64,000 nt of DNA from the NCBI RefSeq assembly GCF_054482525.1, contig NZ_JBTHVG010000003.1; one strand, written 5' to 3'. Origin of the DNA: a plasmid. Every line of letters starts with the position of its first letter. Positions within the stretch are counted from its first letter, which is position 1. Shown piece after piece: positions 1 to 64,000 of this stretch. The notes under the pieces are model-generated. The model saw nothing but the letters and a program-made list of their open reading frames with translations, did not search any database and was not told the origin of the DNA. The position numbers and the translations under genes were made by a program.

Positions 1-664
1 GGTAGGGTCCTTCAACGTTGAGTTTTTTCAGCGAGAACTTGCTAAAAAACCCGATCAGGACATTTTTCCTGTTGCTGGTACGATTTATCCCGTTGAAGAA
101 AAGAGCATCATTAAAGAACTGGAAGAACGCGCACAAAAATATGACTGGGAAGGTGCAAAAAAAAGGGCCGTTGCGGACACCTGGAAAAATCAATGGATGG
201 TCGATCTCCCTCCTGCCCAGGAACACAAAGAATTTTTAATTGACCCTACAGTGAGGGTCACTCAGGACGTAAAAGATAAGCAGGGCCGTGTAATAGCTTC
301 CGCCGGTGAGTTGATTAATCCACTTTCGAGATTTCCTCAAAACCTGACGATGATAATTTTCGATCCACTCAATCCGGGCCAGCTGGTATGGGCTGAGCAG
401 CAGTATCGACAACGTCTGGGTAGTGGAAAAGTAATGCCAATGTTTACCCGTATCCAAAAAGATAATGGATGGGATCACCTAAATGATTTACGTGAAAAAT
501 TTAACGGTAAGGTGTTTAAAGTAAACGAACAGATTATCTCACGCTTTCAGATTAAAAATACACCTGCGCTTATAACTACTGACCAAGATAAATTCCGGAT
601 CACCCTGTTTAGCGAGGCAGAAGTCCGTGGAATCGGAGCCCCAAATCTTTCAGAGGAAAAATAA
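1..664 (+). CDS. traW: Conjugative transfer protein TraW/TrhW-like, 5' partial (gene begins before window)
   Basis: Frame 2 is open from nt 2 to the TAA at 662-664 (ORF-track fragment 197..664); lies immediately upstream of traU as in F-type T4SS operons. Family assignment is by position and size, not by a motif I can name. Confidence 0.55.
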   Translation, partial: VGSFNVEFFQRELAKKPDQDIFPVAGTIYPVEEKSIIKELEERAQKYDWEGAKKRAVADTWKNQWMVDLPPAQEHKEFLIDPTVRVTQDVKDKQGRVIASAGELINPLSRFPQNLTMIIFDPLNPGQLVWAEQQYRQRLGSGKVMPMFTRIQKDNGWDHLNDLREKFNGKVFKVNEQIISRFQIKNTPALITTDQDKFRITLFSEAEVRGIGAPNLSEEK

Positions 665-665
665 T

Positions 666-800
666 ATGAAACTCGGATTTATTATAGGCGCTCTCTTTGC
701 AACATGGCTGACGCTAAATTATCCGGACCAGATGAGAAGTTATTTTACCAAAGCCGTCGACTATATCGAAAGTGTTGCAACATTTATTACATCCAAGTGA
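666..800 (+). CDS. Small hydrophobic ORF (44 aa) between traW and traU
   Basis: ATG at 666 overlaps the traW stop (TAATATG); translation MKLGFIIGALFATWLTLNYPDQ... has a predicted TM segment; its TGA at 798-800 sits 2 nt before the traU ATG. Below the ORF-track size cutoff. Confidence 0.25.
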   Translation: MKLGFIIGALFATWLTLNYPDQMRSYFTKAVDYIESVATFITSK

Positions 801-802
801 GC

Positions 803-1864
803 ATGATGGTGAAAAAATTCAAAAAGTTACTTTTAGAGTTCATTGTAGCAGTTATGCTTTCGCTTTCTATACCTGGTATGGCTATGGCAGCAGATGCTGG
901 AGTCCCTGGGGCTATGTGTCAGTCAGCTGGAGTGTGGCAGGGCTTGATTAAGAATATCTGTTGGAGCTGCATTTTTCCCATGAGGATAATGGGCATAGGG
1001 GCTGCTCCAGAAGGCGCTGCACCTTCACGTCCGGGTTGCTACTGCACAGATCAGAACGGCGTACCGGAAATAGGTTGGCAATTGAGCTTCTTTCAGCCGG
1101 TGAAGATTGTAGAAGTTGTAAAGAGCCCCTGGTGCAGCCCCTTTCTTGAAGGCACGATGCTTCAAAAATCGCAGTTTGATATTGGTAAAAGCAACACTAA
1201 TCAGCCAATGACAGCAACTGAAGCCGGATTTTACGATGTTCATCTTTGGGAGTTCCCAATCATGACAATGCTCAAATTACTGATTATTGGCGAGTGCACT
1301 GCTGAACCCTATATAGATGCCAGCCTGACCTATATAAGCGAAGTGGACCCTATGTGGGAAAGTGATCTGCTTACACTCGTCCTGAATCCCGAGGCAGTAG
1401 TTTTTGCAAACCCAATTGCCTCAATGGTGTGCGCTGCTGACTGTGTAGCAGTAACAGCAGGAAAGGATAATCTCGCTGCATACTTTTGTGCCGGATGCGA
1501 TGGCAACCTTTACCCATTAACCGGCCACATTTACGCAAATGATGACGCTGTAAGGACGAGTTCACTGATTACCCAGCGTCTTCTGACAAAACTACATCGC
1601 CAAGGCATGCTGATGCGAACGATGGGAGCAGACGCAATGTGTGAGAAAACGTGGGAATACTTTACACCACGTTCCCAGTATCGGCTTTCAATGCTTTTCC
1701 CTACTCCTGAGGCGAAGGGACCGGATTGCTGTCATCGTCTTGGTGATTCGGTACACGACTGGTCAACCCTTAAAGGTGGGCGCAAAAAAATAGGCAACGA
1801 TAATTATGTCTATATGTTGTGGCGTTACAATGACTGTTGTGTTCGCTACGTTCCAGGCGTTTGA
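803..1864 (+). CDS. traU: Conjugal transfer protein TraU/TrhU
   Basis: Signal peptide then conserved TraU blocks ICWSCIFP and LNPEAVVFANPIA...KLHRQGMLM; Cys-rich. Start moved to the internal ATG at 803 (ORF-track ORF 704..1864). Confidence 0.9.
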   Translation: MMVKKFKKLLLEFIVAVMLSLSIPGMAMAADAGVPGAMCQSAGVWQGLIKNICWSCIFPMRIMGIGAAPEGAAPSRPGCYCTDQNGVPEIGWQLSFFQPVKIVEVVKSPWCSPFLEGTMLQKSQFDIGKSNTNQPMTATEAGFYDVHLWEFPIMTMLKLLIIGECTAEPYIDASLTYISEVDPMWESDLLTLVLNPEAVVFANPIASMVCAADCVAVTAGKDNLAAYFCAGCDGNLYPLTGHIYANDDAVRTSSLITQRLLTKLHRQGMLMRTMGADAMCEKTWEYFTPRSQYRLSMLFPTPEAKGPDCCHRLGDSVHDWSTLKGGRKKIGNDNYVYMLWRYNDCCVRYVPGV

Positions 1865-1882
1865 TTTCTAAGGAGAAAATAA

Positions 1883-4800
1883 GTGAAACTTAGAAAAACA
1901 ATCACCTCAGCGATTATTGCATCAATGGTTGCCAATACTATGAGTTGGGCTTTTTATGTCACACTCATAAACATGGTAATGACACCACGTGTTTACGCTG
2001 CTGACGCTATATTTGACCAGCTCGAAAATAATTTTAACCTTGCAAATCCTAACGCAAATCGCAATGCAACCACCAGTGCTCAGGACATTGTGGAGAAATA
2101 CAAGAACGCGGATTCAGGCGAGAATGTCAGTGGGAAGATCACCGAGAAATACGTGGGTAAAGCCGAATCCGCTAATCTTAATCTCGGGAAGTATGGGGCA
2201 GGGAACTCTAATGAAAGTGTCATGAAAAATGCCGCATCCGATGGAAAGTCTATTGGTAGCGCCGTACAACTGCCGAGTATGTCTGGAGGGACAATCAATT
2301 CAAACTACACCAAGGAAGGGGCAAAGCTGCTCTCTCGTGATGCTAATGGCAACATTGGTATAAGCAGTAATCCCAATACTACTCCTGGAACCAAAACAAA
2401 TACGGGAGAGATTTTCAGCTCAGAGCAAAAGCACAGCGATATAAAGTTCAACGCCGCAGATCGTTATGGGGATGAGGATGGCTTTGTTAACGATATAAAG
2501 AATCGGAAAAGCCAGTTATTTGATGCTCAAAGTTATGATGGCGTTGCCTACCGCACCCTCGTAAATGCTAACAAGGACAACCCGGCATCGTCTGTAAAGC
2601 CTAACGATCCCATGTTTACTGCGGGGAGAAATGAGATAACCAATGCTGTTGCTGGTACTGGAAACTGGCTTCAGAACTGTAATGTTGAGACCTCCAAAAA
2701 AACAGTAACCACACACTATCCTGATTACAAAGAGTTCTACTGTAACTCGCCTAAGCAAGATAACTTCAGCAGCTGCACGATAACTCGTGACTTCTCTGTT
2801 CCTGTATACATTTCAGGCGGAAACGGAGACATGTCGATGTGCGGCGATAATTGTGTGCGTATATGGTTTGGTCGCCGTGATGACAACTACTGGAGTGACG
2901 GGGTATTTGATAACGAACTGACATTAAAATTCCATCCGGATGCAAAATTGGCCTCAGCAAAGATTGTTAACGCGGAGTGGGATGACCACATGCGGGTAAC
3001 ACTTGATGGCACGCAGATTTTTGCTCACATAGATGGTGCATATCGAGAAAGTGACTATCCGGCTCCAAAGGGATCTTGGGAGTTAAAAAAATCGTGGAAA
3101 CTCGACAAAGTATACGATGTAACTGAAAAGGTCAGAAAATCAGTTTATGAAGAACCTGATCGTGAAGTGACAATGGCATCCAGAGTCTGGGTTGGTGGGG
3201 GAGGTGAAGGGTACTTTGAGGTTGAGCTGACGTTTGAAAATATGAAGCTCGAAGATAAGCACGTCCAGGAACCAGCTGGTTGTTACGATGCTGTACAAAC
3301 ACCAAATACATTCTGCCGTTTCGATCGGTTTAAAGATATGGATGTTGGCACGAAGCGGCTTCCGGAAAGCGTGCTTTCTATGGCAAAGCCGCTGTATGAA
3401 GGCGATAAAGGCTTTCTTACCTGGAAGACTAACCTTGAAGGCTATTTTTGTGATCCATTGGCTAAAGACAAGATTTGCTCTTATGACGCCAGTGGGAAAA
3501 TTATGAAAGACGCTAATGGAAAGGACCTCTGTTACAACTACGAAGAAATTAAGAGTATGCCTGATGCATGTAGTTCTTATAAAAATGATGCAGCATGTGT
3601 ACTCGATAAACAAACATGTGCAGAGGGTTGGTTCGATGAGGGCACTAACAGCTGCTACATGTATGAACAGAAATACACCTGTGACAGAGGTAAGGATGTA
3701 GTTCGTGAGGTTGAATCTTCTACAAATGCCTGTGTTGGCATGATCCCATGTTCTGGAGGAACATGCGAAACTGGGCCAAAGGAAGAGAACAACGATTTTG
3801 GAAAAGTTGCGGCTTATTCAAACATGGTTCAGTACATGCAGGGCGAAGCCAAATGCGAAGACCCTAACGATGCCAATTCCTGTTCTGTCTTTGAAGGAAA
3901 ACCTGAATGGTGTGGTCGTTCAGTAGGCTTTGTAAATGGCCTGGCAAAGACGGACTGCTGCGAAGCACCGCAGGGAACCGCAGGAGCACTTGAAGGTATC
4001 ATGCTTGCCGGATCTATGATCAGAAACACTAACTGGACCAGAGTTAATGCTCAGCTAATAAAATGGACCGGCGGTGATACAGGTACATGGGCTTCTATGT
4101 CCAATGCGGTCGGTGAGTGGACTGCATCAGCTGGTAAAACAGTAGGGCAAATGTGGAACAATGTCACGAGCTCCTTAACGAGCGTATATGAAAACGTCGC
4201 TGGTAATCTAAGCAGGGCAGTTGGGTCTTCCGCAACTTCTGGAGGGGCAGGAGGTGCTGGCCAGTTGGCACAGGAAACAATGTCCAGCTTCGGTATAGGT
4301 CAGCTTAAGCAGATGGCAATGAAGAAAGCCTACGAATTGCTACCAGATACAGTTCGAGACTTTGTCTTTAAGAACGTTGCTACTACCGGAGGAGAGGTTG
4401 TCTTCTCGGCTGCGGTTCAAAACTTTATGCTTGCATTAAACGTGATCGGTTGGATTTATACAGCCTATCAGGTCACTAAAATGCTTTTAGAAATGTTGGT
4501 AGCATGCGACCAGAAAGAGATGGAAGCTTCTATTCATAAGAATCAAAAATCCTGTTTTACATTAGATACGGAACGATGCGTCAAATATCTGAATGTTGGT
4601 TTCACAAAGAAATGCGTTAAAAAAGCAACAGACATGTGCTGTTATAATTCCATGTTGTCACGCGTTATTATGCAACAAGCTTATCCGCAATTAGGAATAG
4701 ACCCTGTCGCCTCTAATTGCGTGGGGCTATCAATAAAGCAAATACAGCAACTGGATTTCGATAAAATTGATCTGACGGAGTGGATTAATGATGCAGTTCA

Positions 4801-5071
4801 GGTAGGAGAAGTTCCTGATCAATATTCAAAATTCTCCGAAGAATCAATTGTGGAAAACTTACCATTCCAGAATGAGAACTATCAACTTCCATCAGAACGT
4901 ACCAAGGAAGCAATGGGCGGTGAAGAAAATATGATAAAGGCCAGACAAGAAAATGCTCAGGCTATAAAAGAGGAAAATGTAGATTGTAGCTATTTACCTC
5001 GACCGGCCATATGTGAGGTAGGTTCAACTACGCTGGATCCGGTTACGGGCAAGCAGTTGCCGAAATATTGA
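1883..5071 (+). CDS. traN: Mating-pair stabilisation protein TraN/TrhN-like (1062 aa, Cys-rich)
   Basis: GTG start with AAGGAG RBS; N-terminal signal peptide; many conserved Cys pairs, C-terminal CC motif (KKATDMCCYNSMLSRV); directly follows traU; size matches the long TrhN-type proteins of IncHI/SXT-like elements. Confidence 0.8.
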   Translation: MKLRKTITSAIIASMVANTMSWAFYVTLINMVMTPRVYAADAIFDQLENNFNLANPNANRNATTSAQDIVEKYKNADSGENVSGKITEKYVGKAESANLNLGKYGAGNSNESVMKNAASDGKSIGSAVQLPSMSGGTINSNYTKEGAKLLSRDANGNIGISSNPNTTPGTKTNTGEIFSSEQKHSDIKFNAADRYGDEDGFVNDIKNRKSQLFDAQSYDGVAYRTLVNANKDNPASSVKPNDPMFTAGRNEITNAVAGTGNWLQNCNVETSKKTVTTHYPDYKEFYCNSPKQDNFSSCTITRDFSVPVYISGGNGDMSMCGDNCVRIWFGRRDDNYWSDGVFDNELTLKFHPDAKLASAKIVNAEWDDHMRVTLDGTQIFAHIDGAYRESDYPAPKGSWELKKSWKLDKVYDVTEKVRKSVYEEPDREVTMASRVWVGGGGEGYFEVELTFENMKLEDKHVQEPAGCYDAVQTPNTFCRFDRFKDMDVGTKRLPESVLSMAKPLYEGDKGFLTWKTNLEGYFCDPLAKDKICSYDASGKIMKDANGKDLCYNYEEIKSMPDACSSYKNDAACVLDKQTCAEGWFDEGTNSCYMYEQKYTCDRGKDVVREVESSTNACVGMIPCSGGTCETGPKEENNDFGKVAAYSNMVQYMQGEAKCEDPNDANSCSVFEGKPEWCGRSVGFVNGLAKTDCCEAPQGTAGALEGIMLAGSMIRNTNWTRVNAQLIKWTGGDTGTWASMSNAVGEWTASAGKTVGQMWNNVTSSLTSVYENVAGNLSRAVGSSATSGGAGGAGQLAQETMSSFGIGQLKQMAMKKAYELLPDTVRDFVFKNVATTGGEVVFSAAVQNFMLALNVIGWIYTAYQVTKMLLEMLVACDQKEMEASIHKNQKSCFTLDTERCVKYLNVGFTKKCVKKATDMCCYNSMLSRVIMQQAYPQLGIDPVASNCVGLSIKQIQQLDFDKIDLTEWINDAVQVGEVPDQYSKFSEESIVENLPFQNENYQLPSERTKEAMGGEENMIKARQENAQAIKEENVDCSYLPRPAICEVGSTTLDPVTGKQLPKY

Positions 5072-5075
5072 AGAA

Positions 5076-5097
5076 GGGGCCGTTAGGCCCCTTTTTT
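5076..5097. terminator. Bidirectional rho-independent terminator between convergent traN and lipoprotein gene
   Basis: GGGGCC-GTTA-GGCCCC stem-loop followed by T6, with an A-rich run on the other side. Confidence 0.7.
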
Positions 5098-5099
5098 AA

Positions 5100-5972
5100 T
5101 TACTTGGCTTTCAATGTTTTTTCTGGGAAGCCTTTTTTACCGTATTCACCGGTAAAGAGGTAATAATCTTTTCCGTTGATGGAGGCTGCAACACCCCCTG
5201 GAGTTGTTGTATTTGGGCTATCAGAACGGAAAATGATACCCGAAAAATCAGCGCTTGTTTCGTTTCCTTTAAATGGGATGAACACATAACGAATTACAGC
5301 GTAATCACCAGCGGGAAGGTTTAGCTGAGGAATTTCGGTTCCTGTTGCGGGGCGAATCGCCTGAAAGCTGTACATTGAATCTGTAGGGAAAACATCAGCA
5401 TCAGGCTTAGAGGGCAGATCACAGGTACTCCATTTATTGACGACTGCCATATCAATTTTACATGTGGCCAGAGCTGCTTTCTGTTTTTCAGGGTTGTATC
5501 CAAATGAGGCCTGAGTTGCTTTTGTATGCTCAAAAACATACTTAGCTCCTTCACGTACCAAACTTTCATCATTGTAAGGCAATTTTTTTGGATTGGGGAC
5601 GAACACTAGGTATTGATTGACCTGGATGTATTCGGCGTCAGAAGAACTGTACAAAGAGCCGAGGCTCATGATCCCAAAACCTTTTAGACCGCCTGTTACG
5701 TAGCCCATCGAACTATTGATGAGATACTTAGAAAGAAAGTTGTCGGCATCCCCTCCAGGAGTAACCTCTTGCTCCTTAAAATTAACGTCGAAACCAGCAA
5801 ACGAATAGGCATTCTTGGCGACAGAATCATTTGCTTTAGCATGCCAGTACTGGCCGTGACTGTACGCATTCAGAGCGGTGCCTGGCGTAGTGCCGGTGTC
5901 ACCGGCACAACCCGATAGGGAAAAACCAATGACGACAGAAGAGACCAGAGATACTAAACGTAAAAGTTTCAT
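5100..5972 (-). CDS. Lipoprotein, unknown function
   Basis: Signal peptide with lipobox LSGC (MKLLRLVSLVSSVVIGFSLSGCAG); convergent with traN. Confidence 0.6.
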   Translation of the reverse strand: MKLLRLVSLVSSVVIGFSLSGCAGDTGTTPGTALNAYSHGQYWHAKANDSVAKNAYSFAGFDVNFKEQEVTPGGDADNFLSKYLINSSMGYVTGGLKGFGIMSLGSLYSSSDAEYIQVNQYLVFVPNPKKLPYNDESLVREGAKYVFEHTKATQASFGYNPEKQKAALATCKIDMAVVNKWSTCDLPSKPDADVFPTDSMYSFQAIRPATGTEIPQLNLPAGDYAVIRYVFIPFKGNETSADFSGIIFRSDSPNTTTPGGVAASINGKDYYLFTGEYGKKGFPEKTLKAK

Positions 5973-6151
5973 TTAAAGCCCTTTTTGTAATGTCTTTTGG
6001 AGATGGAACCATTATTCCATAGTCACGCGTTTCACAAACAACCTGATTGCATAAAAAAGGAAAAAAAGTGATTTCCAGTAGAACCAGCAGTACACAAGAA
6101 AAGCGCTTTTATAAAAATGTATAATTATTAAAACGAAGTAATGAGGTTGAA

Positions 6152-7936
6152 ATGGGTAAGCCAACAGAAGAGCAAAGACCTGTTATCGAGAATGCTAGCG
6201 CAAACAATATGGTGATAGCAGCGCCTGGATCAGGCAAATCATTCACCATGATAGAAGCGGTTATATCGATTCTCAAAAAGTATCCATATGCAAGAATCGG
6301 GATGGTGACCTTTACTCGCGCTGCAACAAACGCACTTGCAGCAAAGTTACAAAAGCGATTGAGCAAGAAGGATCTTGACCGGGTGCTGGTGGATACTTTT
6401 CACGGACTCGTTAAGAAGCAACTGGACATGATTCGCTGGCCGGGAAAGATGTTGATAGGGCCAGCACAGAGATCTGTCATTCACCGGGCTTTGAAAGAAT
6501 CCGGTGTAACGATGAAGTTTGCTGAAGCTGAATTCGTTATTGATGCTATCGGCAGAGAAATGGATACGGATGTGATTTCAGTTCGGCATAACAGACAACA
6601 GATCCATTTATTTAATACCTATCAGGCGTTATGCCAGAAAGACCATGTGGCGGACCTCAATGCTCTTTCAAAATTTGTTGTCGGTCAAATGCATTCGGGA
6701 AAAATGCGCACGTTAGATTTGACACATTTGATAGTAGACGAAGTTCAGGATACTGACTCTATACAATTCTCATGGATAGCATTGCATACAAGAGCTGGAG
6801 TCTATACGAGTATAGTTGGAGACGATGATCAGGCCATCTACTCCTTCAGATCCTCAGGAGGAGTCAAAATATTTCAACAGTTTGAAAAACACTTCAGACC
6901 TAACATATTTTACTTAAACACATGCTTTAGGTGTGAACCTGAAATTTTAGAGGTGGCCGGAGCACTGATAGGAAAGAATGTTTACCGTTATGCCAAAGAG
7001 TTACGCTCGGCAAAAAAGGGAGGAGGAAAGGTCACTTTTCGTTCATATGTAGATATGGAGGAACAGATACAGGGTATTTTAAGCCTTATAAATCAGGATC
7101 CACATGGATGGGCAATTCTAAGCCGCAATAATGCTCACTTGGATGAGCTAGAAAGTTTGATCGAACAGCCAGTAATTCGTTACGGAGGTAAATCATTCTG
7201 GGATGAAAAAGAAACAAGCGATGTGTTAAGCCTTATGGCCTTTTTCCGACAATCAAATGATCCTCGCTTAATGAAGAGAGTATTGGCATTGTTTGGAGAA
7301 CAGGAATCAGTTTTGGATGATGTGGCATTGAGTATGAGAGGAAGAAAAGTTACTTTTGGCGACCTTGCCATCCCGGAGGACAGTTCTCTCGAAACAAAAA
7401 CATTACATTCAAACTTCGTGCGCTTTACCCAGGAAAGTACTGATAAAGTTGAGATAGCAAAACGTTTCGCCAACCTTACGAAATGGATGGAATCGTCGTC
7501 AATCAAGATGAGGAGTAATAAAGGTACAGCAACCTTAACAAAAATTGCTTTAGACACTTGTAAACAGTGGGCAGAAAAGACTGGTTGGATGAATATGATC
7601 AATCGTGCTGCTGCAATGTCATTAGGCCCTAGGAAGAAGGACGAGGAATACAGCCCAGAGAAAGTAGTCCTATCAACCTTGCATGGTTCAAAGGGTCTTG
7701 AGTGGAATAAAGTAATAATAATGAGTTGTAATGCGGATCAGATACCAAGTAAAAGATCAGTTGGGGAGGAGGCAATAGAAGAAGAAAGACGTTTGCTTTA
7801 TGTTGGATTTACGCGTGCAGAAAAGCAACTTTTTGTAATGTGGTATGGTGACCCTTCTTTCTTTTTAAGAGAATGCAGTGAAGAAAAGATAAAAGAAGCA
7901 GCTAATATTCGAATTTCTCCAGTTTATACAGAATAA
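6152..7936 (+). CDS. UvrD/Rep/PcrA-like SF1 DNA helicase (594 aa), solitary
   Basis: Walker A AAPGSGKS, motif II LIVDEVQDTDS, motif III GDDDQAIYSFR, motif V VLSTLHGSKGLEWNKVII, motif VI YVGFTRAEKQL; GAGG RBS 5 nt upstream of the ATG. Confidence 0.85.
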   Translation: MGKPTEEQRPVIENASANNMVIAAPGSGKSFTMIEAVISILKKYPYARIGMVTFTRAATNALAAKLQKRLSKKDLDRVLVDTFHGLVKKQLDMIRWPGKMLIGPAQRSVIHRALKESGVTMKFAEAEFVIDAIGREMDTDVISVRHNRQQIHLFNTYQALCQKDHVADLNALSKFVVGQMHSGKMRTLDLTHLIVDEVQDTDSIQFSWIALHTRAGVYTSIVGDDDQAIYSFRSSGGVKIFQQFEKHFRPNIFYLNTCFRCEPEILEVAGALIGKNVYRYAKELRSAKKGGGKVTFRSYVDMEEQIQGILSLINQDPHGWAILSRNNAHLDELESLIEQPVIRYGGKSFWDEKETSDVLSLMAFFRQSNDPRLMKRVLALFGEQESVLDDVALSMRGRKVTFGDLAIPEDSSLETKTLHSNFVRFTQESTDKVEIAKRFANLTKWMESSSIKMRSNKGTATLTKIALDTCKQWAEKTGWMNMINRAAAMSLGPRKKDEEYSPEKVVLSTLHGSKGLEWNKVIIMSCNADQIPSKRSVGEEAIEEERRLLYVGFTRAEKQLFVMWYGDPSFFLRECSEEKIKEAANIRISPVYTE

Positions 7937-8330
7937 TTCGATATGGGCATTTACTTATGCTTAAAGCTATAGTATAAAAACAATGAGCTTAAATATCAGC
8001 TCCCAAATTTGAGTAACTTTGCTTAAAGTTACTTTCGCGTTAAGCGTTGATTTAGCCGTGAAAAGCGGCCAGCTTAAACAAGCTGTAAGACACCACCGGC
8101 AAAATGTCACCTTTGTCGCTGGTGCACTTCCCATGCCTGAAAAAGGCAATCTGAATTTACCAAACCGTAACTAATTTAGCTCCTCCTGGAGCTATTTTTG
8201 TTGCGTACTTCTAATGCCAGATAGTATAAATCAGGCGGTTCATAGCTTACGGGAGATGAATGACAGGCTTTGCCTTCGTGTTGAAACAAAAAATTGTTTC
8301 TTCCTTCTTACTATATATAGGTGACCCCAA

Positions 8331-9203
8331 ATGTCTAAAAATAAAGCTCGCAGTAAAGCCCTTCATCAAACCTTTAGTGAAATTATTCCAGAGATGGATA
8401 AGGCGCTAAACAAACAGCTCTTAGAAGTTCTGATGAAATATACAGAACGTGATAATGAACTGATTGTTATTTTGAATGAGGACGGCCCAAATATCATTGA
8501 ACTTAAGTCTCTTAAGCCTGTGTCGTTGTTGGCCGAAAAGCTTTCTGCTTATTCAAGCTATTATCATGTGGATGTTGTGGAGCTCGTGGTCAAGAAAATT
8601 GATTTCGAAGGAGCTTATAAGCTTCTTAAAGCTTCCCCAGATGTACCACTTTTTAAAAGCTTAACTGAACTGGATAAATATCTTGTTGAGGAGTTTGAAA
8701 AATACGGATTAAATTCATTTCTTGACGTGGATAATCTGGATTACTCACTTGAAAAAGCCAGTGAACTCAAAAATGAGCAGTTAATAAATTGGGTTTCGGA
8801 CATCATTTGCAAACGTGAAAAATTAACTTTACGTAAGCGTTTTGATGTCGCAGTAAAGGCCCACTACGAAAATGTAGAAAAAATGTATGATACCATTCGT
8901 CCGTTAATGAAAAAACTGGGTTTCCCAGAAGATCTCATGACGCACACCTTTAGTGAGTTAAGCGTTTTTGAAACTAAAGGATGGGACCATGCAATAAAAT
9001 CGAAAATTGAGACTCTCGCTAAGCGTGAAACTCAATATTTAGATGATGCGGCTAAAGCAGAGAATCGACGTCTTGTAACAGAGAAGTTGGAGAACTCTTT
9101 AGCGATTGCACCAACTAAACCAACAAGAAATTGGTTACATATTGCCGGAATTGCCTGTTTGGTAGTCTGCACGTTCATGTATGTAACTAATAAATTTATT
9201 TAA
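8331..9203 (+). CDS. Hypothetical protein with C-terminal membrane anchor
   Basis: 290-aa ORF, AT-rich codon usage, C-terminal hydrophobic helix WLHIAGIACLVVCTFMYV; no recognised motif. Confidence 0.5.
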   Translation: MSKNKARSKALHQTFSEIIPEMDKALNKQLLEVLMKYTERDNELIVILNEDGPNIIELKSLKPVSLLAEKLSAYSSYYHVDVVELVVKKIDFEGAYKLLKASPDVPLFKSLTELDKYLVEEFEKYGLNSFLDVDNLDYSLEKASELKNEQLINWVSDIICKREKLTLRKRFDVAVKAHYENVEKMYDTIRPLMKKLGFPEDLMTHTFSELSVFETKGWDHAIKSKIETLAKRETQYLDDAAKAENRRLVTEKLENSLAIAPTKPTRNWLHIAGIACLVVCTFMYVTNKFI

Positions 9204-9260
9204 TCCTGTTAAGGGGGAACCCTAACGGGGCTTCTCTTTGAACAAATCGAGGAGCGGAAA

Positions 9261-9638
9261 ATGTCATATCTTGAATATATCAATGAAGTAAAAGTGTCCG
9301 GGATAGTTATCAGTGCTGTGGAGAAAAAAATGACTGACCAGAGTATAGGTTTGTTAATAAAGCTCAAAAATAGGATGAAGACAGAAGTTGATGGTGAAAT
9401 CACTGAGAGAGAATTTTCAGTTCAAATCAAGGTGTCGCCTGAAATGTATTCAACCTGTTTCACTGGTATAAATCAGGGTGATGAGTTGATGGTCTCCGGT
9501 TATATTGTTGTCGATACTATTATGATTGAAGGGAGAGAACATCCTCTTGACTACATGAGAGTGGTAGCAACAAGTAAGTTGGCTCACATACCTAAACCTC
9601 TAAAAGGTTTTGGACAAAGTAGCTTTAATCAGATCTGA
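9261..9638 (+). CDS. Hypothetical protein, possible OB-fold ssDNA-binding-like
   Basis: 125 aa with GAGGAG RBS; beta-rich pattern loosely resembling SSB/PriB. Weak assignment. Confidence 0.4.
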   Translation: MSYLEYINEVKVSGIVISAVEKKMTDQSIGLLIKLKNRMKTEVDGEITEREFSVQIKVSPEMYSTCFTGINQGDELMVSGYIVVDTIMIEGREHPLDYMRVVATSKLAHIPKPLKGFGQSSFNQI

Positions 9639-9658
9639 CATTAAACCCACCCTAAAGG

Positions 9659-9689
9659 GGAGAAATCCCTTCATGGGATTTCTCCTTTT
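9659..9689 (+). terminator. Intrinsic terminator-like hairpin
   Basis: GGAGAAATCCC-TTCAT-GGGATTTCTCC perfect 11-bp stem followed by TTTT; lies between ORFs 9261..9638 and 9699..10676. Confidence 0.6.
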
Positions 9690-9698
9690 GGAGTCCCC

Positions 9699-10676
9699 AT
9701 GAAACAAAAATTTAGGGCTACTGCAATAAGTAGTAATCAACTTAGTTTTTTTTCTATACTCGATATAGATGAAGATGAAATAACGCAAATAGTTGATTCA
9801 CCCAAAGAGCATTTAAATGATGCTTACACGTCCGGATTAAACTTTAAATCAGAAGAAAGTAACATTTCTGAGATAAATTATGATTCTGAAAGGCGTGAAA
9901 ATCACCTTTATGAAAAATCCAAATTACTTAAAAATCAGATTTTGCATACAATTAATTTTGCAGCAGAAACAGATTATCTATATACGGTTGAAGAATATAA
10001 CCCAGATTTGGGTGGTCTGGTAATAGAATGGACCCCTGAGGATGTGTATGTTGTTTTTCTATCCGCTATGGAAGAGTCTTTGGAAATCATTAAAGAACTA
10101 GTGTTGAGGAGAAAGTTATTCTTCAAAGATGACAATGGTAATATCACAGTGAATCCACTTTTAGAAGCTGAAACACGGTGGTATATGTCAAAATCATTTG
10201 AATACACTTGTTTATGTCATGGACTTGATGCATGTGAATTTAGAGCGGAATTAAAATCATGGCTCTATTATCATTCGCATCGTTCGATTAGTGAAAACAC
10301 GAAATTAGCTGAATGCAGGAATGATGATGAAATCATTTTGCATGATTGCAATGACGATATGGGCTGGGACATCTTCTTTGATCAGGATTATTTAATGTCA
10401 GAAAAAAAACTGGCTGTTAAATGGACTGACAGGGAAATTATGGATGTTTACATAAAAGCTTTTAAATCCACATTAGAGTTGTTTGACGAGCTTGTTTCAT
10501 GTGATCTGTTAACTAAACGAAACGCTTTTGGCAAGTTAGAAATCAATCCAATATTCGAAAATCATTTTGAATGGATCATGTCTGAAGCTTTTGAAATAGT
10601 GGGAAATCATCTTGGTTATAATGTGCCTCAAATCAGGAAACTGATGGCAACTATTTGCCAAATGAATCTCAAATAA
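9699..10676 (+). CDS. Hypothetical protein
   Basis: 325-aa ORF, GGAG RBS, no recognised motif. Confidence 0.5.
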   Translation: MKQKFRATAISSNQLSFFSILDIDEDEITQIVDSPKEHLNDAYTSGLNFKSEESNISEINYDSERRENHLYEKSKLLKNQILHTINFAAETDYLYTVEEYNPDLGGLVIEWTPEDVYVVFLSAMEESLEIIKELVLRRKLFFKDDNGNITVNPLLEAETRWYMSKSFEYTCLCHGLDACEFRAELKSWLYYHSHRSISENTKLAECRNDDEIILHDCNDDMGWDIFFDQDYLMSEKKLAVKWTDREIMDVYIKAFKSTLELFDELVSCDLLTKRNAFGKLEINPIFENHFEWIMSEAFEIVGNHLGYNVPQIRKLMATICQMNLK

Positions 10677-10733
10677 AATGCCACTGGCAAACATCTGCCA
10701 GAGGGCGGTGTTTGCATTTTACCGGAGTTAAAA

Positions 10734-11792
10734 ATGTCTAATGCCGCTATGAAGTTAAATGAAACATCTTCTGATGCTTATGAAAAATTAGAAGCTCTTC
10801 TTTCCCCGGATGTTATAAAGTTAAAACATTATGTGGATAAAGGTGAGTATCTTTTAGTTCTAGCAAAGGACCTTTTTGGTATTCCAGAAATGGATCCAAA
10901 GATGGCTGTGCCTGTTTTCAAAACTAAAACCTCGTATCGAGCTCCGCTGAACAAAGACTACATACCAAATCCCCGAATACTTGAACAAGTGGTTAAACTG
11001 CTTATCAGTCCGGATATAGATTTAAGTGTGTGTCTTAAAGGTGAGTCCGGTTCTGGCAAGACTGAAATGGTAATGTACATTAGCCACATGATGAATTGGC
11101 CGCTGACAATTAAGCAGATCAACAGCAATATTCGAGTTGATGAGCTTGAAGGTGAGCGCAGTCTTAATGGTGGTAATACAGGTTTTGTACACAGCGATTT
11201 GGTAACGGGATTTCGTAATGGTCACCTCATTCTTCTGGATGAAGTGGACAAAATCGATCCTGATACGGCAGCAAAACTTCACATGCCCATTGAACGTAAG
11301 CCCTGGTCACTCAGTGCTAATGGTGGTGAGGTTATAACTGCTAATGGCTACACGCGATTTATTGGTACTGCAAACACAAACATGAGTGGAGGCGCTCGCC
11401 GGTTCGTTTCTTCTCAACGTCAAGATGCAGCTTTTATAAAGCGGTTCTTGATAGTTGAAATGGAGAAGCCCGACAAAGTTGCTTTAACCAATGTGCTTAC
11501 TAAACGATATAGCTCTTTGCCTTTTCAGGTCATTGAGAAGTTCGTAAGAGTAGCGATTGCAGTAAATGACTCTGGTACAGAAGACAGTGTGATGGATATT
11601 CGTCAATTAGTAGCTTGGGTTGGCACGTCGATGACGTTAAAAACCTTTAGTCTTCTTGACACTTTCAAAATAGCTTTTGCTTCTGCTTTACCTTTACATG
11701 TGGTCGATCTTGTTCTTCAAGCTATAGATCTTTCTCTTGGCGAAGACAAGGATAAATCGCTGGAGTATTTCACAGCAAAAAAGTCGAGTTAG
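10734..11792 (+). CDS. AAA+ ATPase, CobS-like/MoxR-like
   Basis: Walker A GESGSGKTEM, Walker B LILLDEVDK, about 350 aa as in the CobS-like ATPases of conjugative elements and phages. Confidence 0.8.
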   Translation: MSNAAMKLNETSSDAYEKLEALLSPDVIKLKHYVDKGEYLLVLAKDLFGIPEMDPKMAVPVFKTKTSYRAPLNKDYIPNPRILEQVVKLLISPDIDLSVCLKGESGSGKTEMVMYISHMMNWPLTIKQINSNIRVDELEGERSLNGGNTGFVHSDLVTGFRNGHLILLDEVDKIDPDTAAKLHMPIERKPWSLSANGGEVITANGYTRFIGTANTNMSGGARRFVSSQRQDAAFIKRFLIVEMEKPDKVALTNVLTKRYSSLPFQVIEKFVRVAIAVNDSGTEDSVMDIRQLVAWVGTSMTLKTFSLLDTFKIAFASALPLHVVDLVLQAIDLSLGEDKDKSLEYFTAKKSS

Positions 11793-12109
11793 ATGGGATT
11801 TGTTATGAAACCTCTGATATTTGTATCTCAGAGTTATCCCATCTTGAATTTAGTGCGTTTTTAAGTACGGATGGTGCTGCTACCATTGCTATAGCAAAAA
11901 ACGGAACTAATTTTACTGGACTTATGCAACTGAATAACGACTATTCTTTATTGTTTTATCATGATGGTAAAATAAATATGGAAGGTCTGATTAAACAAAT
12001 GGAATTAAAAGGTTATATGTATCAGGGAGCAATGGGCAATGATGATGTTGTTGCTGAGTTTCCCGGTATTCTTTTAATTTCACCAGAGAAGCTTTAATAT
12101 CAACCCTAT

Positions 12110-12150
12110 CGGGAAATCTTTCCCGTTGGGGAGGGTTTCCCCTTTTTTTT
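12110..12150 (+). terminator. Tandem hairpins with T8 tract
   Basis: CGGGA-AATCTT-TCCCG then GGGG-AGGGTTT-CCCC followed by TTTTTTTT, immediately before the GGAG RBS of the next gene. Confidence 0.6.
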
Positions 12151-12160
12151 GGAGAAACCC

Positions 12161-13288
12161 ATGACTTTAAATACTTCAATGCTTAACAAAGTATCTGCAA
12201 AACAAATCTCTGAGAATTTTGCAAAATCATATCCAGATTTACTGGAAGGTGCAGTTATAACAAAAATTGAAATAAGTGGCTGTCAAGGATCGCGTCGAAC
12301 CGATAAAATCGATTTGTCTTATGATGGAGATGATATTACGGATCAAAAAAGCGTATCTAAAAGCGAAGTACGCTGGATTGACATAAAAGCCCTTAGCTTC
12401 AAAAGTACGATTACCAGCAGAATATCAACTCTTTGCTCACGCTTGTGCATCCGCTATAGCAATATGTGGATTTTACCAGTATCCAGTATGGAAGAGTTTC
12501 TGGAAGGGGCCCAAGAGATTGAACGAGAGTTTCAGGCAGGTATTCAAAACGTTGTAGACAATTATGAGATGCATATTGAGGCTGAAAAAAATAGAAGCCC
12601 AAGAATGTCTTCTTTGATTGATCAGTTGAAATTAACTAAAGATGATTTCATAAAATCCTTTAGATTTAATATTGCTCACTTTATTCCTTTTACGCCTATT
12701 AGCGTTGAAGGTGATGAAACCCAGGACTACTATCAGGAACAATTGATAACAGATCTGGCAGAAGAAGCAATGAAGGTTTATGAAAAAATTAGCAAAAATA
12801 ACAATTTGCGCTCAAGTACTATTGACCGACTGAAGCAAATGCAAAATAAGATCATTAGCTTCATGTTTATACATAAAGAGGCGGCAGTACTTGCAGAAGC
12901 TATAAAACACATAATGAATAATTTACCTAAAGGTGCCATTTCTGAACCTCGCGACGTTGCGGTGTTACAGCAGTGGTTTTATTTCATGAGTGATGCTTCA
13001 ATGTTAAAGCGTATTATTTCAGGAGAGCAAAAGGTTACTGACTGGTTGGAATCTATTACCAGATCATTTAATCAAAGCTCACAAACAGAACCGAACGCGC
13101 TACAGAACACAGGTATTGAAGCTATTTTAGATTCAACAAATGTGTTCCAGGTTGAACCTGTCGTAGAGAACGATATAAATAACAGCACGTTTTCAAACAC
13201 TGATCCTGTAGCTGAACCTGAGAAATCAGTTTCGCAACAGGAAGACAATGTTGAAAATGGTTTTGATATCGAGCTCAAAGGCTGGTAA
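12161..13288 (+). CDS. Hypothetical protein (between the AAA+ and vWA genes)
   Basis: Start moved to the ATG at 12161 with a GGAG RBS (the ORF-track TTG start at 12149 lies inside the terminator T-tract); no recognised motif. Confidence 0.5.
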   Translation: MTLNTSMLNKVSAKQISENFAKSYPDLLEGAVITKIEISGCQGSRRTDKIDLSYDGDDITDQKSVSKSEVRWIDIKALSFKSTITSRISTLCSRLCIRYSNMWILPVSSMEEFLEGAQEIEREFQAGIQNVVDNYEMHIEAEKNRSPRMSSLIDQLKLTKDDFIKSFRFNIAHFIPFTPISVEGDETQDYYQEQLITDLAEEAMKVYEKISKNNNLRSSTIDRLKQMQNKIISFMFIHKEAAVLAEAIKHIMNNLPKGAISEPRDVAVLQQWFYFMSDASMLKRIISGEQKVTDWLESITRSFNQSSQTEPNALQNTGIEAILDSTNVFQVEPVVENDINNSTFSNTDPVAEPEKSVSQQEDNVENGFDIELKGW

Positions 13289-13308
13289 CTGTTTGCTTTA
13301 TTAAAAAC

Positions 13309-13350
13309 CCCAGATGGGTACTTCACCATCTGGGTGAGTACCCCTTTTTT
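13309..13350 (+). terminator. Terminator-like element with two mutually exclusive stems
   Basis: CCCAGATGG / CCATCTGGG stem overlaps an alternative GGGTAC / GTACCC stem, followed by T6. Confidence 0.55.
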
Positions 13351-13365
13351 ATAAAGAGGTATTCT

Positions 13366-15378
13366 ATGAAATTAGATCTTAAATCATCACCGCGCCATAT
13401 TAAGCGTTTACAGAATATAGCAAAAGTCATTAGCGGCTTAGGCGATGTAAGAGTTGTAATAGACGACAATACCAAAGGACCGTATTTTGATCCTGTAAAT
13501 AAAGTTTGTGTTTTACCAAACGGCGATTATAGCGATGATGACTTTGTCAGTCTGATTGAAGGTTTTACCTGTCATGAAGCTGGTCATGGTCGCTATACCG
13601 ACAGCGAGGTTTACAGTGACGCCTTTAATAGTGTTCTCAAGTCATCTGAAGGGTTTACACGCTTCGATGACGGAATGAATGCAGAGTTTGAGAGCCTCGC
13701 TGAGAAACGTAAAGCTTATAGCAGGGCAAAACGTCTTACCGGGCTTATAAATCTGTTCGATGATGTACAGATGGAAGAGAAGGTTGGTAACGATTATCCG
13801 GATGCAAAGCGGCGGCTTGCAGCCACTTACGCACTGATGGTTAAAGCCGGAAGGATGACTCCTGATATATCTTCTCGTCCGGAAAATCCTGTCCTATTTA
13901 TTGAGTGGTATCTGCTTAACTCATTGCGAGTAAAAGTCCTTCAGCAGGCAGGTCACAAAGAAACACTCGATCCGTTTTTTGACTATGCCCAAAAGATACT
14001 TTCTCCAGTAATTTCTGATGTTGAGGAAATTTTTCATGATGCTCTTGGTTGTGAAAATACTCAGGGCTGTGAATCCCTTGCTCGTAAGACCCTGGCTCTT
14101 TTAGAGAGACTGCGGGATGAGGCAAGGGAACAACAGCAGCAGACAGAGCAGGAGGAGCAGGAGGCATATGATGAATCCGAGACCGATACCGATACCGATA
14201 CCGAATCAGAAGATAAATCGCTTGAGTCGACTGATAGTCGTGAGGATGATTCTGAGGACGATAGTGAAGGTCAGGCAGATACTTCCGATAACTCTGATCT
14301 TGCTCAAGAGGGATGTTCTGAGCCTTCAGAACTTGCTGAAGATAACGAGGGAAATAATGAACCCACCGGTGGCAATCCCACAGGTGATAACATTATTGAA
14401 GACGATACTGATGCGATTAACCCTTCCGAGAGTGAATCAGATGAAGCCAGTTCGACTAACGTTGAAGATGAAAGTAACTTTTCATCGGCTCAATGGGAGA
14501 TACTGGCAGATTTGTTGGATGCCTTTCTTGGCAGTGATGAGGATAGCGAAGATTATCACGATGCTTTGGCTAAAGAGATTGAAGGTATTGCATCAAAAGT
14601 ATCCGATGACGTGAAAGCCGAATTCGGTGCTTCTGAATGGGATATCCCTGATCTCCTTATCGATTTGAATGTTTACAATGAGGCTTTGTCTCTGAGTCAT
14701 TCAATCGGTAGCGACTTGTCTGTTTTACAGCAGGTTAAAATGCGTGGCCGAAACAAAACTCATGAGCGTGGAATTACCTTCGATGGAAATCGATTAATTC
14801 TGTCACCAATGGGAGTTCGTGATGTCTTCAGAGCTCAAAGCGAATCTAAAAATAGAGGGCATGTTGGCCTCGTATTAGTTCGTGATATTTCAGCGTCAAT
14901 GGCTAATGATGAAAGATATATTCATGCCATTAAGTCAGATCTTGCTTTATCGATGGCCGCTGAAAGTTTGTCAAAAATGCATGTCTCCAATATAGTCTTT
15001 CCCTTCAAGGAAAGTGAATTTGAGATTATCAAAACGTTTGATCAAAGCGTTGAGGAATCTCTATCGAAATTCACTCTTGGATGTAAGGGTTATTATACCC
15101 CTACGGGATCGGCTTTAATGGCAGCTGTTGATCTGTTACTTGACAGCCAATTCGATAGGAAAATAATTTTTCTTATAACTGATGGTTATCCGAATAAATC
15201 GGAATTTACTATCGGCGAAGTTATGGAAAAGGCTAAGTGTAATGGAATAGAAATCGTTGGTGTTGGTATTAAGACTGATGAAATAATTGGTTTTGAAACG
15301 GACACTTTCGTAACAGTTGATGATACTTCTTTATTGTCTATTGAAGTCAGTAAGCTAGTTCATCAAATACTTTCTTAA
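13366..15378 (+). CDS. von Willebrand factor A protein with acidic linker, CobT-like
   Basis: C-terminal vWA with MIDAS motif (LVLVRDISASM, later ITDG); long D/E/S/T-rich low-complexity middle region; AAGAGG RBS; downstream of the CobS-like ATPase. Confidence 0.75.
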   Translation: MKLDLKSSPRHIKRLQNIAKVISGLGDVRVVIDDNTKGPYFDPVNKVCVLPNGDYSDDDFVSLIEGFTCHEAGHGRYTDSEVYSDAFNSVLKSSEGFTRFDDGMNAEFESLAEKRKAYSRAKRLTGLINLFDDVQMEEKVGNDYPDAKRRLAATYALMVKAGRMTPDISSRPENPVLFIEWYLLNSLRVKVLQQAGHKETLDPFFDYAQKILSPVISDVEEIFHDALGCENTQGCESLARKTLALLERLRDEAREQQQQTEQEEQEAYDESETDTDTDTESEDKSLESTDSREDDSEDDSEGQADTSDNSDLAQEGCSEPSELAEDNEGNNEPTGGNPTGDNIIEDDTDAINPSESESDEASSTNVEDESNFSSAQWEILADLLDAFLGSDEDSEDYHDALAKEIEGIASKVSDDVKAEFGASEWDIPDLLIDLNVYNEALSLSHSIGSDLSVLQQVKMRGRNKTHERGITFDGNRLILSPMGVRDVFRAQSESKNRGHVGLVLVRDISASMANDERYIHAIKSDLALSMAAESLSKMHVSNIVFPFKESEFEIIKTFDQSVEESLSKFTLGCKGYYTPTGSALMAAVDLLLDSQFDRKIIFLITDGYPNKSEFTIGEVMEKAKCNGIEIVGVGIKTDEIIGFETDTFVTVDDTSLLSIEVSKLVHQILS

Positions 15379-15393
15379 TAAACTCTACCCAAT

Positions 15394-15422
15394 CGGGGCA
15401 AAAGGCCCCGGTGGGTCTTTTT
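15394..15422 (+). terminator. Terminator-like hairpin
   Basis: CGGGGC-AAAAG-GCCCCG stem, T5 tract a few nt downstream. Confidence 0.5.
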
Positions 15423-15449
15423 GCTCCATGAAGGAATAAGGAGCAAAAT

Positions 15450-15671
15450 ATGACTCAGATAAAAACTTACCGTGTAGAACATGAAAAAGTCGGTGCGATG
15501 CATAAAGTCCGTATTTTCGGACGTGTTGGTGAAGTTATAAGCAATGATAGCCCTCAGGAAAGAATCTTCCGCGAAGTCACTATAGCGGAGGGTAATAGCC
15601 AGCAGGCTGCGTTACTTGTAGATAACTACATACAGTGTCTTGAGAATAATGGCTTCACGACTGAAGCATAA
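15450..15671 (+). CDS. Small hypothetical protein (73 aa)
   Basis: TAAGGAG RBS 6 nt upstream of the ATG; bracketed by terminator hairpins. Confidence 0.45.
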   Translation: MTQIKTYRVEHEKVGAMHKVRIFGRVGEVISNDSPQERIFREVTIAEGNSQQAALLVDNYIQCLENNGFTTEA

Positions 15672-15676
15672 ATGTT

Positions 15677-15700
15677 GAGGGCCCCCGGGCCCTCTTTCTT
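15677..15700 (+). terminator. Terminator-like hairpin
   Basis: GAGGGCCC-CCG-GGCCCTC followed by a T-rich run. Confidence 0.55.
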
Positions 15701-15784
15701 AAATTCTGCGTTGTGGGTTTCTCCCTGTCTTCTGCACCGCAGAAGGCATTGAGAAACTCACAATGCCAGATAAGAGAGATCATC

Positions 15785-17017
15785 ATGACTTATGCATCCC
15801 CGGCTCTTCGTCGTAATCCACAGGAAGTATCTGAACACTTTATTAAACTCGTTCATGCTCGAATTGCTGAAGTGTCTGGCTGGAAGTATATATTCGAAAG
15901 AATACCTGCTTTCAAAGACGCTTGTGCAAAAGCCCCGAGCCAGGTTCCTTGCCCGTTTACTGGCGCAGGGAAATCGAAGTTTCGTTTCCGACAAAAAGAC
16001 CTTTATACCGGATGTGCGATCCATAATGACTTTCCGGTAAATGAGTTTTGCGACGGAATTGATGTTCTGGCGAAATATTATGAATTAAGTAAAACGCAGA
16101 CTTGCAAAAAGATTCTCTCAGATTTTTTCGGGATGGATCTGCATGCTCCGTTAACTGACGCCGACATTGAAAATGAACGACGCTATAAATCAGCAGTTCG
16201 TGCCACAGAAACTCTTGACCGAGAGGAAGTGGCAAAGCGAATGCGAAAACTTGATGTGATGTATCACTATACCGGTGAAATCAAGCCTAATACTCCTGTT
16301 GCTTTGTACCTCCGTAATCGTGGGATCTCCCGCTTACTGAGTCACTTACCAAAGGATTTAGGCTTTAATAACCGGATCTACTATTGGGATAAAGATAAGC
16401 AGAAATCGATTATCTATCCGGGAATGATTGCGATCTATCGTGACACCCGAGGTCGGCCTCTGACTATTCATAGAACATACGTAGACAAAAATGGTGATAA
16501 GGCACCTGTAGAAAATCCAAAGCTGATGATGAAGCCTCCTGCCGATATGACAGGTGGCTCAATTCAGTTGTTTGACCCTCACTATGATTCAGGTAGTTCG
16601 ACCTGGACACTGGGAGTGGCTGAAGGGATCGAGAACGCGCTTTCTGTTGTAGAAGCGACTTCAACACCATGCTGGGCAGCCAGCTCCGCATGGTGCCTTG
16701 AAAACGTTACTGTTCCTGATTTTTTACTGCCTCCGCCGGATGTAAAATCTATAAACTTTTATATCTGGGCGGATAAGGATATTGCTAACTCACAAGGCAC
16801 TCGTGCCGGTATTGAAGCTGCTCAGCGACTTCAAAGCCGCATGGTTGAGTTTTTGGCTAAACGATATCCCGCATCAAAGCTGACAATTGAAGTCTTCGAA
16901 CCAGCACAAGATATTCCTGATGGGAAAAAGGGTATCGACTGGAACGATGTTCTCCAGTTAACAGGGCAGGATGGATTCCCGATTCACTGGGCTCCTGAAT
17001 GTCTTAATCAGCTGTAA
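15785..17017 (+). CDS. DNA primase, CHC2 zinc finger + TOPRIM
   Basis: Zinc-finger-like CPFTGAGKSKFRF...C..H; TOPRIM-like GVAEGIENALS and YIWADKD; start moved to the ATG at 15785 (the ORF-track GTG at 15713 overlaps the upstream terminator). Confidence 0.7.
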   Translation: MTYASPALRRNPQEVSEHFIKLVHARIAEVSGWKYIFERIPAFKDACAKAPSQVPCPFTGAGKSKFRFRQKDLYTGCAIHNDFPVNEFCDGIDVLAKYYELSKTQTCKKILSDFFGMDLHAPLTDADIENERRYKSAVRATETLDREEVAKRMRKLDVMYHYTGEIKPNTPVALYLRNRGISRLLSHLPKDLGFNNRIYYWDKDKQKSIIYPGMIAIYRDTRGRPLTIHRTYVDKNGDKAPVENPKLMMKPPADMTGGSIQLFDPHYDSGSSTWTLGVAEGIENALSVVEATSTPCWAASSAWCLENVTVPDFLLPPPDVKSINFYIWADKDIANSQGTRAGIEAAQRLQSRMVEFLAKRYPASKLTIEVFEPAQDIPDGKKGIDWNDVLQLTGQDGFPIHWAPECLNQL

Positions 17018-17028
17018 CAACGATAACT

Positions 17029-17060
17029 CCCCCGCTTTTTGCGGGGGGGGTTATCTTATC
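17029..17060 (+). terminator. Rho-independent terminator after primase
   Basis: CCCCCGC-TTTTT-GCGGGGG stem (G8 run) followed by a T-rich stretch. Confidence 0.6.
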
Positions 17061-17287
17061 AATATTATATTTTAAAATTGTATTGATAAGATAACCGCTT
17101 TCCTTCGTGATAATTACCTGCCTTTAAGGTCTTTTCACGGCTGAGATGCTTGCTCAGTTAAATAAATGTGCGGTACTACTGGCTATGGTCGGTTGTATGA
17201 CATGGTTATTCCATAAACTATTAAAACCCATAACGGGAGTATTACCGTTATGGTGATGCTCGTCGTTTTACATCGGAGAGCATTTTA

Positions 17288-17809
17288 ATGAATTTTCAAA
17301 TTAACGAAGTTTTTAATAAATTTGCTGCTGTTATAAAATCGCGCATCGTCAATGAACCATCGTCATGCTATTTGCTGCATGATAATGAGATAGATATAAC
17401 GATTTTGAAACATAGCATATTAGAAAATGACAGAAACCTGTTGTACGTAGTTCGTCCTTCAGGAACGTGTTTGTTGCGTTGTGACAAATATTTCTATCCG
17501 AAATATTATCTTCGTTGCCGTGGAGATTATAAGTCATTCATATATGTCCATCTTGATCTACATAGTGGTGAAGCTAAAGAAATCACATGGGAGCAAGCAG
17601 ACGATATGCTGTCTAGTCCAGGAAAACCCCCATTAAAAGGGAATCTTGGACGATTTGAGTATATAAAAGTTGTGGTTGAGGACCTTCGTATTCGAGGTTA
17701 CGCTGATTATCTTCCTGCGTATAATCTTGATGACCTTCGCCGTTTTGCCTTACAGGACGACCGCCCATCCCTTGTCAGATACATTGACAATGTCATGGCA
17801 ACGGTCTGA
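17288..17809 (+). CDS. Hypothetical protein
   Basis: 173-aa ORF, AT-rich, no recognised motif. Confidence 0.45.
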   Translation: MNFQINEVFNKFAAVIKSRIVNEPSSCYLLHDNEIDITILKHSILENDRNLLYVVRPSGTCLLRCDKYFYPKYYLRCRGDYKSFIYVHLDLHSGEAKEITWEQADDMLSSPGKPPLKGNLGRFEYIKVVVEDLRIRGYADYLPAYNLDDLRRFALQDDRPSLVRYIDNVMATV

Positions 17810-17887
17810 TTGATTGCTAATTGATTTACATATTTTCCCTGATGGCCAACCTGCATCAGGGAGGCCTCAATAACGAATGGAGGCTGT

Positions 17888-18766
17888 ATGAAGTTAGCTA
17901 CGGACCTGGTAAAAGCTATTTTGATTAGAAATGGCGTTGAACCAGTAAATATAAGCGAATCATCTAAGTTATCTTTGAAACAACCACTGACAGAACTTAA
18001 ATTCAGTTTATATTTGCGAACTGAGCATTTATCTCACTTCCTACCCGGTTATGTTTATTCTATAAAAGAATGTCCACTGTCATATGACATCGGGATCGAA
18101 ATTCAGAAAATCTTCGAAAGTTTACATTTGTTAAACGAAGAATTTGAATCCCTCGGTTTTGTTTCTGTATGGATAGAAATGCATCAAAGCATTTTTGAAC
18201 AAAGTCGGTTTAAGAAAAGTAACTTTACTTTTCGGGAGGAAGAGGTCGAGCTTGCTAAAGGGCTTGTTTGTTCTCACAATTCACAAATAAGTAATGCGGC
18301 TTATTTCTGGCTTCAGCACTTTGAGGAGTTTATGATTTATGTTCGTAATAAGCTTATCGACCTCTTTCGAGAGGCCTATGACCTGATCCTTGGAATGCAG
18401 CAAGTATTTTTCATTCGGGAAAAGGAAGAGCTGTTGAAAACTATAAGTTATGGCGATGAGCTGTATGAGGTGAAATTCATGGCGGCTGAGCTTTACTCTA
18501 TCGAACAGAACTTAAAGTGTTCTGAATCGATAAGTACAAAATCTCAAGCTTCGGCATATATTAACCGCATCCGTGAGTTTGTGCGTTCGGGGTGGAGGCA
18601 GGGCTATATAGTCTGCCATCATAAGCGAAGTAATCAAATTTCATCATTGTCATTACCGATGTACTTGAAAGATACGTCAGGCCGAAGTGCTCGAAAGCGA
18701 GTAAAACGTCTTATATCTTCTACAGTTTGTGGTAGAAATAAAGATTTAGGTCTTACAGATTTTTAA
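17888..18766 (+). CDS. Hypothetical protein, first of a run of about 300-aa ORFs
   Basis: 292 aa, GGAGG RBS, preceded by the hairpin CCCTGATG...CATCAGGG at 17837-17861. Confidence 0.5.
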   Translation: MKLATDLVKAILIRNGVEPVNISESSKLSLKQPLTELKFSLYLRTEHLSHFLPGYVYSIKECPLSYDIGIEIQKIFESLHLLNEEFESLGFVSVWIEMHQSIFEQSRFKKSNFTFREEEVELAKGLVCSHNSQISNAAYFWLQHFEEFMIYVRNKLIDLFREAYDLILGMQQVFFIREKEELLKTISYGDELYEVKFMAAELYSIEQNLKCSESISTKSQASAYINRIREFVRSGWRQGYIVCHHKRSNQISSLSLPMYLKDTSGRSARKRVKRLISSTVCGRNKDLGLTDF

Positions 18767-18784
18767 TTAAATTATACCCATGTG

Positions 18785-18820
18785 GGGATCACACCCCATA
18801 TGGGAGTGATCCCTTTTTTT
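18785..18820 (+). terminator. Terminator hairpin with T7
   Basis: GGGATCAC...GTGATCCC stem (loop ACCCCATATGGGA) followed by TTTTTTT. Confidence 0.6.
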
Positions 18821-18836
18821 ATTGAGAGAGGATCAC

Positions 18837-19772
18837 ATGAAAATTATCGAAAAAATCATTAATGCCTTTTTGGTTGTTCAACATAAAAAAATACAGGTTA
18901 AAAACATTACATTTTTAGACAATGGGCAGGGCATGTTCTCTGGTATGTCTTTTGATGCTGATGTTTCACTGGAGTTTATGTATGAATCAGCAAAAGCATA
19001 TAGTTCTTGTTTCTGTGATATTCCCTTTCCAGGTTTTGAAGATGCAAATCTGGAGGAAATTACGAAATTTCAATTAGATGCTTTGAAGCAAAGAAAGAAT
19101 CATTCTTTCTTTGTTAACCATTTGAGGTTTCCTATAGTTTTAAGGGAAGGGTGCAAAATCGAAAGAGGAGAAGTCTATTCAATTTCGAATTGCACTTATA
19201 ATAAAGAAAGATTGCAGTATCTTTTTTCTCAGGATATTTACGGTAAGTTGTATAATTCCTTAGAGAAAGAATTAAGCTCGTTTTTCTCATTTATCAATGT
19301 TGAGGTGCACGAGTTGTTAAAAGATGCTGTATGCTTTGCATTAAAAATCCTGAATAAGATATCTTTGGATACACCTGAAAGACTTATTAAAGCTTTTAAT
19401 TATCGTGACTGGTATTGTAGTTACGATGTTGAGCTTTTTAGGAAAGGCTTACCTGGTCATATTCTGGAAGAGCTCATTGCTCCAGATATCTTACTTTCAG
19501 ACCTTAACGGTTGTAGAAAAATACTTAGAAATGCAAAACGATTTCTAAATGGACATACACAAACCAATTGTGTTTATATTAAATATGAATGGTGGTTGGG
19601 GCCTGTTGATACCTCACACTCAGCTAAGTTGATGTCTGACAAAGAAATTAATAACCGAAGTGACTTGAAGAATTTTTCAAAGGTCTTTTTCAAAGAGTGT
19701 TTAAGTTCTGGTAAGTCGGAATATGAAAACCATCTTAGTGAAAAAGAACATGCGCTTCGCTATAATTATTAA
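18837..19772 (+). CDS. Hypothetical protein
   Basis: Start moved to the ATG at 18837 with an AGAGAGG RBS; about 311 aa. Confidence 0.5.
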   Translation: MKIIEKIINAFLVVQHKKIQVKNITFLDNGQGMFSGMSFDADVSLEFMYESAKAYSSCFCDIPFPGFEDANLEEITKFQLDALKQRKNHSFFVNHLRFPIVLREGCKIERGEVYSISNCTYNKERLQYLFSQDIYGKLYNSLEKELSSFFSFINVEVHELLKDAVCFALKILNKISLDTPERLIKAFNYRDWYCSYDVELFRKGLPGHILEELIAPDILLSDLNGCRKILRNAKRFLNGHTQTNCVYIKYEWWLGPVDTSHSAKLMSDKEINNRSDLKNFSKVFFKECLSSGKSEYENHLSEKEHALRYNY

Positions 19773-19840
19773 TTAAAATTATTTTCTCCCATAGGGATTT
19801 CTCCCTATGGGAGAAATCCCTCTATTAAGAGGGTATTGAA

Positions 19841-20761
19841 ATGAATGCTATACAAAAGTTAGTTGAATCTATTCTTGTTAAAATGGGTTTTGTTGGCGCT
19901 GTAGTGGAAAATATATATTTGGATTCAAAACCATTTCGGCATATTCGATTTGTGGCTGATATTCCAGTAATATCTTTTCTACCTCATTTGGTGAAATATC
20001 TTAAGGGTGCAGACCATCTTTACAGTGGTAACGATGATTTGCATCCTCTTTTCATTTATTTTTCCGAAGCGGCTACATTAAAAGCAGGTCCTGTAAATCT
20101 CGCGAACTTTCGTTTTGAAGTTTCTATAGCTTCAACTCATTTACGACTGGTCTCAGAGCAGCCTGATTTGCTTTTCAAAGGATTTAACCGGGATAATCTA
20201 GAATACGTTTATTACCGCTCAGATTTGGCCTCTAAGGATCTTATACTAGGCCTTGTTGAACACGGTTCTCCTTTCATAAAACATCTACATGGACTTATAC
20301 AAAAGCGAATTTTAAACGAGTTCTCTCTGATTTTTTCTGTTCTTGAAAAGATTTTAGAAAGCGCGAAGCCACAAATTCTTGCTTGCTTCCATAGTGTTGA
20401 TTATGAAATGAACGTAAAAATAATAGCCGAAGCTATACCTGAAACTGTATCTAATCAGATAGTCACATCTGATTATATAGTTAATTCTATATCAGATGCG
20501 GACAAGTTTATAAATCATGTTCGTCGCTATTTAGCAGGCAGGGTAATGAAGAGGCGGATATACGCTGAATTAGATGTTTGTGAAGAAACATCAAGTATTT
20601 CACTAGTGAACTTAGGATGCTTTACGTCTCCTCTGCTCGTTACGGAATATCAAATGTTTAAGCCACACTCTTCAGGGTTATATCGAAAAGCTATAAACAA
20701 CTCCTTAAAACAGTTCAAACCAGAAATGCATGTACCTTCTGAAGAACTCTTTTATAATTAA
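19841..20761 (+). CDS. Hypothetical protein
   Basis: 306 aa; preceded by the composite palindrome at 19783-19820. Confidence 0.5.
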   Translation: MNAIQKLVESILVKMGFVGAVVENIYLDSKPFRHIRFVADIPVISFLPHLVKYLKGADHLYSGNDDLHPLFIYFSEAATLKAGPVNLANFRFEVSIASTHLRLVSEQPDLLFKGFNRDNLEYVYYRSDLASKDLILGLVEHGSPFIKHLHGLIQKRILNEFSLIFSVLEKILESAKPQILACFHSVDYEMNVKIIAEAIPETVSNQIVTSDYIVNSISDADKFINHVRRYLAGRVMKRRIYAELDVCEETSSISLVNLGCFTSPLLVTEYQMFKPHSSGLYRKAINNSLKQFKPEMHVPSEELFYN

Positions 20762-20827
20762 TCTAACCCATCCGGGAACCTGCTTCCCGGTGGGAAGCAC
20801 TTCCTTTTTAGTCATGAGGTAGTGTAA

Positions 20828-21766
20828 ATGTTTAAAGAATCTGACCACGTGGAATTTGTTAGTGCCTTTCTTTATCAAAATTTAGGCCTTAATGTTTCCG
20901 CTGACGATATAACCGTTCAATTATCTGATACTTCGTTCGACAAAGTAACCTTTGATTACGATGTAGATATCGATAATTTAAATTGTATGTTGGATCTCTA
21001 CATATCTGAGCTAATAAAGCACAACGCATCTTACTCCGATTCTATTCTTTTGAAACAAAAAATAATTTATTTTCTTGGAGTATTTAAGAATTTCGGATTT
21101 TTTACGTTTGATATTCGCGGATATAGTAATACTTTAAGCCCAGTTAAAGTTATTGATATTGTTTCAATGATTATTAATGACTGTGAAGAGTTATCTAAAG
21201 CTAATTCTTCTACTGATGCTATAAGAAATCTTTATCTCGATAAAATGAAGGTGGATGGGAAAGTGTTAGTTGCGAAATTTGCACTTAAACAGTTTTTTCA
21301 TTCCGACTTTGGTGACTTTATCTCATTTGTCGAGAAAAGAATTACAGATTGTCTTAATGAAACTTTAAGGATTATCAAAGCTGTTGAACATGGCTTTGTA
21401 CGTGTAGGGCAGCATAAGATTAATCGCCGTATTAATGATGACTTAAAGTTATGCATTGATTTCAATACTGATGATTATCCGGCAAATATGCCAGATATAT
21501 ATATTAAGTTTAACGATACATTTGATGGGAACGGGGCGTTATATTGTGACAATGATGCCCTCATATCCCTCTATACCGATGTTGCTTCAATTATCAATGT
21601 GCCGGTGATGATGGAAGTAAGATTGATCAATAAAAGAGGGCGTGTTGTCTGTGATTCTTCGCATTCAACTTACGTATCTCTCGAAAGTAATGACCGATAC
21701 AGAGTAACTGATCGCACATTACTAATAACTGAAGCTTTTGACGATTTTCGTAACGCGTCTCAATGA
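20828..21766 (+). CDS. Hypothetical protein, tandem paralog A
   Basis: 312 aa; shares blocks with the next ORF (VDGKVLVAKFALKQF vs VDGQVMIARFALQQF; C-terminal ...VCDSSHSTYVSLESNDRYRVTDR vs ...VTDLCHTVYVSELTGGRIKIHDR); its upstream leader is also duplicated. Confidence 0.55.
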   Translation: MFKESDHVEFVSAFLYQNLGLNVSADDITVQLSDTSFDKVTFDYDVDIDNLNCMLDLYISELIKHNASYSDSILLKQKIIYFLGVFKNFGFFTFDIRGYSNTLSPVKVIDIVSMIINDCEELSKANSSTDAIRNLYLDKMKVDGKVLVAKFALKQFFHSDFGDFISFVEKRITDCLNETLRIIKAVEHGFVRVGQHKINRRINDDLKLCIDFNTDDYPANMPDIYIKFNDTFDGNGALYCDNDALISLYTDVASIINVPVMMEVRLINKRGRVVCDSSHSTYVSLESNDRYRVTDRTLLITEAFDDFRNASQ

Positions 21767-21937
21767 TCCTTTTGCTTCAGTCCAAAAAAGTAACTTTGGT
21801 TGGCTGAAGACACTTGTCTATGACAATGTAAAATCTGTCGCTGGCATCTTCTTTTAGCTTAACCAAATTTTTATCTAACCCAGTGGGGAAGTCGCTTCCC
21901 TTCTGGGGCACTTCCTCTCAAATTCGAGGTAGTGTAT

Positions 21938-22894
21938 ATGACACATTCATCTGATGATAAAAACTATGTCCGAGCAGTTCTGAGTTATCTTGGCATAGAT
22001 TTTGATGAGGCGGATATAGTATTAAGTGTTTGCCATTGTCAAAGTGACGAGCTTTCTTTTACCTGTAATATCAAAGCTATTGAACTCAAGAATGTTGTTG
22101 ATTTATATGTCGATAGTATCTCTGAGAATGAAATAGAAGCTTTAAACAGAGAATCTTTAAAATCGCGACTCTGTTACTTTCTTGAGGTGTTTGACGCAGT
22201 CTCTGGTCAGTACCTTGAAATTTCAGGAAAACACTTTGCAACTAGTCGTTTTGAATATGATGATGTTTGTAGTGAAGTTCTTAGCATGTCTAATGATGTT
22301 TCTCAGTCGAAAGGTTATGACCGGGATGAATATAACAGACTGATGCAGGTTGATGGTCAGGTTATGATTGCCCGTTTTGCTTTGCAACAGTTCTGGGATA
22401 CTCATTTTATTGGACTAATAACATTTGTATCTGAGTCTATAACATCGAGCCTCTATAAAGCTTATGAAACTTTTAGTGATATTAGTTTGGCTTGCTATAA
22501 ACTGAGTGAATATTCTTATTCACGCTCTATCAACAGTGAATTGACCCTTAATATTTCACTTAAAGAAAATGACTTCTGTGAGGACCTATCTGATTGCTAT
22601 ATGGAAGATGAGGCTTTACCTTCTGGTAGGGTAATTTCTCGACGCAACAATGACTCCATAATAAGTATTTATGAGAGCTATGCTGCGGCTTCTTATATTC
22701 CGATGATTGCATCTTTGGAAGTCGTTGATGAATACGGCGAAGTGGTTACTGACCTCTGCCATACCGTTTATGTTTCAGAGTTAACCGGTGGGCGGATTAA
22801 AATCCACGACCGTAATGACTTAGTATCTGAAGTTTTCGATAACCTAAGAAATTTAAATCTTGCAGTTGGAGATTCAGTTTCACAAGCTGCTTGA
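21938..22894 (+). CDS. Hypothetical protein, tandem paralog B
   Basis: Start moved to the ATG at 21938 so that the leader GAGGTAGTGTATATG matches paralog A's GAGGTAGTGTAAATG; about 318 aa. Confidence 0.55.
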   Translation: MTHSSDDKNYVRAVLSYLGIDFDEADIVLSVCHCQSDELSFTCNIKAIELKNVVDLYVDSISENEIEALNRESLKSRLCYFLEVFDAVSGQYLEISGKHFATSRFEYDDVCSEVLSMSNDVSQSKGYDRDEYNRLMQVDGQVMIARFALQQFWDTHFIGLITFVSESITSSLYKAYETFSDISLACYKLSEYSYSRSINSELTLNISLKENDFCEDLSDCYMEDEALPSGRVISRRNNDSIISIYESYAAASYIPMIASLEVVDEYGEVVTDLCHTVYVSELTGGRIKIHDRNDLVSEVFDNLRNLNLAVGDSVSQAA

Positions 22895-22933
22895 TTCTTT
22901 CCCTGATTTTGATTTTTTCTCACATACTCTTAT

Positions 22934-22958
22934 GGCACGGTTTCCGTGCCTTTTTTTT
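22934..22958 (+). terminator. Rho-independent terminator closing the paralog block
   Basis: GGCACGG-TTT-CCGTGCC followed by T8. Confidence 0.7.
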
Positions 22959-23157
22959 GCCTCGCTTACAAGCGTCTACTCCTCTTCTACCTATCCCACC
23001 TTACATCACCACTTAAAATCTATCTTTCTAATTCCATTATCCTTTTCGTAGCCTCTAATGCTCTGGTATGAACATACTCTTTAAACTCAAAAAAGTGCTA
23101 TTAACGAAAAAAAATCCCTAAAGAGATTTGTATACTGTTCTCAACCAAGGAGAGCTC

Positions 23158-23433
23158 ATGAATGAACTAAAATCCAAAAACGAGAACAGTACCAAAAGCA
23201 ACTTTCCCCCGGTTGATAATCAGTTTTGCTTTTACCATGTTGATTTCAGCATAGAACGACTACTTTCTACGGCCGAGGATCTCCAGCTTGAGTACATCTT
23301 CCAGAAACCTGGAAGTGAAGTAAGAAAGGATTTGGTTGAGCGATTCGAACGTGGAGAGCGCTTTGTTACAGCTTCACACTGTGACAATTTCTGTGAAATC
23401 CTTGGTTGTCAAGGCCATCAGGAAAATGCATAA
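23158..23433 (+). CDS. Small hypothetical protein
   Basis: AAGGAG RBS upstream of the ATG at 23158 (the ORF track starts at 23128). Confidence 0.4.
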   Translation: MNELKSKNENSTKSNFPPVDNQFCFYHVDFSIERLLSTAEDLQLEYIFQKPGSEVRKDLVERFERGERFVTASHCDNFCEILGCQGHQENA

Positions 23434-23477
23434 ACCCATAAACCTACATTTCCACTTTTAAGGATGTTCACTAAAGA

Positions 23478-24068
23478 ATGATTGGAGAAAGTATTTTTGA
23501 CTGGGTAATTTACGGAATATCCATTTTGATATTTGCCTCAGCACTAATTGAAGGAAAGACAACTCGCTACCCAGCACTTTTTTTCTATGGGAGTTTAATT
23601 TTAATGTTAATCCTGATAGTTGCTGGAGGCCTTAACTGGTGGTTCTACAGGTCAAAATATGGCGCAGTAATCGTTATCTTCACAGTGGTTTCTTTACTGA
23701 TGACTCGATTCCGCCTGGTCATATATAAATTAAGATTAAGAAAGTTAGTTTCAGAGATCAGATTTCGTATAAAAACGGGTTTTCGTATAATTCTTGTTTT
23801 GTCGGATAATGAGGATGAGCGTAATGTTCTGCTGTCTATGCTTAGCAACGTATTGCCAGAGCAAACGCTTATTCACACGCGTGATGCTCTCGGACCTCAT
23901 TCAGGGCCTATCCTAAAAGCTCTTGAGCTACATCATCAACAGGGAACAGGTTACATACTCGTCTGTGAACAACAAATCTCAGCGCGTACGTGGTTGAGTA
24001 TCGTAGAAAATGGGAAACCTGATACATCTATAGCTGTTAATTTTCATTCGATCCCAGAAATGGAGTGA
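23478..24068 (+). CDS. Membrane protein, unknown function
   Basis: Three predicted TM helices in the N-terminal half followed by a soluble domain. Confidence 0.5.
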   Translation: MIGESIFDWVIYGISILIFASALIEGKTTRYPALFFYGSLILMLILIVAGGLNWWFYRSKYGAVIVIFTVVSLLMTRFRLVIYKLRLRKLVSEIRFRIKTGFRIILVLSDNEDERNVLLSMLSNVLPEQTLIHTRDALGPHSGPILKALELHHQQGTGYILVCEQQISARTWLSIVENGKPDTSIAVNFHSIPEME

Positions 24069-24075
24069 TTTTTCA

Positions 24076-24333
24076 ATGAGTAGAACCGTTTCACAAAGTG
24101 TCACAGAAGATTGTCTTTTTGATACCCGCACACAAGTCAGATTACAACTAAGTCGAAGCGTTCATAAAACGCTGGCATCTGCTAAAGAAATTTTACAGGG
24201 AAGGGGGGTTGATTCGGTCTCTATTGAAGATCTTGTGCGAGCCTGTCTTGAAGAGAACCAGCCAATTGATCTCGCCTCACTTTACCTTGAAAATCTCTTA
24301 AAACAGAAAGGTACCAGCATTTGCGATTTTTAG
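24076..24333 (+). CDS. Small hypothetical protein
   Basis: 85-aa ORF starting 8 nt after the previous stop. Confidence 0.35.
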   Translation: MSRTVSQSVTEDCLFDTRTQVRLQLSRSVHKTLASAKEILQGRGVDSVSIEDLVRACLEENQPIDLASLYLENLLKQKGTSICDF

Positions 24334-24406
24334 TGTTTTCAAACCTATTAGATAAAATGCCGGTTGTGTTTATATAACATCAATAATTTCATGCAACAGG
24401 TAAAAC

Positions 24407-24943
24407 ATGAGTACTCAAAAGCAACTTTCCAGAACAACCGGCACTGAACGTATGTTTAAGGAAGAGCTGGCGTTATCCTTAATTTGTTGGGTTTTCACCA
24501 GTCCATTTACCAACTGGACCGATAAAGTCTTCAGTGGTATTGAAGTTCCGTCTGAAGGACCGTCAACATTACTGGGTGAGGCTGAAAAATTCTTTCGTTT
24601 TGTCGTTAATGAAGAAGGCTACGACGCAGGAAGGGCTGCTCTTGGTCTTGACCTATGTTGTTTTTCACTTCCGTCGTGTTTGTTCCCGGACGCTGCCCTG
24701 TCTGAGGAAGAGGTTATGAGTAAGTTAACCGGAGAAGTTATCCATGGGATTCTTCTTTCCTTACCTGAATTTATTGATATGCCAGAAGTGCTCGCTTACC
24801 AGGTCAGGGATGAAATTCTTGCTTTTAACACTCGCTGTGGAGACGGGATCTTTCATGGTTGGAACACGGCTTCAGAATTGTGGAAGTTTGAAATCTTTCC
24901 CCGCACCACCATCATGATGCAGCATACTTCGGCAATACATTAA
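24407..24943 (+). CDS. Hypothetical protein
   Basis: 178-aa ORF, no recognised motif. Confidence 0.4.
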   Translation: MSTQKQLSRTTGTERMFKEELALSLICWVFTSPFTNWTDKVFSGIEVPSEGPSTLLGEAEKFFRFVVNEEGYDAGRAALGLDLCCFSLPSCLFPDAALSEEEVMSKLTGEVIHGILLSLPEFIDMPEVLAYQVRDEILAFNTRCGDGIFHGWNTASELWKFEIFPRTTIMMQHTSAIH

Positions 24944-24959
24944 AATTAGGCGGGGCAGA

Positions 24960-25406
24960 ATGCATAAAAAACTTTTTCTTCTCGAATGGAAACCCTGTCA
25001 GAGCCGCGTATGGGCCGGTTGGATGGCCCTGTGGTTGACTATCAGTTTTCTGATGTTATCTGCCTTGCTTATGACAGATCATCTCCTGAACAAAGTCATC
25101 CTGCCGCCAACATGGTTGTTGATCTGGTTTTCGCCAATGCTGGGGTTTTTGATAAAAGTTCGCGTCGTCGAAACTCAACATTTCCTGGAGCATGACCTCT
25201 GTGTTGCAGGTTTCTCTTTTTACCGCTGGAAGAGGTTAGTTTCTCCCGGGCTTTGGTCAGTTGACTGTATAAATGGTCGTTTTCGCCTCAATCGGATCAC
25301 CCAGGTGGGTAAGACTATCCACTATCCATGGCGTCTCCATTATCATCCTTTGTTCATGAGCCCTATCGAACATAAATCGCATGCTGTGAAAGCTGTTTCA
25401 AAATGA
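24960..25406 (+). CDS. Hypothetical membrane protein
   Basis: 148 aa with hydrophobic N-terminal segments; ATG 17 nt after the previous stop. Confidence 0.4.
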   Translation: MHKKLFLLEWKPCQSRVWAGWMALWLTISFLMLSALLMTDHLLNKVILPPTWLLIWFSPMLGFLIKVRVVETQHFLEHDLCVAGFSFYRWKRLVSPGLWSVDCINGRFRLNRITQVGKTIHYPWRLHYHPLFMSPIEHKSHAVKAVSK

Positions 25407-25478
25407 CTTCTTTAGAGGTTTACATGACATTTATGTTCTGCAAGGTCAGCCAGGGCAGCAAAATTGATTTGAAATAAC

Positions 25479-26459
25479 ATGAGCCTGGAGAAACGTATGA
25501 GTTATGACGATTTGCCCTATTTTCGTGACCAGATTCTGGAACGTATCGACTCGCTTAAGTGTTTTCTTTCGAACACCCCCCCGCTGATGGCAAACCTGAT
25601 GACTGTCTCCACCGTATCTCGAACAGAAGAGCGACTGAAGCAGGTTAAACCCATCAGGGTTAGTGTTAAAGACGATGCTTCGGTTGAGGAAATTATTCAG
25701 GCACTTACTGACATCTGTGTGGATGACATAGAGTCATTAAGTCATGATTCCACCAAAGTGACCACTAAATACCCGGGTCTTATCATTGTCCCAGAAAGAG
25801 CAGATCTTCTCGAAAGCTTGATCACATCTATAAATGAAGCAAAAAATGATTTTGCTGCGGCAATGAGGCGTATCGATAATAAAAAGAATGTCCGTTTTGA
25901 TAAAGTGCACAAGAAGCTCCCGGGCCTTGTCGCTATGCACTCAACAAGAAATGTCCTTTTCATCAAGTCCCAGCTTAAAAAAGTTACTTTTTCATGGCGG
26001 CTAAACCGAAACCAGGAAGTTAAAACAGCAGAGCAACTTGTGAGTTTGTTGGAGCGCAGGAGAGCCTCAGAAGTAAAAAATGTAGCAACTACCAATTTGA
26101 ATGTCGTGTCTAATATCGATAAGGCTTTACACCGTCTTGAATTTCACCCACTGAAGCAGGGCGAATCTTATCGCCTTTGTCGAACTAACTCTTTCCCTGT
26201 TCCGATTGCTCACATTTTTGCATTTAGGCCTGAAGGCCAGGAACGAAACGGGAATAAATATGCTGAGACTGATTATTCAGTAGTAAAAGCATCCTTGCCC
26301 ATTTTCGCAGCAGGCAACATACCTCAATTAAAAACGCTCTCTGACTGGGCTCCTGAAAACAGCCAGGGCCCGTCCAACCAACGGAAGCTGAGCCTGAAAT
26401 ATACAGAACTCGTGCCGGGGGCTGAGCTGGGCATTTTCATTGTCAGCCCCGAAAATTAA
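25479..26459 (+). CDS. Tus-like (replication terminus-binding protein-like)
   Basis: Block FDKVHKKLPGLVAMHSTRNVLFI...FSWRLNR resembles the Tus block [23 protein letters not shown]...FGWANKH as I recall it; size about 320 aa. The real start may be the ATG at 25497 (GGAG RBS). Confidence 0.4.
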   Translation: MSLEKRMSYDDLPYFRDQILERIDSLKCFLSNTPPLMANLMTVSTVSRTEERLKQVKPIRVSVKDDASVEEIIQALTDICVDDIESLSHDSTKVTTKYPGLIIVPERADLLESLITSINEAKNDFAAAMRRIDNKKNVRFDKVHKKLPGLVAMHSTRNVLFIKSQLKKVTFSWRLNRNQEVKTAEQLVSLLERRRASEVKNVATTNLNVVSNIDKALHRLEFHPLKQGESYRLCRTNSFPVPIAHIFAFRPEGQERNGNKYAETDYSVVKASLPIFAAGNIPQLKTLSDWAPENSQGPSNQRKLSLKYTELVPGAELGIFIVSPEN

Positions 26460-26468
26460 GGAACAACA

Positions 26469-27374
26469 ATGCAATGGATTTCCACAGCCAGCCAGAAAAT
26501 CGATGAGCGTCTCTATCGTGTCTGCGTCTGGGTAAAAAAATATCACGCTGATGCGATTAACCGCGTTGTGCTTACCGTTGATCTAAGTAAAGCCCGACAT
26601 GACCCTGACGAGGACCAGGTAAGAGCAGAGCTGCTGTGCGGCCATTATTTTTTGCTTCGTAAGGAAAACGCTTCGAACTCTGCGCCTGACGATCAAAAGT
26701 TTGCTTTCCTGCCTGACGGGCGCAATCTGTGTTGGCAGACCGCAACCCCGGTGCTTCAGCATCTCCTGCTCAATAAAAACGTTCCTGAGTCGCTGAGGTT
26801 GCTTACGGACTACATACATATGCGTCTGGCCAGGCTGACAATGGTACCAATGTCCGGAACCATCATGAACGAGGCTCTGCTGGACAGCATCAGCTGGGTT
26901 AAGGTGGATTTGACCTACTTCTGGCAGTACGAACAGCTCAGCTCTCATCTGGGACCCATCCAGATAACCCACAAGGCACTAGTACGCTTCGGGCATCTGG
27001 CAAAGAATGATGAAAACTCCAGTGCCATAAGAATCCTGCGTCAGCGTCTGTCTTCAGAATTCTTACAAGAATTTCAGATGGCTGAGGATGAGCTAAAGCG
27101 CAAACAGTCGTTGATGGGCACCATGGACGTGAAAATGCTGTTTCATGCTCATTACCCCAGCCAGAAGATGCTGGTGGCTCGATATAAAAATGGTTGGGTA
27201 ATGGTGGATTGTTTTCTGTTTCATCATACCAAACCTAAGAAAAAAGCAAAAAACAAAACTACTGTGGCTAAGCCTCAACTTAAAGAGACTAAAAGAGAAG
27301 GGAGTGAAAATGGAACTGGGCATTATGGTGTGCATCGTGTTGTTACTCTCCGTGGCGGCGGCGTGGATCAGTAA
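26469..27374 (+). CDS. Hypothetical protein
   Basis: 301-aa ORF with a basic, lysine-rich C-terminal tail. Confidence 0.4.
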   Translation: MQWISTASQKIDERLYRVCVWVKKYHADAINRVVLTVDLSKARHDPDEDQVRAELLCGHYFLLRKENASNSAPDDQKFAFLPDGRNLCWQTATPVLQHLLLNKNVPESLRLLTDYIHMRLARLTMVPMSGTIMNEALLDSISWVKVDLTYFWQYEQLSSHLGPIQITHKALVRFGHLAKNDENSSAIRILRQRLSSEFLQEFQMAEDELKRKQSLMGTMDVKMLFHAHYPSQKMLVARYKNGWVMVDCFLFHHTKPKKKAKNKTTVAKPQLKETKREGSENGTGHYGVHRVVTLRGGGVDQ

Positions 27375-27654
27375 TAAGACAGTTGATTTGCTCGAAAGAT
27401 TCTATTTCAAGCGTCCGCTGAGCATGGAGTACGCGGCATGGCTACGTGTAATGTGTGCAGGCTTGTTATTGGTTTTTATTCAGGTTGCTCCACAATTTAC
27501 ACTTCTGTATACCCTTAAACTTGTCACGCTTATTAATCTTGGAATCCAGACAATGAAATTAAATGGCGTGTACAAATATAAAAGAACGGGAATTTTGCCT
27601 CCGGGAGGGGCACTCTCTAATCTCACCAGACTTAACCCGTTCAAGAAAAAATAA
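27310..27654 (+). CDS. Small hypothetical membrane protein
   Basis: AAGGGAG RBS 5 nt before the ATG at 27310; two predicted TM helices; overlaps the 3' end of the previous ORF in another frame. Confidence 0.3.
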   Translation: MELGIMVCIVLLLSVAAAWISNKTVDLLERFYFKRPLSMEYAAWLRVMCAGLLLVFIQVAPQFTLLYTLKLVTLINLGIQTMKLNGVYKYKRTGILPPGGALSNLTRLNPFKKK

Positions 27655-27675
27655 AGTTATGCGCCCGTGAGGGCG

Positions 27676-28860
27676 CTATTCATCAAAGGCATTTCGCATA
27701 AGCTTGATCATTGCTTTTTTACCAGCTTCAATATTACGAATGTAGCGCATAACCATTTCTTCATTCGACCAGTTCCCCATTTCCATAATCTGTGGTAGCG
27801 AGTAACCTTCAATATTTAGCTGTATCGCTCCGCCTACACGAACGCTGTGCCCTGTCCAGTAACGAGTTTTAGTCTCATTTGGATAAAGCTCATTCCACAT
27901 CTCTTTAAATGCTCGTAAAAGGGAATTTTTGCTGAGCATACCGGCATCGTCCACAGTGTCTTCTTCATCTTCATCGTTCAGAAGACTTTGCTTAGCACGA
28001 TAGGGTAGGTTATGCCTTTTAAGAAGTTCAGATAGCTCATTCCCCTTACTCCGAAGCTTCCAGCCGGGTGGCATATAGCCTGTATCATGGAAATTTACGG
28101 CCTGGAAAAGGAATTCATCCGGATGACTGTGCTGATCCATTTTCACGAGGTTCATCAATCTCAAGAGGCAGTTAGTTAACTGACGTGTCAGCCGGTAGGT
28201 AAGAAGTGTACTAATGTTCGTTTTTGTACGGTATACCGTCAGGTTAAATTCACCGGTCATACTATCCAGAGACAGATCTTTCAGACGTATACGTCGAATT
28301 TCGGATGAACGGAGCAGTGTTTCAAAGCCTGTCCAGATCAGGCACAGGTCACGAAGTTTACGAACTGAGTTTGTAGTACTGCGTAACTTTATCAGAGCCT
28401 TGAGATCGCCAATAAGAAAGGGAGTTGCCTGTTTAGTCGTCTTTCGCTTCCGGGCTTCCGATTGTTTTAAGGCTTCCAGCATGTACCATGCTTCAGACGT
28501 AATAATCCCGGGCAGGTTAAGCCCTTTTTTATGGATACTATTTAAGGCCTGAAGACAGCTGTTTATGCTGCTTCGTGACAATTTGCCTTCAAGATGCCCC
28601 ATAAACGCAAGCAGAGCGTCCTCAGACACGGGGAGCGAACTTACTGGCCAGTCTGTATGCAACCGGGCATTCGCCAGATACCATTCGTTCCATACTCGTA
28701 GCCAGTGCAGATAGGTTTTAGCAGTGTTGTATCTCAGATGGGAAAAGTAACGGATCAAGCGTGAAAGCTGTTTATCATGGTTGCCGAACGTTTCCAGCTG
28801 CTGATGCAATTCGCTTTCCGAAAACTGTCTGATCACTGATTGATTCTTCATCCTGCTCAC
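27676..28860 (-). CDS. Tyrosine site-specific recombinase/integrase
   Basis: C-terminal catalytic region HSVRVGGA...MRYIRN (H-x-x-R and catalytic Tyr); start may be the ATG at 28851 rather than the GTG at 28860. Confidence 0.8.
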   Translation of the reverse strand: MSRMKNQSVIRQFSESELHQQLETFGNHDKQLSRLIRYFSHLRYNTAKTYLHWLRVWNEWYLANARLHTDWPVSSLPVSEDALLAFMGHLEGKLSRSSINSCLQALNSIHKKGLNLPGIITSEAWYMLEALKQSEARKRKTTKQATPFLIGDLKALIKLRSTTNSVRKLRDLCLIWTGFETLLRSSEIRRIRLKDLSLDSMTGEFNLTVYRTKTNISTLLTYRLTRQLTNCLLRLMNLVKMDQHSHPDEFLFQAVNFHDTGYMPPGWKLRSKGNELSELLKRHNLPYRAKQSLLNDEDEEDTVDDAGMLSKNSLLRAFKEMWNELYPNETKTRYWTGHSVRVGGAIQLNIEGYSLPQIMEMGNWSNEEMVMRYIRNIEAGKKAMIKLMRNAFDE

Positions 28861-29021
28861 CGGGATACACTGGTTTTAATTACAGGTCATTTTAGCACTC
28901 ATGTACCTGGTTATGAACAGGGTGGAAACAACGAAAAAGGTTGTGAAATCGTTAGGCTTAAGTGAAAAATGATATTAAGATTATCCTTGGCCAGTTGAGG
29001 CCTGTCTAAAGAAGGTTGATT

Positions 29022-29234
29022 ATGTCTGACACAAAGCAGTCTTATTTAATGAAATTCCGTAAGTGTAGTTCGTTCGAAACGCTCGAAAAAGTATTTGAAA
29101 GGTTATGTGAAAAAAACTCGGGTGTCGCCTCTCTTGAAATTTCTGGTGCTTATGATCATCGTAAAGCCGAACTGACAATGAAAAAGTTATATGACAAAGT
29201 TCCTGCGAGTGTGTGGACCTTTGTTCGCGAGTAA
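29022..29234 (+). CDS. Small hypothetical protein
   Basis: GAAGG RBS before the ATG at 29022; about 70 aa. Confidence 0.3.
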   Translation: MSDTKQSYLMKFRKCSSFETLEKVFERLCEKNSGVASLEISGAYDHRKAELTMKKLYDKVPASVWTFVRE

Positions 29235-29594
29235 TTATTAATATTGGCACAACAAAAAGACTGTGCCTAGATTTGAAAATAGTTTATGCCCCTTTCGGGG
29301 CTAAAGGCATTGTAATAGCCTGTCTTTTAAAGTTGTTTATTAAGTTCGGAGAAAAACTTTAATCATAAGCCAAGCCCACTGCTAAATACATCCGATATTC
29401 TCCTTCATTTTATTAGAAGTGATAAAAGTTACTTTACCTAAACTTCTCTCTCAATATTTGTAAGGCTCTCATTTGATTTTTGTCAAACATTAATCTGGAA
29501 GACGGAAAAATCATTTCTTTTAATACGTTTTACAGAAATCCTCCTCCGTTATTTCGGATATAGTTTGAATCATTATCAAAAACGGGGTGCAGCC

Positions 29595-30677
29595 ATGCGT
29601 AAGAGTTATACATTTGGTATTCCATTTGGACTCCAGCGAGAATCAGGACTCTTTTTAGATATTACAGAGGTCAGCCGGGGTATTGACTGTAACTGCATCT
29701 GCCCCGCTTGCAAAACTGATCTGTTAGCAAAGCAGGGGGAGGTCAAGCTTTGGCATTTCTCACACAGTACAGCTGTAGCCGGTGACTGTGATGGTCTGAT
29801 GGAAGCCATCCGGGGAAAGATTATTGAAGTCATCAACGAGCACCAGGTTCTTGGTTTCCCAAATCTTCTCGCTGGCGACGATGGTGGGCCGGTTTCACTG
29901 AATGAGGTTAGTGGAAGCGGCAGTATGTTCGGAGGCACAGCTGATCTGTTCGTAAAGGTTAATGATTTATGTGTGGCCGTCTTTCTGGACAGGGATCGCA
30001 GCATTTCAGAGAAGTTAACCTTTGACCATCTTCATCCTTCCGAAAGAGTTGCCGCATTGCGTATCGATCTTCCTGATATTGAATATGAAATCAGTCAGGT
30101 GCAGCTCGGGCGACGTAAAACAACATACAGTGAGTGCATTGAAAGCCTGATCATTGATGAGACCAGTTCCCGGGAATGGCTATATCATCCATTAATGCAT
30201 GAACTTGAATCTGAACCTCTTCAGGAGTATCGGGGACGGGAGCCTTCAGAGGAAGGGCCTCTTCTTCAGCGCCTTGCTGACTGTAAGATGAAATTGCCTG
30301 ATATCCTTCCGGGCAGTCATAACGCGCTAGTCAGGTTACAGCAGGATACGATTGTATGTCTGTGTCGGTTAACGGTTCGGGCTTATGACATCGCTCAGAC
30401 CGATGAATTTCCTTTGTTCCTTCGCTATTTCAGGTTGCACTGCCTGGAAAACAGCGAACATGTCAGTTACGAAAGACTGATCTGCTGGCAGGAAATGATT
30501 TCAAAAACCCAGGAAGGCCAGTCCTTGACACAAAACGAACTTGAATATCTTCATGAGATTGTCCGCATCGCCTTTTACAATCACCGGCTTAACAATGTCA
30601 GTATTTCAGATGTTAAAAACCATGACACTGGAAAGAAGAGCGGCAGGGTAGAGTCACAAAATTATTCACTTTTATAA
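29595..30677 (+). CDS. CoiA-like zinc-finger protein, solitary
   Basis: N-terminal motif CNCICPACKTDLLAKQGEVKLWHFSH matches the C-x-C-P-x-C-K...HF-x-H signature also seen in the protein at 60984..61970; start moved to the ATG at 29595. Confidence 0.5.
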   Translation: MRKSYTFGIPFGLQRESGLFLDITEVSRGIDCNCICPACKTDLLAKQGEVKLWHFSHSTAVAGDCDGLMEAIRGKIIEVINEHQVLGFPNLLAGDDGGPVSLNEVSGSGSMFGGTADLFVKVNDLCVAVFLDRDRSISEKLTFDHLHPSERVAALRIDLPDIEYEISQVQLGRRKTTYSECIESLIIDETSSREWLYHPLMHELESEPLQEYRGREPSEEGPLLQRLADCKMKLPDILPGSHNALVRLQQDTIVCLCRLTVRAYDIAQTDEFPLFLRYFRLHCLENSEHVSYERLICWQEMISKTQEGQSLTQNELEYLHEIVRIAFYNHRLNNVSISDVKNHDTGKKSGRVESQNYSLL

Positions 30678-30843
30678 ATAACTTGGGCTTTGCGCATTAA
30701 ACCCTTGCCGCAGGCGGTGTACCGCATATCCGGCACAGACAGTCAGTTTTTTCTGGCAGCTTAAATTTGACACTGCTTAATATAGTGATTCATTAAACAG
30801 GTTCAGTATGCTGCCAGAACGTTTTAGTCGTAATGGGCGTCCG

Positions 30844-32343
30844 TTAGTTTTCAACTAACTGAACGACGACCAGCCTGCCGCCTTCCTCCTTTGACAGAAC
30901 AAACTGAGCGTTATTCGTCAGTTCAATTTTTTCCCCAATGGCAATCTGTCGTTTATCCGGTAATGACATAAGCCCATTTATGCCTTCATTTACTAACCAC
31001 CACTGATCGTTATGGAAAACAAAATACCCAACTCGTTTCCTTTGTGCATCGGTTGTGCGCTCATTTGGCGCAATGAGGCGATTCACATGCCACGCATAGA
31101 TTGACTGCCCGCTCCACACCATCAACCGGTGGTCGTCAGGACGATAACTGCCTTCCTTTCGGGATGAATATAAATTTAGAACCGGTAATTTACCCTTGTA
31201 TGGCGTACCGCAGTAGGGACAAACCGGCTTTGTCTTACCTGAGAAAACGTACCATTTCTGTTCACACGCCTTGTTCTGGCAGGGCTGTATCAGATCGACT
31301 GTTTTAACCAGGGCACTTTCCCACTCATCGGCGGTCGGGCGTTTATTGGCATCGTGTAAGCCATCAATAAAGGCGCGTTCAAACAAAGGCGTCAAATAAG
31401 GGCCCATGATGGTGTAAGGAATTTTCTCCGGGTCAGCCCAGGGCAGTGAAAAGGAGGATAGCTGACTGACTTTGACTGCATTGCTTTTGTCTGTCGGATG
31501 TTCAATGAAGAGTGCCTTCTCACCCATAGATAAGGTCTCATCACGTACTTCATCCGACATGTCATGTATTTTTCCGCCACGTAGCGGATGACGGAAGAAC
31601 AGATACATGTAGATAAGCACCGACAGCGCATGACGGTCAGTAGAAATGCTTGGCAATACGCGGTTCGGATCCTCTTTGGAAAGATGGCTGGTTTTCACCA
31701 CTTCCGGAGCGATAAAATCCGGGGTGCCCACGACGTCGGGAGGATACTTTCCAGGGACAACCAGGCCGTCTACGTCAATGATGCAGGCATGTCCCATTTC
31801 TGGATCGATAAGCACGTTTTTATAGCTTAGATCGCTGTGACAGAGACCTGCCGCATGCATCCTTCTGACGGCTCTTGTTAGCAGCAGACAGACCTTGAGA
31901 TAGGTAAGCGTATTGCCTCGTTCACGTAGGTCGAGAAATTTATTCTGGTTGCTGGCGCTGGCAAACCATTTGCCTTCCTTTTCACGGCCTTTTATGCCAA
32001 GAAAATCATCGTTTTTAGAGCCGTATTTAAAGAAAAAGTAGCTTTTGTAGGTTGGAACCACGATGCCGATTTTATCCCCATGCTCAACAACGTGGGTCGG
32101 CCAGCAAAACAGGTCCTTCCAGTATTCACCTCCGGACTGGCCAAAAATGTTTTGCCTGTAGCGTCCGGTGATCATATCAATCCGATCCCGGGCCTGCTCG
32201 TTCTGCGGTTTATGATAAAAAGCGACGACGTATGATTTATCAGGCGAGAAGTAAACATCCTTCATCGAGCCCGAACCAATTACCTCGTCAACATACTGGA
32301 CTGTTTCGCCGTCCTTTGTTTTGCACGTAACAATATTTGCCAT
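30844..32343 (-). CDS. Ser/Thr protein kinase with C-terminal zinc ribbon and FHA-like domain
   Basis: Gly loop GSGSMKDVY, catalytic loop CHSDLSYKNVLI, DVDG, APEVV; Zn ribbon CQNKAC...CPYC; start set at the ATG at 32343 (GGTGA RBS). The ORF-track start at 32397 would overlap the phosphatase gene. Confidence 0.85.
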   Translation of the reverse strand: MANIVTCKTKDGETVQYVDEVIGSGSMKDVYFSPDKSYVVAFYHKPQNEQARDRIDMITGRYRQNIFGQSGGEYWKDLFCWPTHVVEHGDKIGIVVPTYKSYFFFKYGSKNDDFLGIKGREKEGKWFASASNQNKFLDLRERGNTLTYLKVCLLLTRAVRRMHAAGLCHSDLSYKNVLIDPEMGHACIIDVDGLVVPGKYPPDVVGTPDFIAPEVVKTSHLSKEDPNRVLPSISTDRHALSVLIYMYLFFRHPLRGGKIHDMSDEVRDETLSMGEKALFIEHPTDKSNAVKVSQLSSFSLPWADPEKIPYTIMGPYLTPLFERAFIDGLHDANKRPTADEWESALVKTVDLIQPCQNKACEQKWYVFSGKTKPVCPYCGTPYKGKLPVLNLYSSRKEGSYRPDDHRLMVWSGQSIYAWHVNRLIAPNERTTDAQRKRVGYFVFHNDQWWLVNEGINGLMSLPDKRQIAIGEKIELTNNAQFVLSKEEGGRLVVVQLVEN

Positions 32344-32368
32344 ATTGATCACCGAAGAAGCGTATCCC

Positions 32369-34009
32369 TTACCACAACACCGCAATAGTGCGGTCATCGT
32401 GGTTCCCTGTGGAGAAAAAGTTAAGCCAGTCGCCTAACCTCTCAGGCGCAATACTGGCGTCTGTAAGGACAGGGATGAGCTCATCAAGGAGACGGGTCCA
32501 TTTTTCGTCACTGCGAAGCCCGTTATCTGTCTCAAACAGAGGGTCTGATACGCCATCTGTCATGAGGATCAAGTGAGATACATCATTCCATTTACCCACG
32601 CTGATGCGGCCGCTAAACGAGGGGTCTGCGATAATGCTCTGGTCAAGAAAGCGGGTTTGTCCTGCGTATTCTCCGCTATCGGGATTTCCCAGTATCCTGA
32701 CTTTACCGGAAGGGCTGTATGCACCTATCGCACCATCACCAAGCCAGAATGCAGCCGCAAACAGCTCGTTATCAGTTCGTAGCGCTACAGTTGCCAGTAG
32801 GGTTGTTGAATAGGATTTCACAGGTTGTTCTGCACAAATGGCTTCGTTCTGGATACTGTTGACCGCGAGCGTAGCTGCCTGTTTAAAATGATGAAGCATG
32901 GCGTTTATGGTTGCCTGCTGATCGCTCCCTTCCCACGCCGTGATGTGCTGCTTTAGATGGACGCCTTTCAAACCACTGAGCTGATTGAAAAGGTAATCGC
33001 CAGCCGTTTGGACTGCAATCCGGGAGCCTTCCCGGGAATTTACCGCACTACCGGCCCCGTCTGCGACCAGCATGACAGACCATCCTGTTTCCTGGCAGTG
33101 GTTGATATAGAAGTCGTCATCTCTGAAGCTCCCGGCATGCTCATGAGATCGTCCCCGGCGACTGGCGGCAGCAATACGTATGTCACCCCTGACCAGGCCA
33201 GCAGCGTCCAGATGGGACTTAGGGTAGGAAGCGTCTGCTGGTGGCTCTACCACCTTCCACAGGCTTCTCGGATCGGGATTGACTATAAAAAGCTGTTTTG
33301 TTTCGCATTCGTCGTGCGAAGCGCATGACCAGAGTACTGAAAGCTCTATATCGCCGCTTTCGGTGGGTGTACCTGTCAGCAACTTATGCTCTTTGTCAAA
33401 GGTCAGGCCAATGTTCCTGGGAAAGACAACGTCCCTGACAGTAGCCTGCTGGCCCTCATCCAGAACTATAGCAACCGGCGAAGAGAAACGTTCGCCTGCG
33501 CGGGCGTTGGGAATAACTATTTTAGCTCTCGGGGGAACGGCAGGTGGCACAGCTAATCCGGCCCGCTGCTGGCCTGTCGGTATCTGCCCGGGTTTTAATA
33601 CCAGGGAAGACAGGTTTTCGTCTTCCCTCTGTGCTGGTTTATCAAATTCGTAATAAGGCATCAGCTTCCAGAACGGAGGATGAGGTTCATTTTCTGGCAG
33701 GGGTTGCAGTAATGGTGTATCGGTAGCGTCAATGCCCGGGTTATCAGCATCACTTACGACCGTTTGTTGCTGATCGGAAAGGCTGGATGCTGACGAGGGG
33801 GCGATCTCTGCGTCGTTATAACCTTCGCTAACCCGCGCAGATAAACCCTGTGCAAGGCTCTCAATCCGCTCTTTAAGCCGCATAATCTCTTCAGTAAGGG
33901 AAGGGTCGTGCGATAGAAGAAAAAGCCGCTCACCTTCTACAGGGTGGCCCAGCTCAGACAGCACTAAGCGGATAATCTTCTCTTCAAGTAAAACATTTTG
34001 CGACATCAA
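32369..34009 (-). CDS. PP2C-family Ser/Thr phosphatase with long N-terminal extension
   Basis: PP2C motifs VMLVADGAGS and LILMTDGVSDPL; its ATG overlaps the stop of the upstream vWA gene (ATGA). Confidence 0.85.
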   Translation of the reverse strand: MMSQNVLLEEKIIRLVLSELGHPVEGERLFLLSHDPSLTEEIMRLKERIESLAQGLSARVSEGYNDAEIAPSSASSLSDQQQTVVSDADNPGIDATDTPLLQPLPENEPHPPFWKLMPYYEFDKPAQREDENLSSLVLKPGQIPTGQQRAGLAVPPAVPPRAKIVIPNARAGERFSSPVAIVLDEGQQATVRDVVFPRNIGLTFDKEHKLLTGTPTESGDIELSVLWSCASHDECETKQLFIVNPDPRSLWKVVEPPADASYPKSHLDAAGLVRGDIRIAAASRRGRSHEHAGSFRDDDFYINHCQETGWSVMLVADGAGSAVNSREGSRIAVQTAGDYLFNQLSGLKGVHLKQHITAWEGSDQQATINAMLHHFKQAATLAVNSIQNEAICAEQPVKSYSTTLLATVALRTDNELFAAAFWLGDGAIGAYSPSGKVRILGNPDSGEYAGQTRFLDQSIIADPSFSGRISVGKWNDVSHLILMTDGVSDPLFETDNGLRSDEKWTRLLDELIPVLTDASIAPERLGDWLNFFSTGNHDDRTIAVLW

Positions 34010-35046
34010 CCTCTCCCTCTGTTTACGTCGAAGTTAGTGTTTCCGCCATCATTGCTGAATGACAGACCTGTTTCACACCACGGGCAGATCACGTCATCCG
34101 GGCCGTCAATGCACAGCAATTTTCCGCATGAGCACAGGGCAAACGCACTGGCATTACCGCAGTGAGGGCAACCCGGTACGCCATGCAGTTCGCTGGTGTT
34201 TACCTGCAAACCGGTAGCGGTGGCATCTGACCATGCAAAATAGTCTTCATCGATGGGATAGCATCCGGCAATATTAAAGCTGTTCAGGTTCAGGCTGAAA
34301 TCGAGCCCGGAAATCCTTGCTGGTGGCCGTTCATACTTCATCAGATACGGACGACGGGTCTTGCTGCAACGGCCGGTAAGCGTAACGCAGTTTTCGTCGT
34401 ACGCTTTTACTGGCTCGTCCTTGGCCAGCCGGACTATGTATTCAGTCTGGCTGAGCTCAGGTTGTTTGTCGTCTCCGACGCTGCGGCTGTGCGCCGTAAC
34501 CGAGGCTGTGATCCATTTGATGAAGCGGGTAAAGTCCCCTTCCTGAGACTCGGTGAACAGCATGACATTCTCTGTCAGTTGCCGCAGGGTATTCAGGTCC
34601 GCTGACGGCCCCAGGCCAACGGCAATGAGATTCACTTTACTCGCGTAGTGATCCTTCCAGCGCTTCACTTCTGCGGTTGTGTCGTCAGTCGGACGTCCGT
34701 CGGTAAGGAGATACACGACGGGTTTCCAGTCGCCTTTAGCCTCATGAGTGGTTTTTCTGACCTGGGTATCAATTTGTACGGTCAGCTCACGCAATGCGGC
34801 CCCAAGGCTCGTACCGCCGCCAACGGGAAGGCGGGGAGGGTAGAACGAGGCAATTTCGTGAAGAGGTACAATCGTACGGGCTACACCGGCAAATGCGATT
34901 ACCGAAACCCAGGCTGTTTCAAGTGCGTGTGGATCCTTTCTTAAATCTCCGATGATCATTTGCAGACCATCAGTCATTTTTTTCAGGTTTTCACCAATCA
35001 TGGACTCTGAACAGTCCAGGACAAAAAACACGGGAAGGCGTCTCAT
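34006..35046 (-). CDS. TerY-like vWA protein with C-terminal zinc ribbon
   Basis: MRRLPVFFVLDCSESM MIDAS motif; C-terminal CPHC...CSC...CPWC; start moved to the ATG at 35046 with a GAGG RBS. Confidence 0.8.
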   Translation of the reverse strand: MRRLPVFFVLDCSESMIGENLKKMTDGLQMIIGDLRKDPHALETAWVSVIAFAGVARTIVPLHEIASFYPPRLPVGGGTSLGAALRELTVQIDTQVRKTTHEAKGDWKPVVYLLTDGRPTDDTTAEVKRWKDHYASKVNLIAVGLGPSADLNTLRQLTENVMLFTESQEGDFTRFIKWITASVTAHSRSVGDDKQPELSQTEYIVRLAKDEPVKAYDENCVTLTGRCSKTRRPYLMKYERPPARISGLDFSLNLNSFNIAGCYPIDEDYFAWSDATATGLQVNTSELHGVPGCPHCGNASAFALCSCGKLLCIDGPDDVICPWCETGLSFSNDGGNTNFDVNRGRG

Positions 35047-35131
35047 AATTTTCCTCGTACGGCTGGTACGGCCAGCAGAAAACGTTGCTGTACAGAAAGG
35101 TGCTGCCCGGAAAGCAGCACCTTTCTGTCTG

Positions 35132-35770
35132 TCAGAGCACCAGCTGGATTTCTGGTGGAGGAGGGGGAAGGGTATCAGTTCCGTTATTGATCCCCGCGCT
35201 TGTGCTGCCGGAAGACACGCTGGCCGATACCCATTTAAAGAAACCTGCAAACGCGGTTGAATCTAGCGTCTCCAGAGACACAACCTTATCGGTAAGCTGT
35301 TTTAAGTGCTCATGGCCTGCTTTAGGACCAACGGCGCAGGCAATGATGGATCCGAATCCCCGGCCGCGAATCGCTTTTACCGCTTCACCGTACGCCAGGG
35401 CATCAGAAGGGGTTCCATCAGTCATCAGGAATACCAGAGGACGCCAGTCTCCTTTTGTATCACCATCTGAGCGACGTACATCCCGTTCAACACACTGCAT
35501 CAGACATTCAAGGGCAGCACCGGTGAACGTCCCGCCTGCGCTTGGCACAACGATGTCAGAAAACTGGAAGTCTTCCAGCGGCGTGAGAGGAATGAACTCA
35601 CGCGCCTCATTGTCATAGGTGATAATGGAGATATGAACGCTTTCGAGGGCGTAGGGATCCTGGCGAAGAGCGCTAAGCATCGCCTGAATTCCAACGTTAA
35701 CGGAATGGATGGACTCACCGCGCATCGAGCCGGATGTGTCGATAACAAGGTAAACAGGCAGGCGGCGCAT
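35132..35770 (-). CDS. terY: TerY-family vWA protein
   Basis: MRRLPVYLVIDTSGSM MIDAS motif, about 212 aa; its ATG at 35770 overlaps the terX stop (ATGA). Confidence 0.8.
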   Translation of the reverse strand: MRRLPVYLVIDTSGSMRGESIHSVNVGIQAMLSALRQDPYALESVHISIITYDNEAREFIPLTPLEDFQFSDIVVPSAGGTFTGAALECLMQCVERDVRRSDGDTKGDWRPLVFLMTDGTPSDALAYGEAVKAIRGRGFGSIIACAVGPKAGHEHLKQLTDKVVSLETLDSTAFAGFFKWVSASVSSGSTSAGINNGTDTLPPPPPEIQLVL

Positions 35771-36411
35771 CACATGTAATTCCTCAGGTGCGAGACAAAC
35801 GAATCTGATTCTGAAGGCTCACCAATTGCCCTGAGTTTCCAGCCTGTAGCCTCGCGTATCAGCTCGGCAAAAACCATGGAGCGCTGGCTGGCGAAGGCGG
35901 GTCCGCCAGAAAGATCGAATCGTGCCATTTCAATATTACGGGCATCTACTGCCCGGATGAAGGCATTCTGAACTTTACCAAAGTGCTGCTGGAGCTTTTC
36001 ACCATTGTAGATCTGAACGATGAACACAATTTTCTCGTACTGAGCGTCAAGGGAATTCAGGCGCACAATAATTTGCTCATCGTCACCATCACCGGCTCCG
36101 GTTCGGTTATCGCCCGTCAGCCAGATATTTCCTGACTTATGGCGAAGGCTGTTGAAAAAGATGATATCGCCATTCACAAGCGTTGGTTTACCATTTTCCA
36201 CATTGCCGAGATCGGTCACCTTTCCGGCTGAATTACACAGGAAAGCGATCACATCAAGGTCGTATTCTTCTTCTTTTTTACCAAAGATCCCGCCGAGGAA
36301 ACCTTTCTTTTCCTCATTAATATCCCAACCCAGGCCGATAGTAACGGACGAGAGATCGTATTCATTTTTTTTCAGGCTTACGCCCTGGCCTTTGCTCAGA
36401 CTGACAGACAT
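35770..36411 (-). CDS. terX: TerD-family protein TerX
   Basis: TerD-domain hallmarks [13 protein letters not shown] and GDNRTGAGDGDDE; 213 aa; sits between two terY genes. Confidence 0.85.
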   Translation of the reverse strand: MSVSLSKGQGVSLKKNEYDLSSVTIGLGWDINEEKKGFLGGIFGKKEEEYDLDVIAFLCNSAGKVTDLGNVENGKPTLVNGDIIFFNSLRHKSGNIWLTGDNRTGAGDGDDEQIIVRLNSLDAQYEKIVFIVQIYNGEKLQQHFGKVQNAFIRAVDARNIEMARFDLSGGPAFASQRSMVFAELIREATGWKLRAIGEPSESDSFVSHLRNYM

Positions 36412-36433
36412 GACATCCCCTTAATTAATAAAA

Positions 36434-37072
36434 TTATAAGACCACGTTTACTTCTGGCGGCGGCGGTGGCAGGTCTTCAAGACCGATCACTTCTTTTTTG
36501 CTGGACTCCACTTTCTGACTGCCTACCGAAATGCTCGCACTGACCCATTTAAAGAAAGCTTTAATCGTCGAACTGTCAGCTGTATCGAGCTGAACCACGA
36601 TTTCAGTGATTTCTTTGAGGACGCTGGTATCGGCATCATGCCCGGCTGCACATGCCACAACAACGCCGGTTCTGGCCGCTTTAAAGTCATTCAGGCCTTT
36701 ACGCCAGTCATCATTCGGACTTCCATCCGTCATCAGGAATACAAGGGGACGCCAGTCACCTTTAGTGTCAGCCGTCGTTTTCTGTACTTCTTTGGCAATG
36801 GAGCTGGCCGTCAGGGTAAGCGCTTCGCCAAGAGAGGTGGTGCCGCTGGCTGTTAGTGCTGGCATCTGGAAACTCAGGAGGTCTGTCAGGGGGACTGCCT
36901 GTCGGGCTGAAGAATCAAAGGTGATCACTGACACGTAAGCCGTTTCGAGTGCATACGGATCCTGTTTCAGCGTGGTAAGCAGCGTCTGAACGCCATTCTT
37001 AACCGCTTCGATAGGCTCTCCGTGCATAGAGCCGGACGTGTCGAGTAGCAGATATACGGGTAAGCGTCTCAA
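36434..37072 (-). CDS. terY: TerY-family vWA protein
   Basis: (M)RRLPVYLLLDTSGSM; start moved to the TTG at 37072 with an AAGGAA RBS 7 nt upstream. The ORF-track start at 37153 adds an unsupported N-terminal extension. Confidence 0.75.
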   Translation of the reverse strand: MRRLPVYLLLDTSGSMHGEPIEAVKNGVQTLLTTLKQDPYALETAYVSVITFDSSARQAVPLTDLLSFQMPALTASGTTSLGEALTLTASSIAKEVQKTTADTKGDWRPLVFLMTDGSPNDDWRKGLNDFKAARTGVVVACAAGHDADTSVLKEITEIVVQLDTADSSTIKAFFKWVSASISVGSQKVESSKKEVIGLEDLPPPPPEVNVVL

Positions 37073-37496
37073 ATGTAATTCCTTCTTAAGAGATCGGAAG
37101 AGGAGAGTAGTTTCAGGAAGAGGCCAGAGTTTGTAGATTTGATAAAACGGCACGACATCTGTCGGGTGGAGATTAAATACTCAGAAGCGGCATTAAAGAA
37201 ATAAGTTAACCACCATTGAATTACCGACATGTGAATGGCCTCTTATCAGAGAAAAAAATTCAGACCGTACTGGAATATAAATTTCTGAAAAAAACTCCGG
37301 CAAAAATAAACTTTCTTATGTATGAAAATCATCATACATCACAGATCTGCATGAATGGAGTGTAAATCGCCCAAAGATTGATGTGTAGCACAAGAGGATG
37401 TCAAGACACCAGGTTTTGTAGGCAGAAAGGCGCTGCTGACATTGCGGGAGGAGAATAGATCAAAACTCCGTCACGCAGATACAGAGGTGAAATATG

Positions 37497-37520
37497 ACAA
37501 AACCGGGGTTTTCACCCCGG
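37497..37520 (-). terminator. Rho-independent terminator after terW
   Basis: CCGGGG-TTTTCA-CCCCGG (plus-strand reading) with a T-run on the minus strand just downstream of the terW stop. Confidence 0.6.
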
Positions 37521-37534
37521 TCTGAGATTTAGCG

Positions 37535-38002
37535 TCAGGACTTTTTAGCGCTGTATTCTTTTATCAGTTCATCAACGGAGTGCAGAGCCAGCTTCTCTAC
37601 CGCTTCACTTCGGGTCGAGCCACTCAGCGCAGCCAGACGGTCAATTTTTCTTAAAATCCGCATGCGTAGCGATAATGACACGGCTGTTTTTTTATCCTTA
37701 TCGAGTACGACCTTCCCTGTGGACTCACCGGTTTTCAGTTCAGCATTCTGTGCGAGCGCTTCATTCATCCGGCGAAGGGTCTTTTTATCCAGCTGGCCCG
37801 GATTAACGAGATGGTAGGAATGACCTGCCTTGCTGTATTTGATCTCCGCAGAATATGACTCGCGTAGCTCTTTGAGTGCCCGGGTTAATGTCGGCTCTGA
37901 GCATTCCAGACTGGTTATAATGTCGGCAGCGGAAACGGGCTTGCCGGTGCCCAGTAAGTTGGCAAGCTTAAAAATCCGGGCCTGTCTGGTATTTAATTGC
38001 AT
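37535..38002 (-). CDS. terW: TerW, DNA-binding protein of the ter locus
   Basis: 155 aa, HTH-like segment SAADIITSLECSEPTLTRALKELRES; size and position match terW of plasmid and island ter loci. Confidence 0.75.
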   Translation of the reverse strand: MQLNTRQARIFKLANLLGTGKPVSAADIITSLECSEPTLTRALKELRESYSAEIKYSKAGHSYHLVNPGQLDKKTLRRMNEALAQNAELKTGESTGKVVLDKDKKTAVSLSLRMRILRKIDRLAALSGSTRSEAVEKLALHSVDELIKEYSAKKS

Positions 38003-38019
38003 CGTAAGATTTAGCCTGC

Positions 38020-39228
38020 TTAAAGGGTTAGTGGTTCAATAGGCTGAAAAATGAAGGTACTGCTCATCTTTCGAATAACCGGGTGATCGCCTAACGCTTC
38101 AACCGGATCAATGTGTTCTAAGCCTGCAAAATTTACTGACGACATCTGGCTGCGACTGCATTTGCAGGACAGGATATACTCATCCTCCAGATAGCCGGTC
38201 CGCTTACTGACCCGTTGCGTAAAGCCTGACACAATCACGTTGTCGAACGGTAGCGTATGTAAAACGATACCGACCAGGCGGAACAAGCAGCCATGGACGT
38301 GGCGGGCATAGTTTTCGCGTACGGCTTTTTGCGTCATGGCTTTTTCCGTCAGCTCCGTGCCCCGGGCATTAACGCCGTAAATCTTATCAGGGAAATCTTC
38401 AATCTCAGCTAAATCAACATCCAGCAGGACTGCTGATAGCTCCGGCTTTACTTCAAATGCAACAAGCGTTTCACGCGGCCATTCAGTTTCTGCCAGCACA
38501 CCCGCCAGGTATGATTCGAAAAACGCGGCGTCTGTCCGGAACTGCTGCCGGGCATCTGCCTGAGCCGTGGCGAGCCGTTTTTCATGTTCTTCAGCCTCAA
38601 ACTTCCAGTTTGCATACTGTTCGGCCCAGGCCGTCCGTTGTTGCTGGTACCGGTGCTGTCGAAGGGTATTCTCACGCTCCACATCAATCAGCTCCTGCTG
38701 CCACCGGCGAAGATTTTCGGCGTGGCGCTCAGCTTTAGCTGATTCCGATTCAAACCATTTACCCAGAAAACTAATGCCTTCGCTCTCGGCAGGCTTTTCC
38801 GGCAATGCAAGATAGTCTGGCTTTTCTGGACGCACCGGTGCCGGAACCTGAAAAGGCGACGTTCTGTTATGCAGGTATACTGCTTCCAGCTCTGCCCAGC
38901 TGATGCCTGTTTTAGGATCCGGCGTCAGCTCGTGAATATTACGGATTGCGGTCACCGCTGACATGAGATCAGCGGCTTCCTCCTCAAGCGCCTGTCTGAG
39001 CCCCGGGTCGGTAGCCGTCCGGTTCCCACCTCCGGAACGCGCGGCCCGATCAAGCCGGGTACGGTAACTCAGCCCGGTACCGGGCAAGCCCAGATTGGCA
39101 TAGGTCCCCCGGCTTCCAAAAGAAACGGAAGCACCTCTCGGCCCGACACTCAGGCTCGGTGCACCGTTACTCAGGTTGAGGCGAACACCAGGAATAATGT
39201 TGATCGACTTTCTGAATCTGAACCCCAT
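38020..39228 (-). CDS. ter-associated protein of unknown function
   Basis: Starts MGFRFRKSINIIPGVRLNLS (DUF4236-like as I recall it); AAGGA RBS; last gene of the biosynthetic operon. Confidence 0.5.
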   Translation of the reverse strand: MGFRFRKSINIIPGVRLNLSNGAPSLSVGPRGASVSFGSRGTYANLGLPGTGLSYRTRLDRAARSGGGNRTATDPGLRQALEEEAADLMSAVTAIRNIHELTPDPKTGISWAELEAVYLHNRTSPFQVPAPVRPEKPDYLALPEKPAESEGISFLGKWFESESAKAERHAENLRRWQQELIDVERENTLRQHRYQQQRTAWAEQYANWKFEAEEHEKRLATAQADARQQFRTDAAFFESYLAGVLAETEWPRETLVAFEVKPELSAVLLDVDLAEIEDFPDKIYGVNARGTELTEKAMTQKAVRENYARHVHGCLFRLVGIVLHTLPFDNVIVSGFTQRVSKRTGYLEDEYILSCKCSRSQMSSVNFAGLEHIDPVEALGDHPVIRKMSSTFIFQPIEPLTL

Positions 39229-39238
39229 TATGATTTCC

Positions 39239-40195
39239 TTAATGATGCTGGGTCACGGTAAGTAATCTGATTCCATCAGCGCTTTGCTCGTTCTGTAACC
39301 CATAAAAACGAGCTCTGTCCAGAATGCCAGCCGCCCAGCGGCGATGTGTGGCGGGTTCACACATTGCTCCCTGCGACTTAAACACGGCCTGGGTAGAGTT
39401 CAGGATCCGCAGAGCGTCAGAATGCTCACCCTGAGTGACCATCAGCGCGTTTTGAATGACCTCTATCTGACCCGGGTGAATGGCCGTTTTCCCAACAAGC
39501 CCATGTGCCATATCAAGAGCCAGCTCTCTGGCCATTACGGCATGATCGTCAATATGCTCACATACGGGCGCGGTCAGGGCAAAATCACGCGGGCCGAAGA
39601 CCGAAACGAGCATTTTGATGACGTAGCCCATCGGGCTGTCATACAGCGTCAGGTCCCGGGGACGGCGAAGCGACACAACGTTCATAAGATCGTTGCCGCC
39701 GATTCGAAGCGCAATAATGCGGTCGTGGCAGGGATGTTCCACCAGACGGGTGGCCAGCTCCCGCATCTGAACCACGTCAAAGACGTCTTCTGTTTCCAGC
39801 GTTGGCATCATGCACAGGTGAGTCCCGCCCATGATATCCCACCATTCAGCTAACGAACTGAGGGTAAATTTCGGCAACACAAACCCGTCGACAGCGGAAA
39901 GATCATAATGCGCTTTTAACCATCTGCCCATTTCGGCATGCCGGGGGCGAATGAACACCAGAGGCCAGTCATTTTTACCCAGGCTATGCATGCTGTTACT
40001 GAGCTCGTGCAGCAGGTGCTCCAGATTTTTGAGGGCGACGGGGATGTCTGCTTCACTGACAGCATCCTCCAGGCAAATCACCAGAGAGCGCAAACCCGGG
40101 ATTTTCCCGTGCAGGACGGCATCAGCAATATCTTCCCGTGTTGCAGGCATGTATAGCGTGGCTCCCAGATTCCAGGGAGAAAGACGATTTTTCAT
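39239..40195 (-). CDS. HpcH/HpaI aldolase / citrate lyase beta-like TIM-barrel enzyme
   Basis: Citrate-lyase-beta-like sequence (…LVICLEDAV…) ; its ATG at 40195 overlaps the stop of the upstream PRTase-like gene (ATGA). Confidence 0.65.
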   Translation of the reverse strand: MKNRLSPWNLGATLYMPATREDIADAVLHGKIPGLRSLVICLEDAVSEADIPVALKNLEHLLHELSNSMHSLGKNDWPLVFIRPRHAEMGRWLKAHYDLSAVDGFVLPKFTLSSLAEWWDIMGGTHLCMMPTLETEDVFDVVQMRELATRLVEHPCHDRIIALRIGGNDLMNVVSLRRPRDLTLYDSPMGYVIKMLVSVFGPRDFALTAPVCEHIDDHAVMARELALDMAHGLVGKTAIHPGQIEVIQNALMVTQGEHSDALRILNSTQAVFKSQGAMCEPATHRRWAAGILDRARFYGLQNEQSADGIRLLTVTQHH

Positions 40196-41274
40196 CAAAG
40201 TACCTTCTTGATAATGGTTACAGCCCGATACTGGCCGAGGGTTCCCCCCATTTCTGTAACAACTATTCCCTTTTCACGAGCAAGCCCTACAAGCAAGGCA
40301 ACGTCCGAGTCGTCAATAGAACGCACAAATACATGGTCCGGTACCCGACGTAATACAGCCCGGGTTGCTTCAGCAATACCGGGTTTTATACGATTGACGC
40401 TGTCCACTTTAAATTCATCGGCCAGGAACGCGATAACGTCGCGACTTGTCTGCCATAAGACCCGGGCTGACTCCGTATTCCAGCTCAGGGGAGCGAGGGA
40501 TGACGGGGTTAACTTCTTACGGAAATGAGCGACGGTATCGACAAGCATCCGGCTGCATTCGAATTCACTGAGATGCTCGCAAACCATGCACCCGTGTAAT
40601 CCTTCAGAGGACCACACTGACCGGGAGATCAGGCCTGACACCGGCGCACCCATGATGCCAAAAGGAATGAGCCAGTCATCATCACTGGCTGCAAGCCAGG
40701 AGCAGCCACAGGGATCGGCCAGGACAACCAGTCGCGGCTGCTCAGGATAGCCCGGGCGATCTTTCAGTGCGCGTACAAGCTCTCCGGTAATTGCGCCTTT
40801 ACCTGTCCATCCGTCAACAAAGACAATACCGCTGGTACCATGCCGCTCTTCAATGACGTCGAGGGCTGCACCGTCAATTCCACGATCCCGGATAATGCTG
40901 ATACCGTAATGCCATGAGGTTTTCCCCATGTCACGCAGGGCCTGGTGCAGCATAACGCCGAGCGGCACGCCAGCCCTGACAAGACTGGCCAGTACAATGG
41001 GCTCATCACCAAAGCGTTTGGCCAGAGCAATAGCGAGCTGTGTGACTTCTTTTGCAAGTCTCTCTGCGCCCCGATCCAGCGCCCGGTGAAACAAATCAAG
41101 ATGCCATTGTGTTGGCGCTGGCTCCTGACTGAGCATGTCCGAATAATGTTTCTTCCCTGACTGAATCAGCTCTTCTTTTTGCTCAACCGGCGTCATCTCA
41201 ATGACAACCGGCTTTAGCAGAAATTCCACGTCACCGGGCTGGTATGAGCCGGTAAATGTGTCATGTGGCTGCAT
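40195..41274 (-). CDS. Phosphoribosyltransferase-like protein (ter-associated)
   Basis: PRPP-binding-like segment GIVFVDGWTGKGAITGEL; ATG at 41274 lies 1 nt after the HAD stop. Confidence 0.55.
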   Translation of the reverse strand: MQPHDTFTGSYQPGDVEFLLKPVVIEMTPVEQKEELIQSGKKHYSDMLSQEPAPTQWHLDLFHRALDRGAERLAKEVTQLAIALAKRFGDEPIVLASLVRAGVPLGVMLHQALRDMGKTSWHYGISIIRDRGIDGAALDVIEERHGTSGIVFVDGWTGKGAITGELVRALKDRPGYPEQPRLVVLADPCGCSWLAASDDDWLIPFGIMGAPVSGLISRSVWSSEGLHGCMVCEHLSEFECSRMLVDTVAHFRKKLTPSSLAPLSWNTESARVLWQTSRDVIAFLADEFKVDSVNRIKPGIAEATRAVLRRVPDHVFVRSIDDSDVALLVGLAREKGIVVTEMGGTLGQYRAVTIIKKVL

Positions 41275-41275
41275 T

Positions 41276-42049
41276 TTAATTTTCTCCAAAAATTCGCTGT
41301 GAAATGGCATCTGCAAACTGACTCTGACGCGGGATGCCAAACCAGCTGCACAGTTTCATAAAACGATGATCGCTCAGGCTGTCGCCCAGGCCAATTACGG
41401 GGAAGACTCCGCGTTCAGCCCGAAGTTTTTCAAGCAGCCATCTGACTGCCAGCCCTTTCTCAACCGGGGTGGGAAGCCAGGCCACGTTATTACTGTTGCG
41501 GTGGATGTAGAAGCCCTCGGTCGGAAACACCGTTTCTATCTCATCTGCAATGGCATTAAGCTCGTCAAGGCGGGTGCTGTCGCGGTGCTTCATCACCATA
41601 TAAACCGCCGTTTCACCGTATTCGAAGTTCAGCCTTGCCCAGGCATTGATCCCTTTTGCGTCCATCATTTCAGTGATCAGACGCTGCATCGATGTCAGCT
41701 TTTCCTGGTAGGGAGCCAGCTGGCCAAGCATATGGGCCTTCCACTCCTCGTCGGGTTTGCCTTCAGGCGTGAGAATGACGGCCCCGTGCGTGGTGATTGC
41801 CCAGGAGTGGAAAGGGATCCGGACGCGGCTGATTTCTTCAGTTCCCCGGGCGGTAACAGGTATGAGTTCAGCCTGCTCCAGGAGCCAGTCCACCAACATG
41901 GACTGTTCTTCCGTCATAAAGCTTCGTGGATTCAGGGTGCGATCAACGGCACCGGTACGGAATGGCTCCAGGGCCAGCTCGTCCACCATTTTACGACGGG
42001 TCTGAAAGAGCGTGTCGTCAAGGTCGCTCAGAACAACGGGTTTATTCAT
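41276..42049 (-). CDS. HAD-superfamily hydrolase
   Basis: Motif I VVLSDLDDTLF; start moved to the ATG at 42049 (MNKPVV...), which overlaps the 3' end of the upstream PRTase gene. Confidence 0.8.
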   Translation of the reverse strand: MNKPVVLSDLDDTLFQTRRKMVDELALEPFRTGAVDRTLNPRSFMTEEQSMLVDWLLEQAELIPVTARGTEEISRVRIPFHSWAITTHGAVILTPEGKPDEEWKAHMLGQLAPYQEKLTSMQRLITEMMDAKGINAWARLNFEYGETAVYMVMKHRDSTRLDELNAIADEIETVFPTEGFYIHRNSNNVAWLPTPVEKGLAVRWLLEKLRAERGVFPVIGLGDSLSDHRFMKLCSWFGIPRQSQFADAISQRIFGEN

Positions 42050-43184
42050 AGGTAACAATCTCCACGACGGGCGCAACCTCAGCCAGGGCTTTAAGAAGCT
42101 GCGTGTCAATACTTTCTGCGGGTGTCTCAGTACACACAAGAATACGGTCAAACTGCTGGTGGGCGACGTTATAGACAAAATTGGGGATGCCCAGCCCGTA
42201 GTTATCCGTAAAGGAAATGGCGGACTCAATGGCATAACCAACGGCGATAGGGGAGCGGGTGGTCGAACCATAAAGTGCCTGTGCTCCGGCAGCTTCGAGC
42301 CGTTCAGCAAGCAGGAACGGCTCCCAGACGAATTCCCCGGTCCCGAGAACCAGAATACGTTCCCCCTTGCGGACGGAGACCTCATGGCCGAGATCGGCCG
42401 CAGGTGCGAGCATCCCCAGTCGACCCCAGGACTGTTTTCCCAGGATGTCCCATTCTCCGCGTGAAGTTACGTTGACTTTCGGCATGTCCGGGACAGGTGC
42501 ATCAGGTAATGGGGTCCATCCCCACTGACCGCTTACAAGCGAAACCGAAGTGACGGGCAAGGATGTGCGCTCCGACAGGGCGTTGCTACTCCAGTCGGTA
42601 AGCGTAACGGCGATAACCTGTTCAATATGTTGAAGCTTGCCGGTATTACGCAGGGCAGAAAGCAGGTTAATAAAGGTATTACCGGTGGTTGCCTCGTCAT
42701 CAATCAAAACCAGCGTTCGTGCGTTGGTAACACGACGTCTTTTCTCTTCATCATCTGGCAGATAGATCAGATGATCGGTGGCGTGGCTGTGTTCTTCCTT
42801 GAACTCGCAAAGTAACGTGCCATCAACCGGGTGACGGGTAGAGGTCAGATAGACAGATTCACGATGCTGGTGGCGCACTTCATCAAACACACCGGCCCCT
42901 AGCCCAACGGCGGTTTCAGCCATACCGATAAAAAGTACGGGCCCTGTCAGCGTTGCGGGGAACTGGCTGGCAAGCTGTCTGTAGGCCTGCCGCATGACTG
43001 AGGGTGGCACGGGAATGTGCCTGCCGAGTACTTTGCTGACAAACAGAAAGGCGCGTTTCGGGTTACGTCTTTCAGCGATATCAAACAGGTCATCGAGCGA
43101 AACATCACCCTGGTCGCGGGTTACCTGTATCGTACCGCATGAGAGGGTACGGCGATAAATCATATCTTCGAGGGTATCAGACAT
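42042..43184 (-). CDS. Phosphoribosyltransferase (PRTase)
   Basis: Canonical PRPP-binding motif TLVLIDDEATTGNT; ATG at 43184 lies 9 nt after the ATP-grasp stop. Confidence 0.8.
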   Translation of the reverse strand: MSDTLEDMIYRRTLSCGTIQVTRDQGDVSLDDLFDIAERRNPKRAFLFVSKVLGRHIPVPPSVMRQAYRQLASQFPATLTGPVLFIGMAETAVGLGAGVFDEVRHQHRESVYLTSTRHPVDGTLLCEFKEEHSHATDHLIYLPDDEEKRRRVTNARTLVLIDDEATTGNTFINLLSALRNTGKLQHIEQVIAVTLTDWSSNALSERTSLPVTSVSLVSGQWGWTPLPDAPVPDMPKVNVTSRGEWDILGKQSWGRLGMLAPAADLGHEVSVRKGERILVLGTGEFVWEPFLLAERLEAAGAQALYGSTTRSPIAVGYAIESAISFTDNYGLGIPNFVYNVAHQQFDRILVCTETPAESIDTQLLKALAEVAPVVEIVTYE

Positions 43185-43193
43185 AAACACGCC

Positions 43194-44252
43194 TTAATTC
43201 AGATGGTTAGAGAGTGATTCCGGGTAAACGATGACATCTGTGATGGATCTCACTGCAACCGGAGAAAAGGTATTTCTGGCGCTCTGGATCACCGCATCTT
43301 CAGACATCAGACCGAGCTTAAAGGCAGCAAACAACCCGGGAAGGTTCACCCCGCTGTGAAGGGTATAACCCACCCCGCCTGACGGACGCATGTTGGTTTC
43401 AAGCAGCACCGGGTTGCCATTCACATCGTTTCGCGTCTGAACATTCACCAGCCCGTCGGCCTTCATAACCCGGGCGCAGTCACAAGCCAGTTCCCAGGCG
43501 CTTCCTTCGTTTACCAGATACTGGATAGCCCCTTCCTTACGGCGTCCCACGGCTGCGAGTATTTCGCCCTTATCCGCGAGGATATCGACGGAAAATTCCG
43601 GGCCTGGCAGGTACGGCATCAAAACAAGGGGTTTAAACGACTCAGAAGCCGATGCTGCTGCAATATACTGTTGCGGACTGACCAGACGATGTTCGGGATG
43701 ATTAAAGACGGCCATGGGCGAAGCACTGTCATCAAAGCGCCAGAATCCCATGCCATAGATACCCGTCACCGGCTTCACGCATACCGGGCTGTCCGAGAAC
43801 GGCGGGGCCGCGAGGTGCGTCTTTAATTCTGCCAGCGTATTCACCCGCCAGGACGGTACGACCGGGAGCCCGTTTTGCTCCATAAACTGAGCAAAAGTAA
43901 CTTTTTCGTCAGCCAGAGTTAACCAGTCGACGCCTGTTGCACCGGTAGTAAGGGTGGCTCCGGTCGATTCAATGGCTGAACGGTGTTCTTCAAACCACTG
44001 GCTGTTACGGCCAGTATGAATATGGTGGATGCCGTAGGTCTGAATGGTTTCCTGAATAAACTGAAGACGTTTTTGAGGATCTTCAGGTTCAGTCAAAGAA
44101 TAATCGGCAACGGAAAGAATTTCATGTCTTTCGTTACGGTGGGAGGCAAATACGGTAATAGCAAAATTATTTTTTTGTGCAAATGATTTTACCCCCTGAA
44201 TAATATCTCGCTGGGAGGACAAACCTTCCATAAACCAAATTTTCTTGTTCAT
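43194..44252 (-). CDS. ATP-grasp enzyme
   Basis: ATP-grasp-like core with Gly-rich and acidic segments (…VLLETNMRPSGG…); first gene of the operon, divergent from terZ. Confidence 0.7.
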   Translation of the reverse strand: MNKKIWFMEGLSSQRDIIQGVKSFAQKNNFAITVFASHRNERHEILSVADYSLTEPEDPQKRLQFIQETIQTYGIHHIHTGRNSQWFEEHRSAIESTGATLTTGATGVDWLTLADEKVTFAQFMEQNGLPVVPSWRVNTLAELKTHLAAPPFSDSPVCVKPVTGIYGMGFWRFDDSASPMAVFNHPEHRLVSPQQYIAAASASESFKPLVLMPYLPGPEFSVDILADKGEILAAVGRRKEGAIQYLVNEGSAWELACDCARVMKADGLVNVQTRNDVNGNPVLLETNMRPSGGVGYTLHSGVNLPGLFAAFKLGLMSEDAVIQSARNTFSPVAVRSITDVIVYPESLSNHLN

Positions 44253-44575
44253 TTTTTTTAATTATCCGGAACGCCATGCAAATTTATGATTGAGAAGTGA
44301 GTCTATGAGTGTCTACGCTACATGTCAATCATAATATGATTAATAACTTCAGTGGTTATGGAGTGCGTCAGTGTTTTTTTTAGTGCCTTATAACGTATTG
44401 ATATTTAAATTAAAAATAGAAAAATGAACACCATGAAAAGGATTTATTTTTGTGTTTTTGAAGAAAACTACCAAAATTTCCCTTGTCAGAGAACTTCATC
44501 ATGATATGATTTTCTTCGTCAGTTACTAAATATACCTTTGATTGTCTCGGTCATTACCATTTTAAGGAATAAAAC

Positions 44576-45157
44576 ATGGTTTCATTAAGTAAGAACCAGA
44601 CGGTATCACTCAGCAAAGAATCTTCAGCATTAAGCCAGCTTCAATTCGGTCTCGGTTGGGATCCGGTTAAGAAAAAAGGTCTTCTTGGAGGATTGTTTGG
44701 AGGCAACGACTCAATCGATCTCGATGCTGGCTGCGTATTAATGGACAGCACCGGTAAAACAATTGACACCATCTGGTTCCGCAAACTGGAATCCACCTGC
44801 GGCGCTGTTGTGCACAGTGGCGATAACCTGACCGGTGAGGGTGACGGTGACGATGAGGTGATTAAGGTCAACCTCTCCCGACTGCCTGCAAACGTTGAAT
44901 ACCTGGCGTTTACGGTAAACAGCTTCCGTGGTCAGTCGTTCAATGACGTCGAAAACGCGTTCTGCCGCGTTGTCGATCAAACCGGCAAAGAGCTGGCTCG
45001 CTACAAGCTGACTGAGCAGGGCTCACATACCGGGATCGTTATTTCTTCGCTGCGCCGTAATAACGGCAACTGGGACTTTACCGCCCTTGGCCATGCCTGT
45101 CGCGGCCGCACAATTGACGATATGCACTCCGATATCGTTTCAGCGGTTATTCGCTAA
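44576..45157 (+). CDS. terZ: Tellurium resistance protein TerZ
   Basis: TerD domain ([13 protein letters not shown]), 193 aa, first gene of the Z-A-B-C-D-E order. Confidence 0.9.
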   Translation: MVSLSKNQTVSLSKESSALSQLQFGLGWDPVKKKGLLGGLFGGNDSIDLDAGCVLMDSTGKTIDTIWFRKLESTCGAVVHSGDNLTGEGDGDDEVIKVNLSRLPANVEYLAFTVNSFRGQSFNDVENAFCRVVDQTGKELARYKLTEQGSHTGIVISSLRRNNGNWDFTALGHACRGRTIDDMHSDIVSAVIR

Positions 45158-46314
45158 TGAACCTGACGCCGGGGGGCAATGCCCCCGTTCCAGCCCAGGA
45201 GTTGCGGGTCCGGATCACCTCGGGCGGCCAGGTGGATGCTTCGGCGTTTCGCCTGTATGCCGACGGGAAGGTGCAGGGTGATGCGGACATGGTGTTTTAT
45301 GGTCAGCCACGTAACGATGATGGTACCGTCAGCCTGGTCAGTGAAGGCCAGTACTCAACCTTTACTGTCGCGCTCAACCGGCTGAAACCTGATGTCCAGA
45401 AAATTGCGTTCACCGTGACCTGTGACGGTGGGCAGACGGTGTCCGGTCTTCGTAATCTTTCCATCGACGTGGAGCAAGGGGCTACCGGCCTGGTTAGCGG
45501 CAGTGTCGAACTGAGCGGCCGTCAGGAAGCAGCCTTAATTCTGGGTGAATTTTACCGTCGTAATAATGACTGGAAATTCCGCTTCGTTGCGCAGGGGTTC
45601 AACGGTGGACTTAAACCGCTGGCAGAGCATTTCGGCGTAAATATTGCCGACGAACCGGCTCCCGCAGCCCCGACTCCTCCGGTTGTAACCCCTCCGCCAG
45701 TTGAGACAAAAATCAGCCTGAGCAAGGTATCGCTGACAAAAGAGAAGCCTGCAATCAGCCTGACCAAACGGGATAACTTCGGTGAAATCCGGATCAACCT
45801 GAACTGGCACCGGGGCAGCGGCAAATCAGGCTTTGCAGGCATGTTCGGCTCCAAAGGAATCGACCTGGATCTGGGGGCCTTTGTTGAGCTTCAGGACGGG
45901 TATAAATCGGTCATTCAGGCGCTCGGTAATGCATTCGGTAATTATCGCGATGAACCGTATGTTCAGCTCAAGGGCGATGACCGGACGGGTGATGTATCAG
46001 ACGGCGAGTGGCTGCATATCAATGGACGTGAATGGAAGCATATCCGCGAAGTGCTGATTTACGCCTTTATTTATGAAGGTGTTCCCAGCTGGGACAAGAC
46101 TGATGGTGTGGTCACCATTCATGTGCCGGATCAACCGCCCATTGAGACCCGCCTGACCGAAGGTGAAAACCGTCGCACATTGTGCGCCATTGCCAGACTC
46201 GTAAACGAAAACGGCGCAATTAAAGTCGAGCGAATTAACCAGTACTTCAAAGGCCAGGACGAAATGGACCGGGCATTTGGCTGGGGATTTCGCTGGAGCG
46301 CCGGTTCTAAATAA
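45157..46314 (+). CDS. terA: Tellurium resistance protein TerA
   Basis: 385 aa with two TerD-like domains; its start overlaps the terZ stop (TAATG). Confidence 0.9.
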   Translation: MNLTPGGNAPVPAQELRVRITSGGQVDASAFRLYADGKVQGDADMVFYGQPRNDDGTVSLVSEGQYSTFTVALNRLKPDVQKIAFTVTCDGGQTVSGLRNLSIDVEQGATGLVSGSVELSGRQEAALILGEFYRRNNDWKFRFVAQGFNGGLKPLAEHFGVNIADEPAPAAPTPPVVTPPPVETKISLSKVSLTKEKPAISLTKRDNFGEIRINLNWHRGSGKSGFAGMFGSKGIDLDLGAFVELQDGYKSVIQALGNAFGNYRDEPYVQLKGDDRTGDVSDGEWLHINGREWKHIREVLIYAFIYEGVPSWDKTDGVVTIHVPDQPPIETRLTEGENRRTLCAIARLVNENGAIKVERINQYFKGQDEMDRAFGWGFRWSAGSK

Positions 46315-46336
46315 CACAGCAACAAAGGAAACAGGT

Positions 46337-46792
46337 ATGAGCTTTTTCGACAAGGTAAAAGGTGCCATTAACTCTGGCCGGGACGAACTGACCCGCCAGG
46401 TTGGTCGTTTCAAAAACAAAAAATTTATGCACGGCACCGTTGCTGTATGTGCCCGTATTGCCGTATCGAGTGACGGCGTGAGTTCGGAAGAAAAGCAGAA
46501 AATGATGGGCTTTCTTCGCTCTTCAGAAGAGCTGAAGGTCTTCGATACCAATGAGGTGATCGAGTTCTTCAATAAACTGGTTTCAAGCTTCGATTTCGAT
46601 GTTGAAATCGGCAAGGGCGAAACCATGAAATACATCCTGGCGCTGAAAGATCAGCCTGAGGCCGCTCAGCTGGCCTTACGTGTTGGTATTGCCGTTGCGA
46701 AAAGTGACGGTAACTTCGATCAGGACGAGAAACTGGCCTCCCGCGAGATCGCTATCGCGTTGGGCTTCGACCCGGCTGAATTTGGCCTCTGA
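46337..46792 (+). CDS. terB: Tellurium resistance protein TerB
   Basis: 151 aa beginning MSFFDKVKGAINSGRDELTRQ; start moved to the internal ATG with an AGGAAACAGG RBS. Confidence 0.9.
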   Translation: MSFFDKVKGAINSGRDELTRQVGRFKNKKFMHGTVAVCARIAVSSDGVSSEEKQKMMGFLRSSEELKVFDTNEVIEFFNKLVSSFDFDVEIGKGETMKYILALKDQPEAAQLALRVGIAVAKSDGNFDQDEKLASREIAIALGFDPAEFGL

Positions 46793-46814
46793 TCCACATC
46801 CCTAAGGGTAAAAT

Positions 46815-47855
46815 ATGGTTTCCACACACATCGGCTTCCCGACTGAAACGGTCATTGTTTTCATTGCGCTTTCAGTCGGTGCCATCTTTATTGACCTGTT
46901 TATGCACCGTGATGACAAGCCCATTTCCCTGAAGAGTGCGGCGCTCTGGTCCGTATTCTGGGTTGTGGTTGCGATGGCATTTGCCGGTTTCCTCTACATC
47001 CACCACGGTGCTGAGGTTGCCAGCCTGTTTGTAACGGGTTATGCGCTGGAGAAAGTGCTGTCGGTCGACAACCTGTTTGTCATGATGGCCATCTTCTCCT
47101 GGTTCGCCGTTCCTGATCGTTACCGCCACCGTGTTCTCTACTGGGGGATCATTGGTGCCATCGTCTTCAGGGGCATCTTTGTCGCCATCGGTACGAGCCT
47201 GCTGAGTCTGGGGCCGTATGTTGAAGTTGTCTTCGCTATCATCGTCGCCTGGACGGCGGTCATGATGCTTAAAAGCGGTGATGACGATGATGAAATTGAG
47301 GATTATTCCCAGCATCTGGCTTACCGCATGGTTAAACGCTTCTTCCCTATCTGGCCGAAGCTCAGAGGTCATGCTTTCCTGCTTAACCAGAAGGAAGTGG
47401 ATGCCGAACTGGCGAAACCAGAAAACAGCGATGTCACCATTGGCCGTGGTAAAAAGGCGGCGCTGTATGCGACCCCTCTGTTCCTGTGTGTGGCCGTGGT
47501 TGAACTCTCGGATGTTATGTTTGCGTTTGACTCGGTACCGGCAATCATTGCCGTCAGTCGTGAACCGCTTATCGTCTATAGTGCCATGATGTTTGCTATC
47601 CTGGGCCTGCGTACTCTGTACTTTGTCCTTGAAGCACTGAAACAGTACCTGGTTCATCTGGAGAAGGCCGTTATCGTGCTGCTGTTCTTCATCGCGGCAA
47701 AACTGGGCCTGAATGCGACCGATCACATTTGGCATCATGGTTACAGCATCGCGGCGACAACCAGCCTGTATGTTGTACTGGGTGTTTTGGCGCTGGGCAT
47801 TCTCGCAAGCGTCATGTTCCCGGGCAAACCTGAATCTGAGGAAAAGGGGAGCTGA
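46815..47855 (+). CDS. terC: Tellurium resistance membrane protein TerC
   Basis: 346 aa, multiple TM helices, acidic loop DDDDEIED. Confidence 0.9.
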   Translation: MVSTHIGFPTETVIVFIALSVGAIFIDLFMHRDDKPISLKSAALWSVFWVVVAMAFAGFLYIHHGAEVASLFVTGYALEKVLSVDNLFVMMAIFSWFAVPDRYRHRVLYWGIIGAIVFRGIFVAIGTSLLSLGPYVEVVFAIIVAWTAVMMLKSGDDDDEIEDYSQHLAYRMVKRFFPIWPKLRGHAFLLNQKEVDAELAKPENSDVTIGRGKKAALYATPLFLCVAVVELSDVMFAFDSVPAIIAVSREPLIVYSAMMFAILGLRTLYFVLEALKQYLVHLEKAVIVLLFFIAAKLGLNATDHIWHHGYSIAATTSLYVVLGVLALGILASVMFPGKPESEEKGS

Positions 47856-47903
47856 TCCCCTGAAGTGTTAACCTGAACAATTACTAATCGAAGAGGTTAT
47901 TTT

Positions 47904-48482
47904 ATGAGTGTTTCTCTTTCCAAAGGCGGGAACGTCTCCCTGAGTAAAGCAGCTCCGTCAATGAAAAACGTCCTGGTGGGCCTTGGCTGGGATGCGCGTT
48001 CAACAGACGGTCAGGACTTTGACCTGGATGCTTCAGCATTCCTGCTGGCCGCAAATGGCAAAGTGCGCGGCGATTCAGATTTCATCTTCTATAACAACCT
48101 GACGTCATCTGACGGTTCCGTAACCCATACCGGTGATAACCGTACCGGTGAAGGTGATGGTGATGATGAATCGCTGAAAATTAAACTGGACGCCGTCCCG
48201 TCTGATGTTGACAAGATCATCTTCGTTGTCACTATCCATGATGCTCAGGCTCGTCGCCAGAGCTTTGGTCAGGTATCCGGTGCGTTTATTCGCCTGGTCA
48301 ATGACGATAACCAGACTGAAGTCGCTCGCTACGATCTGACCGAAGATGCGTCCACTGAGACTGCCATGCTGTTCGGCGAGCTGTATCGCCACAATGGTGA
48401 GTGGAAATTCCGCGCAGTGGGCCAGGGTTATGCTGGTGGTCTGGCATCTGTATGTGCTCAGTACGGCATTAACGCGTCCTGA
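47904..48482 (+). CDS. terD: Tellurium resistance protein TerD
   Basis: 192 aa, [15 protein letters not shown]...[13 protein letters not shown]. Confidence 0.9.
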
Positions 48483-48549
48483 TCGAAAAGTAACTTTTCA
48501 CCCGGGGCTGTTAATGCAGCCCTCATTCAACTGTTTGCAGGAGCTAAAA

Positions 48550-49125
48550 ATGGCAGTTTCTCTCGTAAAAGGCGGCAACGTATCTCTGACCAAAGAAGCA
48601 CCAACCATGAATATCGCTATGGTTGGCCTCGGCTGGGATGCCCGTGTAACTGACGGTCAGGCTTTTGACCTGGACGCTTCCGTGTTCGCAGTAGGCGAAG
48701 ACGGTAAAGTGCTGTCAGATGCGCATTTCATTTTCTTCAATAACAAAACCAGCCCTGATGGCGCGGTAGAGCACCAGGGCGACAACCGTACCGGTGAAGG
48801 CGACGGTGACGATGAGCAGGTCAAAATCGATCTGACCAAAGTCTCAGCAGATATCAAAAAACTGGTGTTTGCCGTTACCATCTATGATGCAGAAGCGCGT
48901 AAACAAAACTTCGGCATGGTGAGCAACAGCTTCATGCGCGTTTACAACAACGACAACGGCACGGAAATTGCCCGTTTCGATCTGTCTGAAGATGCCTCAA
49001 CCGAAACCGCTATGGTCTTCGGTGAACTGTATCGTCATGGCGCTGAGTGGAAGTTTAAAGCTGTCGGTCAGGGCTTTGCCGGTGGCCTGGCGGCTCTTGC
49101 CTCCCAGCACGGCGTTAACATCTAA
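48550..49125 (+). CDS. terE: Tellurium resistance protein TerE
   Basis: 191 aa, [15 protein letters not shown]...[13 protein letters not shown]; start moved to the internal ATG at 48550. Confidence 0.9.
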
Positions 49126-49142
49126 AACAACGCTGAATCATA

Positions 49143-49167
49143 CCCCGGCAATGCCGGGGTTTTTTTT
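49143..49167 (+). terminator. Rho-independent terminator after terE
   Basis: CCCCGGC-AAT-GCCGGGG followed by T8. Confidence 0.8.
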
Positions 49168-49553
49168 GGTTGCGATCCGCTTTCAGGAGGGAGTAGTAGA
49201 AAGGGGACTGGAAATTTCAGAAAGCAGGTCATGTTAATTCAGACCTGAGCCTTTTAAAGGCAGGAAACGGATTTATCTCTGGTTGCTGGTTAAAGCCGGT
49301 ATTCCGTGCCTTTTATCAACAGAATGCCCCTCTGATATATGTTACTTTTGCGGTTTATGAAGGAACGGGATCTGGAACATAAGATACCCGGTCAATCAAA
49401 ATTCCAGTTCAACAGGTATAGAAACTTCAGCGTGATGAAATATGGTGTCACACCATATATACGCCTCACCAGAAATCCAGCGTCCTGAACTAAGCCTGGG
49501 GAACATATATAAGCGCTGCGCTTTAAAAATAATCAAAAATCAGGAGAGTTAAT

Positions 49554-50795
49554 GTGAATCTACAATCCGGACAAAACATACCGCTTCAGCAATCTGCGAT
49601 CAGGCTGAATCTTCAGTACCCTGCCAAATCCGGCTTTAAAGGCGAACCCGATACCTGCCTCTTCCTGCTTAATGCTCAGGGAAAGGTAACCGGCGATTCT
49701 GACTTTATCTTTTATAATAATCTGTCTTCTCCTGAAGGGGCAGTAAAGCTCGTTACCGGTTCTCAGCAGTCCAGCATTGAGATAGCACTGGATCGTGTTC
49801 CGGCGAACGTCAGTAAGATTGCGATCACCGTTGTCATTGATGGTGAAGATACTATCAGTGGGCTCAGTTTATTGAGCATTCAGGCTCCTGGTATCGCTGA
49901 TTTTCAGGCTGAGACTCAGGGCCGCAGTGAGAAAGCAATCATCCTGGGTGAAGTATATCGGCACAATGGCGCCTGGAAGCTTCGTGCGCTCGGGCAGGGT
50001 TTCAACGGTGGTCTTGAGCCTCTGGCCATTAGCTTTGGCGTTGATGTCGCACAGCCAGCTCCGCAGCCAGCAAAGCCCGCTCGTATCAGTCTGGAAAAGA
50101 AACTTGAAACCAGATCTCCGCGCCTCGTAAGCCTCGCTAAAAAAGCCTCGGTCAGTCTCACTAAAAATAAACTGGACACCCTTGAGGCAGCGGTTGCATT
50201 TGTACTTGACGCATCCGGCTCAATGAGTGGCCAGTTCAGTAAGGGCAACGTTCAGTCTGTGCTGGACCGCATCGCCGTTCTTGCCGCCCAGTTCGACGAC
50301 GACGGTGAAATGGATGTCTGGGGATTTGGAGAGAAGCACAAGAAGTATCCAAACGTCACACTGGACAACCTGGACACATATATTCAGTCCATTCGCGGGT
50401 CTGGAAAGCGTTCAGCCTGGGAGAACCTGCCGGGACTTGGTGGGACAAACAATGAGCCCCCTGTGATGGAAGAAATTGTCGACTACTTTAAGGACTCGAA
50501 AATCCCGGTATATGTTGTATTTATTACCGATGGCGGGATCAGCAAGACCCGGGCGATTAAAGATGCAATCCGGCGTTCTGCCAACTACCCCATCTTCTGG
50601 AAGTTTGTCGGCCTGGGTGGTTCAAGCTACGGTATCCTCAAAAATCTGGATGACTTTACTGACCGCCGGGTTGATAACACCCACTTCTTTGCCATGGATG
50701 ATTTCGGTTCGATCAGCGATGAAAAGTTATATGATAATTTACTGGAAGAATTCAGACCGTGGATCGATGAAACAAAAAGGTTAGGCATCCTGTAA
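49554..50795 (+). CDS. terF: TerF (TerD domain fused to vWA domain)
   Basis: N-terminal TerD-like domain plus C-terminal vWA ([17 protein letters not shown]); GTG start with a GGAGAG RBS; 413 aa. Confidence 0.8.
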
Positions 50796-50885
50796 TACGC
50801 ACAGTTTTCGCATGGTTAAAGGAGCTCTACAGCAGCTTAATACTGTAGAGCCTTTGTTCACTGGAAATCGTACAGGGAGGAGCAT

Positions 50886-51017
50886 ATGGACCGCATCAAG
50901 TACCTGAAATGGATAGCTGAAGAATCACCAACTGATGATGAAATCGACAACTACGATAGTATCATTAGTCGGGGCGCAGAAAGGGCCGAGAAGGTTCAGT
51001 TGTCTTTAAGACGTTAA
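50886..51017 (+). CDS. Small ORF (43 aa)
   Basis: Strong GGGAGGAG RBS 5 nt upstream of the ATG; not in the ORF track because of its size. Confidence 0.3.
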   Translation: MDRIKYLKWIAEESPTDDEIDNYDSIISRGAERAEKVQLSLRR

Positions 51018-51357
51018 TATACGGGAGTTTAAATGTTCGCAGAAATCAAAGATAATTATTCGTTAGGTGGATAAAGAAAGGTTGCCATTACCAGCTTTCG
51101 ACGAGTCGAAAATAAAAACCTTATTTATAGTGACAGGGAGTATGAGCTGACGCTTGCCAATGGAACAATAATTAAAAATGTACTTAGAAAAGAAGAGTGG
51201 GAACTGTTAGAAAGCAATTCAATTAAGGTTATATTATAACGAAAATATATTTACAGTTTTGGATAGGTTTCAAACGAGTCCGGACATTTGTACCTGAAGT
51301 ATCTGACATTACAGTTAAGTGACGATTATGTCAGCACGTCTGTTGCTGGCAGCTTAG

Positions 51358-51639
51358 CTATCGGTCTAAAAGCTGATCCATTAATAATTCTTCGTAAAGC
51401 CCAGAGGTATCGGGCTTTATTACAATATCCGTTATTTCGAAGCGTTCAAGTACAAATTGCAGATATTCCGGAGTAACGTAGTAGGGATCAGGTTCAGCCA
51501 GATTAGTATAGAGTGGGTCTTCTGCTGCATTAATGTCATAATCAATGCACATATGAAACCACTGCAAAGGTGGATCCCAGCCTAACATCACCTGAACAAT
51601 TCCCTGATTGCTTTTCACCTCATACCAGTGCTGGCTCAT
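51358..51639 (-). CDS. Hypothetical protein
   Basis: 93-aa ORF in a run of three small minus-strand ORFs. Confidence 0.3.
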   Translation of the reverse strand: MSQHWYEVKSNQGIVQVMLGWDPPLQWFHMCIDYDINAAEDPLYTNLAEPDPYYVTPEYLQFVLERFEITDIVIKPDTSGLYEELLMDQLLDR

Positions 51640-51688
51640 ACTTAGTCCTTAAGAAAATTTGTCATCGGAAAATAACACGAAGCCTGCA

Positions 51689-51880
51689 TCATCGAGGCGC
51701 ATAACCTTCTTCCCTTAACGCCTGTTGTAATTTATCAACTGCGCTTTTCATTACCCAGGCTTCTTCGTCACTCACAGCACAACCACGTAGATCGCTCCAG
51801 CTCAGACGTTTAACAAATTGAGCAAGGGCCATAGTTTCGTTCTCATCAAGCCGCAAACTCAGTGTCTCAATACCTTCCAC
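51689..51880 (-). CDS. Small hypothetical protein
   Basis: 63-aa ORF. Confidence 0.3.
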   Translation of the reverse strand: MEGIETLSLRLDENETMALAQFVKRLSWSDLRGCAVSDEEAWVMKSAVDKLQQALREEGYAPR

Positions 51881-51971
51881 TATCTAACCTCCCTTATAAT
51901 GAAAAATGGCGCTTTACTTCTGACCAGATGCCGAAGCCTTGAATGCAGCCGGAACTGTCGTTGTTTCTACT

Positions 51972-52343
51972 TTACAGAAATGGAATTAAAAAGTGGTGAT
52001 GCTGGGCACGTTTCTTTTCCAGCCGGGGTTTAAGCCAGAGCTGAAACTCATTCAACTTCTCAGCAGCCAAAACCGCTTCAACGGGGAAAACTTTATATTT
52101 ACCCTGTTGCTGAGGTTCACCCAGCCATCGCCTGATGGCTCCGTCAGTCCATAAACGAGTCTCTTTTAGCCTAGTTACAGTGACCCATTTTCTGGACCAT
52201 TCATCAAATTGTCGCTGGCGATCCCGATAACGTTGTTCTTCCTGCTGCCGAAGCCACTCGCGATCAACAGCAAATTTTCGGTATCCAACAAAGAGCCCTT
52301 GTACTTTGGCCATGTCATATTCCGGTTGCTTAGAGTTACTCAT
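51972..52343 (-). CDS. Hypothetical protein
   Basis: 123-aa ORF with a basic, R/Q/E-rich segment. Confidence 0.35.
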   Translation of the reverse strand: MSNSKQPEYDMAKVQGLFVGYRKFAVDREWLRQQEEQRYRDRQRQFDEWSRKWVTVTRLKETRLWTDGAIRRWLGEPQQQGKYKVFPVEAVLAAEKLNEFQLWLKPRLEKKRAQHHHFLIPFL

Positions 52344-52646
52344 TCAACCAAAACCTAAACGTCGATACAAACTCTGTTTCATAACCAGGGTTTTATCCTT
52401 ACCGCGACAGTAAGTAACAGGGGCTGCATAAACCGGTCATTTAGTCCGTTATGCAAAAATTATTGAGGATCCGGGCTGTTAAACTGTTCTTCCTCTTTCG
52501 CTTCCGGTGAAAAGGGGAGGTGTCACCCTGCGAGCCCGTGTAGTGAAAGGGATTCGTCGTAATACAGGCCAAAGGCTAACATGACCGCAAAGGACGCCCG
52601 GGCGACCGGATACCTGCCGGGTTGTGCGATGTAAAATCCGGAAGCA

Positions 52647-53078
52647 GTGATAACACAAACAGGCCCCTACAGCGTAAGGATTGTGATGGACGATAAAGAG
52701 CAGTTTACGAATCTTGTGGCAAAGCATGCCTCCGGACTCACCGAAGAGCAGCTGGCCGGGTACGATGCCTGTTCCCTGGATGGTGAATGCGTCACGCCTT
52801 CATACGAGGTTTTCCGGGGGTATCGTACCCGCCACACACTGGATGAATTTCTGGAGATGGCCATATCGCTGAATGCCATCCACCCGGATGAATATTTAAC
52901 GGATATGCTGCTGAAGCCTCATGAGGTGATCGGCGCTCTGGCCGATGAAGGCGACCAGCTGAACAACGCCACCCCGGTTTATTTCTTTCCGGATACCGGC
53001 GTCTATGCAGCGGCCGTTAGTGAAACCCGGGTGCTCGATGCCTGGCTTTGCTGGCCATGCTACCCGGCGAACTGGTAA
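52647..53078 (+). CDS. Hypothetical protein
   Basis: 143-aa ORF; no recognised motif. Confidence 0.4.
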   Translation: MITQTGPYSVRIVMDDKEQFTNLVAKHASGLTEEQLAGYDACSLDGECVTPSYEVFRGYRTRHTLDEFLEMAISLNAIHPDEYLTDMLLKPHEVIGALADEGDQLNNATPVYFFPDTGVYAAAVSETRVLDAWLCWPCYPANW

Positions 53079-53552
53079 CGCGGCCGTTGGAATTGCACCG
53101 GCCGGATACGAATTTAACCGACCCCGTGGCGGGAAGGCTATCAGAGTTGCATGTCCTCATCCCTCAAGCCCCCTGCCAGGCCCCAACGTGCTGTCAGGCT
53201 TCGCCTGATTCCCGATCTGCGCCGATACTTCAGCCGATAACTTTTTGTTTTCTTTTTATTTTCTTCCCATTTCCTCAAAAATCGCGGGCGGCGTGGACAG
53301 GGCACCATTGCCGCATGTGGGGTCTTAATAAGGGCAGGGTGGTCAGTTTTGCTCGATGCCAGGGTTAGGCCCTCCCCTTCATGGGATGAGGACATGCAAG
53401 TAAGCTAACTATCTGAAATGACGAAGGTTCATTTGGTGAATGTCGCTTCATATTAATGTTGTGTCACTTATGATCGTATGTAGCTGGTTGCAAAGAGGAG
53501 CGATGAGACAATAAAGTTGTATCGCTAACAAGATTTATGCTGCCACATAGTA

Positions 53553-53620
53553 ACAGCCTAAAAGTTGTACGCCCTATTTAACAGCTTTTAGGCTGTTAAT
53601 TTGATATTACAGCTTTTAGG
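53553..53620. promoter_or_regulatory. Operator-like repeat array upstream of hipB
   Basis: 12-bp motif ACAGCTTTTAGG occurs at 53581 and 53609 as direct repeats, with an inverted near-copy ACAGCCTAAAAG at 53553; 60-120 bp upstream of hipB. Confidence 0.35.
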
Positions 53621-53678
53621 GTGTATGTTTAGGAAACAGCCTGCAAGGTGTATCAGAGGAAACTACTGAGGCCAGCTT

Positions 53679-53975
53679 ATGATCAATAATGATTACCCGT
53701 TAAACACGCTCAACCAGCTGCGTCCCTTGCTCATTGGTTTTCGCAAGGCGAATGGCCTGACGCAAAAAGACCTGTCCGAAAGGTTAGGCGTCACTCAACA
53801 GACATACTCACGTCTGGAAGCCAACCCTGCCAGTGCGAGCATTGAACGGCTATTCAAGGTGTTTTCCATCCTGGGCGTAAAAATCAGCTTCTCCTCGGCA
53901 ACCACCTCTTCAGAGAGGAAGCAGACGGAAGAAATGCTTAAATCAAACTCACCTGCACGACAGGAGGATTGGTAA
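53679..53975 (+). CDS. hipB: HipB-like XRE-family antitoxin
   Basis: HTH segment GLTQKDLSERLGVTQQTYSRLE; stop 4 nt before the hipA start. Confidence 0.75.
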   Translation: MINNDYPLNTLNQLRPLLIGFRKANGLTQKDLSERLGVTQQTYSRLEANPASASIERLFKVFSILGVKISFSSATTSSERKQTEEMLKSNSPARQEDW

Positions 53976-53979
53976 CGAT

Positions 53980-55305
53980 ATGAGCCGGAAACAGCAACGT
54001 CTGGTAATTTGGATGAACGGCATCAAAGTCGGGTACTGGGAAAAAAGCAAAGGGGTAGACAGCTTAGAATACCTTCCTGAATGGGTTGCTGACGAACAGG
54101 GAAGGCCGCTGTCATTGTCCCTTCCTTTTACTCCCGGGAACCAGGTCTGGCGTGGAAATGTGGTACGTGACTATTTTGATAATTTACTGCCGGACAGCGA
54201 AGGCATACGCAGACGTCTGGCAATGCGTTACAAGGCCGATAGCCTGGAGCCTTTTGATCTGCTGACGGAGCTGGGAAAAGACTGCGTGGGCGCGATACAG
54301 CTGCTTCATGACGGAGATGAACCCACTGATTTATATTCCGTGAAGTATCACCCGCTTACTGAATCAGAAATTGCGGCAACTTTGCGTAATACCACGGAGA
54401 CATTGCTACCGGGCAGGCCAGAAGATAACGACGACTTACGTTTATCTATTGCCGGTGCTCAGGAGAAAACAGCCCTACTGTGGCATGAAGAACGGTGGTG
54501 TATGCCGGAGGGTAATACACCAACGACGCATATATTCAAGCTACCGCTCGGACTTGTGGGGAACATGAAAGCCGACATGAGCTCGTCGGTTGAAAATGAA
54601 TGGCTCTGCTCGGTACTTCTCGGCCAGTACGGGCTCCCCGTGGCAAGAACGCAGATTGCTCACTTTGAAGATCAGAAAGCGCTGGTGGTAGAACGTTTTG
54701 ACCGAAAATGGTCAGGAGACGGACAATGGATCATTCGTTTACCCCAGGAGGATATGTGTCAGGCCCTGGGCGTTTCGCCATTACGAAAATATCAGGCGGA
54801 CGGCGGGCCAGGTATATCGGAAATTATGGAGGTTCTGAGTAATTCAGACCGTGCTGAGCGTGACAAAGCGCAGTTTTTTATGACGCAGATAATTTTCTGG
54901 ATGATGGCCGCAACAGATGGCCACGCTAAAAATTTCAGTATTTCTATTGGGCCACAGGGACGTTATCACCTTACACCAAACTATGATGTGTTGTCGGCAT
55001 GGCCGGTGATCGGTCATGGGAACAATCAGATATCCTGGCAGAAGTGCAAACTGGCGATGGCCGTACGTGGCAGTAGCAACTATTACCAGATATATCGAAT
55101 ACAACGACGCCACTGGATCAGGCATGGTGAGATAACCGGCCTGAGTAAACAGCAGACAGAGGCGATGATAGAGGAAATCATCGCCAGAACCCCGGGTGTC
55201 ATTGAACGTGTTAGCGGGCTTCTTCCGGACCAGTTCCCCCAGCAGCTTGCGGAAAGTATTTTTGATGGAATGAGGCAGCAATGCAGGCGCCTGGCTGAGA
55301 AATGA
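53980..55305 (+). CDS. hipA: HipA-family Ser/Thr kinase toxin
   Basis: 441 aa with HipA-like blocks SIAGAQEKTALLWHEERWCMP and GHAKNFSI. Confidence 0.85.
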   Translation: MSRKQQRLVIWMNGIKVGYWEKSKGVDSLEYLPEWVADEQGRPLSLSLPFTPGNQVWRGNVVRDYFDNLLPDSEGIRRRLAMRYKADSLEPFDLLTELGKDCVGAIQLLHDGDEPTDLYSVKYHPLTESEIAATLRNTTETLLPGRPEDNDDLRLSIAGAQEKTALLWHEERWCMPEGNTPTTHIFKLPLGLVGNMKADMSSSVENEWLCSVLLGQYGLPVARTQIAHFEDQKALVVERFDRKWSGDGQWIIRLPQEDMCQALGVSPLRKYQADGGPGISEIMEVLSNSDRAERDKAQFFMTQIIFWMMAATDGHAKNFSISIGPQGRYHLTPNYDVLSAWPVIGHGNNQISWQKCKLAMAVRGSSNYYQIYRIQRRHWIRHGEITGLSKQQTEAMIEEIIARTPGVIERVSGLLPDQFPQQLAESIFDGMRQQCRRLAEK

Positions 55306-55365
55306 CAGCCGCAATTTATAGTGTGCATGTTTTCAGAATAGCTGATGTAAGCGTGAGGATTCAGT

Positions 55366-55572
55366 ATGACTGAAGAACAAAAAAGAATAGAGCGGGCTAT
55401 TGAGTTGGCTTGTCGTTACGGCGGAACCGATGAAATGCATCATCTGCAATGGGTCGTGGATCAGATGGTAAGAGAACTTGCTGGAGAACGTTATGCACAG
55501 ATTGTAGCTGATGCCACCAGCGGAGAAGATGGGCCTGATACTTACAAATGGAGTGTTGGGATCGCGCCTTAA
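55366..55572 (+). CDS. Small hypothetical protein
   Basis: 68-aa ORF. Confidence 0.3.
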   Translation: MTEEQKRIERAIELACRYGGTDEMHHLQWVVDQMVRELAGERYAQIVADATSGEDGPDTYKWSVGIAP

Positions 55573-55673
55573 CAGCTGTCGGTCTGGGGGTGAAAACGTA
55601 TTCTTCATTCAGCGAATTCCCAGGCTTCACATTAAGACTAAAGCGGCGGCCGCAGTAACGTAAGAGAAAATAA

Positions 55674-56084
55674 ATGGCTATTTTAGCAATCATTGCAGTT
55701 ATCGCCCTGGGTGGGTACGCCTACGGATTTATTAAAACCCGTGAGCTGAGCGCTTTGCGTAAAGAAATGAAACTATACGTGGATCGCATGGAAGCGGCGG
55801 AGCTGGACTTACACGCAATCAGAAGTGTAGCGGAGCACCGGTTGCACGGTGCAGGTAAACAGTTTGCCGACCTTTACAGCCGTATCGACGGTGCAACTGT
55901 GACGCTGACACCCGAAGATCAGCTGTTACTGGCAACGATGCCATTTAATATTCAGGATGTAGAAGACATCGTAAACGAGCGCGGTCCAAAGACAATTAGC
56001 GGCCGTCCATTCTGGGAAGTTGAGCCAGGCCCGCATGATTATGAATATGGCCCGCAATATCCGTATTTCCCAGACCAGCGCTAG
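55674..56084 (+). CDS. Hypothetical protein with N-terminal TM helix
   Basis: MAILAIIAVIALGGYAYGFI; ends 12 nt before the HNH gene. Confidence 0.4.
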   Translation: MAILAIIAVIALGGYAYGFIKTRELSALRKEMKLYVDRMEAAELDLHAIRSVAEHRLHGAGKQFADLYSRIDGATVTLTPEDQLLLATMPFNIQDVEDIVNERGPKTISGRPFWEVEPGPHDYEYGPQYPYFPDQR

Positions 56085-56096
56085 GAAGAGATCAAG

Positions 56097-56912
56097 ATGA
56101 GAGAGCCAAGACCACGCCATACCTTGCAGGTCATTCGTGTACCTTCTCTGGAGGTTCAGGACCTGGGGCTGACCAGCTTTGATAGCTGGCTTGACGAGCA
56201 CGGGTATGACAAAACGAATGCCAGAAATAACCGTACCATCTGGGCGAGAGAAGGCGGATGGCATCTGAAACGTTGCAGAAATCTTGAAACTGGCACGGAC
56301 GATTTCTGGTTTATCGCTTTCGATGGTAAAGGCGGGAAGATTTACCCGCTGAAAACCCAAAGAGACTACCGGGCTGCATATCGTAAGCTGGAAGCAGAAG
56401 GTTATGCGCCTGCGGTCATCGAGCAAATGACCACAGGCGCAGCATATAACCTGGCCTATCCACGTTCCACCCTAAAACAAGCTGAGACGGCCACCAGCGA
56501 GCCAATTCGGAAACCTGACGTAGATATCCAGGGTGAGCACTGCGAGCGCGTAGTGACGCAACGTAGTGGCGTGGCACAGGGTAAATTCAAAGCTCTGCTC
56601 ATCGAGAATTTCGCAGGCCGTTGTGCGGTAACCGGTTGGGTTAATGGAGGTGTCCTGGATGCGGCACACATTGAACATGGAACCCGGTACAATCCGTCTA
56701 ATGGCATCCTGATGACTCCAACAATGCATGCGCTGTTTGATGCCGATCTTATGGGCATAGATCCGGCCACCCTGACCGTTCATTTTAAGCCAGGCATTGA
56801 GGTGGGCGAGCTGTTTGAAGGCCGTAAAATCACACCGCTGGTGTACGATCTGGACTTAGAGCGGCTGGCCGTACGCTGGGCAGAATACCAGGGCCTTGCT
56901 CAGGACCAATGA
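56097..56912 (+). CDS. HNH endonuclease with N-terminal extension
   Basis: HNH core CAVTGWVNGGVLDAAHIEHGTRYNPSNGILMTPTMHALFD; AGGAAGAG RBS. Confidence 0.75.
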   Translation: MREPRPRHTLQVIRVPSLEVQDLGLTSFDSWLDEHGYDKTNARNNRTIWAREGGWHLKRCRNLETGTDDFWFIAFDGKGGKIYPLKTQRDYRAAYRKLEAEGYAPAVIEQMTTGAAYNLAYPRSTLKQAETATSEPIRKPDVDIQGEHCERVVTQRSGVAQGKFKALLIENFAGRCAVTGWVNGGVLDAAHIEHGTRYNPSNGILMTPTMHALFDADLMGIDPATLTVHFKPGIEVGELFEGRKITPLVYDLDLERLAVRWAEYQGLAQDQ

Positions 56913-57165
56913 AGGGTGACAGCCAGGTTGTGCCTAAACCTGGCAGTAAAACCTGCATGCCACAAACCTTTAAATTCTGACTCAAGAGCCTGGCACAAGA
57001 TAAAAGCGAAATGAAAAGGTTAAAACCGGTGCACCAGACCTCTTAGGTTTAATACCTGAGCCAGTATACTGGCAGTCTCAGGTAAGTGGGTATCATACAC
57101 TTCAGAAATATCCACACCGAGATAACCGCAACAGTTAAAGAGCTAAAAAGGACGGTTTTAATTTT

Positions 57166-57591
57166 ATGAATAAAACAGCTTTAATTATGATTCTGGGAAT
57201 CCTCGGATGTGGTAAAGCATTTGCAGCCACTGAATTACAGCTCCAGCAAAAACGCGTTATGCATTTCTGTGCCAATGCCAGCCTTCCGTTGTTGATTGCC
57301 GGTACAACTTATGCGAATACGTCTGACAATGGACGACCAGAAAAAGAAAGAGTGGCAATCCTGAAAAATTCAGTTGCAAGCTCGACAGCTTATAAAATGG
57401 CATCTCCCGGAGTTCAGATGGCCATGATGAGCGTGGTGGAAGATATTGCCGATCCGAAAGAATTAGCTCTACATCAAAAAGAAGTTAGACGTCTTGGGGC
57501 TAGTTATCTTTCCGACAGCGGTGTTTCATGGGCTTCAAAAACTGTTTCACCATTTACAGCCTGGTGTAACTTTAACCGTTTAGAAAGTTAA
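57166..57591 (+). CDS. Secreted/periplasmic hypothetical protein
   Basis: Signal peptide MNKTALIMILGILGCGKAFAA. Confidence 0.45.
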   Translation: MNKTALIMILGILGCGKAFAATELQLQQKRVMHFCANASLPLLIAGTTYANTSDNGRPEKERVAILKNSVASSTAYKMASPGVQMAMMSVVEDIADPKELALHQKEVRRLGASYLSDSGVSWASKTVSPFTAWCNFNRLES

Positions 57592-58044
57592 GGCTGGCAA
57601 GGCGGTTCCTGTTCAGGAAAGTTACTTTCCGTGCGGGGACCGTAAGATACAGATAAAGCTTAAGGCCTTTGAATTTTTGGAAAGCATTTGAAAATTTCAT
57701 TGCGCTTGTCTGATATGAAACAGCCCTGCATTTCTGCAAAGGCTGAAAGAGTGTGTACGGACTTTGGAAGGAGTGATGATATACGCCTGAGCCATCCCAT
57801 CACCGCAGACAGGGTAATTAACCCTGACTAAAGCTTTCACCTATTCCGTCGCTCGCAAGCGGCTTTCGCACACTAACGAAGGTATGGCCTTTCGTCGGTG
57901 TTAAATTTTTCGGCTATTTGCAATCTGAGGTTGGATTGTAGATTTTAGTTAGAAATGGATCAAAGTCCGTTTTGTGCAAAACTTGGTTGACAACCCTCTT
58001 TTGGATGATGTGCCGTTTCGTGCAAAAGTTGGTTGGAGGCCAAG

Positions 58045-58287
58045 ATGGCAGAGTTCGTAGGTTCGGCTGCTTCGCAAGCTGATTTCATTTGGAAGAACGC
58101 GGAAGACCTGTGGGGGGGGGATTTCAAGCATACCGACTTCGGCAAGATCATTTTGCCGTTTACCCTGCTGCGTCGATTGGAGTGCGCACTGGAGTCTACA
58201 CGGGAAGCATCGCTCGATAGCCAACCAGCCACGATTGAGTTCTTAGAAGCAGAGTTCAGTGTTGATTTCGATGCGCTGCTATCTTGA
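58045..58287 (+). pseudogene. N-terminal fragment of an HsdM-like N6-adenine methyltransferase
   Basis: [36 protein letters not shown] matches the HsdM N-terminal domain pattern; the reading frame ends at a TGA after about 80 aa with no methyltransferase catalytic domain; GGAGG RBS; contains a G9 tract at 58112-58120. Confidence 0.45.
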
Positions 58288-58947
58288 CCGCCAATCAGAC
58301 CCGCATGGTTCAGGTTTGTGTATGAGAGTCCCCAAATGGCTGTAGTTCTAACCAAAGCCTTGATTGAAGCCGGCCGCACCGGAAATAGTGGGTACAGAAA
58401 AAAGCAGTTGCTTGCGCTGGGCGTAAGTAACCCGCCGAAAAGCGGCTGGATCGAACGACTGATCGGCACTGAGGTATCTGACGAGCAGTACGAACGCTTT
58501 CTGGGGCACAGCACGAGCAAGCTGCATATTCCGGTCGAAAATGAACACCTATTCCGGTTTAAAATGAACGCTGATTCCGGCTTGCGTGTACACCGATTCC
58601 GGACACCTCAGTGCACGTACTCTGATGTCAGATGAACCGTCCTGTTCCAACGTCTTGGATCCACAACTGCCGCGCTGCGCTTGGCTGCTGGCTTGTTCAG
58701 TGAGTCGAAAAGATGCCTCCCCTCAAAGCTCAGCTTCTGCTCGAAGAATCCCTGTCCGCATACTTTCCGGAATCACTGTTCAACTTCACCGGAATACGCA
58801 CAAGCAGGCTGAACAGATCCTACGCGGAGAGCAGCCAGCCAAGGGGCTTCAGTATGCAAAGCGAGCGAAGAAGCTCGCTTCTGAAAGAAAAGCCACAATT
58901 GATCTGGATAACGAGCACCTGTCTGAAATCGAAAAGTATCGGTAGCC

Positions 58948-60987
58948 CTAGACTTTTAGCCGCTGAAGATCTCTTAGATACCATTGGTGAAACTTGCTGA
59001 AGTCAGCCTTCTGTTTCTCTACCGTGCTTTTATAGATCGCATCACTGGTAACCGCACAAGCAGTCCAGCCAGCCTCATAGACGAAGCGAGTAGCTATCGG
59101 TGACTTCTTCGGGGTGCTATCCCAGCGGTTTTTGAGCCACCGCGCAAGCCCTTCATCAAGAGGGACAACCAGATTTAGCTGCTGTTTTGTGCGAGTGATA
59201 CCGACATAAAACAGCCGACGTTCCTCCTCGATTACCTCTTCGGTCGGAGGGGTGTTCATCGATGTGCGAACGCTGTAAACATCATCGGGTTTGCCGCCAG
59301 GAAATTCCTGCTCATTCAGCCCGACCAGTATTACGTTATCCCACTCCAGCCCCTTGGAACCATGCAGTGTGGAAAGGATGAAGGGATCGCAGTCAGTTGC
59401 AGCCTCGCCTGGATTCAAGATAAGGTTTAAAAACGTGCGGGAATCGATCTTACTGGAGACAAGTAGCTCCTCGATCCTCTTGACCCCTCGTTGCTGGTCG
59501 TTCGATCCAGTGCGAGTTACACCCTCAGAGCCAACACTATCAATGAAACCCTCCATACGCAGGCGTAGTAACACATCGATAGCAGGCGTTTCCTCTCCGT
59601 CTTTCTGGCAGATAGTGGCGAGCCTGCCCAGCCGATCTTTTTGGTTTTGTGCGCCCTCGAATAACTGGCCTAGAGCAGACCATAGGTCGGCGTGCGGAGC
59701 CATCAATCCACTGAGCGCCGCTTTGAATTGCCCTTTCTGCCAGCTAAAACCAGCCTCCTTCAGAAAGCCGTAAACAATCGCTTGTTTGTTGGGATGGTTT
59801 TCCAGTAGCCGCAGATCGCCGTACACAGACAGCAAGACGCCAACTACCAGTATCCCGATTTCAGTGCGGGTGTGTAATGCGCTTGAACCATTGAGGTAGC
59901 GATAAGGTAGCCCACACAGGCGTAAAGTAATTTCCGCCTCAGCAAGGTTCGCCTTAGTGCGGGACAATATGGCTTGTGTTCCACTGCTCACCGAGAGGTT
60001 TGATAGCACCTTGGATAGGCAGTTATCAAAGTGCAATCTGACCTCTGTTTTGGGGGTGCTAGGATGACTGACACAAAGCTTGGTCAGCTTTGTAGAGTTG
60101 CGCCGAATTACCGAGTTAGCCATCAAGGAAAGCTCATGGCCAAATCTGAACGTGCATGACAGTTGAAACACCTTCGTATTCGGGTAGTGCTTTTCAAACA
60201 GTCCGCCGATAAAGTCTGGTCGAGCACCACGCCACTCATAAATACACTGGTTAACATCACCAACAGCCATAACTGACGTATCCGACTTAGATAGCAAGCG
60301 GGTCATGTCATGCTGTATCAGGTTAACGTCCTGATATTCATCAACAATGATGTGCTTGAAGTGGGCACCAAGGCTGCTGTCATTACGCAACAGTGCGACA
60401 GCCTCAACCAAACAGTCATCAAAGGTTCGCAGACTGTTTTCCTCCAGCAGCTCACAATAGCGGCCATAGGCGCGAATAAACTCCCGTTTGATGTTGCTGA
60501 ACGTTGGATCATTGGCAGCATCAACAGGAGTTACGGCCGCCGCCCGGCAGCGAGCAATAAACAGCTCGAAGTTTTCAATTTCATTGGGGTCAATAAAATT
60601 CGCCTCATGGTCAAAGCCATAGCAGTAGGCTTGCTTTACCAGTTGCTCATAGCGGTAGTCGCTTGGAGTAATGAGGTCTTTCTTCTTGATTATCTGTTGG
60701 CGTTCTCCGTAACCAACAATCTTTAAGGCCAAGCTGTGGAACGTGCGGATTTCTGGAATCACGCTCGACATCAGTGCCGTCTTCAACTTCTCCGTGAAGC
60801 TCACCTGCGCCGACTTGTTGTACATCAGGATCAGAATGGAGCGAGGATCAGTTCCCGTCTTGACCAGCCGCTCAACGCGCTTTACAAGTATGGTTGTTTT
60901 CCCGCTACCAGGTACGGCTTTTACCAACGCATGTCCGGTGTCATGGCTGACAATACTTTTCTGCTCCCAAGTCAGTCTTTTTGTCAT
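58948..60987 (-). CDS. UvrD/PcrA-like SF1 DNA helicase (679 aa)
   Basis: Walker A AVPGSGKTT, motif II IIVDEYQDVN, motif III VGDVNQCIYEWRGARPDF, motif V ILSTLHGSKGLEWDNVIL, motif VI FYVGITRTKQQL; its ATG overlaps the stop of the upstream gene (ATGA). Confidence 0.85.
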   Translation of the reverse strand: MTKRLTWEQKSIVSHDTGHALVKAVPGSGKTTILVKRVERLVKTGTDPRSILILMYNKSAQVSFTEKLKTALMSSVIPEIRTFHSLALKIVGYGERQQIIKKKDLITPSDYRYEQLVKQAYCYGFDHEANFIDPNEIENFELFIARCRAAAVTPVDAANDPTFSNIKREFIRAYGRYCELLEENSLRTFDDCLVEAVALLRNDSSLGAHFKHIIVDEYQDVNLIQHDMTRLLSKSDTSVMAVGDVNQCIYEWRGARPDFIGGLFEKHYPNTKVFQLSCTFRFGHELSLMANSVIRRNSTKLTKLCVSHPSTPKTEVRLHFDNCLSKVLSNLSVSSGTQAILSRTKANLAEAEITLRLCGLPYRYLNGSSALHTRTEIGILVVGVLLSVYGDLRLLENHPNKQAIVYGFLKEAGFSWQKGQFKAALSGLMAPHADLWSALGQLFEGAQNQKDRLGRLATICQKDGEETPAIDVLLRLRMEGFIDSVGSEGVTRTGSNDQQRGVKRIEELLVSSKIDSRTFLNLILNPGEAATDCDPFILSTLHGSKGLEWDNVILVGLNEQEFPGGKPDDVYSVRTSMNTPPTEEVIEEERRLFYVGITRTKQQLNLVVPLDEGLARWLKNRWDSTPKKSPIATRFVYEAGWTACAVTSDAIYKSTVEKQKADFSKFHQWYLRDLQRLKV

Positions 60988-61970
60988 GCCTTAACCTTGT
61001 AATTGGCGCACTGACGGGCCTCGGTGTAGGGAACGATCTTTGCTTTACTGTGACATTGCAGATAGCCATCCTCCCATCGGCCTGCTTGCTCGCACATAAT
61101 GCAGTTGGGAAATAGTGAATGAGGATCGGCGTGACGGATAAAAGCTCGTAAGTTATCTGCCAGCTCAGCGGCCCCTAACGATCTAGGCCATGTGTTCACG
61201 TCAGAATTGATTGTTAAATCCACTTCAGCGAGCGGCATCGTTTGTTCGTTGAGTCGGCCGGAACCACTTAAACTCCAGACAGACATATCCACGTTACCTA
61301 CTGAGCAGACGCCGCTACAGGTGTCCACAGATTGAAACGGGGGAAGCCAGTTGAATACTCTCAGGATCTTCTCCTTGATCGAGTAGGCCCCGGTAAGCAA
61401 CATCTGAATATCAGAGGCAGATTGGACCTTAAACTCAAGAATCGGGATACCGGCTTCGATCTTGTCTTGAGAGCAGGGGTGTGTGACACAAATCTCTACG
61501 TAGCAACGCCTTTCGCCAGTCGTATCATACAACATCACGTCTGGTCGCAGCCCTGTGACCTTATCGTGTTTTTCCAGCTCTGCCTGATCGAAAAATTGAG
61601 TCAAGTTGTAGCGTGCAGGCACGGATTTTACGCACTGACGTGCTTCGTCTCTAACTAAGGCTAAATGAGGACCATTACAGGCAACCCGGCGCTCCAGCTC
61701 AAGGCTAATAGGCATTTCACGGCTGAGAGCTTGTTGGTAGCGATAGAAGAATGCTTCTTTGCCGCACTTGTGAAGATAGGTTTCAAGGGCACAGCATTCT
61801 TCCGAATGGCGAAAGTGCTTAGCGTTGAACTCGCCCATTACCGGGGTCAGGGGGCTCTTACAACCTGGGCAGGTGTAAGTATGTGAGCGCAGGGCAGCGC
61901 CAATGTGCGTGAGGGTGCCCTCGTCGTCTAGCGCGTAAGCGTATTGTATTGAGCTGGATTGAGTTGTCAT
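60984..61970 (-). CDS. CoiA-like zinc-finger/nuclease-family protein, helicase partner
   Basis: N-terminal YTCPGCKSPLTPVMGEFNAKHFRH signature; further Cys/His clusters; RPDVML...E-x-C patch suggestive of a nuclease core; start set at the ATG at 61970 (ORF-track TTG at 61988). Confidence 0.55.
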   Translation of the reverse strand: MTTQSSSIQYAYALDDEGTLTHIGAALRSHTYTCPGCKSPLTPVMGEFNAKHFRHSEECCALETYLHKCGKEAFFYRYQQALSREMPISLELERRVACNGPHLALVRDEARQCVKSVPARYNLTQFFDQAELEKHDKVTGLRPDVMLYDTTGERRCYVEICVTHPCSQDKIEAGIPILEFKVQSASDIQMLLTGAYSIKEKILRVFNWLPPFQSVDTCSGVCSVGNVDMSVWSLSGSGRLNEQTMPLAEVDLTINSDVNTWPRSLGAAELADNLRAFIRHADPHSLFPNCIMCEQAGRWEDGYLQCHSKAKIVPYTEARQCANYKVKA

Positions 61971-62600
61971 GACTGCGTAGCCTCCCAAAAAAATCCAGCT
62001 AAGAACAGACCTTACGACAGGGAAATGGTAAGTAGTGCTTCTTGAAGCAGTCGAGTGTACAGCGGCTCAGTGAAAAAGCTAATCGCCCGCTCAACAACCT
62101 AGTGATACTGGTGCAGATTCGACAATGAGTTAATGCCCGGAGAGCATCTGCAAGACTTCTAGCTGGAAGGCATTCCAACCAGCCCTCGCTTCTGAAAAGC
62201 CGTCAGGAAACGGTAAAATCCAACCAAGTGAGCAACTTCACTTGATCAAAGATCTAAGGCTAGAATGATGGAATTACAACCTTAGTTTGCAAATAGCCAA
62301 TTTTTCAAACTTTGCTTACTTTGTCAAGGAAGGTGACCGCAGTAGCAGGCACAACTACTTTAATCTGTATGAATAATAAGGTAGAACCGGCCAGTGAATG
62401 AATGCTTACCCTGAAATCAGGCGGACAACCTTCAGGAATATTGATAGCAAGACTGAATCTCTCGCTGCGGCGATAAACATTTCGCCATAACCCTGAACGA
62501 GAGTGGTTCATCCATCATATACAGGAGCGTTACATGCGCAAATTTAAGTACATAATCTGTCACCAGTCCTGACCAAGGTCCTTTCGCCCGGGATGTTAGG

Positions 62601-62939
62601 TTGAATTGCTACGGGCGATGTGTTGTCACCGGCGTAAGGTCCCCCTGGCGTACTGAGGCCGCGCACTTAACGCCACGTCATGAAGAAGGCATTCCCGACG
62701 TAACGAACGGAATTTTACTTCGCCGTGATATCCATACACTGTTCGACAATGACCATTGCGCCATAAACCCTGACACTATGAAAATTTACTTCAGCCGGGA
62801 GGCCCGGGAGTTGGATGATGATCTCCTGAAATGGCATGGGAATGAGATAGAGACGACACGCATGCAGGTTCCGGTTAACATCGAAAACCTTCGGATACGA
62901 TGGCAAAAATTTAAGGCTAAGGATCGTCAGCGTAAATAA
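62601..62939 (+). CDS. Short HNH-domain protein, possibly truncated
   Basis: CVVTGVRSPWRTEAAHLTPRHEEGIPDVTNGILLRRDIHTLFDND aligns to the HNH core of the 56097..56912 protein; TTG start, only 112 aa. Confidence 0.45.
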   Translation: MNCYGRCVVTGVRSPWRTEAAHLTPRHEEGIPDVTNGILLRRDIHTLFDNDHCAINPDTMKIYFSREARELDDDLLKWHGNEIETTRMQVPVNIENLRIRWQKFKAKDRQRK

Positions 62940-63000
62940 AGCCATAAGCTGAACCACGGCGAGGATTAGTCTTGTTCACTAAATGACAGCGAGAGATTAA

Positions 63001-63204
63001 ATGCAAACCCAAAAAGAAATTACAGTTGGCCAGATCTGGGAAGAAGTGGATCCAAGACTGATCCGGAAAGTGCGGGTTGTTGAGGTGGCCTCGTTAGAAG
63101 GGCCCAAAGGCATCCTTATCGAAAACGTGGAGTCTGGTCGTAAGAACTGGGCGTCGTCATCCCGCTTTAATGGAAAGCGTGGAGGGTATCGTCTTATTTC
63201 CTGA
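63001..63204 (+). CDS. Small hypothetical protein
   Basis: 67-aa ORF. Confidence 0.3.
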   Translation: MQTQKEITVGQIWEEVDPRLIRKVRVVEVASLEGPKGILIENVESGRKNWASSSRFNGKRGGYRLIS

Positions 63205-63545
63205 CGGTTTTGCCAATATGGGAAACTGAAGAGGTTGAAACCATCCCGGTGAGGGAGCATATCTGGTAAAGAAGAGTCTTTAAAAAGGTTTTACGCGACC
63301 TGGGATAATAAACGGGAAAACGATACCCAAAAAAAGAATACAGCGATGATAACGATAAGGAATGGTAAGGGCTTCAATATTTTGAGAAATGCCCTGGCTT
63401 CCTTTGCATCTGCATTTCTAATCAAACTGTCCACATAGGGATCACAGCTCTTAGGTTCTGAATTTTTCATATGTTCTGTACCTGAAATTGATTCCGTATG
63501 AGAAAAGGCCACCGAAGTGGCCTCTATCAAAACTGGTGGCAAAAG

Positions 63546-63950
63546 TTAGATCAGGAAATCATCAAGACTTTTACCGGCTGCAATTTGTTCTGCCAGAGCT
63601 TTGGGGGTACGGCCCTGTCCAGTCCACGTTTTTGTTTCGCCATTTTCATCAGTAAATGAGTATTTGGCCGGGCGTGGTCCACGGCTTTTCTTGGTAGCCG
63701 TAGATTTGGCCTGGAATGAGCCAAGCAGCTCTTCCGGGTTGATACCATCTTCTTCCATTAACTTACGCAGGGCGTCAAGTTTCTCCTGACGAGCTTGCAG
63801 TTCGGCAGCTTTGGATGATTCTTCCTGACGACGCTCATCAACAATGACATTAAGCTTTTCGAGGATTTCCTCAAGTACTTCTAAAGGCAGCTCGCGGCCC
63901 TGGGCGCGAAGAGTACGAATATTGTTTAACGATTTGAGTGCTTCAGACAT
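63546..63950 (-). CDS. hns: H-NS family nucleoid-associated protein
   Basis: [20 protein letters not shown] at the N-terminus and the DNA-binding block [10 protein letters not shown] near the C-terminus; 134 aa. Confidence 0.9.
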
Positions 63951-64000
63951 ACGACCCCACTTTCTAATTCTTTGATAAGGATTTACTTAATCATAATACA

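Follow-up and report, generated by a model that had tools for sequence, protein, structure and literature searches.

A paralogous five-gene array and a repeated two-hairpin leader RNA in the conjugation regulon of IncHI plasmids

Gene content of the unit and its borders

The analysed window is a stretch of 64,000 nucleotides (contig NZ_JBTHVG010000003.1, assembly GCF_054482525.1) of IncHI2 plasmid backbone, with at least 99% identity to 1114 PLSDB plasmids. Five consecutive plus-strand ORFs of similar length (O1-O5) had been singled out in it from inspection of the letters alone, hereafter the original prediction. They proved to be real genes, their calls agreeing with the PGAP annotation in identical plasmids (Table 1). 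They are preceded by a sixth gene, O0, which was found in every lineage examined (n = 8); O5 is the sole member of the three protein families described below that is common to all eight. Orthologs in plasmid R27 were matched to the array genes via gene order.

The O0-O5 unit is delimited by two intrinsic terminators, both identified in a terminator scan, and the upstream one is kept in 8 of 8 lineages. The non-coding block that follows it displays a conservation exceeding that of the ORFs, and it may serve the unit as promoter/operator or as a 5' UTR element. The spacer upstream of the O5 leader (21767-21877) consists of extra sequence.

Table 1. Coordinates of the genes, leaders and borders found in the window
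Feature	Position	Strand	Remarks
Leader, same type, of 325-aa gene (start 9699)	9649..9701	+	covariance model E 0.049; fold
Leader, same type, of DUF3150 gene (start 12161)	12103..12163	+	covariance model 54.9 bits
Leader, same type, of VWA gene (start 13366)	13308..13368	+	covariance model 26.3 bits; fold
Intrinsic terminator	17027..17049	+	3' of toprim/DUF7146 primase-like gene; upstream edge of unit
Non-coding block, highly conserved	17138..17205	+	contains hairpin CTGAG-N7-CTCAG; 8-lineage alignment
Leader of O0	17228..17287	+	HP1 17228-17253; HP2 predicted to pair SD; folds
O0	17288..17809	+	173 aa; first cistron of unit
Leader of O1	17837..17887	+	HP1 17837-17861; HP2 17862-17885, predicted to pair GGAGG; folds
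O1	17888..18766	+	292 aa; family A; R27 ortholog R0202
Leader of O2	18776..18839	+	fold z = -6.45; covariance-model match 36.2 bits
O2	18837..19772	+	311 aa; family B; R27 ortholog R0201
Leader of O3	19786..19843	+	fold z = -5.78; covariance-model match
O3	19841..20761	+	306 aa; family B; R27 ortholog R0200
Leader of O4	20766..20830	+	fold z = -4.23; covariance-model match 50.2 bits
O4	20828..21766	+	312 aa; family C; fastest-evolving array member; R27 ortholog R0199
Leader of O5	21878..21940	+	fold z = -5.55; covariance-model match 59.4 bits
O5	21938..22894	+	318 aa; family C; R27 ortholog R0198, split by IS2
Strong intrinsic terminator	22934..22950	+	GGCACGG-TTT-CCGTGCC + T8; downstream edge of unit

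Paralogy, structure and age of the proteins

As originally described, the proteins carry no recognisable domain. No Pfam hit was obtained among 41 family members, O1-O5 matched no family of NCBIfam, PHROG or PADLOC, and no sequence relative was found in the PDB. The last two genes had been proposed to be diverged paralogs, and O4 and O5 indeed align over their full length (27% identity over 309 aa, E = 3e-36; HHalign probability 99.9%). An all-against-all comparison extended the paralogy to O1-O3, which the original prediction had left out, and thereby understated. The HHalign probability was 98.4% within family B (B2-B3, E = 1e-14), 96.9% between A and B (E = 1.4e-10) and 89.1% between A and C (E = 2.3e-6). 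The match between B and C is weak taken alone (43%, E = 2.4e-4), and this link relies on A as a bridge. All the alignments among the three families were collinear. O0, which served as control, falls outside this paralogy, with HHalign E > 0.1 for A, B and C alike.

AlphaFold2 models were obtained for O1 (pLDDT 84.2) and O5 (pLDDT 88.5). Both display their secondary-structure elements in the same order, including a 45-residue central helix, and in AFDB the O1 model matched C-family proteins at TM 0.62. Based on the profile comparisons and on these two confident models of like architecture, O1-O5 were assigned to a single, very diverged superfamily composed of families A (O1), B (O2/O3) and C (O4/O5). 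The proteins are cytoplasmic and about 300 aa long, and the helix in the models lies between an N-terminal alpha/beta domain and a C-terminal beta-rich domain. No match to the array models was found among known folds, and the predicted fold is not a known one. O5, and only O5, is very acidic across the eight lineages (net charge -21 to -33, pI 4.3-4.5). The O proteins resembled ArdA and Ocr neither in sequence nor in fold.

The duplications that gave rise to the array are ancient. The order of the five genes is common to IncHI2, IncHI1 and IncHI1B, and the gene lengths are identical across the three groups except for one codon in O4. Between HI2 and HI1, the amino acid identity is 48-64% for the array genes and 57-87% for most of their neighbours. 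The rapid evolution first supposed was not borne out by dN/dS: omega values of 0.14-0.25 indicate purifying selection and are only slightly higher than those of the neighbours (0.04-0.26). Across the 1114 IncHI2 plasmids the array is near-invariant (at least 99% identical). A survey of copy number found 2, 4 or 5 members in distant IncHI-like elements, and the superfamily has been seen so far on mobile elements only. Since IS elements interrupt O3, O4 or O5 in natural plasmids, disrupting single members, each of these is dispensable; the plasmids persist without the need for any single array member, and transfer of R27 does not require O5.

A two-hairpin RNA module ahead of the genes

Each of the six genes O0-O5 is preceded by the same type of leader, which also lies ahead of several non-paralogous genes upstream in the operon, a recurrence that escaped the original prediction. 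At least nine cistrons carry the module, and nearly every spacer of the 13-kb operon is occupied by it. A scan covering about 200 kb of plasmid did not turn up the module elsewhere, and an Rfam search of the leaders gave no match, neither to thermometers nor to other cis-regulatory families (E <= 1). For the O0 orthologs, leaders were matched by covariance model R2 in lineages L013 and L015. The fold of the O1 leader is weaker than the others (z = -1.79), and compensatory changes relative to HI1 were observed in the O2 leader.

The module is composed of two hairpins. HP1 is stable and GC-rich (mean -17.4 kcal/mol), with the consensus ACCC-N4-GGGAA...UUCCC-N4-GGG; it is a near-palindrome, in which the CCC/GGG and GGGAA/UUCCC blocks are conserved in sequence. 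AU-rich single-stranded stretches lie upstream of it. HP2 begins 0-2 nt after HP1 and is predicted to pair the Shine-Dalgarno (SD) region with an anti-SD arm (UUCC), ending 0-7 nt before the AUG. Its mean stability is -10.2 kcal/mol, spanning -7 to -17, and its loop is often U-rich. The SD core is predicted to be paired in 35 of 41 leaders. The mean minimum free energy of the leaders was -30.0 kcal/mol versus -15.1 kcal/mol for 79 control genes (p = 2e-8).

The two-hairpin structure is conserved in the eight lineages. In the covariation alignment 89.7% of the cells were paired, and double changes occurred at 17 of the 20 base pairs. Compensatory cells amounted to 213, against 65 ± 7 in shuffles, and the covariation score was 0.41, against at most 0.11 for slid controls; the alignment had been fitted to the structure model, but both controls speak against an artefact. 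Covariation is free in the middle 4 bp of HP1, and the arms of HP2 covary with the bases from SD to AUG, which are specific to each lineage. The plus strand scored 59 bits with the model versus 21 bits for the minus strand, and G-U pairs are frequent, both of which indicate a sense-strand RNA.

The leaders of O4 and O5 had been claimed to be homologous, and this held. Two blocks are common to them (repeats D1 and D17), one of 31 nt at 77% identity and one of 15 nt at 93% identity, and their covariance-model E-values, 6e-10 and 3e-12, are far beyond chance. In a structure-based alignment the two are 68-72% identical in three lineages, versus 31-57% between other operon leaders, and they are the mutually closest pair in every lineage carrying both. 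Together with the paralogy of the proteins, this fits a gene being duplicated along with its leader, the copies then diverging. As a mark of the duplicated pair the leader serves less well: similarity of leaders alone is no proof of co-duplication, because the same motif precedes the unrelated DUF3150 and VWA genes.

Regulation and possible function

The expression data available are microarrays of the IncHI1 plasmid R27, not of the IncHI2 plasmid of the window. R0198-R0203 were scored as unexpressed in wild-type R27, and in an htdA mutant they were derepressed 38-116-fold at 25°C, as the transfer genes are; no htdA derepression was seen at 37°C, and IncHI transfer is thermoregulated (PMC7366339). 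Judged by the R27 orthologs, the unit belongs to the TrhR/TrhY-HtdA conjugation regulon. The derepressed signals are similar in magnitude along R0198-R0203, and polarity is therefore not strong. The unit adjoins, on its upstream side, the published ‘cluster of 9 genes R0204 to R0002’, which is induced at 25°C and ends at the toprim gene (PMC7366339); both lie in one co-regulated same-strand gene run, and several genes of the cluster have the same leader type. The paralogy and the leaders of R0198-R0203 are absent from the published R27 description.

The explanation that we favour, and hold to be probable, is that O0-O5 form an accessory unit of the conjugation regulon, built by serial gene-plus-leader duplication and restrained in its translation by occlusion of the ribosome-binding sites. 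The array would have grown through serial tandem duplication, each gene being copied with its own leader, and the lineages would afterwards have lost or kept different members. Transcription would be under the control of TrhR/TrhY-HtdA, while HP2, as its predicted structures suggest, would hold every ribosome-binding site shut. Two steps would then be required for protein output, the derepression of transcription and the opening of the hairpins by some factor or process. Alternatively, the output may simply be held at a low level, uncoupled from the cistrons on either side. As for the proteins, we infer that their role is most likely accessory and transfer-associated, aimed at the host or the recipient. 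In SD-sequestering operator hairpins, such as the RNA-phage coat/replicase sites, the downstream SD is likewise paired and initiation needs unfolding; the present case differs in that one conserved two-hairpin module repeats before at least nine cistrons and across eight lineages. Structure-dependent translational coupling in polycistronic mRNAs has been reviewed (PMC12548453). Here the module lies anywhere from 2 to 152 nt past the preceding stop codon, and unfolding by the terminating ribosome is therefore unlikely.

The hairpins could instead serve chiefly to stabilise or process the mRNA, blocking exonucleases or offering RNase III/RNase E sites and so dividing a long polycistronic transcript into stabilised segments, with SD pairing being secondary, an alternative of minor but real probability. 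In the early region of T7, RNase III hairpins form related repeats between cistrons and can affect the genes on either side at the level of stability as well as translation. Related hairpins are similarly repeated here between the cistrons of a long mobile-element transcript, and the filling of nearly all spacers, the stable and conserved HP1, the AU-rich stretches ahead of it and the remark in the published R27 study that tra operons undergo processing and partial termination all agree with such a role. However, the modules are two short adjacent hairpins instead of the one long irregular stem of T7, each below the length of a canonical RNase III substrate. In addition, HP2 is anchored to the SD and the start codon, and arms that covary with the sequence between these two are expected of translation control and not of a generic stabiliser.

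It is unlikely that the proteins form a rapidly evolving family devoted to conflict, immunity or anti-defence, that is, arms-race paralogs (anti-restriction proteins, for example) made in or delivered to the recipient. Conjugative plasmids carry leading-region islands of anti-defence genes, such as ArdA, KlcA, PsiB and similar. The array resembles these in being uncharacterised, plasmid-borne, variably present and transfer-linked, and O5 is acidic like DNA-mimic anti-restriction proteins. What stands of the conflict character first ascribed to the array is circumstantial: the confinement to mobile elements, the turnover of members and the acidic O5. The array genes are also among the more divergent of the operon and are expressed together with the transfer genes in R27. 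Its age, the purifying selection, the near-absence of length change among HI1, HI1B and HI2 and the near-invariance in IncHI2 speak against it. In R478 the array occupies about 48-53 kb, and mobI and the MobH relaxase gene are found at about 191-195 kb; being about 135 kb from oriT, the array is therefore not a classical leading-region gene set, and unlike those islands it is under donor-side TrhR/TrhY-HtdA control. Searches of NCBIfam, PHROG and PADLOC and the fold search brought up no known anti-defence protein, and the polymorphic toxin-immunity layout, with an adjacent toxin gene or domain and small cognate immunity genes, was not seen at the array.

A joint reading, in which HP1/HP2 are an RNA operator read by a trans-acting factor and O1-O5 are transfer-associated effectors of a new fold, seems rather improbable as a whole. 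The factor might be an RNA-binding protein or sRNA encoded in the operon, or a host helicase or RNase, and the module would then be a second, post-transcriptional lock on conjugation-associated IncHI genes. The effectors might be anti-defence or host-manipulating proteins, the acidic O5 possibly a nucleic-acid mimic that works in the donor or is exported to the recipient.

It is very unlikely that the modules are attenuators or partial terminators, or else DNA palindromes for a plasmid protein or for recombination. The O2 leader can form an alternative, terminator-like hairpin (GGGAUCAC...GUGAUCCC + U7) that persists in HI1, HI1B and L15, where its bases covary, the terminator scan of the leaders flagged a sole site, an alternative hairpin within the O4 leader, and HP1 is near-palindromic with conserved CCC/GGG blocks. 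Such alternative hairpins are, however, not general among the leaders, and most HP1 hairpins lack the immediate U-tract that follows the GC-rich stem-loop of a rho-independent terminator, the HP2 arm lying directly 3' of HP1. The strand preference and the many G-U pairs point to sense RNA, the freely covarying middle of HP1 is unlike a sequence-specific DNA operator, and R0198-R0203 are similarly strong when derepressed. That the leaders are RNA thermometers adding to the temperature sensitivity of IncHI conjugation (PMC7366339) can scarcely be the case, for although they share with fourU and ROSE elements an SD held in a hairpin with a U-rich segment opposite or adjacent, the probability of an unpaired SD core in silico is 0.14 at 25, 37 and 42°C alike, HP2 is too stable, no Rfam thermometer family was matched, and a thermometer would open when hot, yet the operon is transcribed at low temperature.

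A six-gene transcription unit is thus defined within the conjugation regulon, of which five genes encode a protein superfamily not recognised before and without a known fold, and an undescribed, strongly covarying cis-RNA module repeats through its 13-kb operon. The majority of the genes of the IncHI backbone are without known function, and in Salmonella, E. coli and Enterobacter the IncHI1 and IncHI2 plasmids are major vehicles of resistance to multiple drugs and metals and of mcr-1/mcr-9 resistance. The module offers a testable entry into the post-transcriptional control of transfer-associated genes. Should the proteins turn out to act in establishment or anti-defence, they would go some way towards explaining the host range and success of IncHI plasmids.

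Protein superfamily encoded by the array

The five plus-strand ORFs (O1 to O5; 292, 311, 306, 312 and 318 aa) were located exactly as originally described. The proposed paralogy of O4 and O5 extended over the full length (27% identity, E 3e-36), and the motif quoted for their leaders was present in both. The proteins had also been said to lack a recognisable domain, and searches of Pfam, NCBIfam, PHROGs, PADLOC and PDB sequences gave nothing significant for any family member. A weak N-terminal PHROG match was seen (phrog_10163, E 0.005).

Ortholog sets were drawn from eight lineages, namely IncHI2 (the window), IncHI1 (L002), an IncHI1B type (L003) and five IncHI-like contigs (L004, L008, L009, L013 and L015). 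At BLAST level these sets formed three families: A (O1), B (O2 and O3, called B2 and B3) and C (O4 and O5, called C4 and C5). The suggested comparison among the five proteins was carried out with profiles, which joined all three families, with these probabilities: B2-B3 (98.4%, E 1e-14, 242 columns), A-B (96.9%, E 1.4e-10, 226 columns), A-C (89.1%, E 2.3e-6, 221 columns) and B-C (43%, E 2.4e-4, 245 columns). These alignments were all collinear starting at the N-terminus. As a control, the 173-aa product of O0, the gene before O1, gave E-values of 0.16-0.63 against the families, and its alignments were not collinear. It is strongly supported that O1 to O5 are a single paralog superfamily.

Structure prediction agreed with this. 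In the models of O5 (pLDDT 88.5, pTM 0.82) and O1 (pLDDT 84.2, pTM 0.76) the elements came in one shared order. An N-terminal alpha-beta-beta-alpha-alpha-beta domain was followed by two short helices, then by a helix of about 45 residues and a beta-rich C-terminal domain closing in a helix. With the O1 model, Foldseek retrieved the C-family protein A0A381KN38 (TM 0.62, E 5e-7) and the IncHI1B ortholog of O4. More distant AFDB neighbours of about 300 aa (TM 0.6-0.68, 11-14% identity; among them A0A5B8HP55, A0A421DJK9, A0AAJ1YHK3 and A0A6G8F409) came from Dickeya, Brenneria, Serratia, Photorhabdus, Pectobacterium and Salmonella, plus one "phage protein"; no relevant literature was found for the label "NgrC" carried by one of them. 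The superfamily has no known fold and was previously undescribed. Its members are cytoplasmic, with neither a transmembrane segment nor a signal peptide, and O5 is consistently very acidic (net charge -21 to -33).

An exhaustive HMM search of 1.84 billion representatives with the C profile gave 41 matches, about 11 of them full length, and the A+B profile did not reach past IncHI plasmids. Nine weak repeat matches in P0045, a 2078-aa Gram-positive LPXTG adhesin/surface protein, aligned to C-family profile positions 196-293 (summed E 1.5e-7). They were judged to be probably repeat-summed noise; a shared beta-rich domain could also account for them.

A two-hairpin leader RNA before each cistron

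All five leaders followed one folding design of two hairpins. The first (HP1) is stable and GC-rich; the second (HP2) begins 0-2 nt further on, keeps the Shine-Dalgarno (SD) region paired to an anti-SD arm and ends 0-7 nt before the AUG. Fold z-scores were -4.2 to -6.5 for the O2-O5 leaders and weaker for that of O1 (-1.79). The design was also found before O0 and five upstream genes (see table); the fold survey did not find it before genes ahead of 9261 or after O5. It was kept in 8 of 8 lineages with compensatory changes, for example GUGAUCC/GGAUCAC to GUAAUCC/GGAUUAC. The mean 5' region stability of leader genes was -30.0 kcal/mol, versus -15.1 kcal/mol in 79 other genes of the plasmid (p 2e-8), and at least 4 of the 5 SD-core bases were paired in the MFE fold of 35 of 41 array-unit leaders.

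Positions of the features discussed (in the window unless R27 is named)
Feature	Position	Remark
Upstream genes, orthologs of R27 cluster R0002 to R0204	8331-17017	ATPase is AAA_5; toprim/DUF7146 primase-like
Upstream genes with the leader design	9261, 9699, 12161, 13366, 15450	gene starts
Long hairpin	15675-15784	spacer before toprim/DUF7146 gene
PLSDB query	17000-23500	6.5 kb
Strong intrinsic terminator	17027-17049	just after toprim gene
Large palindrome	17049-17096	23-nt arms, directly after terminator
Conserved non-coding block	17138-17205	68 nt
O1-O5	17888-22894	plus strand
O2 leader	18776-18839	
O4 leader, mismatch site	20816-20830	
O5 leader, mismatch site	21926-21940	
Strong intrinsic terminator	22934-22950	just after O5
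Tus-like gene (PF05472)	25479-26459	downstream of array
IS2-split O5 ortholog, R27 (L017)	8238-10530	NC_002305.1

When 15 leaders were aligned by sequence only (MAFFT, then RNAalifold), HP1 alone was recovered and HP2 was misaligned. This alignment was replaced by a hand-seeded covariance model with Infernal realignment, which was started from four O5 leaders and rebuilt on the 21 best plus-strand matches. It gave 57 matches in the eight loci, each plus-strand match ending at a start codon of the operon. No match was obtained elsewhere in the 64-kb window or in a further 140 kb of plasmid R478 (Tra2, par loci, resistance islands and most of Tra1), and an Rfam search of the leaders was likewise negative.

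Both sides had changed in 17 of 20 pairs. Paired cells amounted to 89.7%, versus 71.6% after shuffling, and compensatory cells to 213 versus 65 +/- 7, pairing being inflated by an alignment fitted to structure. The covariation score was 0.41, versus at most 0.11 for slid registers, a control that has the same bias. A conserved, covarying two-hairpin RNA before each cistron is strongly supported. G-U pairs are frequent and the minus strand scores much lower, which indicates a sense-strand RNA.

The consensus reads ACCC-a-N3-GGGaa-loop-ucCC-N4-GGG-n-g-N3-uuCC-U-rich loop-gaGGaa-N5-u-AUG. Within HP1, sequence is conserved in the outer blocks (CCC/GGG) and the inner ones (GGGAA/UUCCC), and the middle four pairs covary freely; its inner stem is an SD-like/anti-SD-like duplex. 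Tandem paralog arrays and SD-occluding leader hairpins are known kinds of element. The repeated operon-specific motif, absent from Rfam, is undescribed, and no prior description was found in literature on DUF3150 in conjugative elements, IncHI mutagenesis or intercistronic hairpins in plasmids.

With a mean stability of -10.2 kcal/mol, HP2 would keep every ribosome-binding site shut. Translation would then be held low and uncoupled from neighbouring cistrons, or depend on an activator. A serious rival is that the module works in mRNA stability or processing, which is compatible with translation control. Unfolding by a terminating upstream ribosome is unlikely as a general mechanism, since the distance from stop codon to HP1 varies from 2 to 152 nt. 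An RNA thermometer was rejected as unlikely on partition-function calculations, the predicted SD accessibility being 0.14 at 25, 37 and 42°C alike.

Two local deviations were observed. In the O2 leader and its orthologs in L002, L003 and L015, the HP1 loop copies SD-region sequence (GGAUCAC or GGAUUAC) and covaries between lineages with the real SD arm. The copy can pair with the anti-SD arm, which gives an alternative hairpin followed by a U-run, terminator-like in form, and hints that this one leader might switch between conformations. Before the toprim/DUF7146 gene, a long hairpin of another kind, GUUGUGGGUUUCUC...GAGAAACUCACAAU enclosing a GCAGAAGGC stem and very stable (about -43 to -46 kcal/mol), takes the place of the module and is conserved in IncHI1.

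Duplication and turnover of the array

The C4 and C5 leaders were mutually closest in IncHI2, IncHI1 and L015 (68-72% identity by structural alignment, versus a background of 31-57%), and the two C leaders of L008 likewise paired together, which supports co-duplication of gene and leader. These leaders are far better conserved than the O4 and O5 proteins. Leader likeness alone is no proof, since non-paralogous genes carry the motif too; the leader of the DUF3150 gene scored 54.9 bits with the covariance model and that of O4 50.2. Of the original prediction, duplication of gene-plus-leader units stood, and a fast-evolving conflict family was not demonstrated.

At their mismatch sites, the O4 and O5 leaders of IncHI2 both read GAGGTAGTGTA, giving an identical U-U mismatch in HP2, and both read GAGGAAGTGAA in IncHI1. 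The two paralogous leaders are separated by 1.1 kb, and their sharing of lineage-specific states suggests that gene conversion, or selection acting in parallel, has been at work.

The five-gene order is common to IncHI2, IncHI1 and IncHI1B, with lengths identical or at most one codon apart (O4, 312 vs 311 aa), so all array duplications predate their split. Amino acid identity between IncHI2 and IncHI1 was 51, 52, 53, 48 and 64% for O1 to O5, mostly 57-87% for neighbours and down to 46% for other unknown genes. As synonymous sites are saturated at 27% amino acid identity, dN/dS was computed on orthologs rather than paralogs. Between IncHI1 and IncHI1B it was 0.14-0.25 for the array, 0.04-0.26 for most neighbours and 0.81 for the short ORF hyp73. 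The array genes are under constraint, and their rate of change exceeds that of the remaining operon only moderately.

The proposed copy-number survey revealed differing compositions once more distant IncHI-like elements were included: A-B2-B3-C4-C5 in IncHI2, IncHI1, IncHI1B and L015, A-B3-C4-C5 in L009 and L013, B2-B3-C-C in L008, and A-C in L004. O5 was the sole member found in all eight lineages. An ancient array with lineage-specific losses is strongly supported. In natural plasmids, IS903B lies within O3, IS21 and IS3 within O4, IS1 in the O4-O5 spacer, and IS2 splits the O5 ortholog of R27, the prototype IncHI1 plasmid. Plasmid persistence thus does not depend on single members. Since R27 is transfer-proficient, conjugation does not need O5; studies based on R27 have no intact O5.

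Genomic context and regulation

Of the 1189 PLSDB plasmids matched by the 6.5-kb query, 1114 reached 99% identity or more. These are mostly conjugative plasmids of 200-370 kb from Escherichia, Salmonella, Enterobacter and Klebsiella, typed as IncHI2A / MOBH / MPF_F. The array has a backbone location, inside a long same-strand gene run. Upstream, in order, are trhI, genes for 290-, 125- and 325-aa proteins, an AAA ATPase gene, a small ORF, DUF3150, VWA, 73-aa and toprim/DUF7146 genes; O0 and O1-O5 are followed by several small ORFs, the Tus-like DNA replication terminus-binding protein gene, an integrase gene and hha. The Tus-like gene was kept 3' of the array, with a tyrosine recombinase gene next, in every IncHI-like lineage examined. 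After the latter, hha occurs in lineages whose loci reach that far, and not in L003.

O0-O5 looks like a unit of its own, because of the terminators on either side and the conserved block in the 270-nt spacer before O0. This block was kept in 8 of 8 lineages, is more conserved than the flanking ORFs and contains the hairpin CTGAG-N7-CTCAG. It may serve as a promoter or operator dependent on TrhR/TrhY, or alternatively as a 5' UTR or sRNA element. The palindrome (arms GGTTATCTTATCAATATTATATT / AAAATTGTATTGATAAGATAACC) is present in IncHI2 and is not conserved in other lineages. In R478 the array lies about 135 kb from oriT, so the unit is not a leading-region island.

By gene order, R0203 of R27 corresponds to O0, R0202-R0199 to O1-O4 and R0198 to the N-terminal part of O5. 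In microarray data, R0198-R0203 were near-silent in the wild type (27-129 units at 25°C, 9-61 at 37°C). At 25°C an htdA mutant, which is derepressed for transfer, expressed them at 2740-6669 units, 38-116-fold up, with no derepression at 37°C (PMC7366339). Directly upstream lie nine genes (R0204 to R0002) reported as a cluster without assigned function that is induced at low temperature, 5-23-fold at 25°C (PMC7366339). Co-regulation of the array with transfer genes in R27 is strongly supported. The derepression in the htdA mutant places the array in the TrhR/TrhY-HtdA conjugation regulon in IncHI1, and presumably also in IncHI2. The plasmids that carry the array are clinically important, and the most likely role of the O proteins, tentatively, is an accessory, transfer-associated one aimed at the host or recipient.

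What the first reader, a model, noticed from the sequence alone, without database searches (positions are those of the whole stretch)
25479..26459. Tus-like protein in the accessory block
Local similarity to the Tus replication-terminus-binding protein suggests an element-encoded fork-arrest factor; Ter sites would be expected on the replicon. The match is weak and from memory.
Basis: inference. Interest (0 to 1): 0.35.

Follow-up and report, generated by a model that had tools for sequence, protein, structure and literature searches.

The report
Known Tus homologue on IncHI2 plasmid
The gene is a genuine but very diverged relative of the bacterial replication-terminator protein Tus; it is a conserved core gene of IncHI plasmids that has been annotated as Tus-like since 2000, and the DNA site it should bind could not be found.

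Summary
The ORF at 25479-26459 (+) is real and belongs to the Tus family. Pfam PF05472 matches at E=4.6e-19 (69 bits, cutoff 22). A confident AlphaFold model (pLDDT 92.9) matches only E. coli Tus-Ter crystal structures, over its full length (TM 0.74-0.78). The residues that hold the flipped C6 base (F140, H144, G149) and E49 are kept; E47 and R198 are not.

The window is IncHI2 plasmid backbone (R478-like). [quoted passage not shown] The IncHI1 orthologue, R27 R0186, has carried that label since 2000, and published work reports no loss of plasmid stability in E. coli from single-ORF deletions that included it.

The gene is backbone, not accessory: it sits in a co-directional gene string conserved down to 25-27% Tus identity.

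The expected Ter sites were not confirmed. The window has none. R478 has one E. coli-like site, outside the window, lacking G6, statistically marginal and absent from IncHI1. R27 has none. No vicinal or paired conserved site was found.

In passing I found a strongly over-represented backbone palindrome, AAAGTNACTTT (47 and 42 copies against about 0.3 expected). One copy lies inside tus. I found no published description of it.

The parts
25479..26459 (+). tus homologue (Tus/Ter family, PF05472); likely true start at 25497 (320 aa, = RefSeq WP_000119427.1)
   Evidence: ORF; Pfam E=4.6e-19; AF2 pLDDT 92.9 and Foldseek hits to Tus only, TM 0.74-0.78; RefSeq annotation; GGAG before 25497
25980..25990 (.). 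copy of the dispersed backbone palindrome AAAGTTACTTT embedded in tus codons K-K-V-T-F; conserved at synonymous sites in 7 orthologues
   Evidence: third-position identity 0.86 against 0.33 gene-wide
26469..27374 (+). 301-aa ORF of unknown function that always follows tus directly (10-nt gap here; 4-nt overlap in distant relatives); candidate functional partner
   Evidence: synteny; no hit in Pfam, NCBIfam, PHROGs, PADLOC or PDB
27304..27654 (+). 116-aa ORF, conserved third member of the tus / ~300-aa / ~110-aa trio
23128..25406 (+). co-directional upstream ORFs of the same conserved gene string (101, 196, 85, 178 and 148 aa); in diverged relatives the last upstream gene overlaps the tus start codon
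   Evidence: R27 homologues R0187-R0189 are co-expressed with R0186
27676..28860 (-). tyrosine recombinase (Phage_integrase domain), convergent with the tus string; conserved neighbour in all lineages
   Evidence: Pfam PF00589 E=1.8e-13; synteny
29022..29234 (+). hha (Hha/YmoA family), conserved neighbour
   Evidence: RefSeq annotation mapped from L001; PF05321 in related loci

Best explanation
The gene encodes a plasmid-borne, highly diverged member of the Tus family. It probably clamps double-stranded DNA in the cleft between its two domains, as E. coli Tus does. By inference it acts as a polar contrahelicase: when a replicative helicase unwinds its binding site from one side, a cytosine flips into a conserved pocket (F140/H144/G149) and locks the protein on the DNA. 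Its binding site is not an E. coli-type Ter and remains unidentified. The gene is a core component of the IncHI-type plasmid backbone (relaxase type MOBH, mating-pair formation type MPF_F). It is expressed constitutively from within a long operon whose head is switched on with conjugation. Its likely role is to limit where plasmid replication forks can travel, for example preventing over-replication or multimerisation, or keeping forks out of a sensitive region. Shown here: family membership, fold, pocket residues, backbone conservation. Shown by others: expression of the orthologue. Inferred: DNA binding, polarity and biological role.
For: Pfam PF05472 at 69 bits against a 22-bit cutoff. The full-length Tus fold matches only Tus among PDB chains. 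The motif RF(D/E)xVHxxLPGL aligns without ambiguity, keeping F140, H144, G149 and also E49, K89 and R232. The roles of F140, H144, G149, E49, R198 and E47 are taken from PMC10331603 Table 1. The gene is intact in more than 1400 plasmid records and keeps its position in lineages down to 25-27% identity, which implies long-term purifying selection. The R27 orthologue is transcribed at 25 and 37 C, at 2562 and 3057 units. Plasmid-borne tus is a recognised phenomenon and the proposed source of chromosomal tus (PMC6549158). Failure to find ter with the E. coli consensus also occurred for the diverged Pseudoalteromonas chromid tus (PMC7858055), so a missing E. coli-type Ter does not argue against function.
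Against: No cognate site was found. There is nothing in the window, nothing above chance on R27, no vicinal site, no conserved non-coding 13-mer near tus, and no shared inverted pair. R198 and E47, which contribute to arrest in E. coli, are not conserved in the alignment. NCBIfam Tus equivalog models score far below their cutoffs (53 against 323; 21 against 178). Single-ORF deletions in R27 that included R0186 were reported to cause no stability loss in E. coli MG1655, although that host has its own Tus and only stability was scored. Frameshifted alleles exist (P0004, P0035).
Confidence: 0.6

Rival explanations
1. The protein keeps the Tus fold but has been repurposed as a site-specific DNA-binding protein that is not a replication terminator. 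It could be a transcriptional roadblock or regulator of the conjugation-linked operon it sits in, or the binder of the dispersed backbone palindrome AAAGTNACTTT.
For: tus is embedded in an operon with no promoter or vicinal Ter of its own. The operon rises 2.5-4.7-fold in conjugation-derepressed drR27. A copy of the palindrome lies inside tus in three separate lineages, at three different codon positions. With about one copy per 4-5 kb, that has a chance probability of roughly 0.01, though the test is post hoc. The palindrome contains GTAACT, identical to positions 13-18 of TerB. R198 and E47 are lost.
Against: Tus is a monomer on an asymmetric site, whereas the motif and its flanks are fully symmetric, which suggests a dimeric binder. 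About 45 randomly oriented barriers per plasmid would be harmful if they arrested forks, and the central base shows no polarity switch around R478. Lineage L023 has tus in the same synteny but no motif copies in 21 kb and no substitute word. The C6 pocket is conserved, which is hard to explain without a lock mechanism.
Confidence: 0.22
2. The plasmid Tus works with the single E. coli-like site found on IncHI2 (R478 188,981-189,003, GATATTTAAGTTGTAACTAATAT, outside the window). That site would be a backstop for the clockwise fork just beyond the skew-defined terminus and next to the oriT region.
For: It is the best PWM hit on R478: 17.5, and 19.5 in the window's own lineage, with a perfect 13-bp AAGTTGTAACTAA core. 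It lies 22-30 kb past the cumulative GC-skew maximum (159-167 kb) and is oriented to block forks moving toward higher coordinates. [quoted passage not shown]
Against: The score equals the maximum of 30 shuffles (17.4), and the site sits in an AT-rich 590-bp spacer where such matches are easier. Position 6 is T, so there is no C6 to lock, which is the situation the literature describes for sites unable to form a locked complex (PMC8707476). The site is absent from the orthologous IncHI1 spacer (best 1.8) and from all of R27, although the two Tus proteins are 59% identical. A protein only 15-18% identical to E. coli Tus is unlikely to keep the E. coli core specificity. If the site is functional at all, it would more likely bind the host Tus.
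Confidence: 0.1
3. The gene is a dispensable relic with no current function.
For: Single-ORF deletions in R27 that included R0186 were reported to cause no stability defect. Frameshifted alleles are present in databases.
Against: Position, length, fold and pocket residues are conserved across lineages that have diverged to 25-27% identity. The gene is intact in more than 1400 records and is actively transcribed.
Confidence: 0.05

Closest known systems
R27 ORF R0186 (IncHI1) and the annotated tus of R478 / pSTM6-275 (IncHI2)
   Same: [quoted passage not shown]
   Different: Nothing of substance; the window's gene is this gene. No publication that I could read reports DNA binding, a defined Ter site or fork arrest for it.
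E. coli chromosomal Tus-Ter fork trap (PDB 1ECR, 2I06, 4XR0-3)
   Same: Same Pfam family and same two-domain fold over the full length. F140, H144, G149 (C6 pocket), E49, K89 and R232 are conserved.
   Different: Only 15-18% identity. It fails the NCBIfam equivalog cutoffs. R198 and E47 are not conserved. There is no TerB-like site upstream of the gene, which lies inside an operon. There are no E. coli-type Ter sites in a conserved arrangement. The gene sits mid-replichore, not at the terminus, on R478.
Ter sites of plasmids R6K and R1/R100 that use the host Tus (own knowledge of the classical literature; R6K exception noted in PMC6312765)
   Same: A plasmid replicon that uses Tus-type polar barriers to control where its forks stop. 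In R1, loss of termination is reported to promote multimerisation and rolling-circle replication (own knowledge).
   Different: Those plasmids carry E. coli-type Ter sequences and no tus gene. IncHI plasmids carry their own diverged tus and lack convincing E. coli-type Ter sites.
tus on Pseudoalteromonas chromids and other 'mobile' tus genes (PMC6549158, PMC7858055)
   Same: Diverged PF05472 proteins on plasmid-derived replicons; a search with the E. coli ter consensus failed there too.
   Different: There tus lies next to the origin and is linked to unidirectional replication. Here it is about 56 kb from the nearest rep gene, and GC skew looks bidirectional.

Membership tests
Tus / Ter-binding protein family (Pfam PF05472) | Profile match above the curated gathering threshold | tested here: met
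   69 bits against 22, E=4.6e-19, covering profile positions 10-208 of 296; all close homologues also carry PF05472
Tus / Ter-binding protein family (Pfam PF05472) | Two-domain Tus fold with an inter-domain beta-sheet DNA cleft, over the full length | tested here: met
   AF2 with a 50-sequence alignment gives pLDDT 92.9 and pTM 0.88. Foldseek against PDB gives only Tus chains as significant hits, E=6e-19, TM 0.74/0.78, 326 columns. Caveats: this is a predicted model, and E. coli Tus was in the alignment.
Tus / Ter-binding protein family (Pfam PF05472) | Cytosine (C6) lock pocket residues F140, H144, G149 | tested here: met
   All three are identical in an unambiguous block, RFDKVHKKLPGL against [12 protein letters not shown]; roles from PMC10331603 Table 1
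Tus / Ter-binding protein family (Pfam PF05472) | Residues that slow the approaching fork or stabilise the trap (E49, R198, E47) | tested here: inconclusive
   E49 is kept (E51). E47 becomes T49 and R198 becomes V199, but the R198 region is poorly aligned.
Chromosomal Tus equivalog (NCBIfam NF002810 / TIGR02648) | Score above the equivalog cutoff, i.e. same function assumed | tested here: not met
   53.1 against 323 and 20.9 against 178.3
[quoted passage not shown] | Cognate asymmetric Ter sites with a G-C pair at position 6 on the same replicon | tested here: inconclusive
   For E. coli-type sites the feature is not met. The window has none at 3 mismatches or fewer. R478 has one marginal site with T6. 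R27 has none above chance. A diverged, unrecognisable Ter cannot be excluded.
[quoted passage not shown] | Vicinal Ter just upstream of tus (TerB/Ter1-type autoregulation) | tested here: not met
   The TerB control scores 32.1, 11 bp upstream of E. coli tus. IncHI-type loci score 11.2 or less within 4-10 kb either side. The tus start overlaps the upstream gene in relatives. No conserved non-coding 13-mer was found.
[quoted passage not shown] | Oppositely oriented sites flanking the terminus | tested here: not met
   No non-palindromic 13-mer is shared in inverted orientation by R27 and R478 apart from Tn10 ends, oriT repeats and one local inverted repeat
[quoted passage not shown] | Polar arrest of DnaB-driven forks | not testable with these tools
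   Needs 2D gels, marker-frequency analysis or in vitro helicase assays

The most novel reading that the evidence does not exclude
The IncHI Tus does not use classical Ter sites at all. Its target would be the dispersed backbone palindrome AAAGTNACTTT, which has about 45 positionally conserved copies per plasmid, shares the GTAACT core of Ter, and has one copy kept inside tus in three lineages. That would make it a plasmid-wide Tus-bound network, for pausing, compaction, or helicase control during conjugation, rather than a two-sided fork trap. Even if Tus is not the binder, the motif is an apparently undescribed global cis-element of IncHI resistance plasmids.
Probability: 0.12. Interest if true: 0.7.

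Novelty: already known. Interest (0 to 1): 0.2.

Why it matters
As stated, the finding adds nothing new. The gene has been annotated as Tus-like on IncHI plasmids since the R27 sequence of 2000, and RefSeq names it in more than a thousand records.

The follow-up does expose an open question. IncHI plasmids are major carriers of multidrug, colistin (mcr) and heavy-metal resistance, and they have kept their own Tus through deep divergence. Yet they have no recognisable Ter site, and the one published deletion test reported no stability phenotype. Finding the site and role of this protein would bear on the proposal that chromosomal Tus was domesticated from plasmids (PMC6549158). It might also reveal a plasmid-maintenance or transfer function that could be targeted.

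The over-represented backbone palindrome found in passing is probably of more interest than the tus annotation itself.

Tried and rejected
1. Single-sequence AlphaFold gave pLDDT 31 and was unusable. It was replaced by a run on a 50-sequence alignment.

2. An exact or 3-mismatch search for the E. coli Ter consensus in the window found nothing. The two GTTGTAAC cores are at chance level and lie in non-Ter contexts.

3. My by-eye reading of Ter-like words just upstream of tus in IncHI2 and IncHI1 was rejected. They need indels, are in the opposite orientation to TerB, and score as noise with the PWM.

4. The PWM of E. coli TerA-J (TerB verified, the rest from memory) was run on whole R478 and R27 and on 9 tus loci. 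It gave only the marginal IncHI2 site.

5. A footprint search for 18-mers and 13-mers conserved across diverged tus loci returned only coding constraints, a terminator and the palindrome.

6. A search for shared inverted 13-mers, as a fork-trap signature, returned only the palindrome, Tn10 ends, oriT repeats and one local inverted repeat.

7. I considered that the A-run in CTTAAAAAAGTT inside tus might be a -1 frameshift heptamer. I rejected this because A-AAA-AAG is not in the required frame relative to the tus reading frame (read).

8. Pfam, NCBIfam, PHROGs, PADLOC and PDB sequence searches on the neighbouring ORFs gave no informative hits.

9. Literature searches for the motif and for an IncHI global operator found nothing relevant. 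The R27 genome paper (PMC105367) is not held.

Full report
OBSERVATION. A 326-aa ORF occupies exactly 25479-26459 on the + strand. [quoted passage not shown] The match covers residues 20-217 on profile positions 10-208 of 296. NCBIfam's two Tus equivalog models also match, but far below their cutoffs (53 against 323; 21 against 178). Direct phmmer against solved E. coli Tus is only marginal (E=0.08).

FOLD. A single-sequence AlphaFold run failed (pLDDT 31). An exhaustive phmmer search of 1.84 billion representative proteins found only 63 relatives at E<=1e-3. I aligned 50 sequences: the query, E. coli Tus and 48 family members (A1). The resulting model has pLDDT 92.9 and pTM 0.88. Foldseek against the PDB returns only the four E. 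coli Tus-Ter entries as significant hits (E about 6e-19, TM 0.74/0.78), aligned over all 326 columns at 15-16% identity. The C-terminal domain that Pfam missed is therefore also Tus-like. The caveats are that this is a predicted model and that E. coli Tus was in the alignment.

KEY RESIDUES. In alignment A1 the block RFDKVHKKLPGL aligns without ambiguity to E. coli [12 protein letters not shown]. F140, H144 and G149 are identical, and E49, K89 and R232 are also kept. A 2023 review lists F140, H144 and G149 as 'holding C6 in place', E49 and R198 as slowing the approaching fork, and E47 as stabilising the mousetrap (PMC10331603 Table 1). E47 (T49 here) and R198 (V199 here, in a poorly aligned region) are not conserved. 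The lock pocket is thus retained, but some accessory arrest residues are not.

WHAT REPLICON THIS IS. The 4.9 kb around the gene is 100% identical to many 150-290 kb conjugative plasmids of Salmonella, E. coli, Enterobacter and others. There are 1418 matching records, typed IncHI2A / MOBH / MPF_F. The window is colinear with R478 from about 30.4 to 87 kb: the end of Tra2, a string of hypothetical genes, tus, a tyrosine recombinase, hha, and the tellurite-resistance operons. [quoted passage not shown]

PRIOR KNOWLEDGE. [quoted passage not shown] The IncHI1 orthologue (59% identity) is R27 ORF R0186 at 162,022-162,981. A supplementary table reproducing the R27 annotation lists it as similar to the Klebsiella terminus-binding protein (PMC4853401 Table S2). 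Plasmid-borne PF05472 genes as a class, and the idea that chromosomal tus was domesticated from them, are published (PMC6549158). The finding is therefore already known.

BACKBONE, NOT ACCESSORY. The same gene order recurs in many lineages: about 90, 196, 85, 175 and 147 aa ORFs, then (about 204 aa), tus, an ORF of about 260-300 aa, one of about 110 aa, a tyrosine recombinase on the opposite strand, and hha. It is found in IncHI1, a Photorhabdus contig (65% identity), a Lelliottia-type contig (46%), and unnamed contigs at 52% and 37%. It is also found in Klebsiella IncFIB/IncHI1B plasmids (25%) and in two further lineages at 27-28%. In the diverged relatives the tus start codon overlaps the upstream gene. 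IncHI2 has lost that roughly 204-aa gene, which leaves a 72-90 bp gap. tus is therefore an ancient core gene embedded in an operon, with no promoter region of its own. The likely true start is 25497: a GGAG lies 7 nt upstream, and orthologues align from M7.

EXPRESSION AND GENETICS FROM THE LITERATURE. In the R27 transcriptome, R0186 reads 2562 units at 25 C and 3057 at 37 C, similar to its neighbours R0184-R0189. In the conjugation-derepressed drR27 at 25 C it rises 2.55-fold and its neighbours rise 2.5-4.7-fold. Genes at the head of the same string (R0205-R0210) rise 19-53-fold (PMC7366339 Tables S3 and S4). In the R27 deletion study, R0186 was removed on its own ('Del 186', 162.022-162.981). 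The authors state that no single-ORF deletion reproduced the instability of the larger deletion (data not shown). That host, MG1655, has its own Tus, and only stability was scored.

TER SITES. I verified TerB (AATAAGTATGTTGTAACTAAAGT), which ends 11 bp before the E. coli tus ATG. I then built a PWM from TerA-J; TerB is verified and the other nine are from memory.

- Window: no match to AGNATGTTGTAACTAA at 3 mismatches or fewer. The two GTTGTAAC cores are at chance level. The best PWM score is 10.1.
- Whole R478 (fetched in six pieces): the best hit is 188,981(+), GATATTTAAGTTGTAACTAATAT, scoring 17.5. Thirty Markov shuffles gave mean 13.2, sd 2.4 and maximum 17.4.
- That site has a perfect 13-bp core. 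However, it has T rather than G at position 6, and it lies in an AT-rich 590-bp spacer about 2 kb from the mobI/oriT region. It is outside the window.
- The site is retained in the window's own IncHI2 lineage (score 19.5) but absent from the orthologous IncHI1 spacer (best 1.8).
- Whole R27: the best score is 15.3, inside the accessory tcuR gene, within the shuffle range (maximum 20.8).
- Control: the same PWM gives 32.1 for TerB, and 11.2 or less in every IncHI-type tus locus within 4-10 kb either side.
- Unbiased searches found no conserved non-coding 13-mer or 18-mer near tus other than a terminator and the palindrome described below. They also found no word shared in inverted orientation by R27 and R478 that could be a fork-trap pair.

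A diverged Ter that I cannot recognise remains possible. The same failure was reported for the diverged tus of Pseudoalteromonas chromids (PMC7858055).

REPLICON GEOMETRY. On R478 the cumulative GC skew has its minimum at the RepB-family rep gene (position about 1) and its maximum at about 159-167 kb. On R27 the detrended minimum is at 55.9 kb, next to a rep gene, and the maximum is at about 150 kb. tus is mid-replichore on R478 (56 kb) and about 12 kb from the skew maximum on R27. The IncHI2 Ter-like site lies 22-30 kb beyond the R478 maximum and is oriented to block forks moving toward higher coordinates. That would suit a backstop, but the statistical and comparative evidence above is weak.

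MOST LIKELY MECHANISM. The protein is a Tus-family DNA clamp with an intact C6 pocket, so polar helicase arrest at a plasmid-specific site is the best-supported reading (confidence about 0.6). Rivals are:

- a repurposed site-specific DNA binder, including binding of the palindrome (about 0.22);
- use of the lone E. coli-like IncHI2 site (about 0.1);
- a relic with no function (about 0.05), which is contradicted by the deep conservation.

NOTICED IN PASSING: A DISPERSED PALINDROME. The most conserved DNA word in the 10 kb around tus lies inside tus: AAA AAA GTT ACT TTT, codons K-K-V-T-F, window 25977-25991. Third-position identity across 7 orthologues is 0.86 there, against 0.33 gene-wide.

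- Abundance: the same word, AAAGT(A/T)ACTTT, occurs 47 times on R478 and 42 times on R27, against about 0.1-0.4 expected. Allowing any central base, it occurs 11 times in the window against 0.08 expected, and 0 of 100 shuffles reach that count.
- Definition: almost every AAGTWACTT carries the extra A and T flanks. One-mismatch variants are also enriched (30 against about 6). The flanks are symmetric.
- Location: 51% of copies lie outside ORFs of 90 aa or more, against 16% of the replicon. Three of the four motif-free stretches over 12 kb on R478 coincide with accessory DNA and the fourth covers part of the tellurite-resistance region.
- Conservation: copies sit at orthologous positions in R27 and R478 inside trhU, trhI, a VWA gene and tus, and in several spacers.
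- Spread: it is present in the Klebsiella lineage and in L022, each with a copy inside tus at a different codon position. It is absent from L023, which has tus in the same synteny.

The motif contains GTAACT, which equals TerB positions 13-18. However, its perfect symmetry, its roughly 45 copies with no polarity switch, and the L023 exception all argue for a dimeric global binder rather than Tus. By my own recollection this resembles the KorB operators of plasmid RK2. I found no description of the motif in the searchable literature.

VERDICT. The novelty class is 'already known', and interest in the finding itself is low. The unresolved target of this Tus and the backbone palindrome are the points worth carrying forward.

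Noticed in passing
window 823, 7346, 8025, 14471, 18216, 21787, 25980, 29425, 43894, 48487, 57618 (11-mers); whole R478 and R27: A strongly over-represented, backbone-specific palindrome, AAAGTNACTTT (extended form gaAAAGTWACTTTtc). It has 47 copies on R478, 42 on R27 and 11 in the window, against 0.1-0.4 expected. It occurs in both coding and non-coding DNA, is positionally conserved between IncHI1 and IncHI2, and three of its four long motif-free stretches on R478 are accessory DNA. I found no description of it in the searchable literature. It is probably the site of a dimeric global DNA-binding protein.
   Followed up: partly
window 25977-25991 (inside tus): One copy of the palindrome is embedded in tus codons K-K-V-T-F and is conserved at synonymous sites in 7 orthologues (37-65% aa identity). 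The Klebsiella-type and L022-type tus genes also contain a copy, at different codon positions. This may mean tus, or the genes downstream of it, are regulated through the motif.
   Followed up: partly
window 26469-27374 and 27304-27654: A 301-aa ORF and a 116-aa ORF follow tus directly in every lineage examined (a 10-nt gap here, a 4-nt overlap in distant relatives). Neither hits Pfam, NCBIfam, PHROGs, PADLOC or the PDB. They are candidate functional partners of the plasmid Tus.
   Followed up: partly
R478 (NC_005211) 188,981-189,003, locus L006 38981-39003; outside the window: The only E. coli-type Ter-like sequence on IncHI2 is GATATTTAAGTTGTAACTAATAT. It has a perfect 13-bp core and T at position 6. 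It lies about 2 kb from mobI/oriT and 22-30 kb past the GC-skew maximum. It is absent in IncHI1 and might bind host Tus.
   Followed up: yes
proteins P0004 (214 aa), P0035 (181 aa), P0037 (152 aa): Frameshifted or truncated alleles of the IncHI2 tus exist in public assemblies; the P0004 cluster has 249 member sequences. They could be true pseudogenes in some plasmids or sequencing errors.
   Followed up: no
window 53149-53162 (+) and 53384-53397 (-): A local inverted repeat, GCATGTCCTCATCC, with arms about 235 bp apart. It is also present on R478 (about 88.2-88.5 kb) and R27 (about 152.2-152.4 kb). Its function is unknown.
   Followed up: no
window 13308-13334 (also about 9647 and about 12102 by offset from R478 40050 and 42505): Short GC-rich hairpin-like spacers between the hypothetical genes upstream of tus are 92-100% identical between R478 and R27, although the flanking DNA has diverged. 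An example is CCCCAGATGGGTACTTCACCATCTGGGTGAGTACCC. They may be RNA structures, intra-operon terminators or processing sites.
   Followed up: no
R478 12,064-14,997 and R27 25,649-26,727 (outside the window): Arrays of a 21-bp repeat, ATTTAACCCCCTTAATCGCCA, lie upstream of parA/parB and are conserved between IncHI1 and IncHI2. They are presumably the partition centromere or incompatibility repeats.
   Followed up: no
R478 190,750-190,835 and R27 108,430-108,580 (outside the window): Clustered direct and inverted repeats AAAAGTGACCCTATG lie in the spacer next to mobI, presumably relaxosome binding sites at oriT. Two copies of the AAAGTWACTTT palindrome flank this region in both plasmids.
   Followed up: no
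whole R478 and R27: The cumulative GC skew has its minimum at a rep gene on both plasmids (R478 about position 1; R27 55.9 kb) and its maximum at about 159-167 kb (R478) and about 150 kb (R27). This is consistent with bidirectional theta replication. tus is not at the skew-defined terminus on R478.
   Followed up: partly
window 29565-30677: A 370-aa ORF with a CoiA_N (competence protein CoiA N-terminal) domain, E=6.3e-08, is a conserved neighbour downstream of hha in several IncHI-type lineages.
   Followed up: no

Follow-up and report, generated by a model that had tools for sequence, protein, structure and literature searches.

What is a tyrosine recombinase gene doing 2 kb from the left border of a ter (tellurite-resistance) island – did the enzyme bring the island to the plasmid, or does it serve the plasmid itself? 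The gene lies in a 64,000-nucleotide stretch (the window) of an IncHI2 resistance plasmid with 99.98% identity to pNB4833-1. The original prediction was that the ter island had been acquired as a recombinase-associated module or, alternatively, that the recombinase is a plasmid multimer-resolution enzyme. We consider it likely that the recombinase is the IncHI2 ortholog of R0183 of plasmid R27, a backbone enzyme of the Cre type that most likely resolves plasmid dimers or multimers and is unconnected to ter.

The gene itself is present as claimed. An open reading frame at 27676-28860 on the minus strand, with a conserved ATG at 28851 that yields a protein of 391 aa, matches the Pfam family Phage_integrase (E 1.8e-13). 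When PDB sequences are searched with phmmer the protein matches Cre only (E 2e-23), over residues 40-256 and 332-390 and hence in both domains. Its catalytic residues are R181, K210, H335, R338, W361 and Y370 (in Cre, R173, K201, H289, R292, W315 and Y324), and all six are invariant from the IncHI orthologs through Cre in an alignment of seven plasmid homologs – six IncHI-type and one from a Vibrio plasmid – with Cre (alignment A7). The structure model is of moderate quality only (pLDDT 71), and the best 33 matches of the predicted fold in a Foldseek search of the PDB are all Cre (E 3.5e-17); the runner-up structural class reaches E 5e-8, so that integron, Xer and lambda integrases match about nine orders of magnitude worse than Cre. 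The two-domain architecture, an N-terminal helical DNA-binding domain and a C-terminal catalytic domain, is nearest to that of Cre among solved recombinases, except that residues 254-303 form an IncHI-specific insertion of about 50 residues, placed with low confidence in the model, which Cre does not have. Sequence and predicted fold both indicate that positions 27676-28851 encode a Cre-type tyrosine recombinase with intact catalytic residues.

This gene belongs to an old, conserved block of IncHI-type plasmids. The first member of the block, on the plus strand at 25497..26459, encodes a plasmid-borne Tus-like replication-terminus-binding protein (Pfam Ter, PF05472, E 4.6e-19; its NCBIfam match falls under the curated cutoff), and is syntenic in R27, MGH83, pENVA, L013 and L014. 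It is followed by two overlapping plus-strand hypothetical genes (26469-27374 and 27310-27654, spanning 26469..27654) that are annotated genes orthologous to R27 R0185 and R0184 and for which a Pfam search returned no family; they converge on the recombinase gene, in an order kept in every IncHI-type relative examined. Beyond the minus-strand recombinase gene (27676..28851) and its conserved promoter and 5'UTR block lie two plus-strand genes. One (29022..29234; Pfam HHA, E 9e-19) is a backbone gene for an Hha/YmoA-family nucleoid-associated regulator, with 77% nucleotide identity to its R27 ortholog R0182, and the other (29595..30677; Pfam CoiA_N, E 6e-8) is a hypothetical gene for a CoiA_N-like protein of 360 aa. 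The CoiA-like gene is the final backbone gene ahead of an IncHI2-specific insert; it has about 71% nucleotide identity to R27 and MGH83, and a C-terminal comparison shows that the homology reaches the C-terminus (NYSLL and stop).

Synteny with the IncHI1 plasmid R27 and with pNDM-CIT-like plasmids is unbroken through all of these genes to position 30677, and orthologs with conserved backbone on both sides are found in the more distant pNDM-MAR-like plasmids as well. Collinear homology to R27 covers 20.5-30.6 kb of the window and picks up again at 52657, just ahead of a gene for a 130-aa protein (52686-53078), and MGH83 behaves likewise. The recombinase orthologs of IncHI1 and pNDM-CIT-like plasmids are 63-67% identical, 289 plasmids carry orthologs that are 60-80% identical, and the synteny persists in lineages with only 37-38% protein identity. 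A breakpoint in MGH83, 80 bp upstream of the recombinase gene, is accounted for by a Tn4371-like ICE carrying its own integrase. The recombinase is an ordinary conserved IncHI maintenance gene. The annotation of the R27 sequence already described R0183 as Cre-like, and its role in plasmid stability has been tested genetically (PMC4853401; bioRxiv 10.1101/2024.04.05.588136).

The ter module occupies positions 30843..50860 (GC 0.512) and contains kinase, PP2C, TerY-C and VWA/TerD genes, terW, a biosynthetic cluster and terZABCDEF. Exactly this span is 97.9% identical to an island in the chromosome of E. coli O104:H4. The left end of the module is identical in four unrelated contexts (alignment A4), and in the three others – the O104:H4 chromosome, an IncF plasmid and a Klebsiella oxytoca plasmid – the recombinase is not adjacent, so that acquisition of ter as a recombinase-associated module finds no support. 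In the K. oxytoca plasmid the right end of ter is the terF stop (50794). The pNDM-CIT-like plasmids have an empty junction at this locus, with ter about 90 kb off. In the IncHI2 plasmid the module is enclosed in a larger specific insert (30678-52656), which it shares with a 165-bp linker (30678..30842) on its left and, on its right, a segment with four small hypothetical ORFs (50861..52656; GC 0.437). The linker resembles neither the sequence after the CoiA-like gene in R27 and MGH83 nor the flanks of ter elsewhere, and in local alignment it scores the same as shuffled controls. Two features proposed for the ter cluster, a composition of its own and horizontal exchange, were borne out: it is a separately exchanged module within the insert, and nothing indicates that the recombinase put it there.

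A shift in composition had been placed by eye at 27.6-30.8 kb, with the recombinase sitting exactly at the junction of backbone and island. The rise is real, and a one-step fit over 8-44 kb takes GC from 0.40 to 0.52 with best breakpoints at 29.7-31.2 kb, but its placement was wrong. There are two steps, one at about 24-25 kb, within the backbone and found in R27 too, and one at 30.84 kb. By gene, GC3 also climbs twice, from 0.27-0.36 (17.9-22.9 kb) to 0.38-0.53 from the Tus-like to the CoiA-like gene (24.4-30.7 kb) and to 0.52-0.62 in ter (from 30844). An equal rise, from about 0.40 to 0.48-0.51 over the Tus, recombinase and CoiA-like genes, is seen in R27 and MGH83, where the locus lacks ter, so the first step is a property of the backbone. 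The interval in question is itself backbone-like: the recombinase gene has a GC of 0.447 (GC3 0.467), beside 0.443 for the Tus-like and 0.462 for the CoiA-like neighbour, and the dinucleotide delta* of 27676-30843 is 24.5 against the backbone (sampling noise 29 +/- 5) and 42.6 against ter. Its right end, 30843, is the exact left end of the ter module, but the recombinase is not at that border, which lies 2 kb further on.

The edges of the island were compared for repeats. Neither a k-mer comparison nor a repeat search found att-like direct repeats flanking it, and the latter gave short imperfect matches only. Segments 27.4-31.0 and 50.7-52.8 kb have seven 12-mers in common, a number that exceeds the shuffle expectation (about 1.3) only slightly, and none of them is at a border. 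A 12-mer at 28906, in the recombinase promoter region, has an inverted copy at 52378, and since the similarity does not extend it was judged a chance match; an 11-mer common to 30753 and 51346 was set aside with its second copy lying within an inverted repeat just after the stop of a small gene, possibly a terminator hairpin.

How, then, are the recombinase and the island related? If the recombinase were the integrase of the ter island, an enzyme that put ter into the plasmid as a circular element and moves along with it, its position close to the left border, the true GC step at 30.84 kb and the discrete left end of ter in four contexts would all fit. We nevertheless regard this as highly implausible, and the island-free relatives effectively refute it: the recombinase is at the same site in R27-like IncHI1, pNDM-CIT-like and pNDM-MAR-like plasmids, and some 290 relatives have it without an adjacent ter island. 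Moreover, the recombinase gene is not within the insert but is flanked on either side by conserved backbone genes, with hha and the CoiA-like gene between it and the insert; other ter carriers are without it, the att-like repeats were not found, and chromosomal ter islands have tRNA-targeting integrases of their own together with IS elements (PMC8193136). There is no link between the recombinase and ter. A different history, in which ter is ancestral to IncHI plasmids and was lost in the R27-like clade and relocated in others, rather than acquired by IncHI2 here, is unlikely. Against it, IncHI2 and pNDM-CIT-like plasmids carry ter at different backbone positions with no common flanks, ter identity (80-98%, with 97.9% to the chromosome) far exceeds that of the backbone (64-73%), and its GC and dinucleotide signature are unlike those of the backbone; the R27 and MGH83 junction holds other conserved sequence with no scar of a ter deletion.

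A variant on this theme makes the recombinase and a lox-shaped dyad after the CoiA-like gene a cargo-capture locus through which ter entered IncHI2. R27 has, after its CoiA-like gene, a small ORF bracketed by two related 22-nt dyads (18 of the 22 bases in common). A single perfect 13-6-13 dyad occurs there in pNDM-CIT-like plasmids, and its outer arms covary with those of R27; in IncHI2 the left end of ter falls exactly within a TAATG-N6-CGTTA motif (30831-30846). Natural variation gives no support to the dyads as a recombination site, with no precise excision or replacement between those of R27 among about 200 IncHI1 plasmids; the 3.4-kb insert of p733-MDR bears inverted repeats of the Tn3 type and is bordered by a target duplication of 5 bp. 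The motif at 30831-30846 was likewise rejected as a hybrid att site, the adjoining linker being homologous to neither R27 nor MGH83. Half of it is the kinase stop-codon region, found in every ter carrier, and dyads of such shape are common terminator-like hairpins, and we give cargo capture scarcely any credence.

Where the recombinase might act is suggested by the block upstream of its gene, conserved at 28852..28938 on the minus strand (alignments A2 and A5 and a promoter scan). The predicted promoter has a -35 of TTCATA (28917-28912), a 17-nt spacer and a TG-extended -10 of TAAAAT (28894-28889). Past the -10 and ahead of the ribosome-binding site is a deeply conserved element, CTGTAATTAAAACCAGT (28885-28869), in which dyad arms of 4-5 bp flank an 8-bp AT-rich centre. 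The motif CTGKNNNTAAAANCAGT is present in exactly one copy per locus, always within this upstream block. We propose the element as the best candidate for the recombinase site, overlapping the recombinase promoter and 5'UTR, where it may be an operator or a crossover core; with a dyad of only 4-5 bp it could also be a plain operator or a part of the promoter. Within several kb of the recombinase there is no convincing conserved 13-N6-8-13 dyad of lox-like form. A dyad at 29240-29273 was discarded because it has three mismatches and sits after the hha stop, and is probably a terminator; the R27 xrs, a dif-like site and an E. coli-type Ter core are all absent from the window.

The case for a function in plasmid maintenance derives from genetics of R0183, an ortholog of 63% identity on a different plasmid, with plasmid loss, not multimer resolution itself, as the readout. 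When R0183 is deleted singly R27 shows no instability (PMC4853401); the deletion derivative is stable in a wild-type host and 'readily lost' in xerC, xerD or ftsK-ATPase mutants (bioRxiv 10.1101/2024.04.05.588136). Because the loss phenotype appears only with XerC, XerD or FtsK disabled, a redundant role in dimer resolution is indicated, and the second option of the original prediction, a multimer-resolution enzyme, agrees with these results. By analogy, the IncHI2 enzyme would have the same function. Like Cre, the recombinase would bind as monomers to a short dyad site, one per plasmid copy; the two sites of a dimer would synapse in a tetramer; and Tyr370 would cleave and rejoin the strands via a Holliday junction, converting the dimer to monomers. 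The recombinase would run parallel to the XerCD/FtsK system of the host, whose site on the plasmid is a separate xrs.

Alternatively, the backbone recombinase could have a main role other than dimer resolution, such as resolving cointegrates or concatemers after conjugation, site-specific integration and excision (with the chromosome or another replicon), or regulating neighbours such as hha. The lack of a stability phenotype when the R27 ortholog alone is deleted and of a classical resolution site near the gene are in keeping with this, overlap of the conserved element with the promoter fits regulation, and Cre has multiple roles in P1 (discussed in bioRxiv 10.1101/2024.04.05.588136). However, the synthetic instability of R27 with xerC, xerD or ftsK mutants is what is expected of redundant dimer resolution, and the catalytic residues are all under selection across very divergent lineages, so that catalysis matters, beyond binding alone; the single element per plasmid also speaks against the inversion or excision of cassettes. 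Another main role is distinctly improbable, and we favour resolution of dimers or multimers by a recombinase of the IncHI backbone.

These results bear on annotation, as the label of 'island integrase' for a recombinase beside a resistance island is wrong here. The recombinase instead belongs to the machinery that keeps IncHI plasmids stable, and these plasmids are major carriers of resistance to multiple drugs, colistin and heavy metals; the element in the recombinase promoter region provides a concrete site candidate for a widespread Cre-type enzyme. Because the recombinase backs up XerCD/FtsK, disabling both together might destabilise IncHI plasmids. The ter module, for its part, moves by other routes among IncHI2 plasmids, other plasmids and the chromosomes of E. 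coli.

Among known systems R27 R0183 is closest, being an ortholog of equal length with the same neighbours (Tus R0186, R0185, R0184 and Hha R0182) and a conserved upstream promoter block; R27 differs in having IS1-RepFIA-IS1 between hha and the CoiA-like gene, and no ter island downstream. Cre/loxP of P1 resembles the IncHI system in that both domains align (about 23-28% identity), the six catalytic residues are common to both, Cre is the best structural match and the enzyme is encoded on a low-copy plasmid-type replicon, where Cre helps to resolve dimers (discussed in bioRxiv 10.1101/2024.04.05.588136). It differs in that no 34-bp lox-type site with 13-bp inverted arms lies near the IncHI gene, which is in a conjugative plasmid backbone beside a Tus homolog and not in a phage. 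XerCD/xrs (dif-like and FtsK-dependent) performs the same task, and in R27 each backs up the other, but the enzymes are a host-encoded pair and the 28-bp xrs of R27 is about 24 kb from R0183. ResD/rfsF of F and Rsd/crs of the Salmonella virulence plasmid are plasmid-encoded tyrosine-recombinase systems for multimer resolution, with mapped sites that adjoin the recombinase gene. As generally described, they too have a self-encoded tyrosine recombinase that aids stable inheritance of a large, low-copy enterobacterial plasmid; the function of the IncHI recombinase, in contrast, is redundant with XerCD/FtsK. SpLE1/TAI-type elements at tRNA genes combine ter operons with tyrosine recombinases (PMC8193136). 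Their P4-type integrases are encoded at the edge of the island, beside a tRNA att site, and move together with the island, whereas the IncHI recombinase lies outside the insert, occurs without ter and is of the Cre type.

The window derives from an IncHI2A conjugative resistance plasmid; its first 50 kb are 99.98% identical to Escherichia coli plasmid pNB4833-1 (NZ_CP118602.1), and the 26-34 kb region is found in ~1,070 plasmid records. Two single-base indels relative to pNB4833-1, at ~17.1-17.3 kb and ~23 kb, leave annotation coordinates carried over from that plasmid off by 1 bp between them. Transfer genes and a series of hypothetical genes precede a Tus-like protein gene (25497-26459), two small overlapping genes (26469-27654), a tyrosine recombinase gene (27676-28851, minus strand), hha (29022-29234), a 360 bp AT-rich spacer, and a CoiA_N-like gene (29595-30677; hereafter CoiA-like). 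A protein kinase gene (30844-32343) begins the tellurite-resistance (ter) region, which continues with a PP2C phosphatase, terW, a biosynthetic cluster and terZABCDEF, ending at 50795. Four small ORFs follow before the backbone resumes with a 130-aa gene (52686-53078), which has no Pfam match. Just past the insert are a hipB-like HTH gene and a HipA-family toxin gene (53682-55306), followed by two HNH endonuclease genes, a helicase gene, and H-NS at ~63.5 kb (63546-63950), so that with Hha at 29022 the plasmid encodes both partners of the Hha/H-NS silencing pair.

Farther left, five successive plus-strand hypothetical genes of 292-320 aa (17888-22894) have very low third-codon-position GC (GC3; 0.27-0.36); identity between the first and each of the other four is just 15-21%, which would make them very old paralogs at best. 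Two backbone intergenic regions, at 9656-9688 and 19783-19823, contain perfect or nearly perfect palindromes based on GGAGAAATCCC (4 matches versus 1.3 expected), possibly a shared terminator or REP-like element.

The recombinase and neighboring ORFs predicted at 27676-30843 are genuine, and the gene is an already known backbone Cre-type recombinase. A sequence search of solved structures matched Cre alone, across both domains (E 2e-23), and the six Cre catalytic residues – R181, K210, H335, R338, W361 and Y370 in the IncHI2 protein – do not vary when seven plasmid homologs are aligned to Cre. In Foldseek, the AlphaFold model (pLDDT 71) matches Cre-loxP complexes in the first 33 places (E 3.5e-17 to 5e-10), followed by integron integrase (5e-8), XerH (2.5e-7) and lambda Int (1e-5); an IncHI-specific insertion at residues 254-303 is poorly modelled.

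The original prediction placed the recombinase exactly at the junction of the ter island and suggested that the island had been acquired as a recombinase-associated module; it was right about the enzyme and a nearby compositional border and wrong in linking them. In IncHI1 plasmids of the R27 type the gene order is unchanged (Tus, R0185, R0184, a 63%-identical recombinase, Hha, CoiA-like) and ter does not occur at the locus; according to a comparative preprint, ter is missing throughout the R27-like clade (10.1101/334409). Plasmids related to pNDM-CIT share this block, and their junction is empty where the CoiA-like gene gives way to the 130-aa gene; one Klebsiella oxytoca plasmid has this empty junction at ~104 kb and ter at ~194-214 kb, adjoining dsbA and HAD genes. 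The Tus-to-CoiA-like arrangement is kept even in pENVA, p208355-IMP and pG4584, where the recombinase is only 37-38% identical. Because relatives keep the recombinase at the same site without ter, and no att-like repeats – the direct repeats expected of such an island – were found flanking the insert, we reject, on the terms set by the original prediction itself, a role for the enzyme as island integrase. The ter cluster forms a module of its own, with its border 2 kb from the recombinase.

The predicted compositional shift is real, although wrongly located. A one-step fit takes GC from 0.40 to 0.52 with best breakpoints at 29.7-31.2 kb, but gene by gene the rise occurs in two steps, with GC3 passing from 0.27-0.36 in the genes at 17.9-22.9 kb to 0.38-0.53 across the Tus-to-CoiA-like block and 0.52-0.62 in ter. 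The recombinase itself (GC 0.447) is similar to its backbone neighbors, and the dinucleotide signature of 27676-30843 lies at a distance of 42.6 from ter and 24.5 from the backbone, the latter inside backbone sampling noise (29 ± 5). R27 and the pNDM-CIT-like plasmid MGH83, both without ter at the locus, likewise climb from ~0.40 to 0.48-0.51 over Tus, the recombinase and the CoiA-like gene, which assigns the first step to the backbone; the second, at 30.84 kb, alone marks foreign DNA.

Nucleotide comparison shows R27 to be collinear with the window from 20.5 kb to 30599, interrupted only by IS2 and an IS1-RepFIA-IS1 segment, and to resume at 52657; MGH83 breaks off and resumes in the same way. 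Since the CoiA-like proteins are also homologous to their very last residues, the IncHI2-specific insert is 30678-52656. Identity to R27 is 89.5% over 52657-53399 (the 130-aa gene and downstream flank) and 64-77% over the rest of the shared backbone. The 30843-50860 part of the insert matches a chromosomal island of E. coli O104:H4 at 97.9% identity and sits there between IS21 and IS66 remnants; in O157-type islands the shared part is limited to 37471-49859. Four carriers whose left flanks are unrelated (IncHI2, the pNDM-CIT-like plasmid of K. oxytoca, an IncF plasmid of E. hormaechei, and the O104:H4 chromosome) all begin their homology over the ter module at the same nucleotide, 30843, a single base outside the stop codon of the kinase gene; in K. 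oxytoca the right end of the module is the terF stop codon. These ends indicate that the portable unit is simply the kinase-to-terF gene cluster; this recombinase adjoins it in none of the three other contexts. An IS21-family element abuts exactly that left end in two of the four.

The same comparative preprint holds that IncHI plasmids had ter ancestrally and that the R27-like ones later lost it (10.1101/334409). However, its backbone positions differ with no flanks in common, its identity of 80-98% is far above the backbone's 64-73%, its composition is distinct, and near-identical copies occur in IS-flanked chromosomal and IncF contexts, all of which favor horizontal exchange. This agrees with the E. 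coli literature, in which type 2 ter operons are on IncHI2 plasmids, the remaining types are on elements that are integrated at tRNA genes and encode integrases of their own, and IS elements are implicated in ter movement (PMC8193136). Dyads downstream of the CoiA-like gene prompted the idea of a lox-like cargo site. In R27, two related 22-nt dyads, GCTAAYG-TATGCNNN-CATTAG (18/22 bases identical; locus L005, 23518-23543 and 24060-24085), bracket a 158-aa ORF; in pNDM-CIT-like plasmids this position is occupied by a single perfect 13-6-13 dyad (MGH83 locus L008, 46483-46514) whose outer arms covary with those of R27, and in IncHI2 a TAATG-N6-CGTTA motif straddles 30843. We nonetheless consider a cargo site very improbable: dyads of this shape are common hairpins, the insertions beside them in relatives arose by other mechanisms (Tn3-type, ICE, group II intron), precise excision between them was not observed among ~200 IncHI1 plasmids, and the IncHI2 linker before the motif has no homology to R27 or pNDM-CIT sequence. 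Hairpin, terminator, operator, and recombination site are all candidate functions.

In relatives, the short recombinase-hha-CoiA-like stretch is a hot spot for insertions, having received a ~42-kb Tn4371-like ICE with its own integrase in MGH83 (L008, 1328-43930), a group II intron directly after the conserved ...CAGT in pENVA (L007, 6990-8890), the IS1-RepFIA-IS1 segment in R27 (L005, 25365-29190), and in p733-MDR (L011, 10146-13544) an element with Tn3-type IRs and SulP and Usp genes, flanked by a 5-bp target duplication (TATTA).

In the search for the recombinase's target site, no conserved lox-shaped dyad was found near the gene. A block within the hha-recombinase intergenic region is conserved far better than the coding sequence, and contains a sigma-70-like promoter (TTCATA, 17 nt, TG-extended TAAAAT) followed by CTGK-WWWTAAAA-MCAGT. 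This element, CTGKNNNTAAAANCAGT, lies at 28869-28885 (minus strand) between the -10 box and the recombinase ribosome-binding site, and recurs in R27 (L005, 29584-29600) and two distant relatives (L013, 2875-2891; L014, 2873-2889), being retained even in lineages with only 37-38% protein identity. There is exactly one copy per locus, always at this position, as would be expected of a resolution site and equally of an operator for autoregulation, and the element is a candidate for either role.

In all IncHI-type lineages examined, even where the recombinase is only 37% identical, a plasmid-encoded Tus homolog remains beside the Cre-type enzyme, and in pNDM-MAR-like plasmids a RepB initiator is only 2.5-4.6 kb away. 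The arrangement may be a maintenance module combining fork arrest with dimer resolution. A search of the window turned up neither a dif-like site nor an E. coli-type Ter core. The R27 ortholog, R0183, is labelled Cre-like in the R27 ORF list reprinted in the PMC4853401 supplement, and its deletion alone does not destabilize R27 (PMC4853401). R27 carries an FtsK-dependent, dif-like XerCD site (xrs), and without R0183 is stable in wild-type cells and 'readily lost' in hosts lacking XerC, XerD or FtsK ATPase activity (bioRxiv 10.1101/2024.04.05.588136); xrs is ~24 kb from R0183. Such genetics are characteristic of a pair of redundant dimer-resolution systems, and by analogy with this 63%-identical ortholog the IncHI2 gene most likely encodes a Cre-type resolvase of plasmid multimers, whose role in dimer resolution is probably likewise redundant.

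What the first reader, a model, noticed from the sequence alone, without database searches (positions are those of the whole stretch)
29595..30677. Second CoiA-like zinc-finger protein, unlinked to any helicase
The same N-terminal signature (CNCICPACKTDLLAKQGEVKLWHFSH) recurs in a 360-aa protein beside the tyrosine recombinase. The window therefore holds two CoiA-like genes and two UvrD-like helicases, but only one physically coupled pair, which suggests either trans-acting partners or a decayed duplicate system.
Basis: seen in the sequence. Interest (0 to 1): 0.45.

Follow-up and report, generated by a model that had tools for sequence, protein, structure and literature searches.

The report
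Dead CoiA-like nuclease on IncHI plasmids
This gene is a conserved backbone gene of IncHI resistance plasmids that encodes a zinc-finger protein built on a nuclease fold that has lost its catalytic residues, so it probably binds DNA without cutting it, and nothing ties it to either helicase in the window.

Summary
ORF 29595-30677 (+) encodes a 360-aa protein with the quoted motif, and that motif matches Pfam CoiA_N above the curated cut-off. The window is IncHI2 plasmid backbone.

The protein has three parts: a C2H2 zinc finger, a confidently modelled PD-(D/E)xK (restriction-endonuclease-like) core, and a helical C-terminal domain found only in plasmid relatives.

It is a true but very distant homologue of the helicase-coupled protein at 60984-61970 (hhalign 92.7%, 149 columns, 15% identity). 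That protein keeps a full catalytic set (E, H, K, D, E, H, E). The target, like about 85% of its closest relatives, has Phe/Tyr/Met and Arg at those positions. This points to a pseudo-nuclease clade, not a decayed copy. Orthologues are under strong purifying selection (dN/dS 0.07).

The order Tus-like, tyrosine recombinase, Hha, this gene is kept in five IncHI-type lineages, down to 31-34% identity. No helicase is adjacent in any of them. The nuclease-helicase cassette is recently spread cargo. The other helicase is the conjugation helicase TrhI.

In R27, a deletion that removes the orthologue does not destabilise the plasmid.

Best reading: a non-catalytic nucleic-acid-binding backbone protein. 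Its biological role is unknown.

The parts
29595..30677 (+). CDS of the target protein (360 aa; WP_001232449.1, annotated 'hypothetical protein'), an IncHI backbone gene
   Evidence: RBS GGGGTG lies upstream of the ATG. dN/dS between orthologues is 0.068.
29619..29789 (+). N-terminal strands plus CoiA_N-type zinc finger (residues 9-65). The C2H2 ligands are C36, C39, H54 and H57. C32, C34 and C65 are also conserved.
   Evidence: Pfam PF25164 at 32.5 bits, above GA 26.3. C36, C39, H57 and C65 are invariant in 97 homologues. pLDDT is 87-98 in the deep-alignment model.
29790..30194 (+). PD-(D/E)xK (restriction-endonuclease-like) core without the catalytic set (residues 66-200). M69 and R73 are on helix 1, D117 is on strand 2, F130/D132/D134/R135 are on strand 3, and the W195-x-Y-H-P motif closes the domain.
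30240..30614 (+). C-terminal helical domain (about residues 216-340) with the conserved IAQTDEFPLFLRYFRxHC block. It is restricted to plasmid-borne long forms.
   Evidence: In the exhaustive search, only close relatives (P0013, P0014 and IncHI orthologues) align beyond residue ~215.
29022..29234 (+). hha (Hha/YmoA family), the upstream same-strand neighbour. This neighbourhood is conserved across IncHI-type plasmids.
   Evidence: Pfam HHA E=9e-19. Annotation and synteny.
27676..28860 (-). Tyrosine recombinase (Cre/Xer-like; R27 R0183), divergent from hha. Part of the conserved block.
   Evidence: Pfam Phage_integrase. Synteny. The R27 supplement names R0183 as Cre-like.
25479..26459 (+). Tus-like replication-terminus-binding protein, the start of the conserved block. 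Context only.
   Evidence: Pfam Ter E=5e-19. Synteny calls as above.
60984..61970 (-). Comparator, not part of the target: a CoiA_N-finger PD-(D/E)xK nuclease with an intact catalytic set (E63, H67, K71, D144, E159, H164, E179)
58948..60987 (-). Comparator: a UvrD-like helicase translationally coupled to the nuclease above (4-bp overlap). The cassette is conserved in Vibrio and other genomes.
6152..7936 (+). Comparator: the second UvrD-like helicase, which is TrhI, the IncHI conjugal-transfer helicase
   Evidence: Pfam and NCBIfam UvrD-type domains. Annotated trhI in plasmid records.

Best explanation
The gene is a conserved, selected backbone gene of IncHI-type (MOBH/MPF_F) conjugative plasmids.

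Its product has three parts:
- a CoiA_N-type C2H2 zinc finger;
- directly after it, a PD-(D/E)xK nuclease-fold core in which the metal-binding and catalytic residues (Glu on helix 1, His, Glu on strand 3, His, Glu on strand 4) have been replaced together by Met/Phe/Tyr and Arg, leaving only the strand-2 Asp;
- a lineage-specific helical C-terminal domain.

I infer that it works as a non-catalytic ('pseudo-nuclease') nucleic-acid-binding protein. The finger and the remodelled, more basic cleft would hold DNA, possibly single-stranded or branched DNA as CoiA-type enzymes do. The C-terminal domain would contact other proteins. It acts on its own or with backbone neighbours, not with a helicase.

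Shown: gene reality, selection, domain architecture, fold, loss of the catalytic set, homology to the intact nuclease family, neighbourhood, and independence from the helicase cassette.

Inferred: DNA binding, lack of catalysis, and any biological role.
For: Identity and selection:
- The region is 100% identical to IncHI2 plasmids.
- Homologues occur in 2,810 PLSDB plasmids, 2,495 of them near full length.
- dN/dS is 0.068 between Klebsiella orthologues; for IncHI2 versus R27, dN is 0.18 with saturated dS.

Architecture and fold:
- CoiA_N matches above the cut-off.
- The AF2 model of residues 1-215 has pLDDT 94.9 and pTM 0.91, with alpha-beta-beta-beta-alpha-beta topology.

Homology and the catalytic map:
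- hhalign to the intact family gives 92.7%, E=4e-7, 149 columns. It maps E63/H67/D144/E159/H164 onto M69/R73/D117/F130/D134.
- In 97 homologues, 7 keep E69-H73-D117-E130-H134-E156. Between 80 and 90 have F/Y/M/W at 69, R at 73, Y/F at 130 and R at 135.
- Across long-form orthologues at 31-74% identity, no acidic residue other than D117, D158 and E163 is conserved.

Context:
- The order Tus-like, recombinase, Hha, target is kept in IncHI2, IncHI1 R27 (interrupted by IS1-RepFIA), K. pneumoniae IncFIB/IncHI1B, K. oxytoca and K. grimontii plasmids, with no helicase.
- The R27 orthologue lies inside Del15, which did not reduce plasmid stability (PMC4853401).
- The two candidate R27 locus tags (R0175, R0176) are both expressed and are higher at 37 °C than at 25 °C, as is hha (PMC7366339).
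Against: - No experiment addresses DNA binding or catalysis.
- D117 is kept in 94 of 97 homologues, and the IncHI1/2 orthologues have invariant D132 and D134, so a non-canonical metal site is not excluded.
- IncHI backbones are collinear in general, so the conserved neighbourhood may not mean functional coupling. An extra ORF or an IS-flanked replicon can sit between hha and the gene.
- No phenotype is known.
Confidence: 0.55

Rival explanations
1. It is an active stand-alone nuclease with a non-canonical active site (D117 plus D132/D134 in the IncHI1/2 lineage). It would act, for example, in exclusion of competing DNA, in defence, or in processing of plasmid DNA intermediates.
For: D117 is present in 94 of 97 homologues. 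D132, D134 and R135 are invariant among IncHI1/2-type orthologues. Relatives often lie in variable regions next to conflict-type genes such as ResIII, SNF2, AEP-TOTE, VapE, PLD and AbiEii-like. PD-(D/E)xK enzymes are known to tolerate migrated catalytic residues (PMC1189080).
Against: - Both metal-binding Glu positions are hydrophobic or aromatic in the whole clade.
- In the 31-34%-identical Klebsiella orthologues, D132 becomes Asn, and R135 and R73 are not kept.
- D117 itself is Pro in two long-form members.
- There are no PADLOC or PHROG matches.
Confidence: 0.15
2. It is an accessory factor of the conserved neighbouring module. It would either target or modulate Hha/H-NS silencing, or bind recombination intermediates for the adjacent Cre/Xer-like tyrosine recombinase near the Tus-defined terminus.
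For: The order recombinase, Hha, target is kept down to 31-34% protein identity, with only an 86-bp gap between hha and the target in Klebsiella plasmids. hha and both candidate R27 tags are more expressed at 37 °C. CoiA-type proteins act on recombination intermediates (bioRxiv 10.1101/2024.02.06.579203).
Against: - Backbone collinearity alone can explain the synteny.
- An extra ORF or an IS1-RepFIA segment is tolerated between hha and the gene.
- The upstream regions are not conserved between IncHI2 and R27.
- The more distant long forms P0013 and P0014 have no hha next to them.
- R27 deletions covering the gene or the recombinase do not reduce stability.
Confidence: 0.15
3. One reading: the protein works in trans with one of the UvrD-like helicases, either as a regulatory or targeting subunit or as a catalytically dead decoy of the cassette nuclease.
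For: It is homologous to the helicase-coupled nuclease over the finger and the core. TrhI and the target are both backbone genes and co-occur across IncHI lineages. About 10% of genomic relatives have some helicase-domain neighbour, mostly SF2.
Against: - No helicase is adjacent in any orthologous or long-form context.
- The target occurs in about 2,000 plasmids that lack the cassette (2,810 versus 811 records).
- The cassette is recent cargo, whereas the target co-diverges with the backbone.
- TrhI already has an annotated conjugation role.
- Neighbours of 76 relatives are heterogeneous, with no UvrD pairing.
Confidence: 0.08
4. One reading: it is the decayed remnant of a duplicated nuclease-helicase system whose helicase was lost.
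For: It lacks catalytic residues, lacks a helicase, and is homologous to the cassette nuclease.
Against: - The two proteins are 15% identical, and BLASTP detects only 23 aligned residues.
- The ORF is intact and under strong purifying selection.
- The substitutions are shared by a clade with thousands of members (4,029 cluster representatives at E<=1e-3).
- It has gained its own conserved C-terminal domain.
Confidence: 0.02

Closest known systems
CoiA (competence protein of Bacillota; Pfam CoiA_N PF25164 + CoiA nuclease PF06054 + CoiA_C)
   Same: Both have an N-terminal C2H2 zinc finger of the CoiA_N type (matched above the Pfam cut-off). In both, it is immediately followed by a PD-(D/E)xK-fold core and then a C-terminal extension of no known function. 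This architecture is described in bioRxiv 10.1101/2024.02.06.579203 and PMC1189080.
   Different: - There is no match to the CoiA nuclease or CoiA_C profiles, even at E<=10.
- The catalytic PD-ExQ set is absent.
- The gene is plasmid-borne in Enterobacteriaceae and is not a competence-regulon gene of Bacillota.
- The C-terminal domain is unrelated and helical.
The CoiA_N-finger nuclease + UvrD-like helicase cassette of the same window (58948-61970) and its relatives in Vibrio, Halomonas and others
   Same: The finger and the nuclease-fold core are homologous (hhalign 92.7%, 149 columns). The 'active-like' members among the target's own top homologues share that family's invariant E-H-K-D-E-H-E set.
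   Different: - The cassette protein keeps all catalytic residues and is always followed by an overlapping helicase gene.
- The target has neither.
- The C-termini differ: a Cys-rich domain in the cassette protein, a helical domain in the target.
- The evolutionary histories differ: cargo versus backbone.
Catalytically inactive PD-(D/E)xK domains used as binding or scaffold modules (for example the RAP domains of FASTK proteins, tRNA-splicing subunit Sen54, the RecC nuclease-like domain, ERCC1; from general knowledge)
   Different: There is no detectable sequence relationship. Those are eukaryotic or chromosomal repair proteins, and none carries a CoiA_N finger or sits on a plasmid backbone.
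R27 (IncHI1) ORF R0176 or R0175 (WP_001232452.1)
   Same: It is the orthologue (74% identity) and sits in the same backbone block.
   Different: It is separated from hha by an IS1-flanked RepFIA segment. It is uncharacterised apart from microarray data and a multi-gene deletion with no stability defect.

Membership tests
CoiA family (competence protein CoiA) | N-terminal C2H2 zinc finger (Pfam CoiA_N, PF25164) | tested here: met
   32.5 bits against a gathering score of 26.3, E=6e-8, residues 33-59. C36, C39 and H57 are invariant and H54 is present in 94 of 97 homologues.
CoiA family (competence protein CoiA) | Match to the CoiA nuclease-domain profile (PF06054) and to CoiA_C | tested here: not met
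   No hit even at E<=10 for the target, the second window protein or the 'active-like' relatives. A profile search with the active-like alignment retrieved 76 proteins, none carrying PF06054.
CoiA family (competence protein CoiA) | Catalytic Asp on strand 2 and Glu on strand 3 (the PD-ExQ variant) | tested here: not met
   D117 is present, but the strand-3 position is F130 and the helix-1 Glu position is M69.
CoiA family (competence protein CoiA) | Competence-regulon gene of naturally transformable Bacillota | tested here: not met
   It is a backbone gene of IncHI plasmids of Enterobacteriaceae.
PD-(D/E)xK (restriction-endonuclease-like) superfamily | Alpha-beta-beta-beta-alpha-beta core fold | tested here: met
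PD-(D/E)xK (restriction-endonuclease-like) superfamily | Acidic/Lys catalytic signature (E ... PD ... (D/E)xK or a known migrated variant) | tested here: not met
   Only the Asp remains. 80-90 of 97 close homologues share the loss. No alternative acidic set is conserved across the long forms.
CoiA_N-finger nuclease + UvrD-like helicase cassette (as at 58948-61970) | Overlapping or adjacent UvrD-like helicase gene | tested here: not met
   The neighbours are hha and a convergent kinase gene. No helicase is present in nine orthologous or long-form contexts.
CoiA_N-finger nuclease + UvrD-like helicase cassette (as at 58948-61970) | Invariant E63, H67, K71, D144, E159, H164, E179 | tested here: not met
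   The aligned residues in the target are M69, R73, (I/A), D117, F130, D134 and R156.
Gabija and other known helicase-containing defence systems (PADLOC) | Match to a component profile (for example GajA) and a co-located GajB | tested here: not met
   The target has no PADLOC match below E=1e-3, and only 1 of 44 homologues has a weak DruB hit.
IncHI backbone block Tus-like, tyrosine recombinase, Hha, X | Orthologue found in the same gene order in other IncHI-type plasmids | tested here: met
   Found in IncHI2, R27, K. pneumoniae IncFIB/IncHI1B, K. oxytoca and K. grimontii plasmids.

The most novel reading that the evidence does not exclude
The protein is a purpose-built dead nuclease that plasmids use as a decoy or adaptor. 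In one version it occupies branched or single-stranded DNA intermediates, or the partner surface of CoiA-like nuclease-helicase defence cassettes, and so protects incoming or replicating plasmid DNA (an anti-defence or anti-recombination factor). In another version it is the missing DNA-targeting partner of plasmid Hha. Either version would define a function for a family of thousands of uncharacterised proteins carried by the main multidrug-resistance megaplasmids.
Probability: 0.1. Interest if true: 0.7.

Novelty: new variant of a known kind. Interest (0 to 1): 0.35.

Why it matters
IncHI plasmids carry mcr-1, carbapenemase genes and Klebsiella virulence loci, and most of their backbone genes have no assigned function. 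This gene is present in about 2,800 sequenced plasmids. It also heads a large uncharacterised family: 4,029 cluster representatives at E<=1e-3.

Showing that it is a selected pseudo-nuclease derived from CoiA-type zinc-finger nucleases has three consequences:
- It removes a tempting but wrong annotation ('competence protein CoiA family').
- It separates the gene from the real nuclease-helicase cassette nearby.
- It gives a concrete, testable hypothesis: DNA binding without cleavage, with possible links to Hha, the recombinase, or thermoregulated plasmid biology.

In its present state the result is a well-characterised unknown, not a discovery of mechanism.

Tried and rejected
- **Sequence search of the PDB** with the protein and with the profile. 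Nothing significant.
- **Foldseek against the PDB**. No significant hit. The AFDB library was unavailable.
- **PADLOC, PHROGs and NCBIfam**. No family assignment.
- **A link to the bona fide CoiA nuclease domain.** Pfam at E<=10 and a profile search with the active-like alignment found no PF06054 protein. The PGAP name 'competence protein CoiA family protein' on an Indioceanicola relative rests on CoiA_N alone.
- **Neighbourhood enrichment in 76 genomic loci**. No recurrent partner; the most common neighbour family occurs in 5 loci.
- **A conserved promoter or operator upstream**, by aligning IncHI2 against R27. Only the RBS and the start codon are conserved. Promoter and terminator scans were at chance level, and the repeats found were short chance-like pairs.
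- **The R27 locus tag.** R0176 versus R0175 could not be resolved. The original GenBank record is not in the collections, the primary paper is not in the library, and a 121-aa overlapping ORF makes the numbering ambiguous.
- **The search for related loci with the 97-sequence alignment** failed for lack of a conserved stretch. It succeeded with a 15-sequence alignment.

Full report
**1. The observation**

The window matches IncHI2 plasmids at 100% identity, for example pMCR_W5-6. It carries traU/traN and the ter operon.

ORF 29595-30677 (+) encodes 360 aa.
- The ATG at 29595 follows GGGGTG.
- The N-terminus MRKSYT is invariant in orthologues.
- RefSeq annotates the same CDS as a hypothetical protein.
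- The quoted motif sits at 29688-29765. A back-translated pattern finds it once, against zero expected.
- Pfam CoiA_N matches residues 33-59 at 32.5 bits, above the curated cut-off of 26.3.

- The tyrosine recombinase is at 27676-28860 (-).
- A second CoiA_N-type protein at 60984-61970 (-) scores 24.2 bits, just below the cut-off. Its gene overlaps a UvrD-like helicase (58948-60987) by 4 bp.
- A further UvrD-like helicase lies at 6152-7936.

One nuance: the literal signature is unique in the window. The second protein has a related motif (11 of 23 identical).

**2. What the protein is**

A word-indexed search found only 12 close clusters. An exhaustive HMM search with their alignment found 4,029 representatives at E<=1e-3.
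- Most are 270-320 aa and align only to residues ~9-210.
- The C-terminal part (about 216-340) is predicted helical and carries a strongly conserved IAQTDEFPLFLRYFRxHC block. It is confined to plasmid-borne long forms.

With a 97-sequence alignment, AlphaFold models residues 1-215 at pLDDT 94.9 and pTM 0.91. The model shows two N-terminal hairpins carrying the finger, then helix 67-83, a run of strands, a short helix, strand 152-158 and further helices. This is the alpha-beta-beta-beta-alpha-beta arrangement of the restriction-endonuclease-like fold.

**3. Relationship to the helicase-coupled protein**

BLASTP and HMMER see only the finger. Profile-profile comparison of the two families aligns 149 columns, target 10-164 to 11-187, at 92.7% probability and E=4e-7. 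The proteins are therefore homologous beyond the zinc ribbon, at about 15% identity.

The alignment maps the invariant residues of the cassette family onto the target as follows (for the cassette invariants):

| Cassette protein | Target |
|---|---|
| E63 | M69 |
| H67 | R73 |
| D144 | D117 |
| E159 | F130 |
| H164 | D134 |
| E179 | R156 |

A census of the 97 closest homologues shows two discrete classes.
- Seven keep E-H-D-E-H-E. These align cleanly with the cassette family.
- Between 80 and 90, the target among them, have F/Y/M/W, R, D, Y/F, G/D and variable residues at those positions. They have also gained conserved R73, R135 and K193.

Across long-form orthologues at 31-74% identity, no alternative acidic set is conserved. 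The conserved residues are the Zn ligands, the W195-x-Y-H-P motif and the hydrophobic core.

I read this as a clade-wide conversion of a CoiA-type nuclease into a non-catalytic module. It is not local decay. dN/dS is 0.068 between two Klebsiella orthologues, and for IncHI2 versus R27 dN is 0.18 with saturated dS.

**4. Context**

The order Tus-like protein, one to four small ORFs, tyrosine recombinase (-), Hha (+), target (+) recurs in five lineages:
- IncHI2;
- K. pneumoniae IncFIB/IncHI1B plasmids;
- a K. oxytoca plasmid;
- a K. grimontii plasmid, with one extra ORF between hha and the gene;
- R27, where an IS1-flanked RepFIA segment separates them.

None of these has a helicase nearby. More distant long forms sit on a plasmid next to DUF6933 and AAA_16 genes and near kfrA/parA, or near an integrase.

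I also surveyed 76 genomic loci of the ~300-aa relatives, mostly from marine Gammaproteobacteria.
- The neighbours are heterogeneous and typical of mobile or conflict regions.
- About one locus in ten has some helicase-domain neighbour, mostly SF2.
- None shows a UvrD pairing.

The cassette behaves differently. It is always nuclease plus overlapping helicase. It occurs in 811 plasmids, 792 of them at least 95% identical. It is 98.8% identical in IncHI1 pHCM1, where the target's orthologue is about 73%. It is therefore recently spread cargo.

The helicase at 6152-7936 is annotated TrhI, the IncHI conjugal-transfer helicase. It co-diverges with the backbone: 82% identity in IncHI1 and about 49% in Klebsiella.

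**5. Published data on the R27 orthologue**

The orthologue (154,290-155,363) lies inside deletion 15 (150,566-156,499). Like all deletions except number 16, this one did not markedly reduce R27 stability in E. coli (PMC4853401).

Its original tag is R0176 or R0175, and I could not resolve which.
- Both tags are expressed more at 37 °C than at 25 °C (-5.24 and -2.24), as is hha (-2.47).
- R0176 is the only gene that goes down in the htdA mutant.
- R0175 is 10-fold up in the htdA mutant (PMC7366339).

**6. Mechanism**

Shown: a selected backbone protein with a CoiA_N finger, a nuclease-fold core that lacks the catalytic set, and a private helical C-terminal domain. It has no linkage to helicases.

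Inferred: it binds nucleic acid through the finger and the remodelled cleft without cutting, and it uses the C-terminal domain for protein contacts. The substrate may be single-stranded or branched DNA, by analogy with CoiA, which is described as an ssDNA endonuclease acting on transformation D-loops (bioRxiv 10.1101/2024.02.06.579203).

The biological role is open. Candidates are silencing with Hha, recombination or termination with the neighbouring recombinase and Tus, and protection of plasmid DNA.

Rivals:
- a non-canonical active nuclease (D117, D132 and D134 in the IncHI1/2 lineage);
- a neighbour-module accessory factor;
- a trans partner or decoy for a helicase;
- a decayed duplicate, which is effectively excluded.

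**7. Comparison with known families**

It resembles CoiA in architecture: finger, then PD-(D/E)xK core, then a C-terminal extension. It is not a CoiA family member.
- The CoiA nuclease and C-terminal profiles do not match.
- The catalytic residues are missing.
- The genomic setting is different.

It belongs to the PD-(D/E)xK superfamily by fold but not by active site. No PADLOC, PHROG or NCBIfam model recognises it.

**8. Verdict**

The functional suggestions (trans partner, decayed duplicate) are not supported. The gene is a new variant of a known kind: a plasmid-backbone pseudo-nuclease of the CoiA-finger lineage. Interest is moderate to low until a phenotype is found.

Noticed in passing
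window 58948-61970 (-): A two-gene cassette: a CoiA_N-finger PD-(D/E)xK nuclease with an intact catalytic set, overlapping a UvrD-like helicase by 4 bp. The same pair occurs in Vibrio and another genome, next to deaminase, SIR2 and FRG genes. PADLOC recognises only a GajB-like helicase and no named system. It looks like an uncharacterised nuclease-helicase defence candidate. It is 98.8% identical between IncHI2 and IncHI1 pHCM1, so it has spread recently.
   Followed up: partly
window 6152-7936 (+): The 'other' UvrD-like helicase is annotated in plasmid records as TrhI, the IncHI conjugal-transfer helicase. It lies just after traN (1883-5071) and is only 24% identical to the cassette helicase.
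   Followed up: partly
window ~27300-27400; L001 13325-17978: In pMCR_W5-6, the ISApl1-mcr-1-pap2-ISApl1 composite transposon is inserted between the two ORFs that overlap in this window (26469-27374 and 27304-27654). The window is the uninterrupted form of a known mcr-1 insertion site, about 2 kb from the target.
   Followed up: no
L017 (R27) 5774-9403: In R27, an IS1-flanked segment carrying repE and incC (the RepFIA-like replicon) sits exactly between hha and the target's orthologue. Deletion of incC is what destabilises R27 (PMC4853401).
   Followed up: partly
P0097; L100 4923-6914 (Indioceanicola plasmid): Some 'active-like' relatives with an intact catalytic set carry a C-terminal Xre_MbcA_ParS_C domain, the toxin-binding domain of antitoxins. 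This suggests a link to toxin-antitoxin or conflict systems. PGAP's name 'competence protein CoiA family protein' for one of them rests on the zinc finger alone.
   Followed up: no
L007-L009 4295-7954: One ~317-aa relative (P0021) lies 25 bp downstream of an 893-aa SMC/AAA_23-like ATPase. The pair sits in an integrase-bounded island that also carries a type III restriction-modification system and HipBA. It may be a two-gene module.
   Followed up: no
L002-L004 (plasmids carrying P0013): The 41%-identical long-form homologue follows a conserved run of genes: a resolvase, a 552-aa protein, an AAA_16 (STAND-like) NTPase and a DUF6933 protein. The DUF6933 gene ends only 18 bp upstream. kfrA, parA/parG and dinI are nearby.
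   Followed up: no
window 30844-37153 (-): Directly downstream and convergent lies the TerY-type module: a protein kinase with a helix-hairpin-helix domain, a PP2C phosphatase, a TerY-C metal-binding protein, vWA proteins and TerD. The tellurite-resistance operon follows. An inverted repeat at 30751-30819 lies between the two convergent genes.
   Followed up: no
window 29291-29304: A GC-rich hairpin (CCCCTTTCGGGG) lies 57 bp after the hha stop codon, followed by about 250 bp of AT-rich spacer before the target. The upstream region is not conserved with R27 apart from the RBS.
   Followed up: partly
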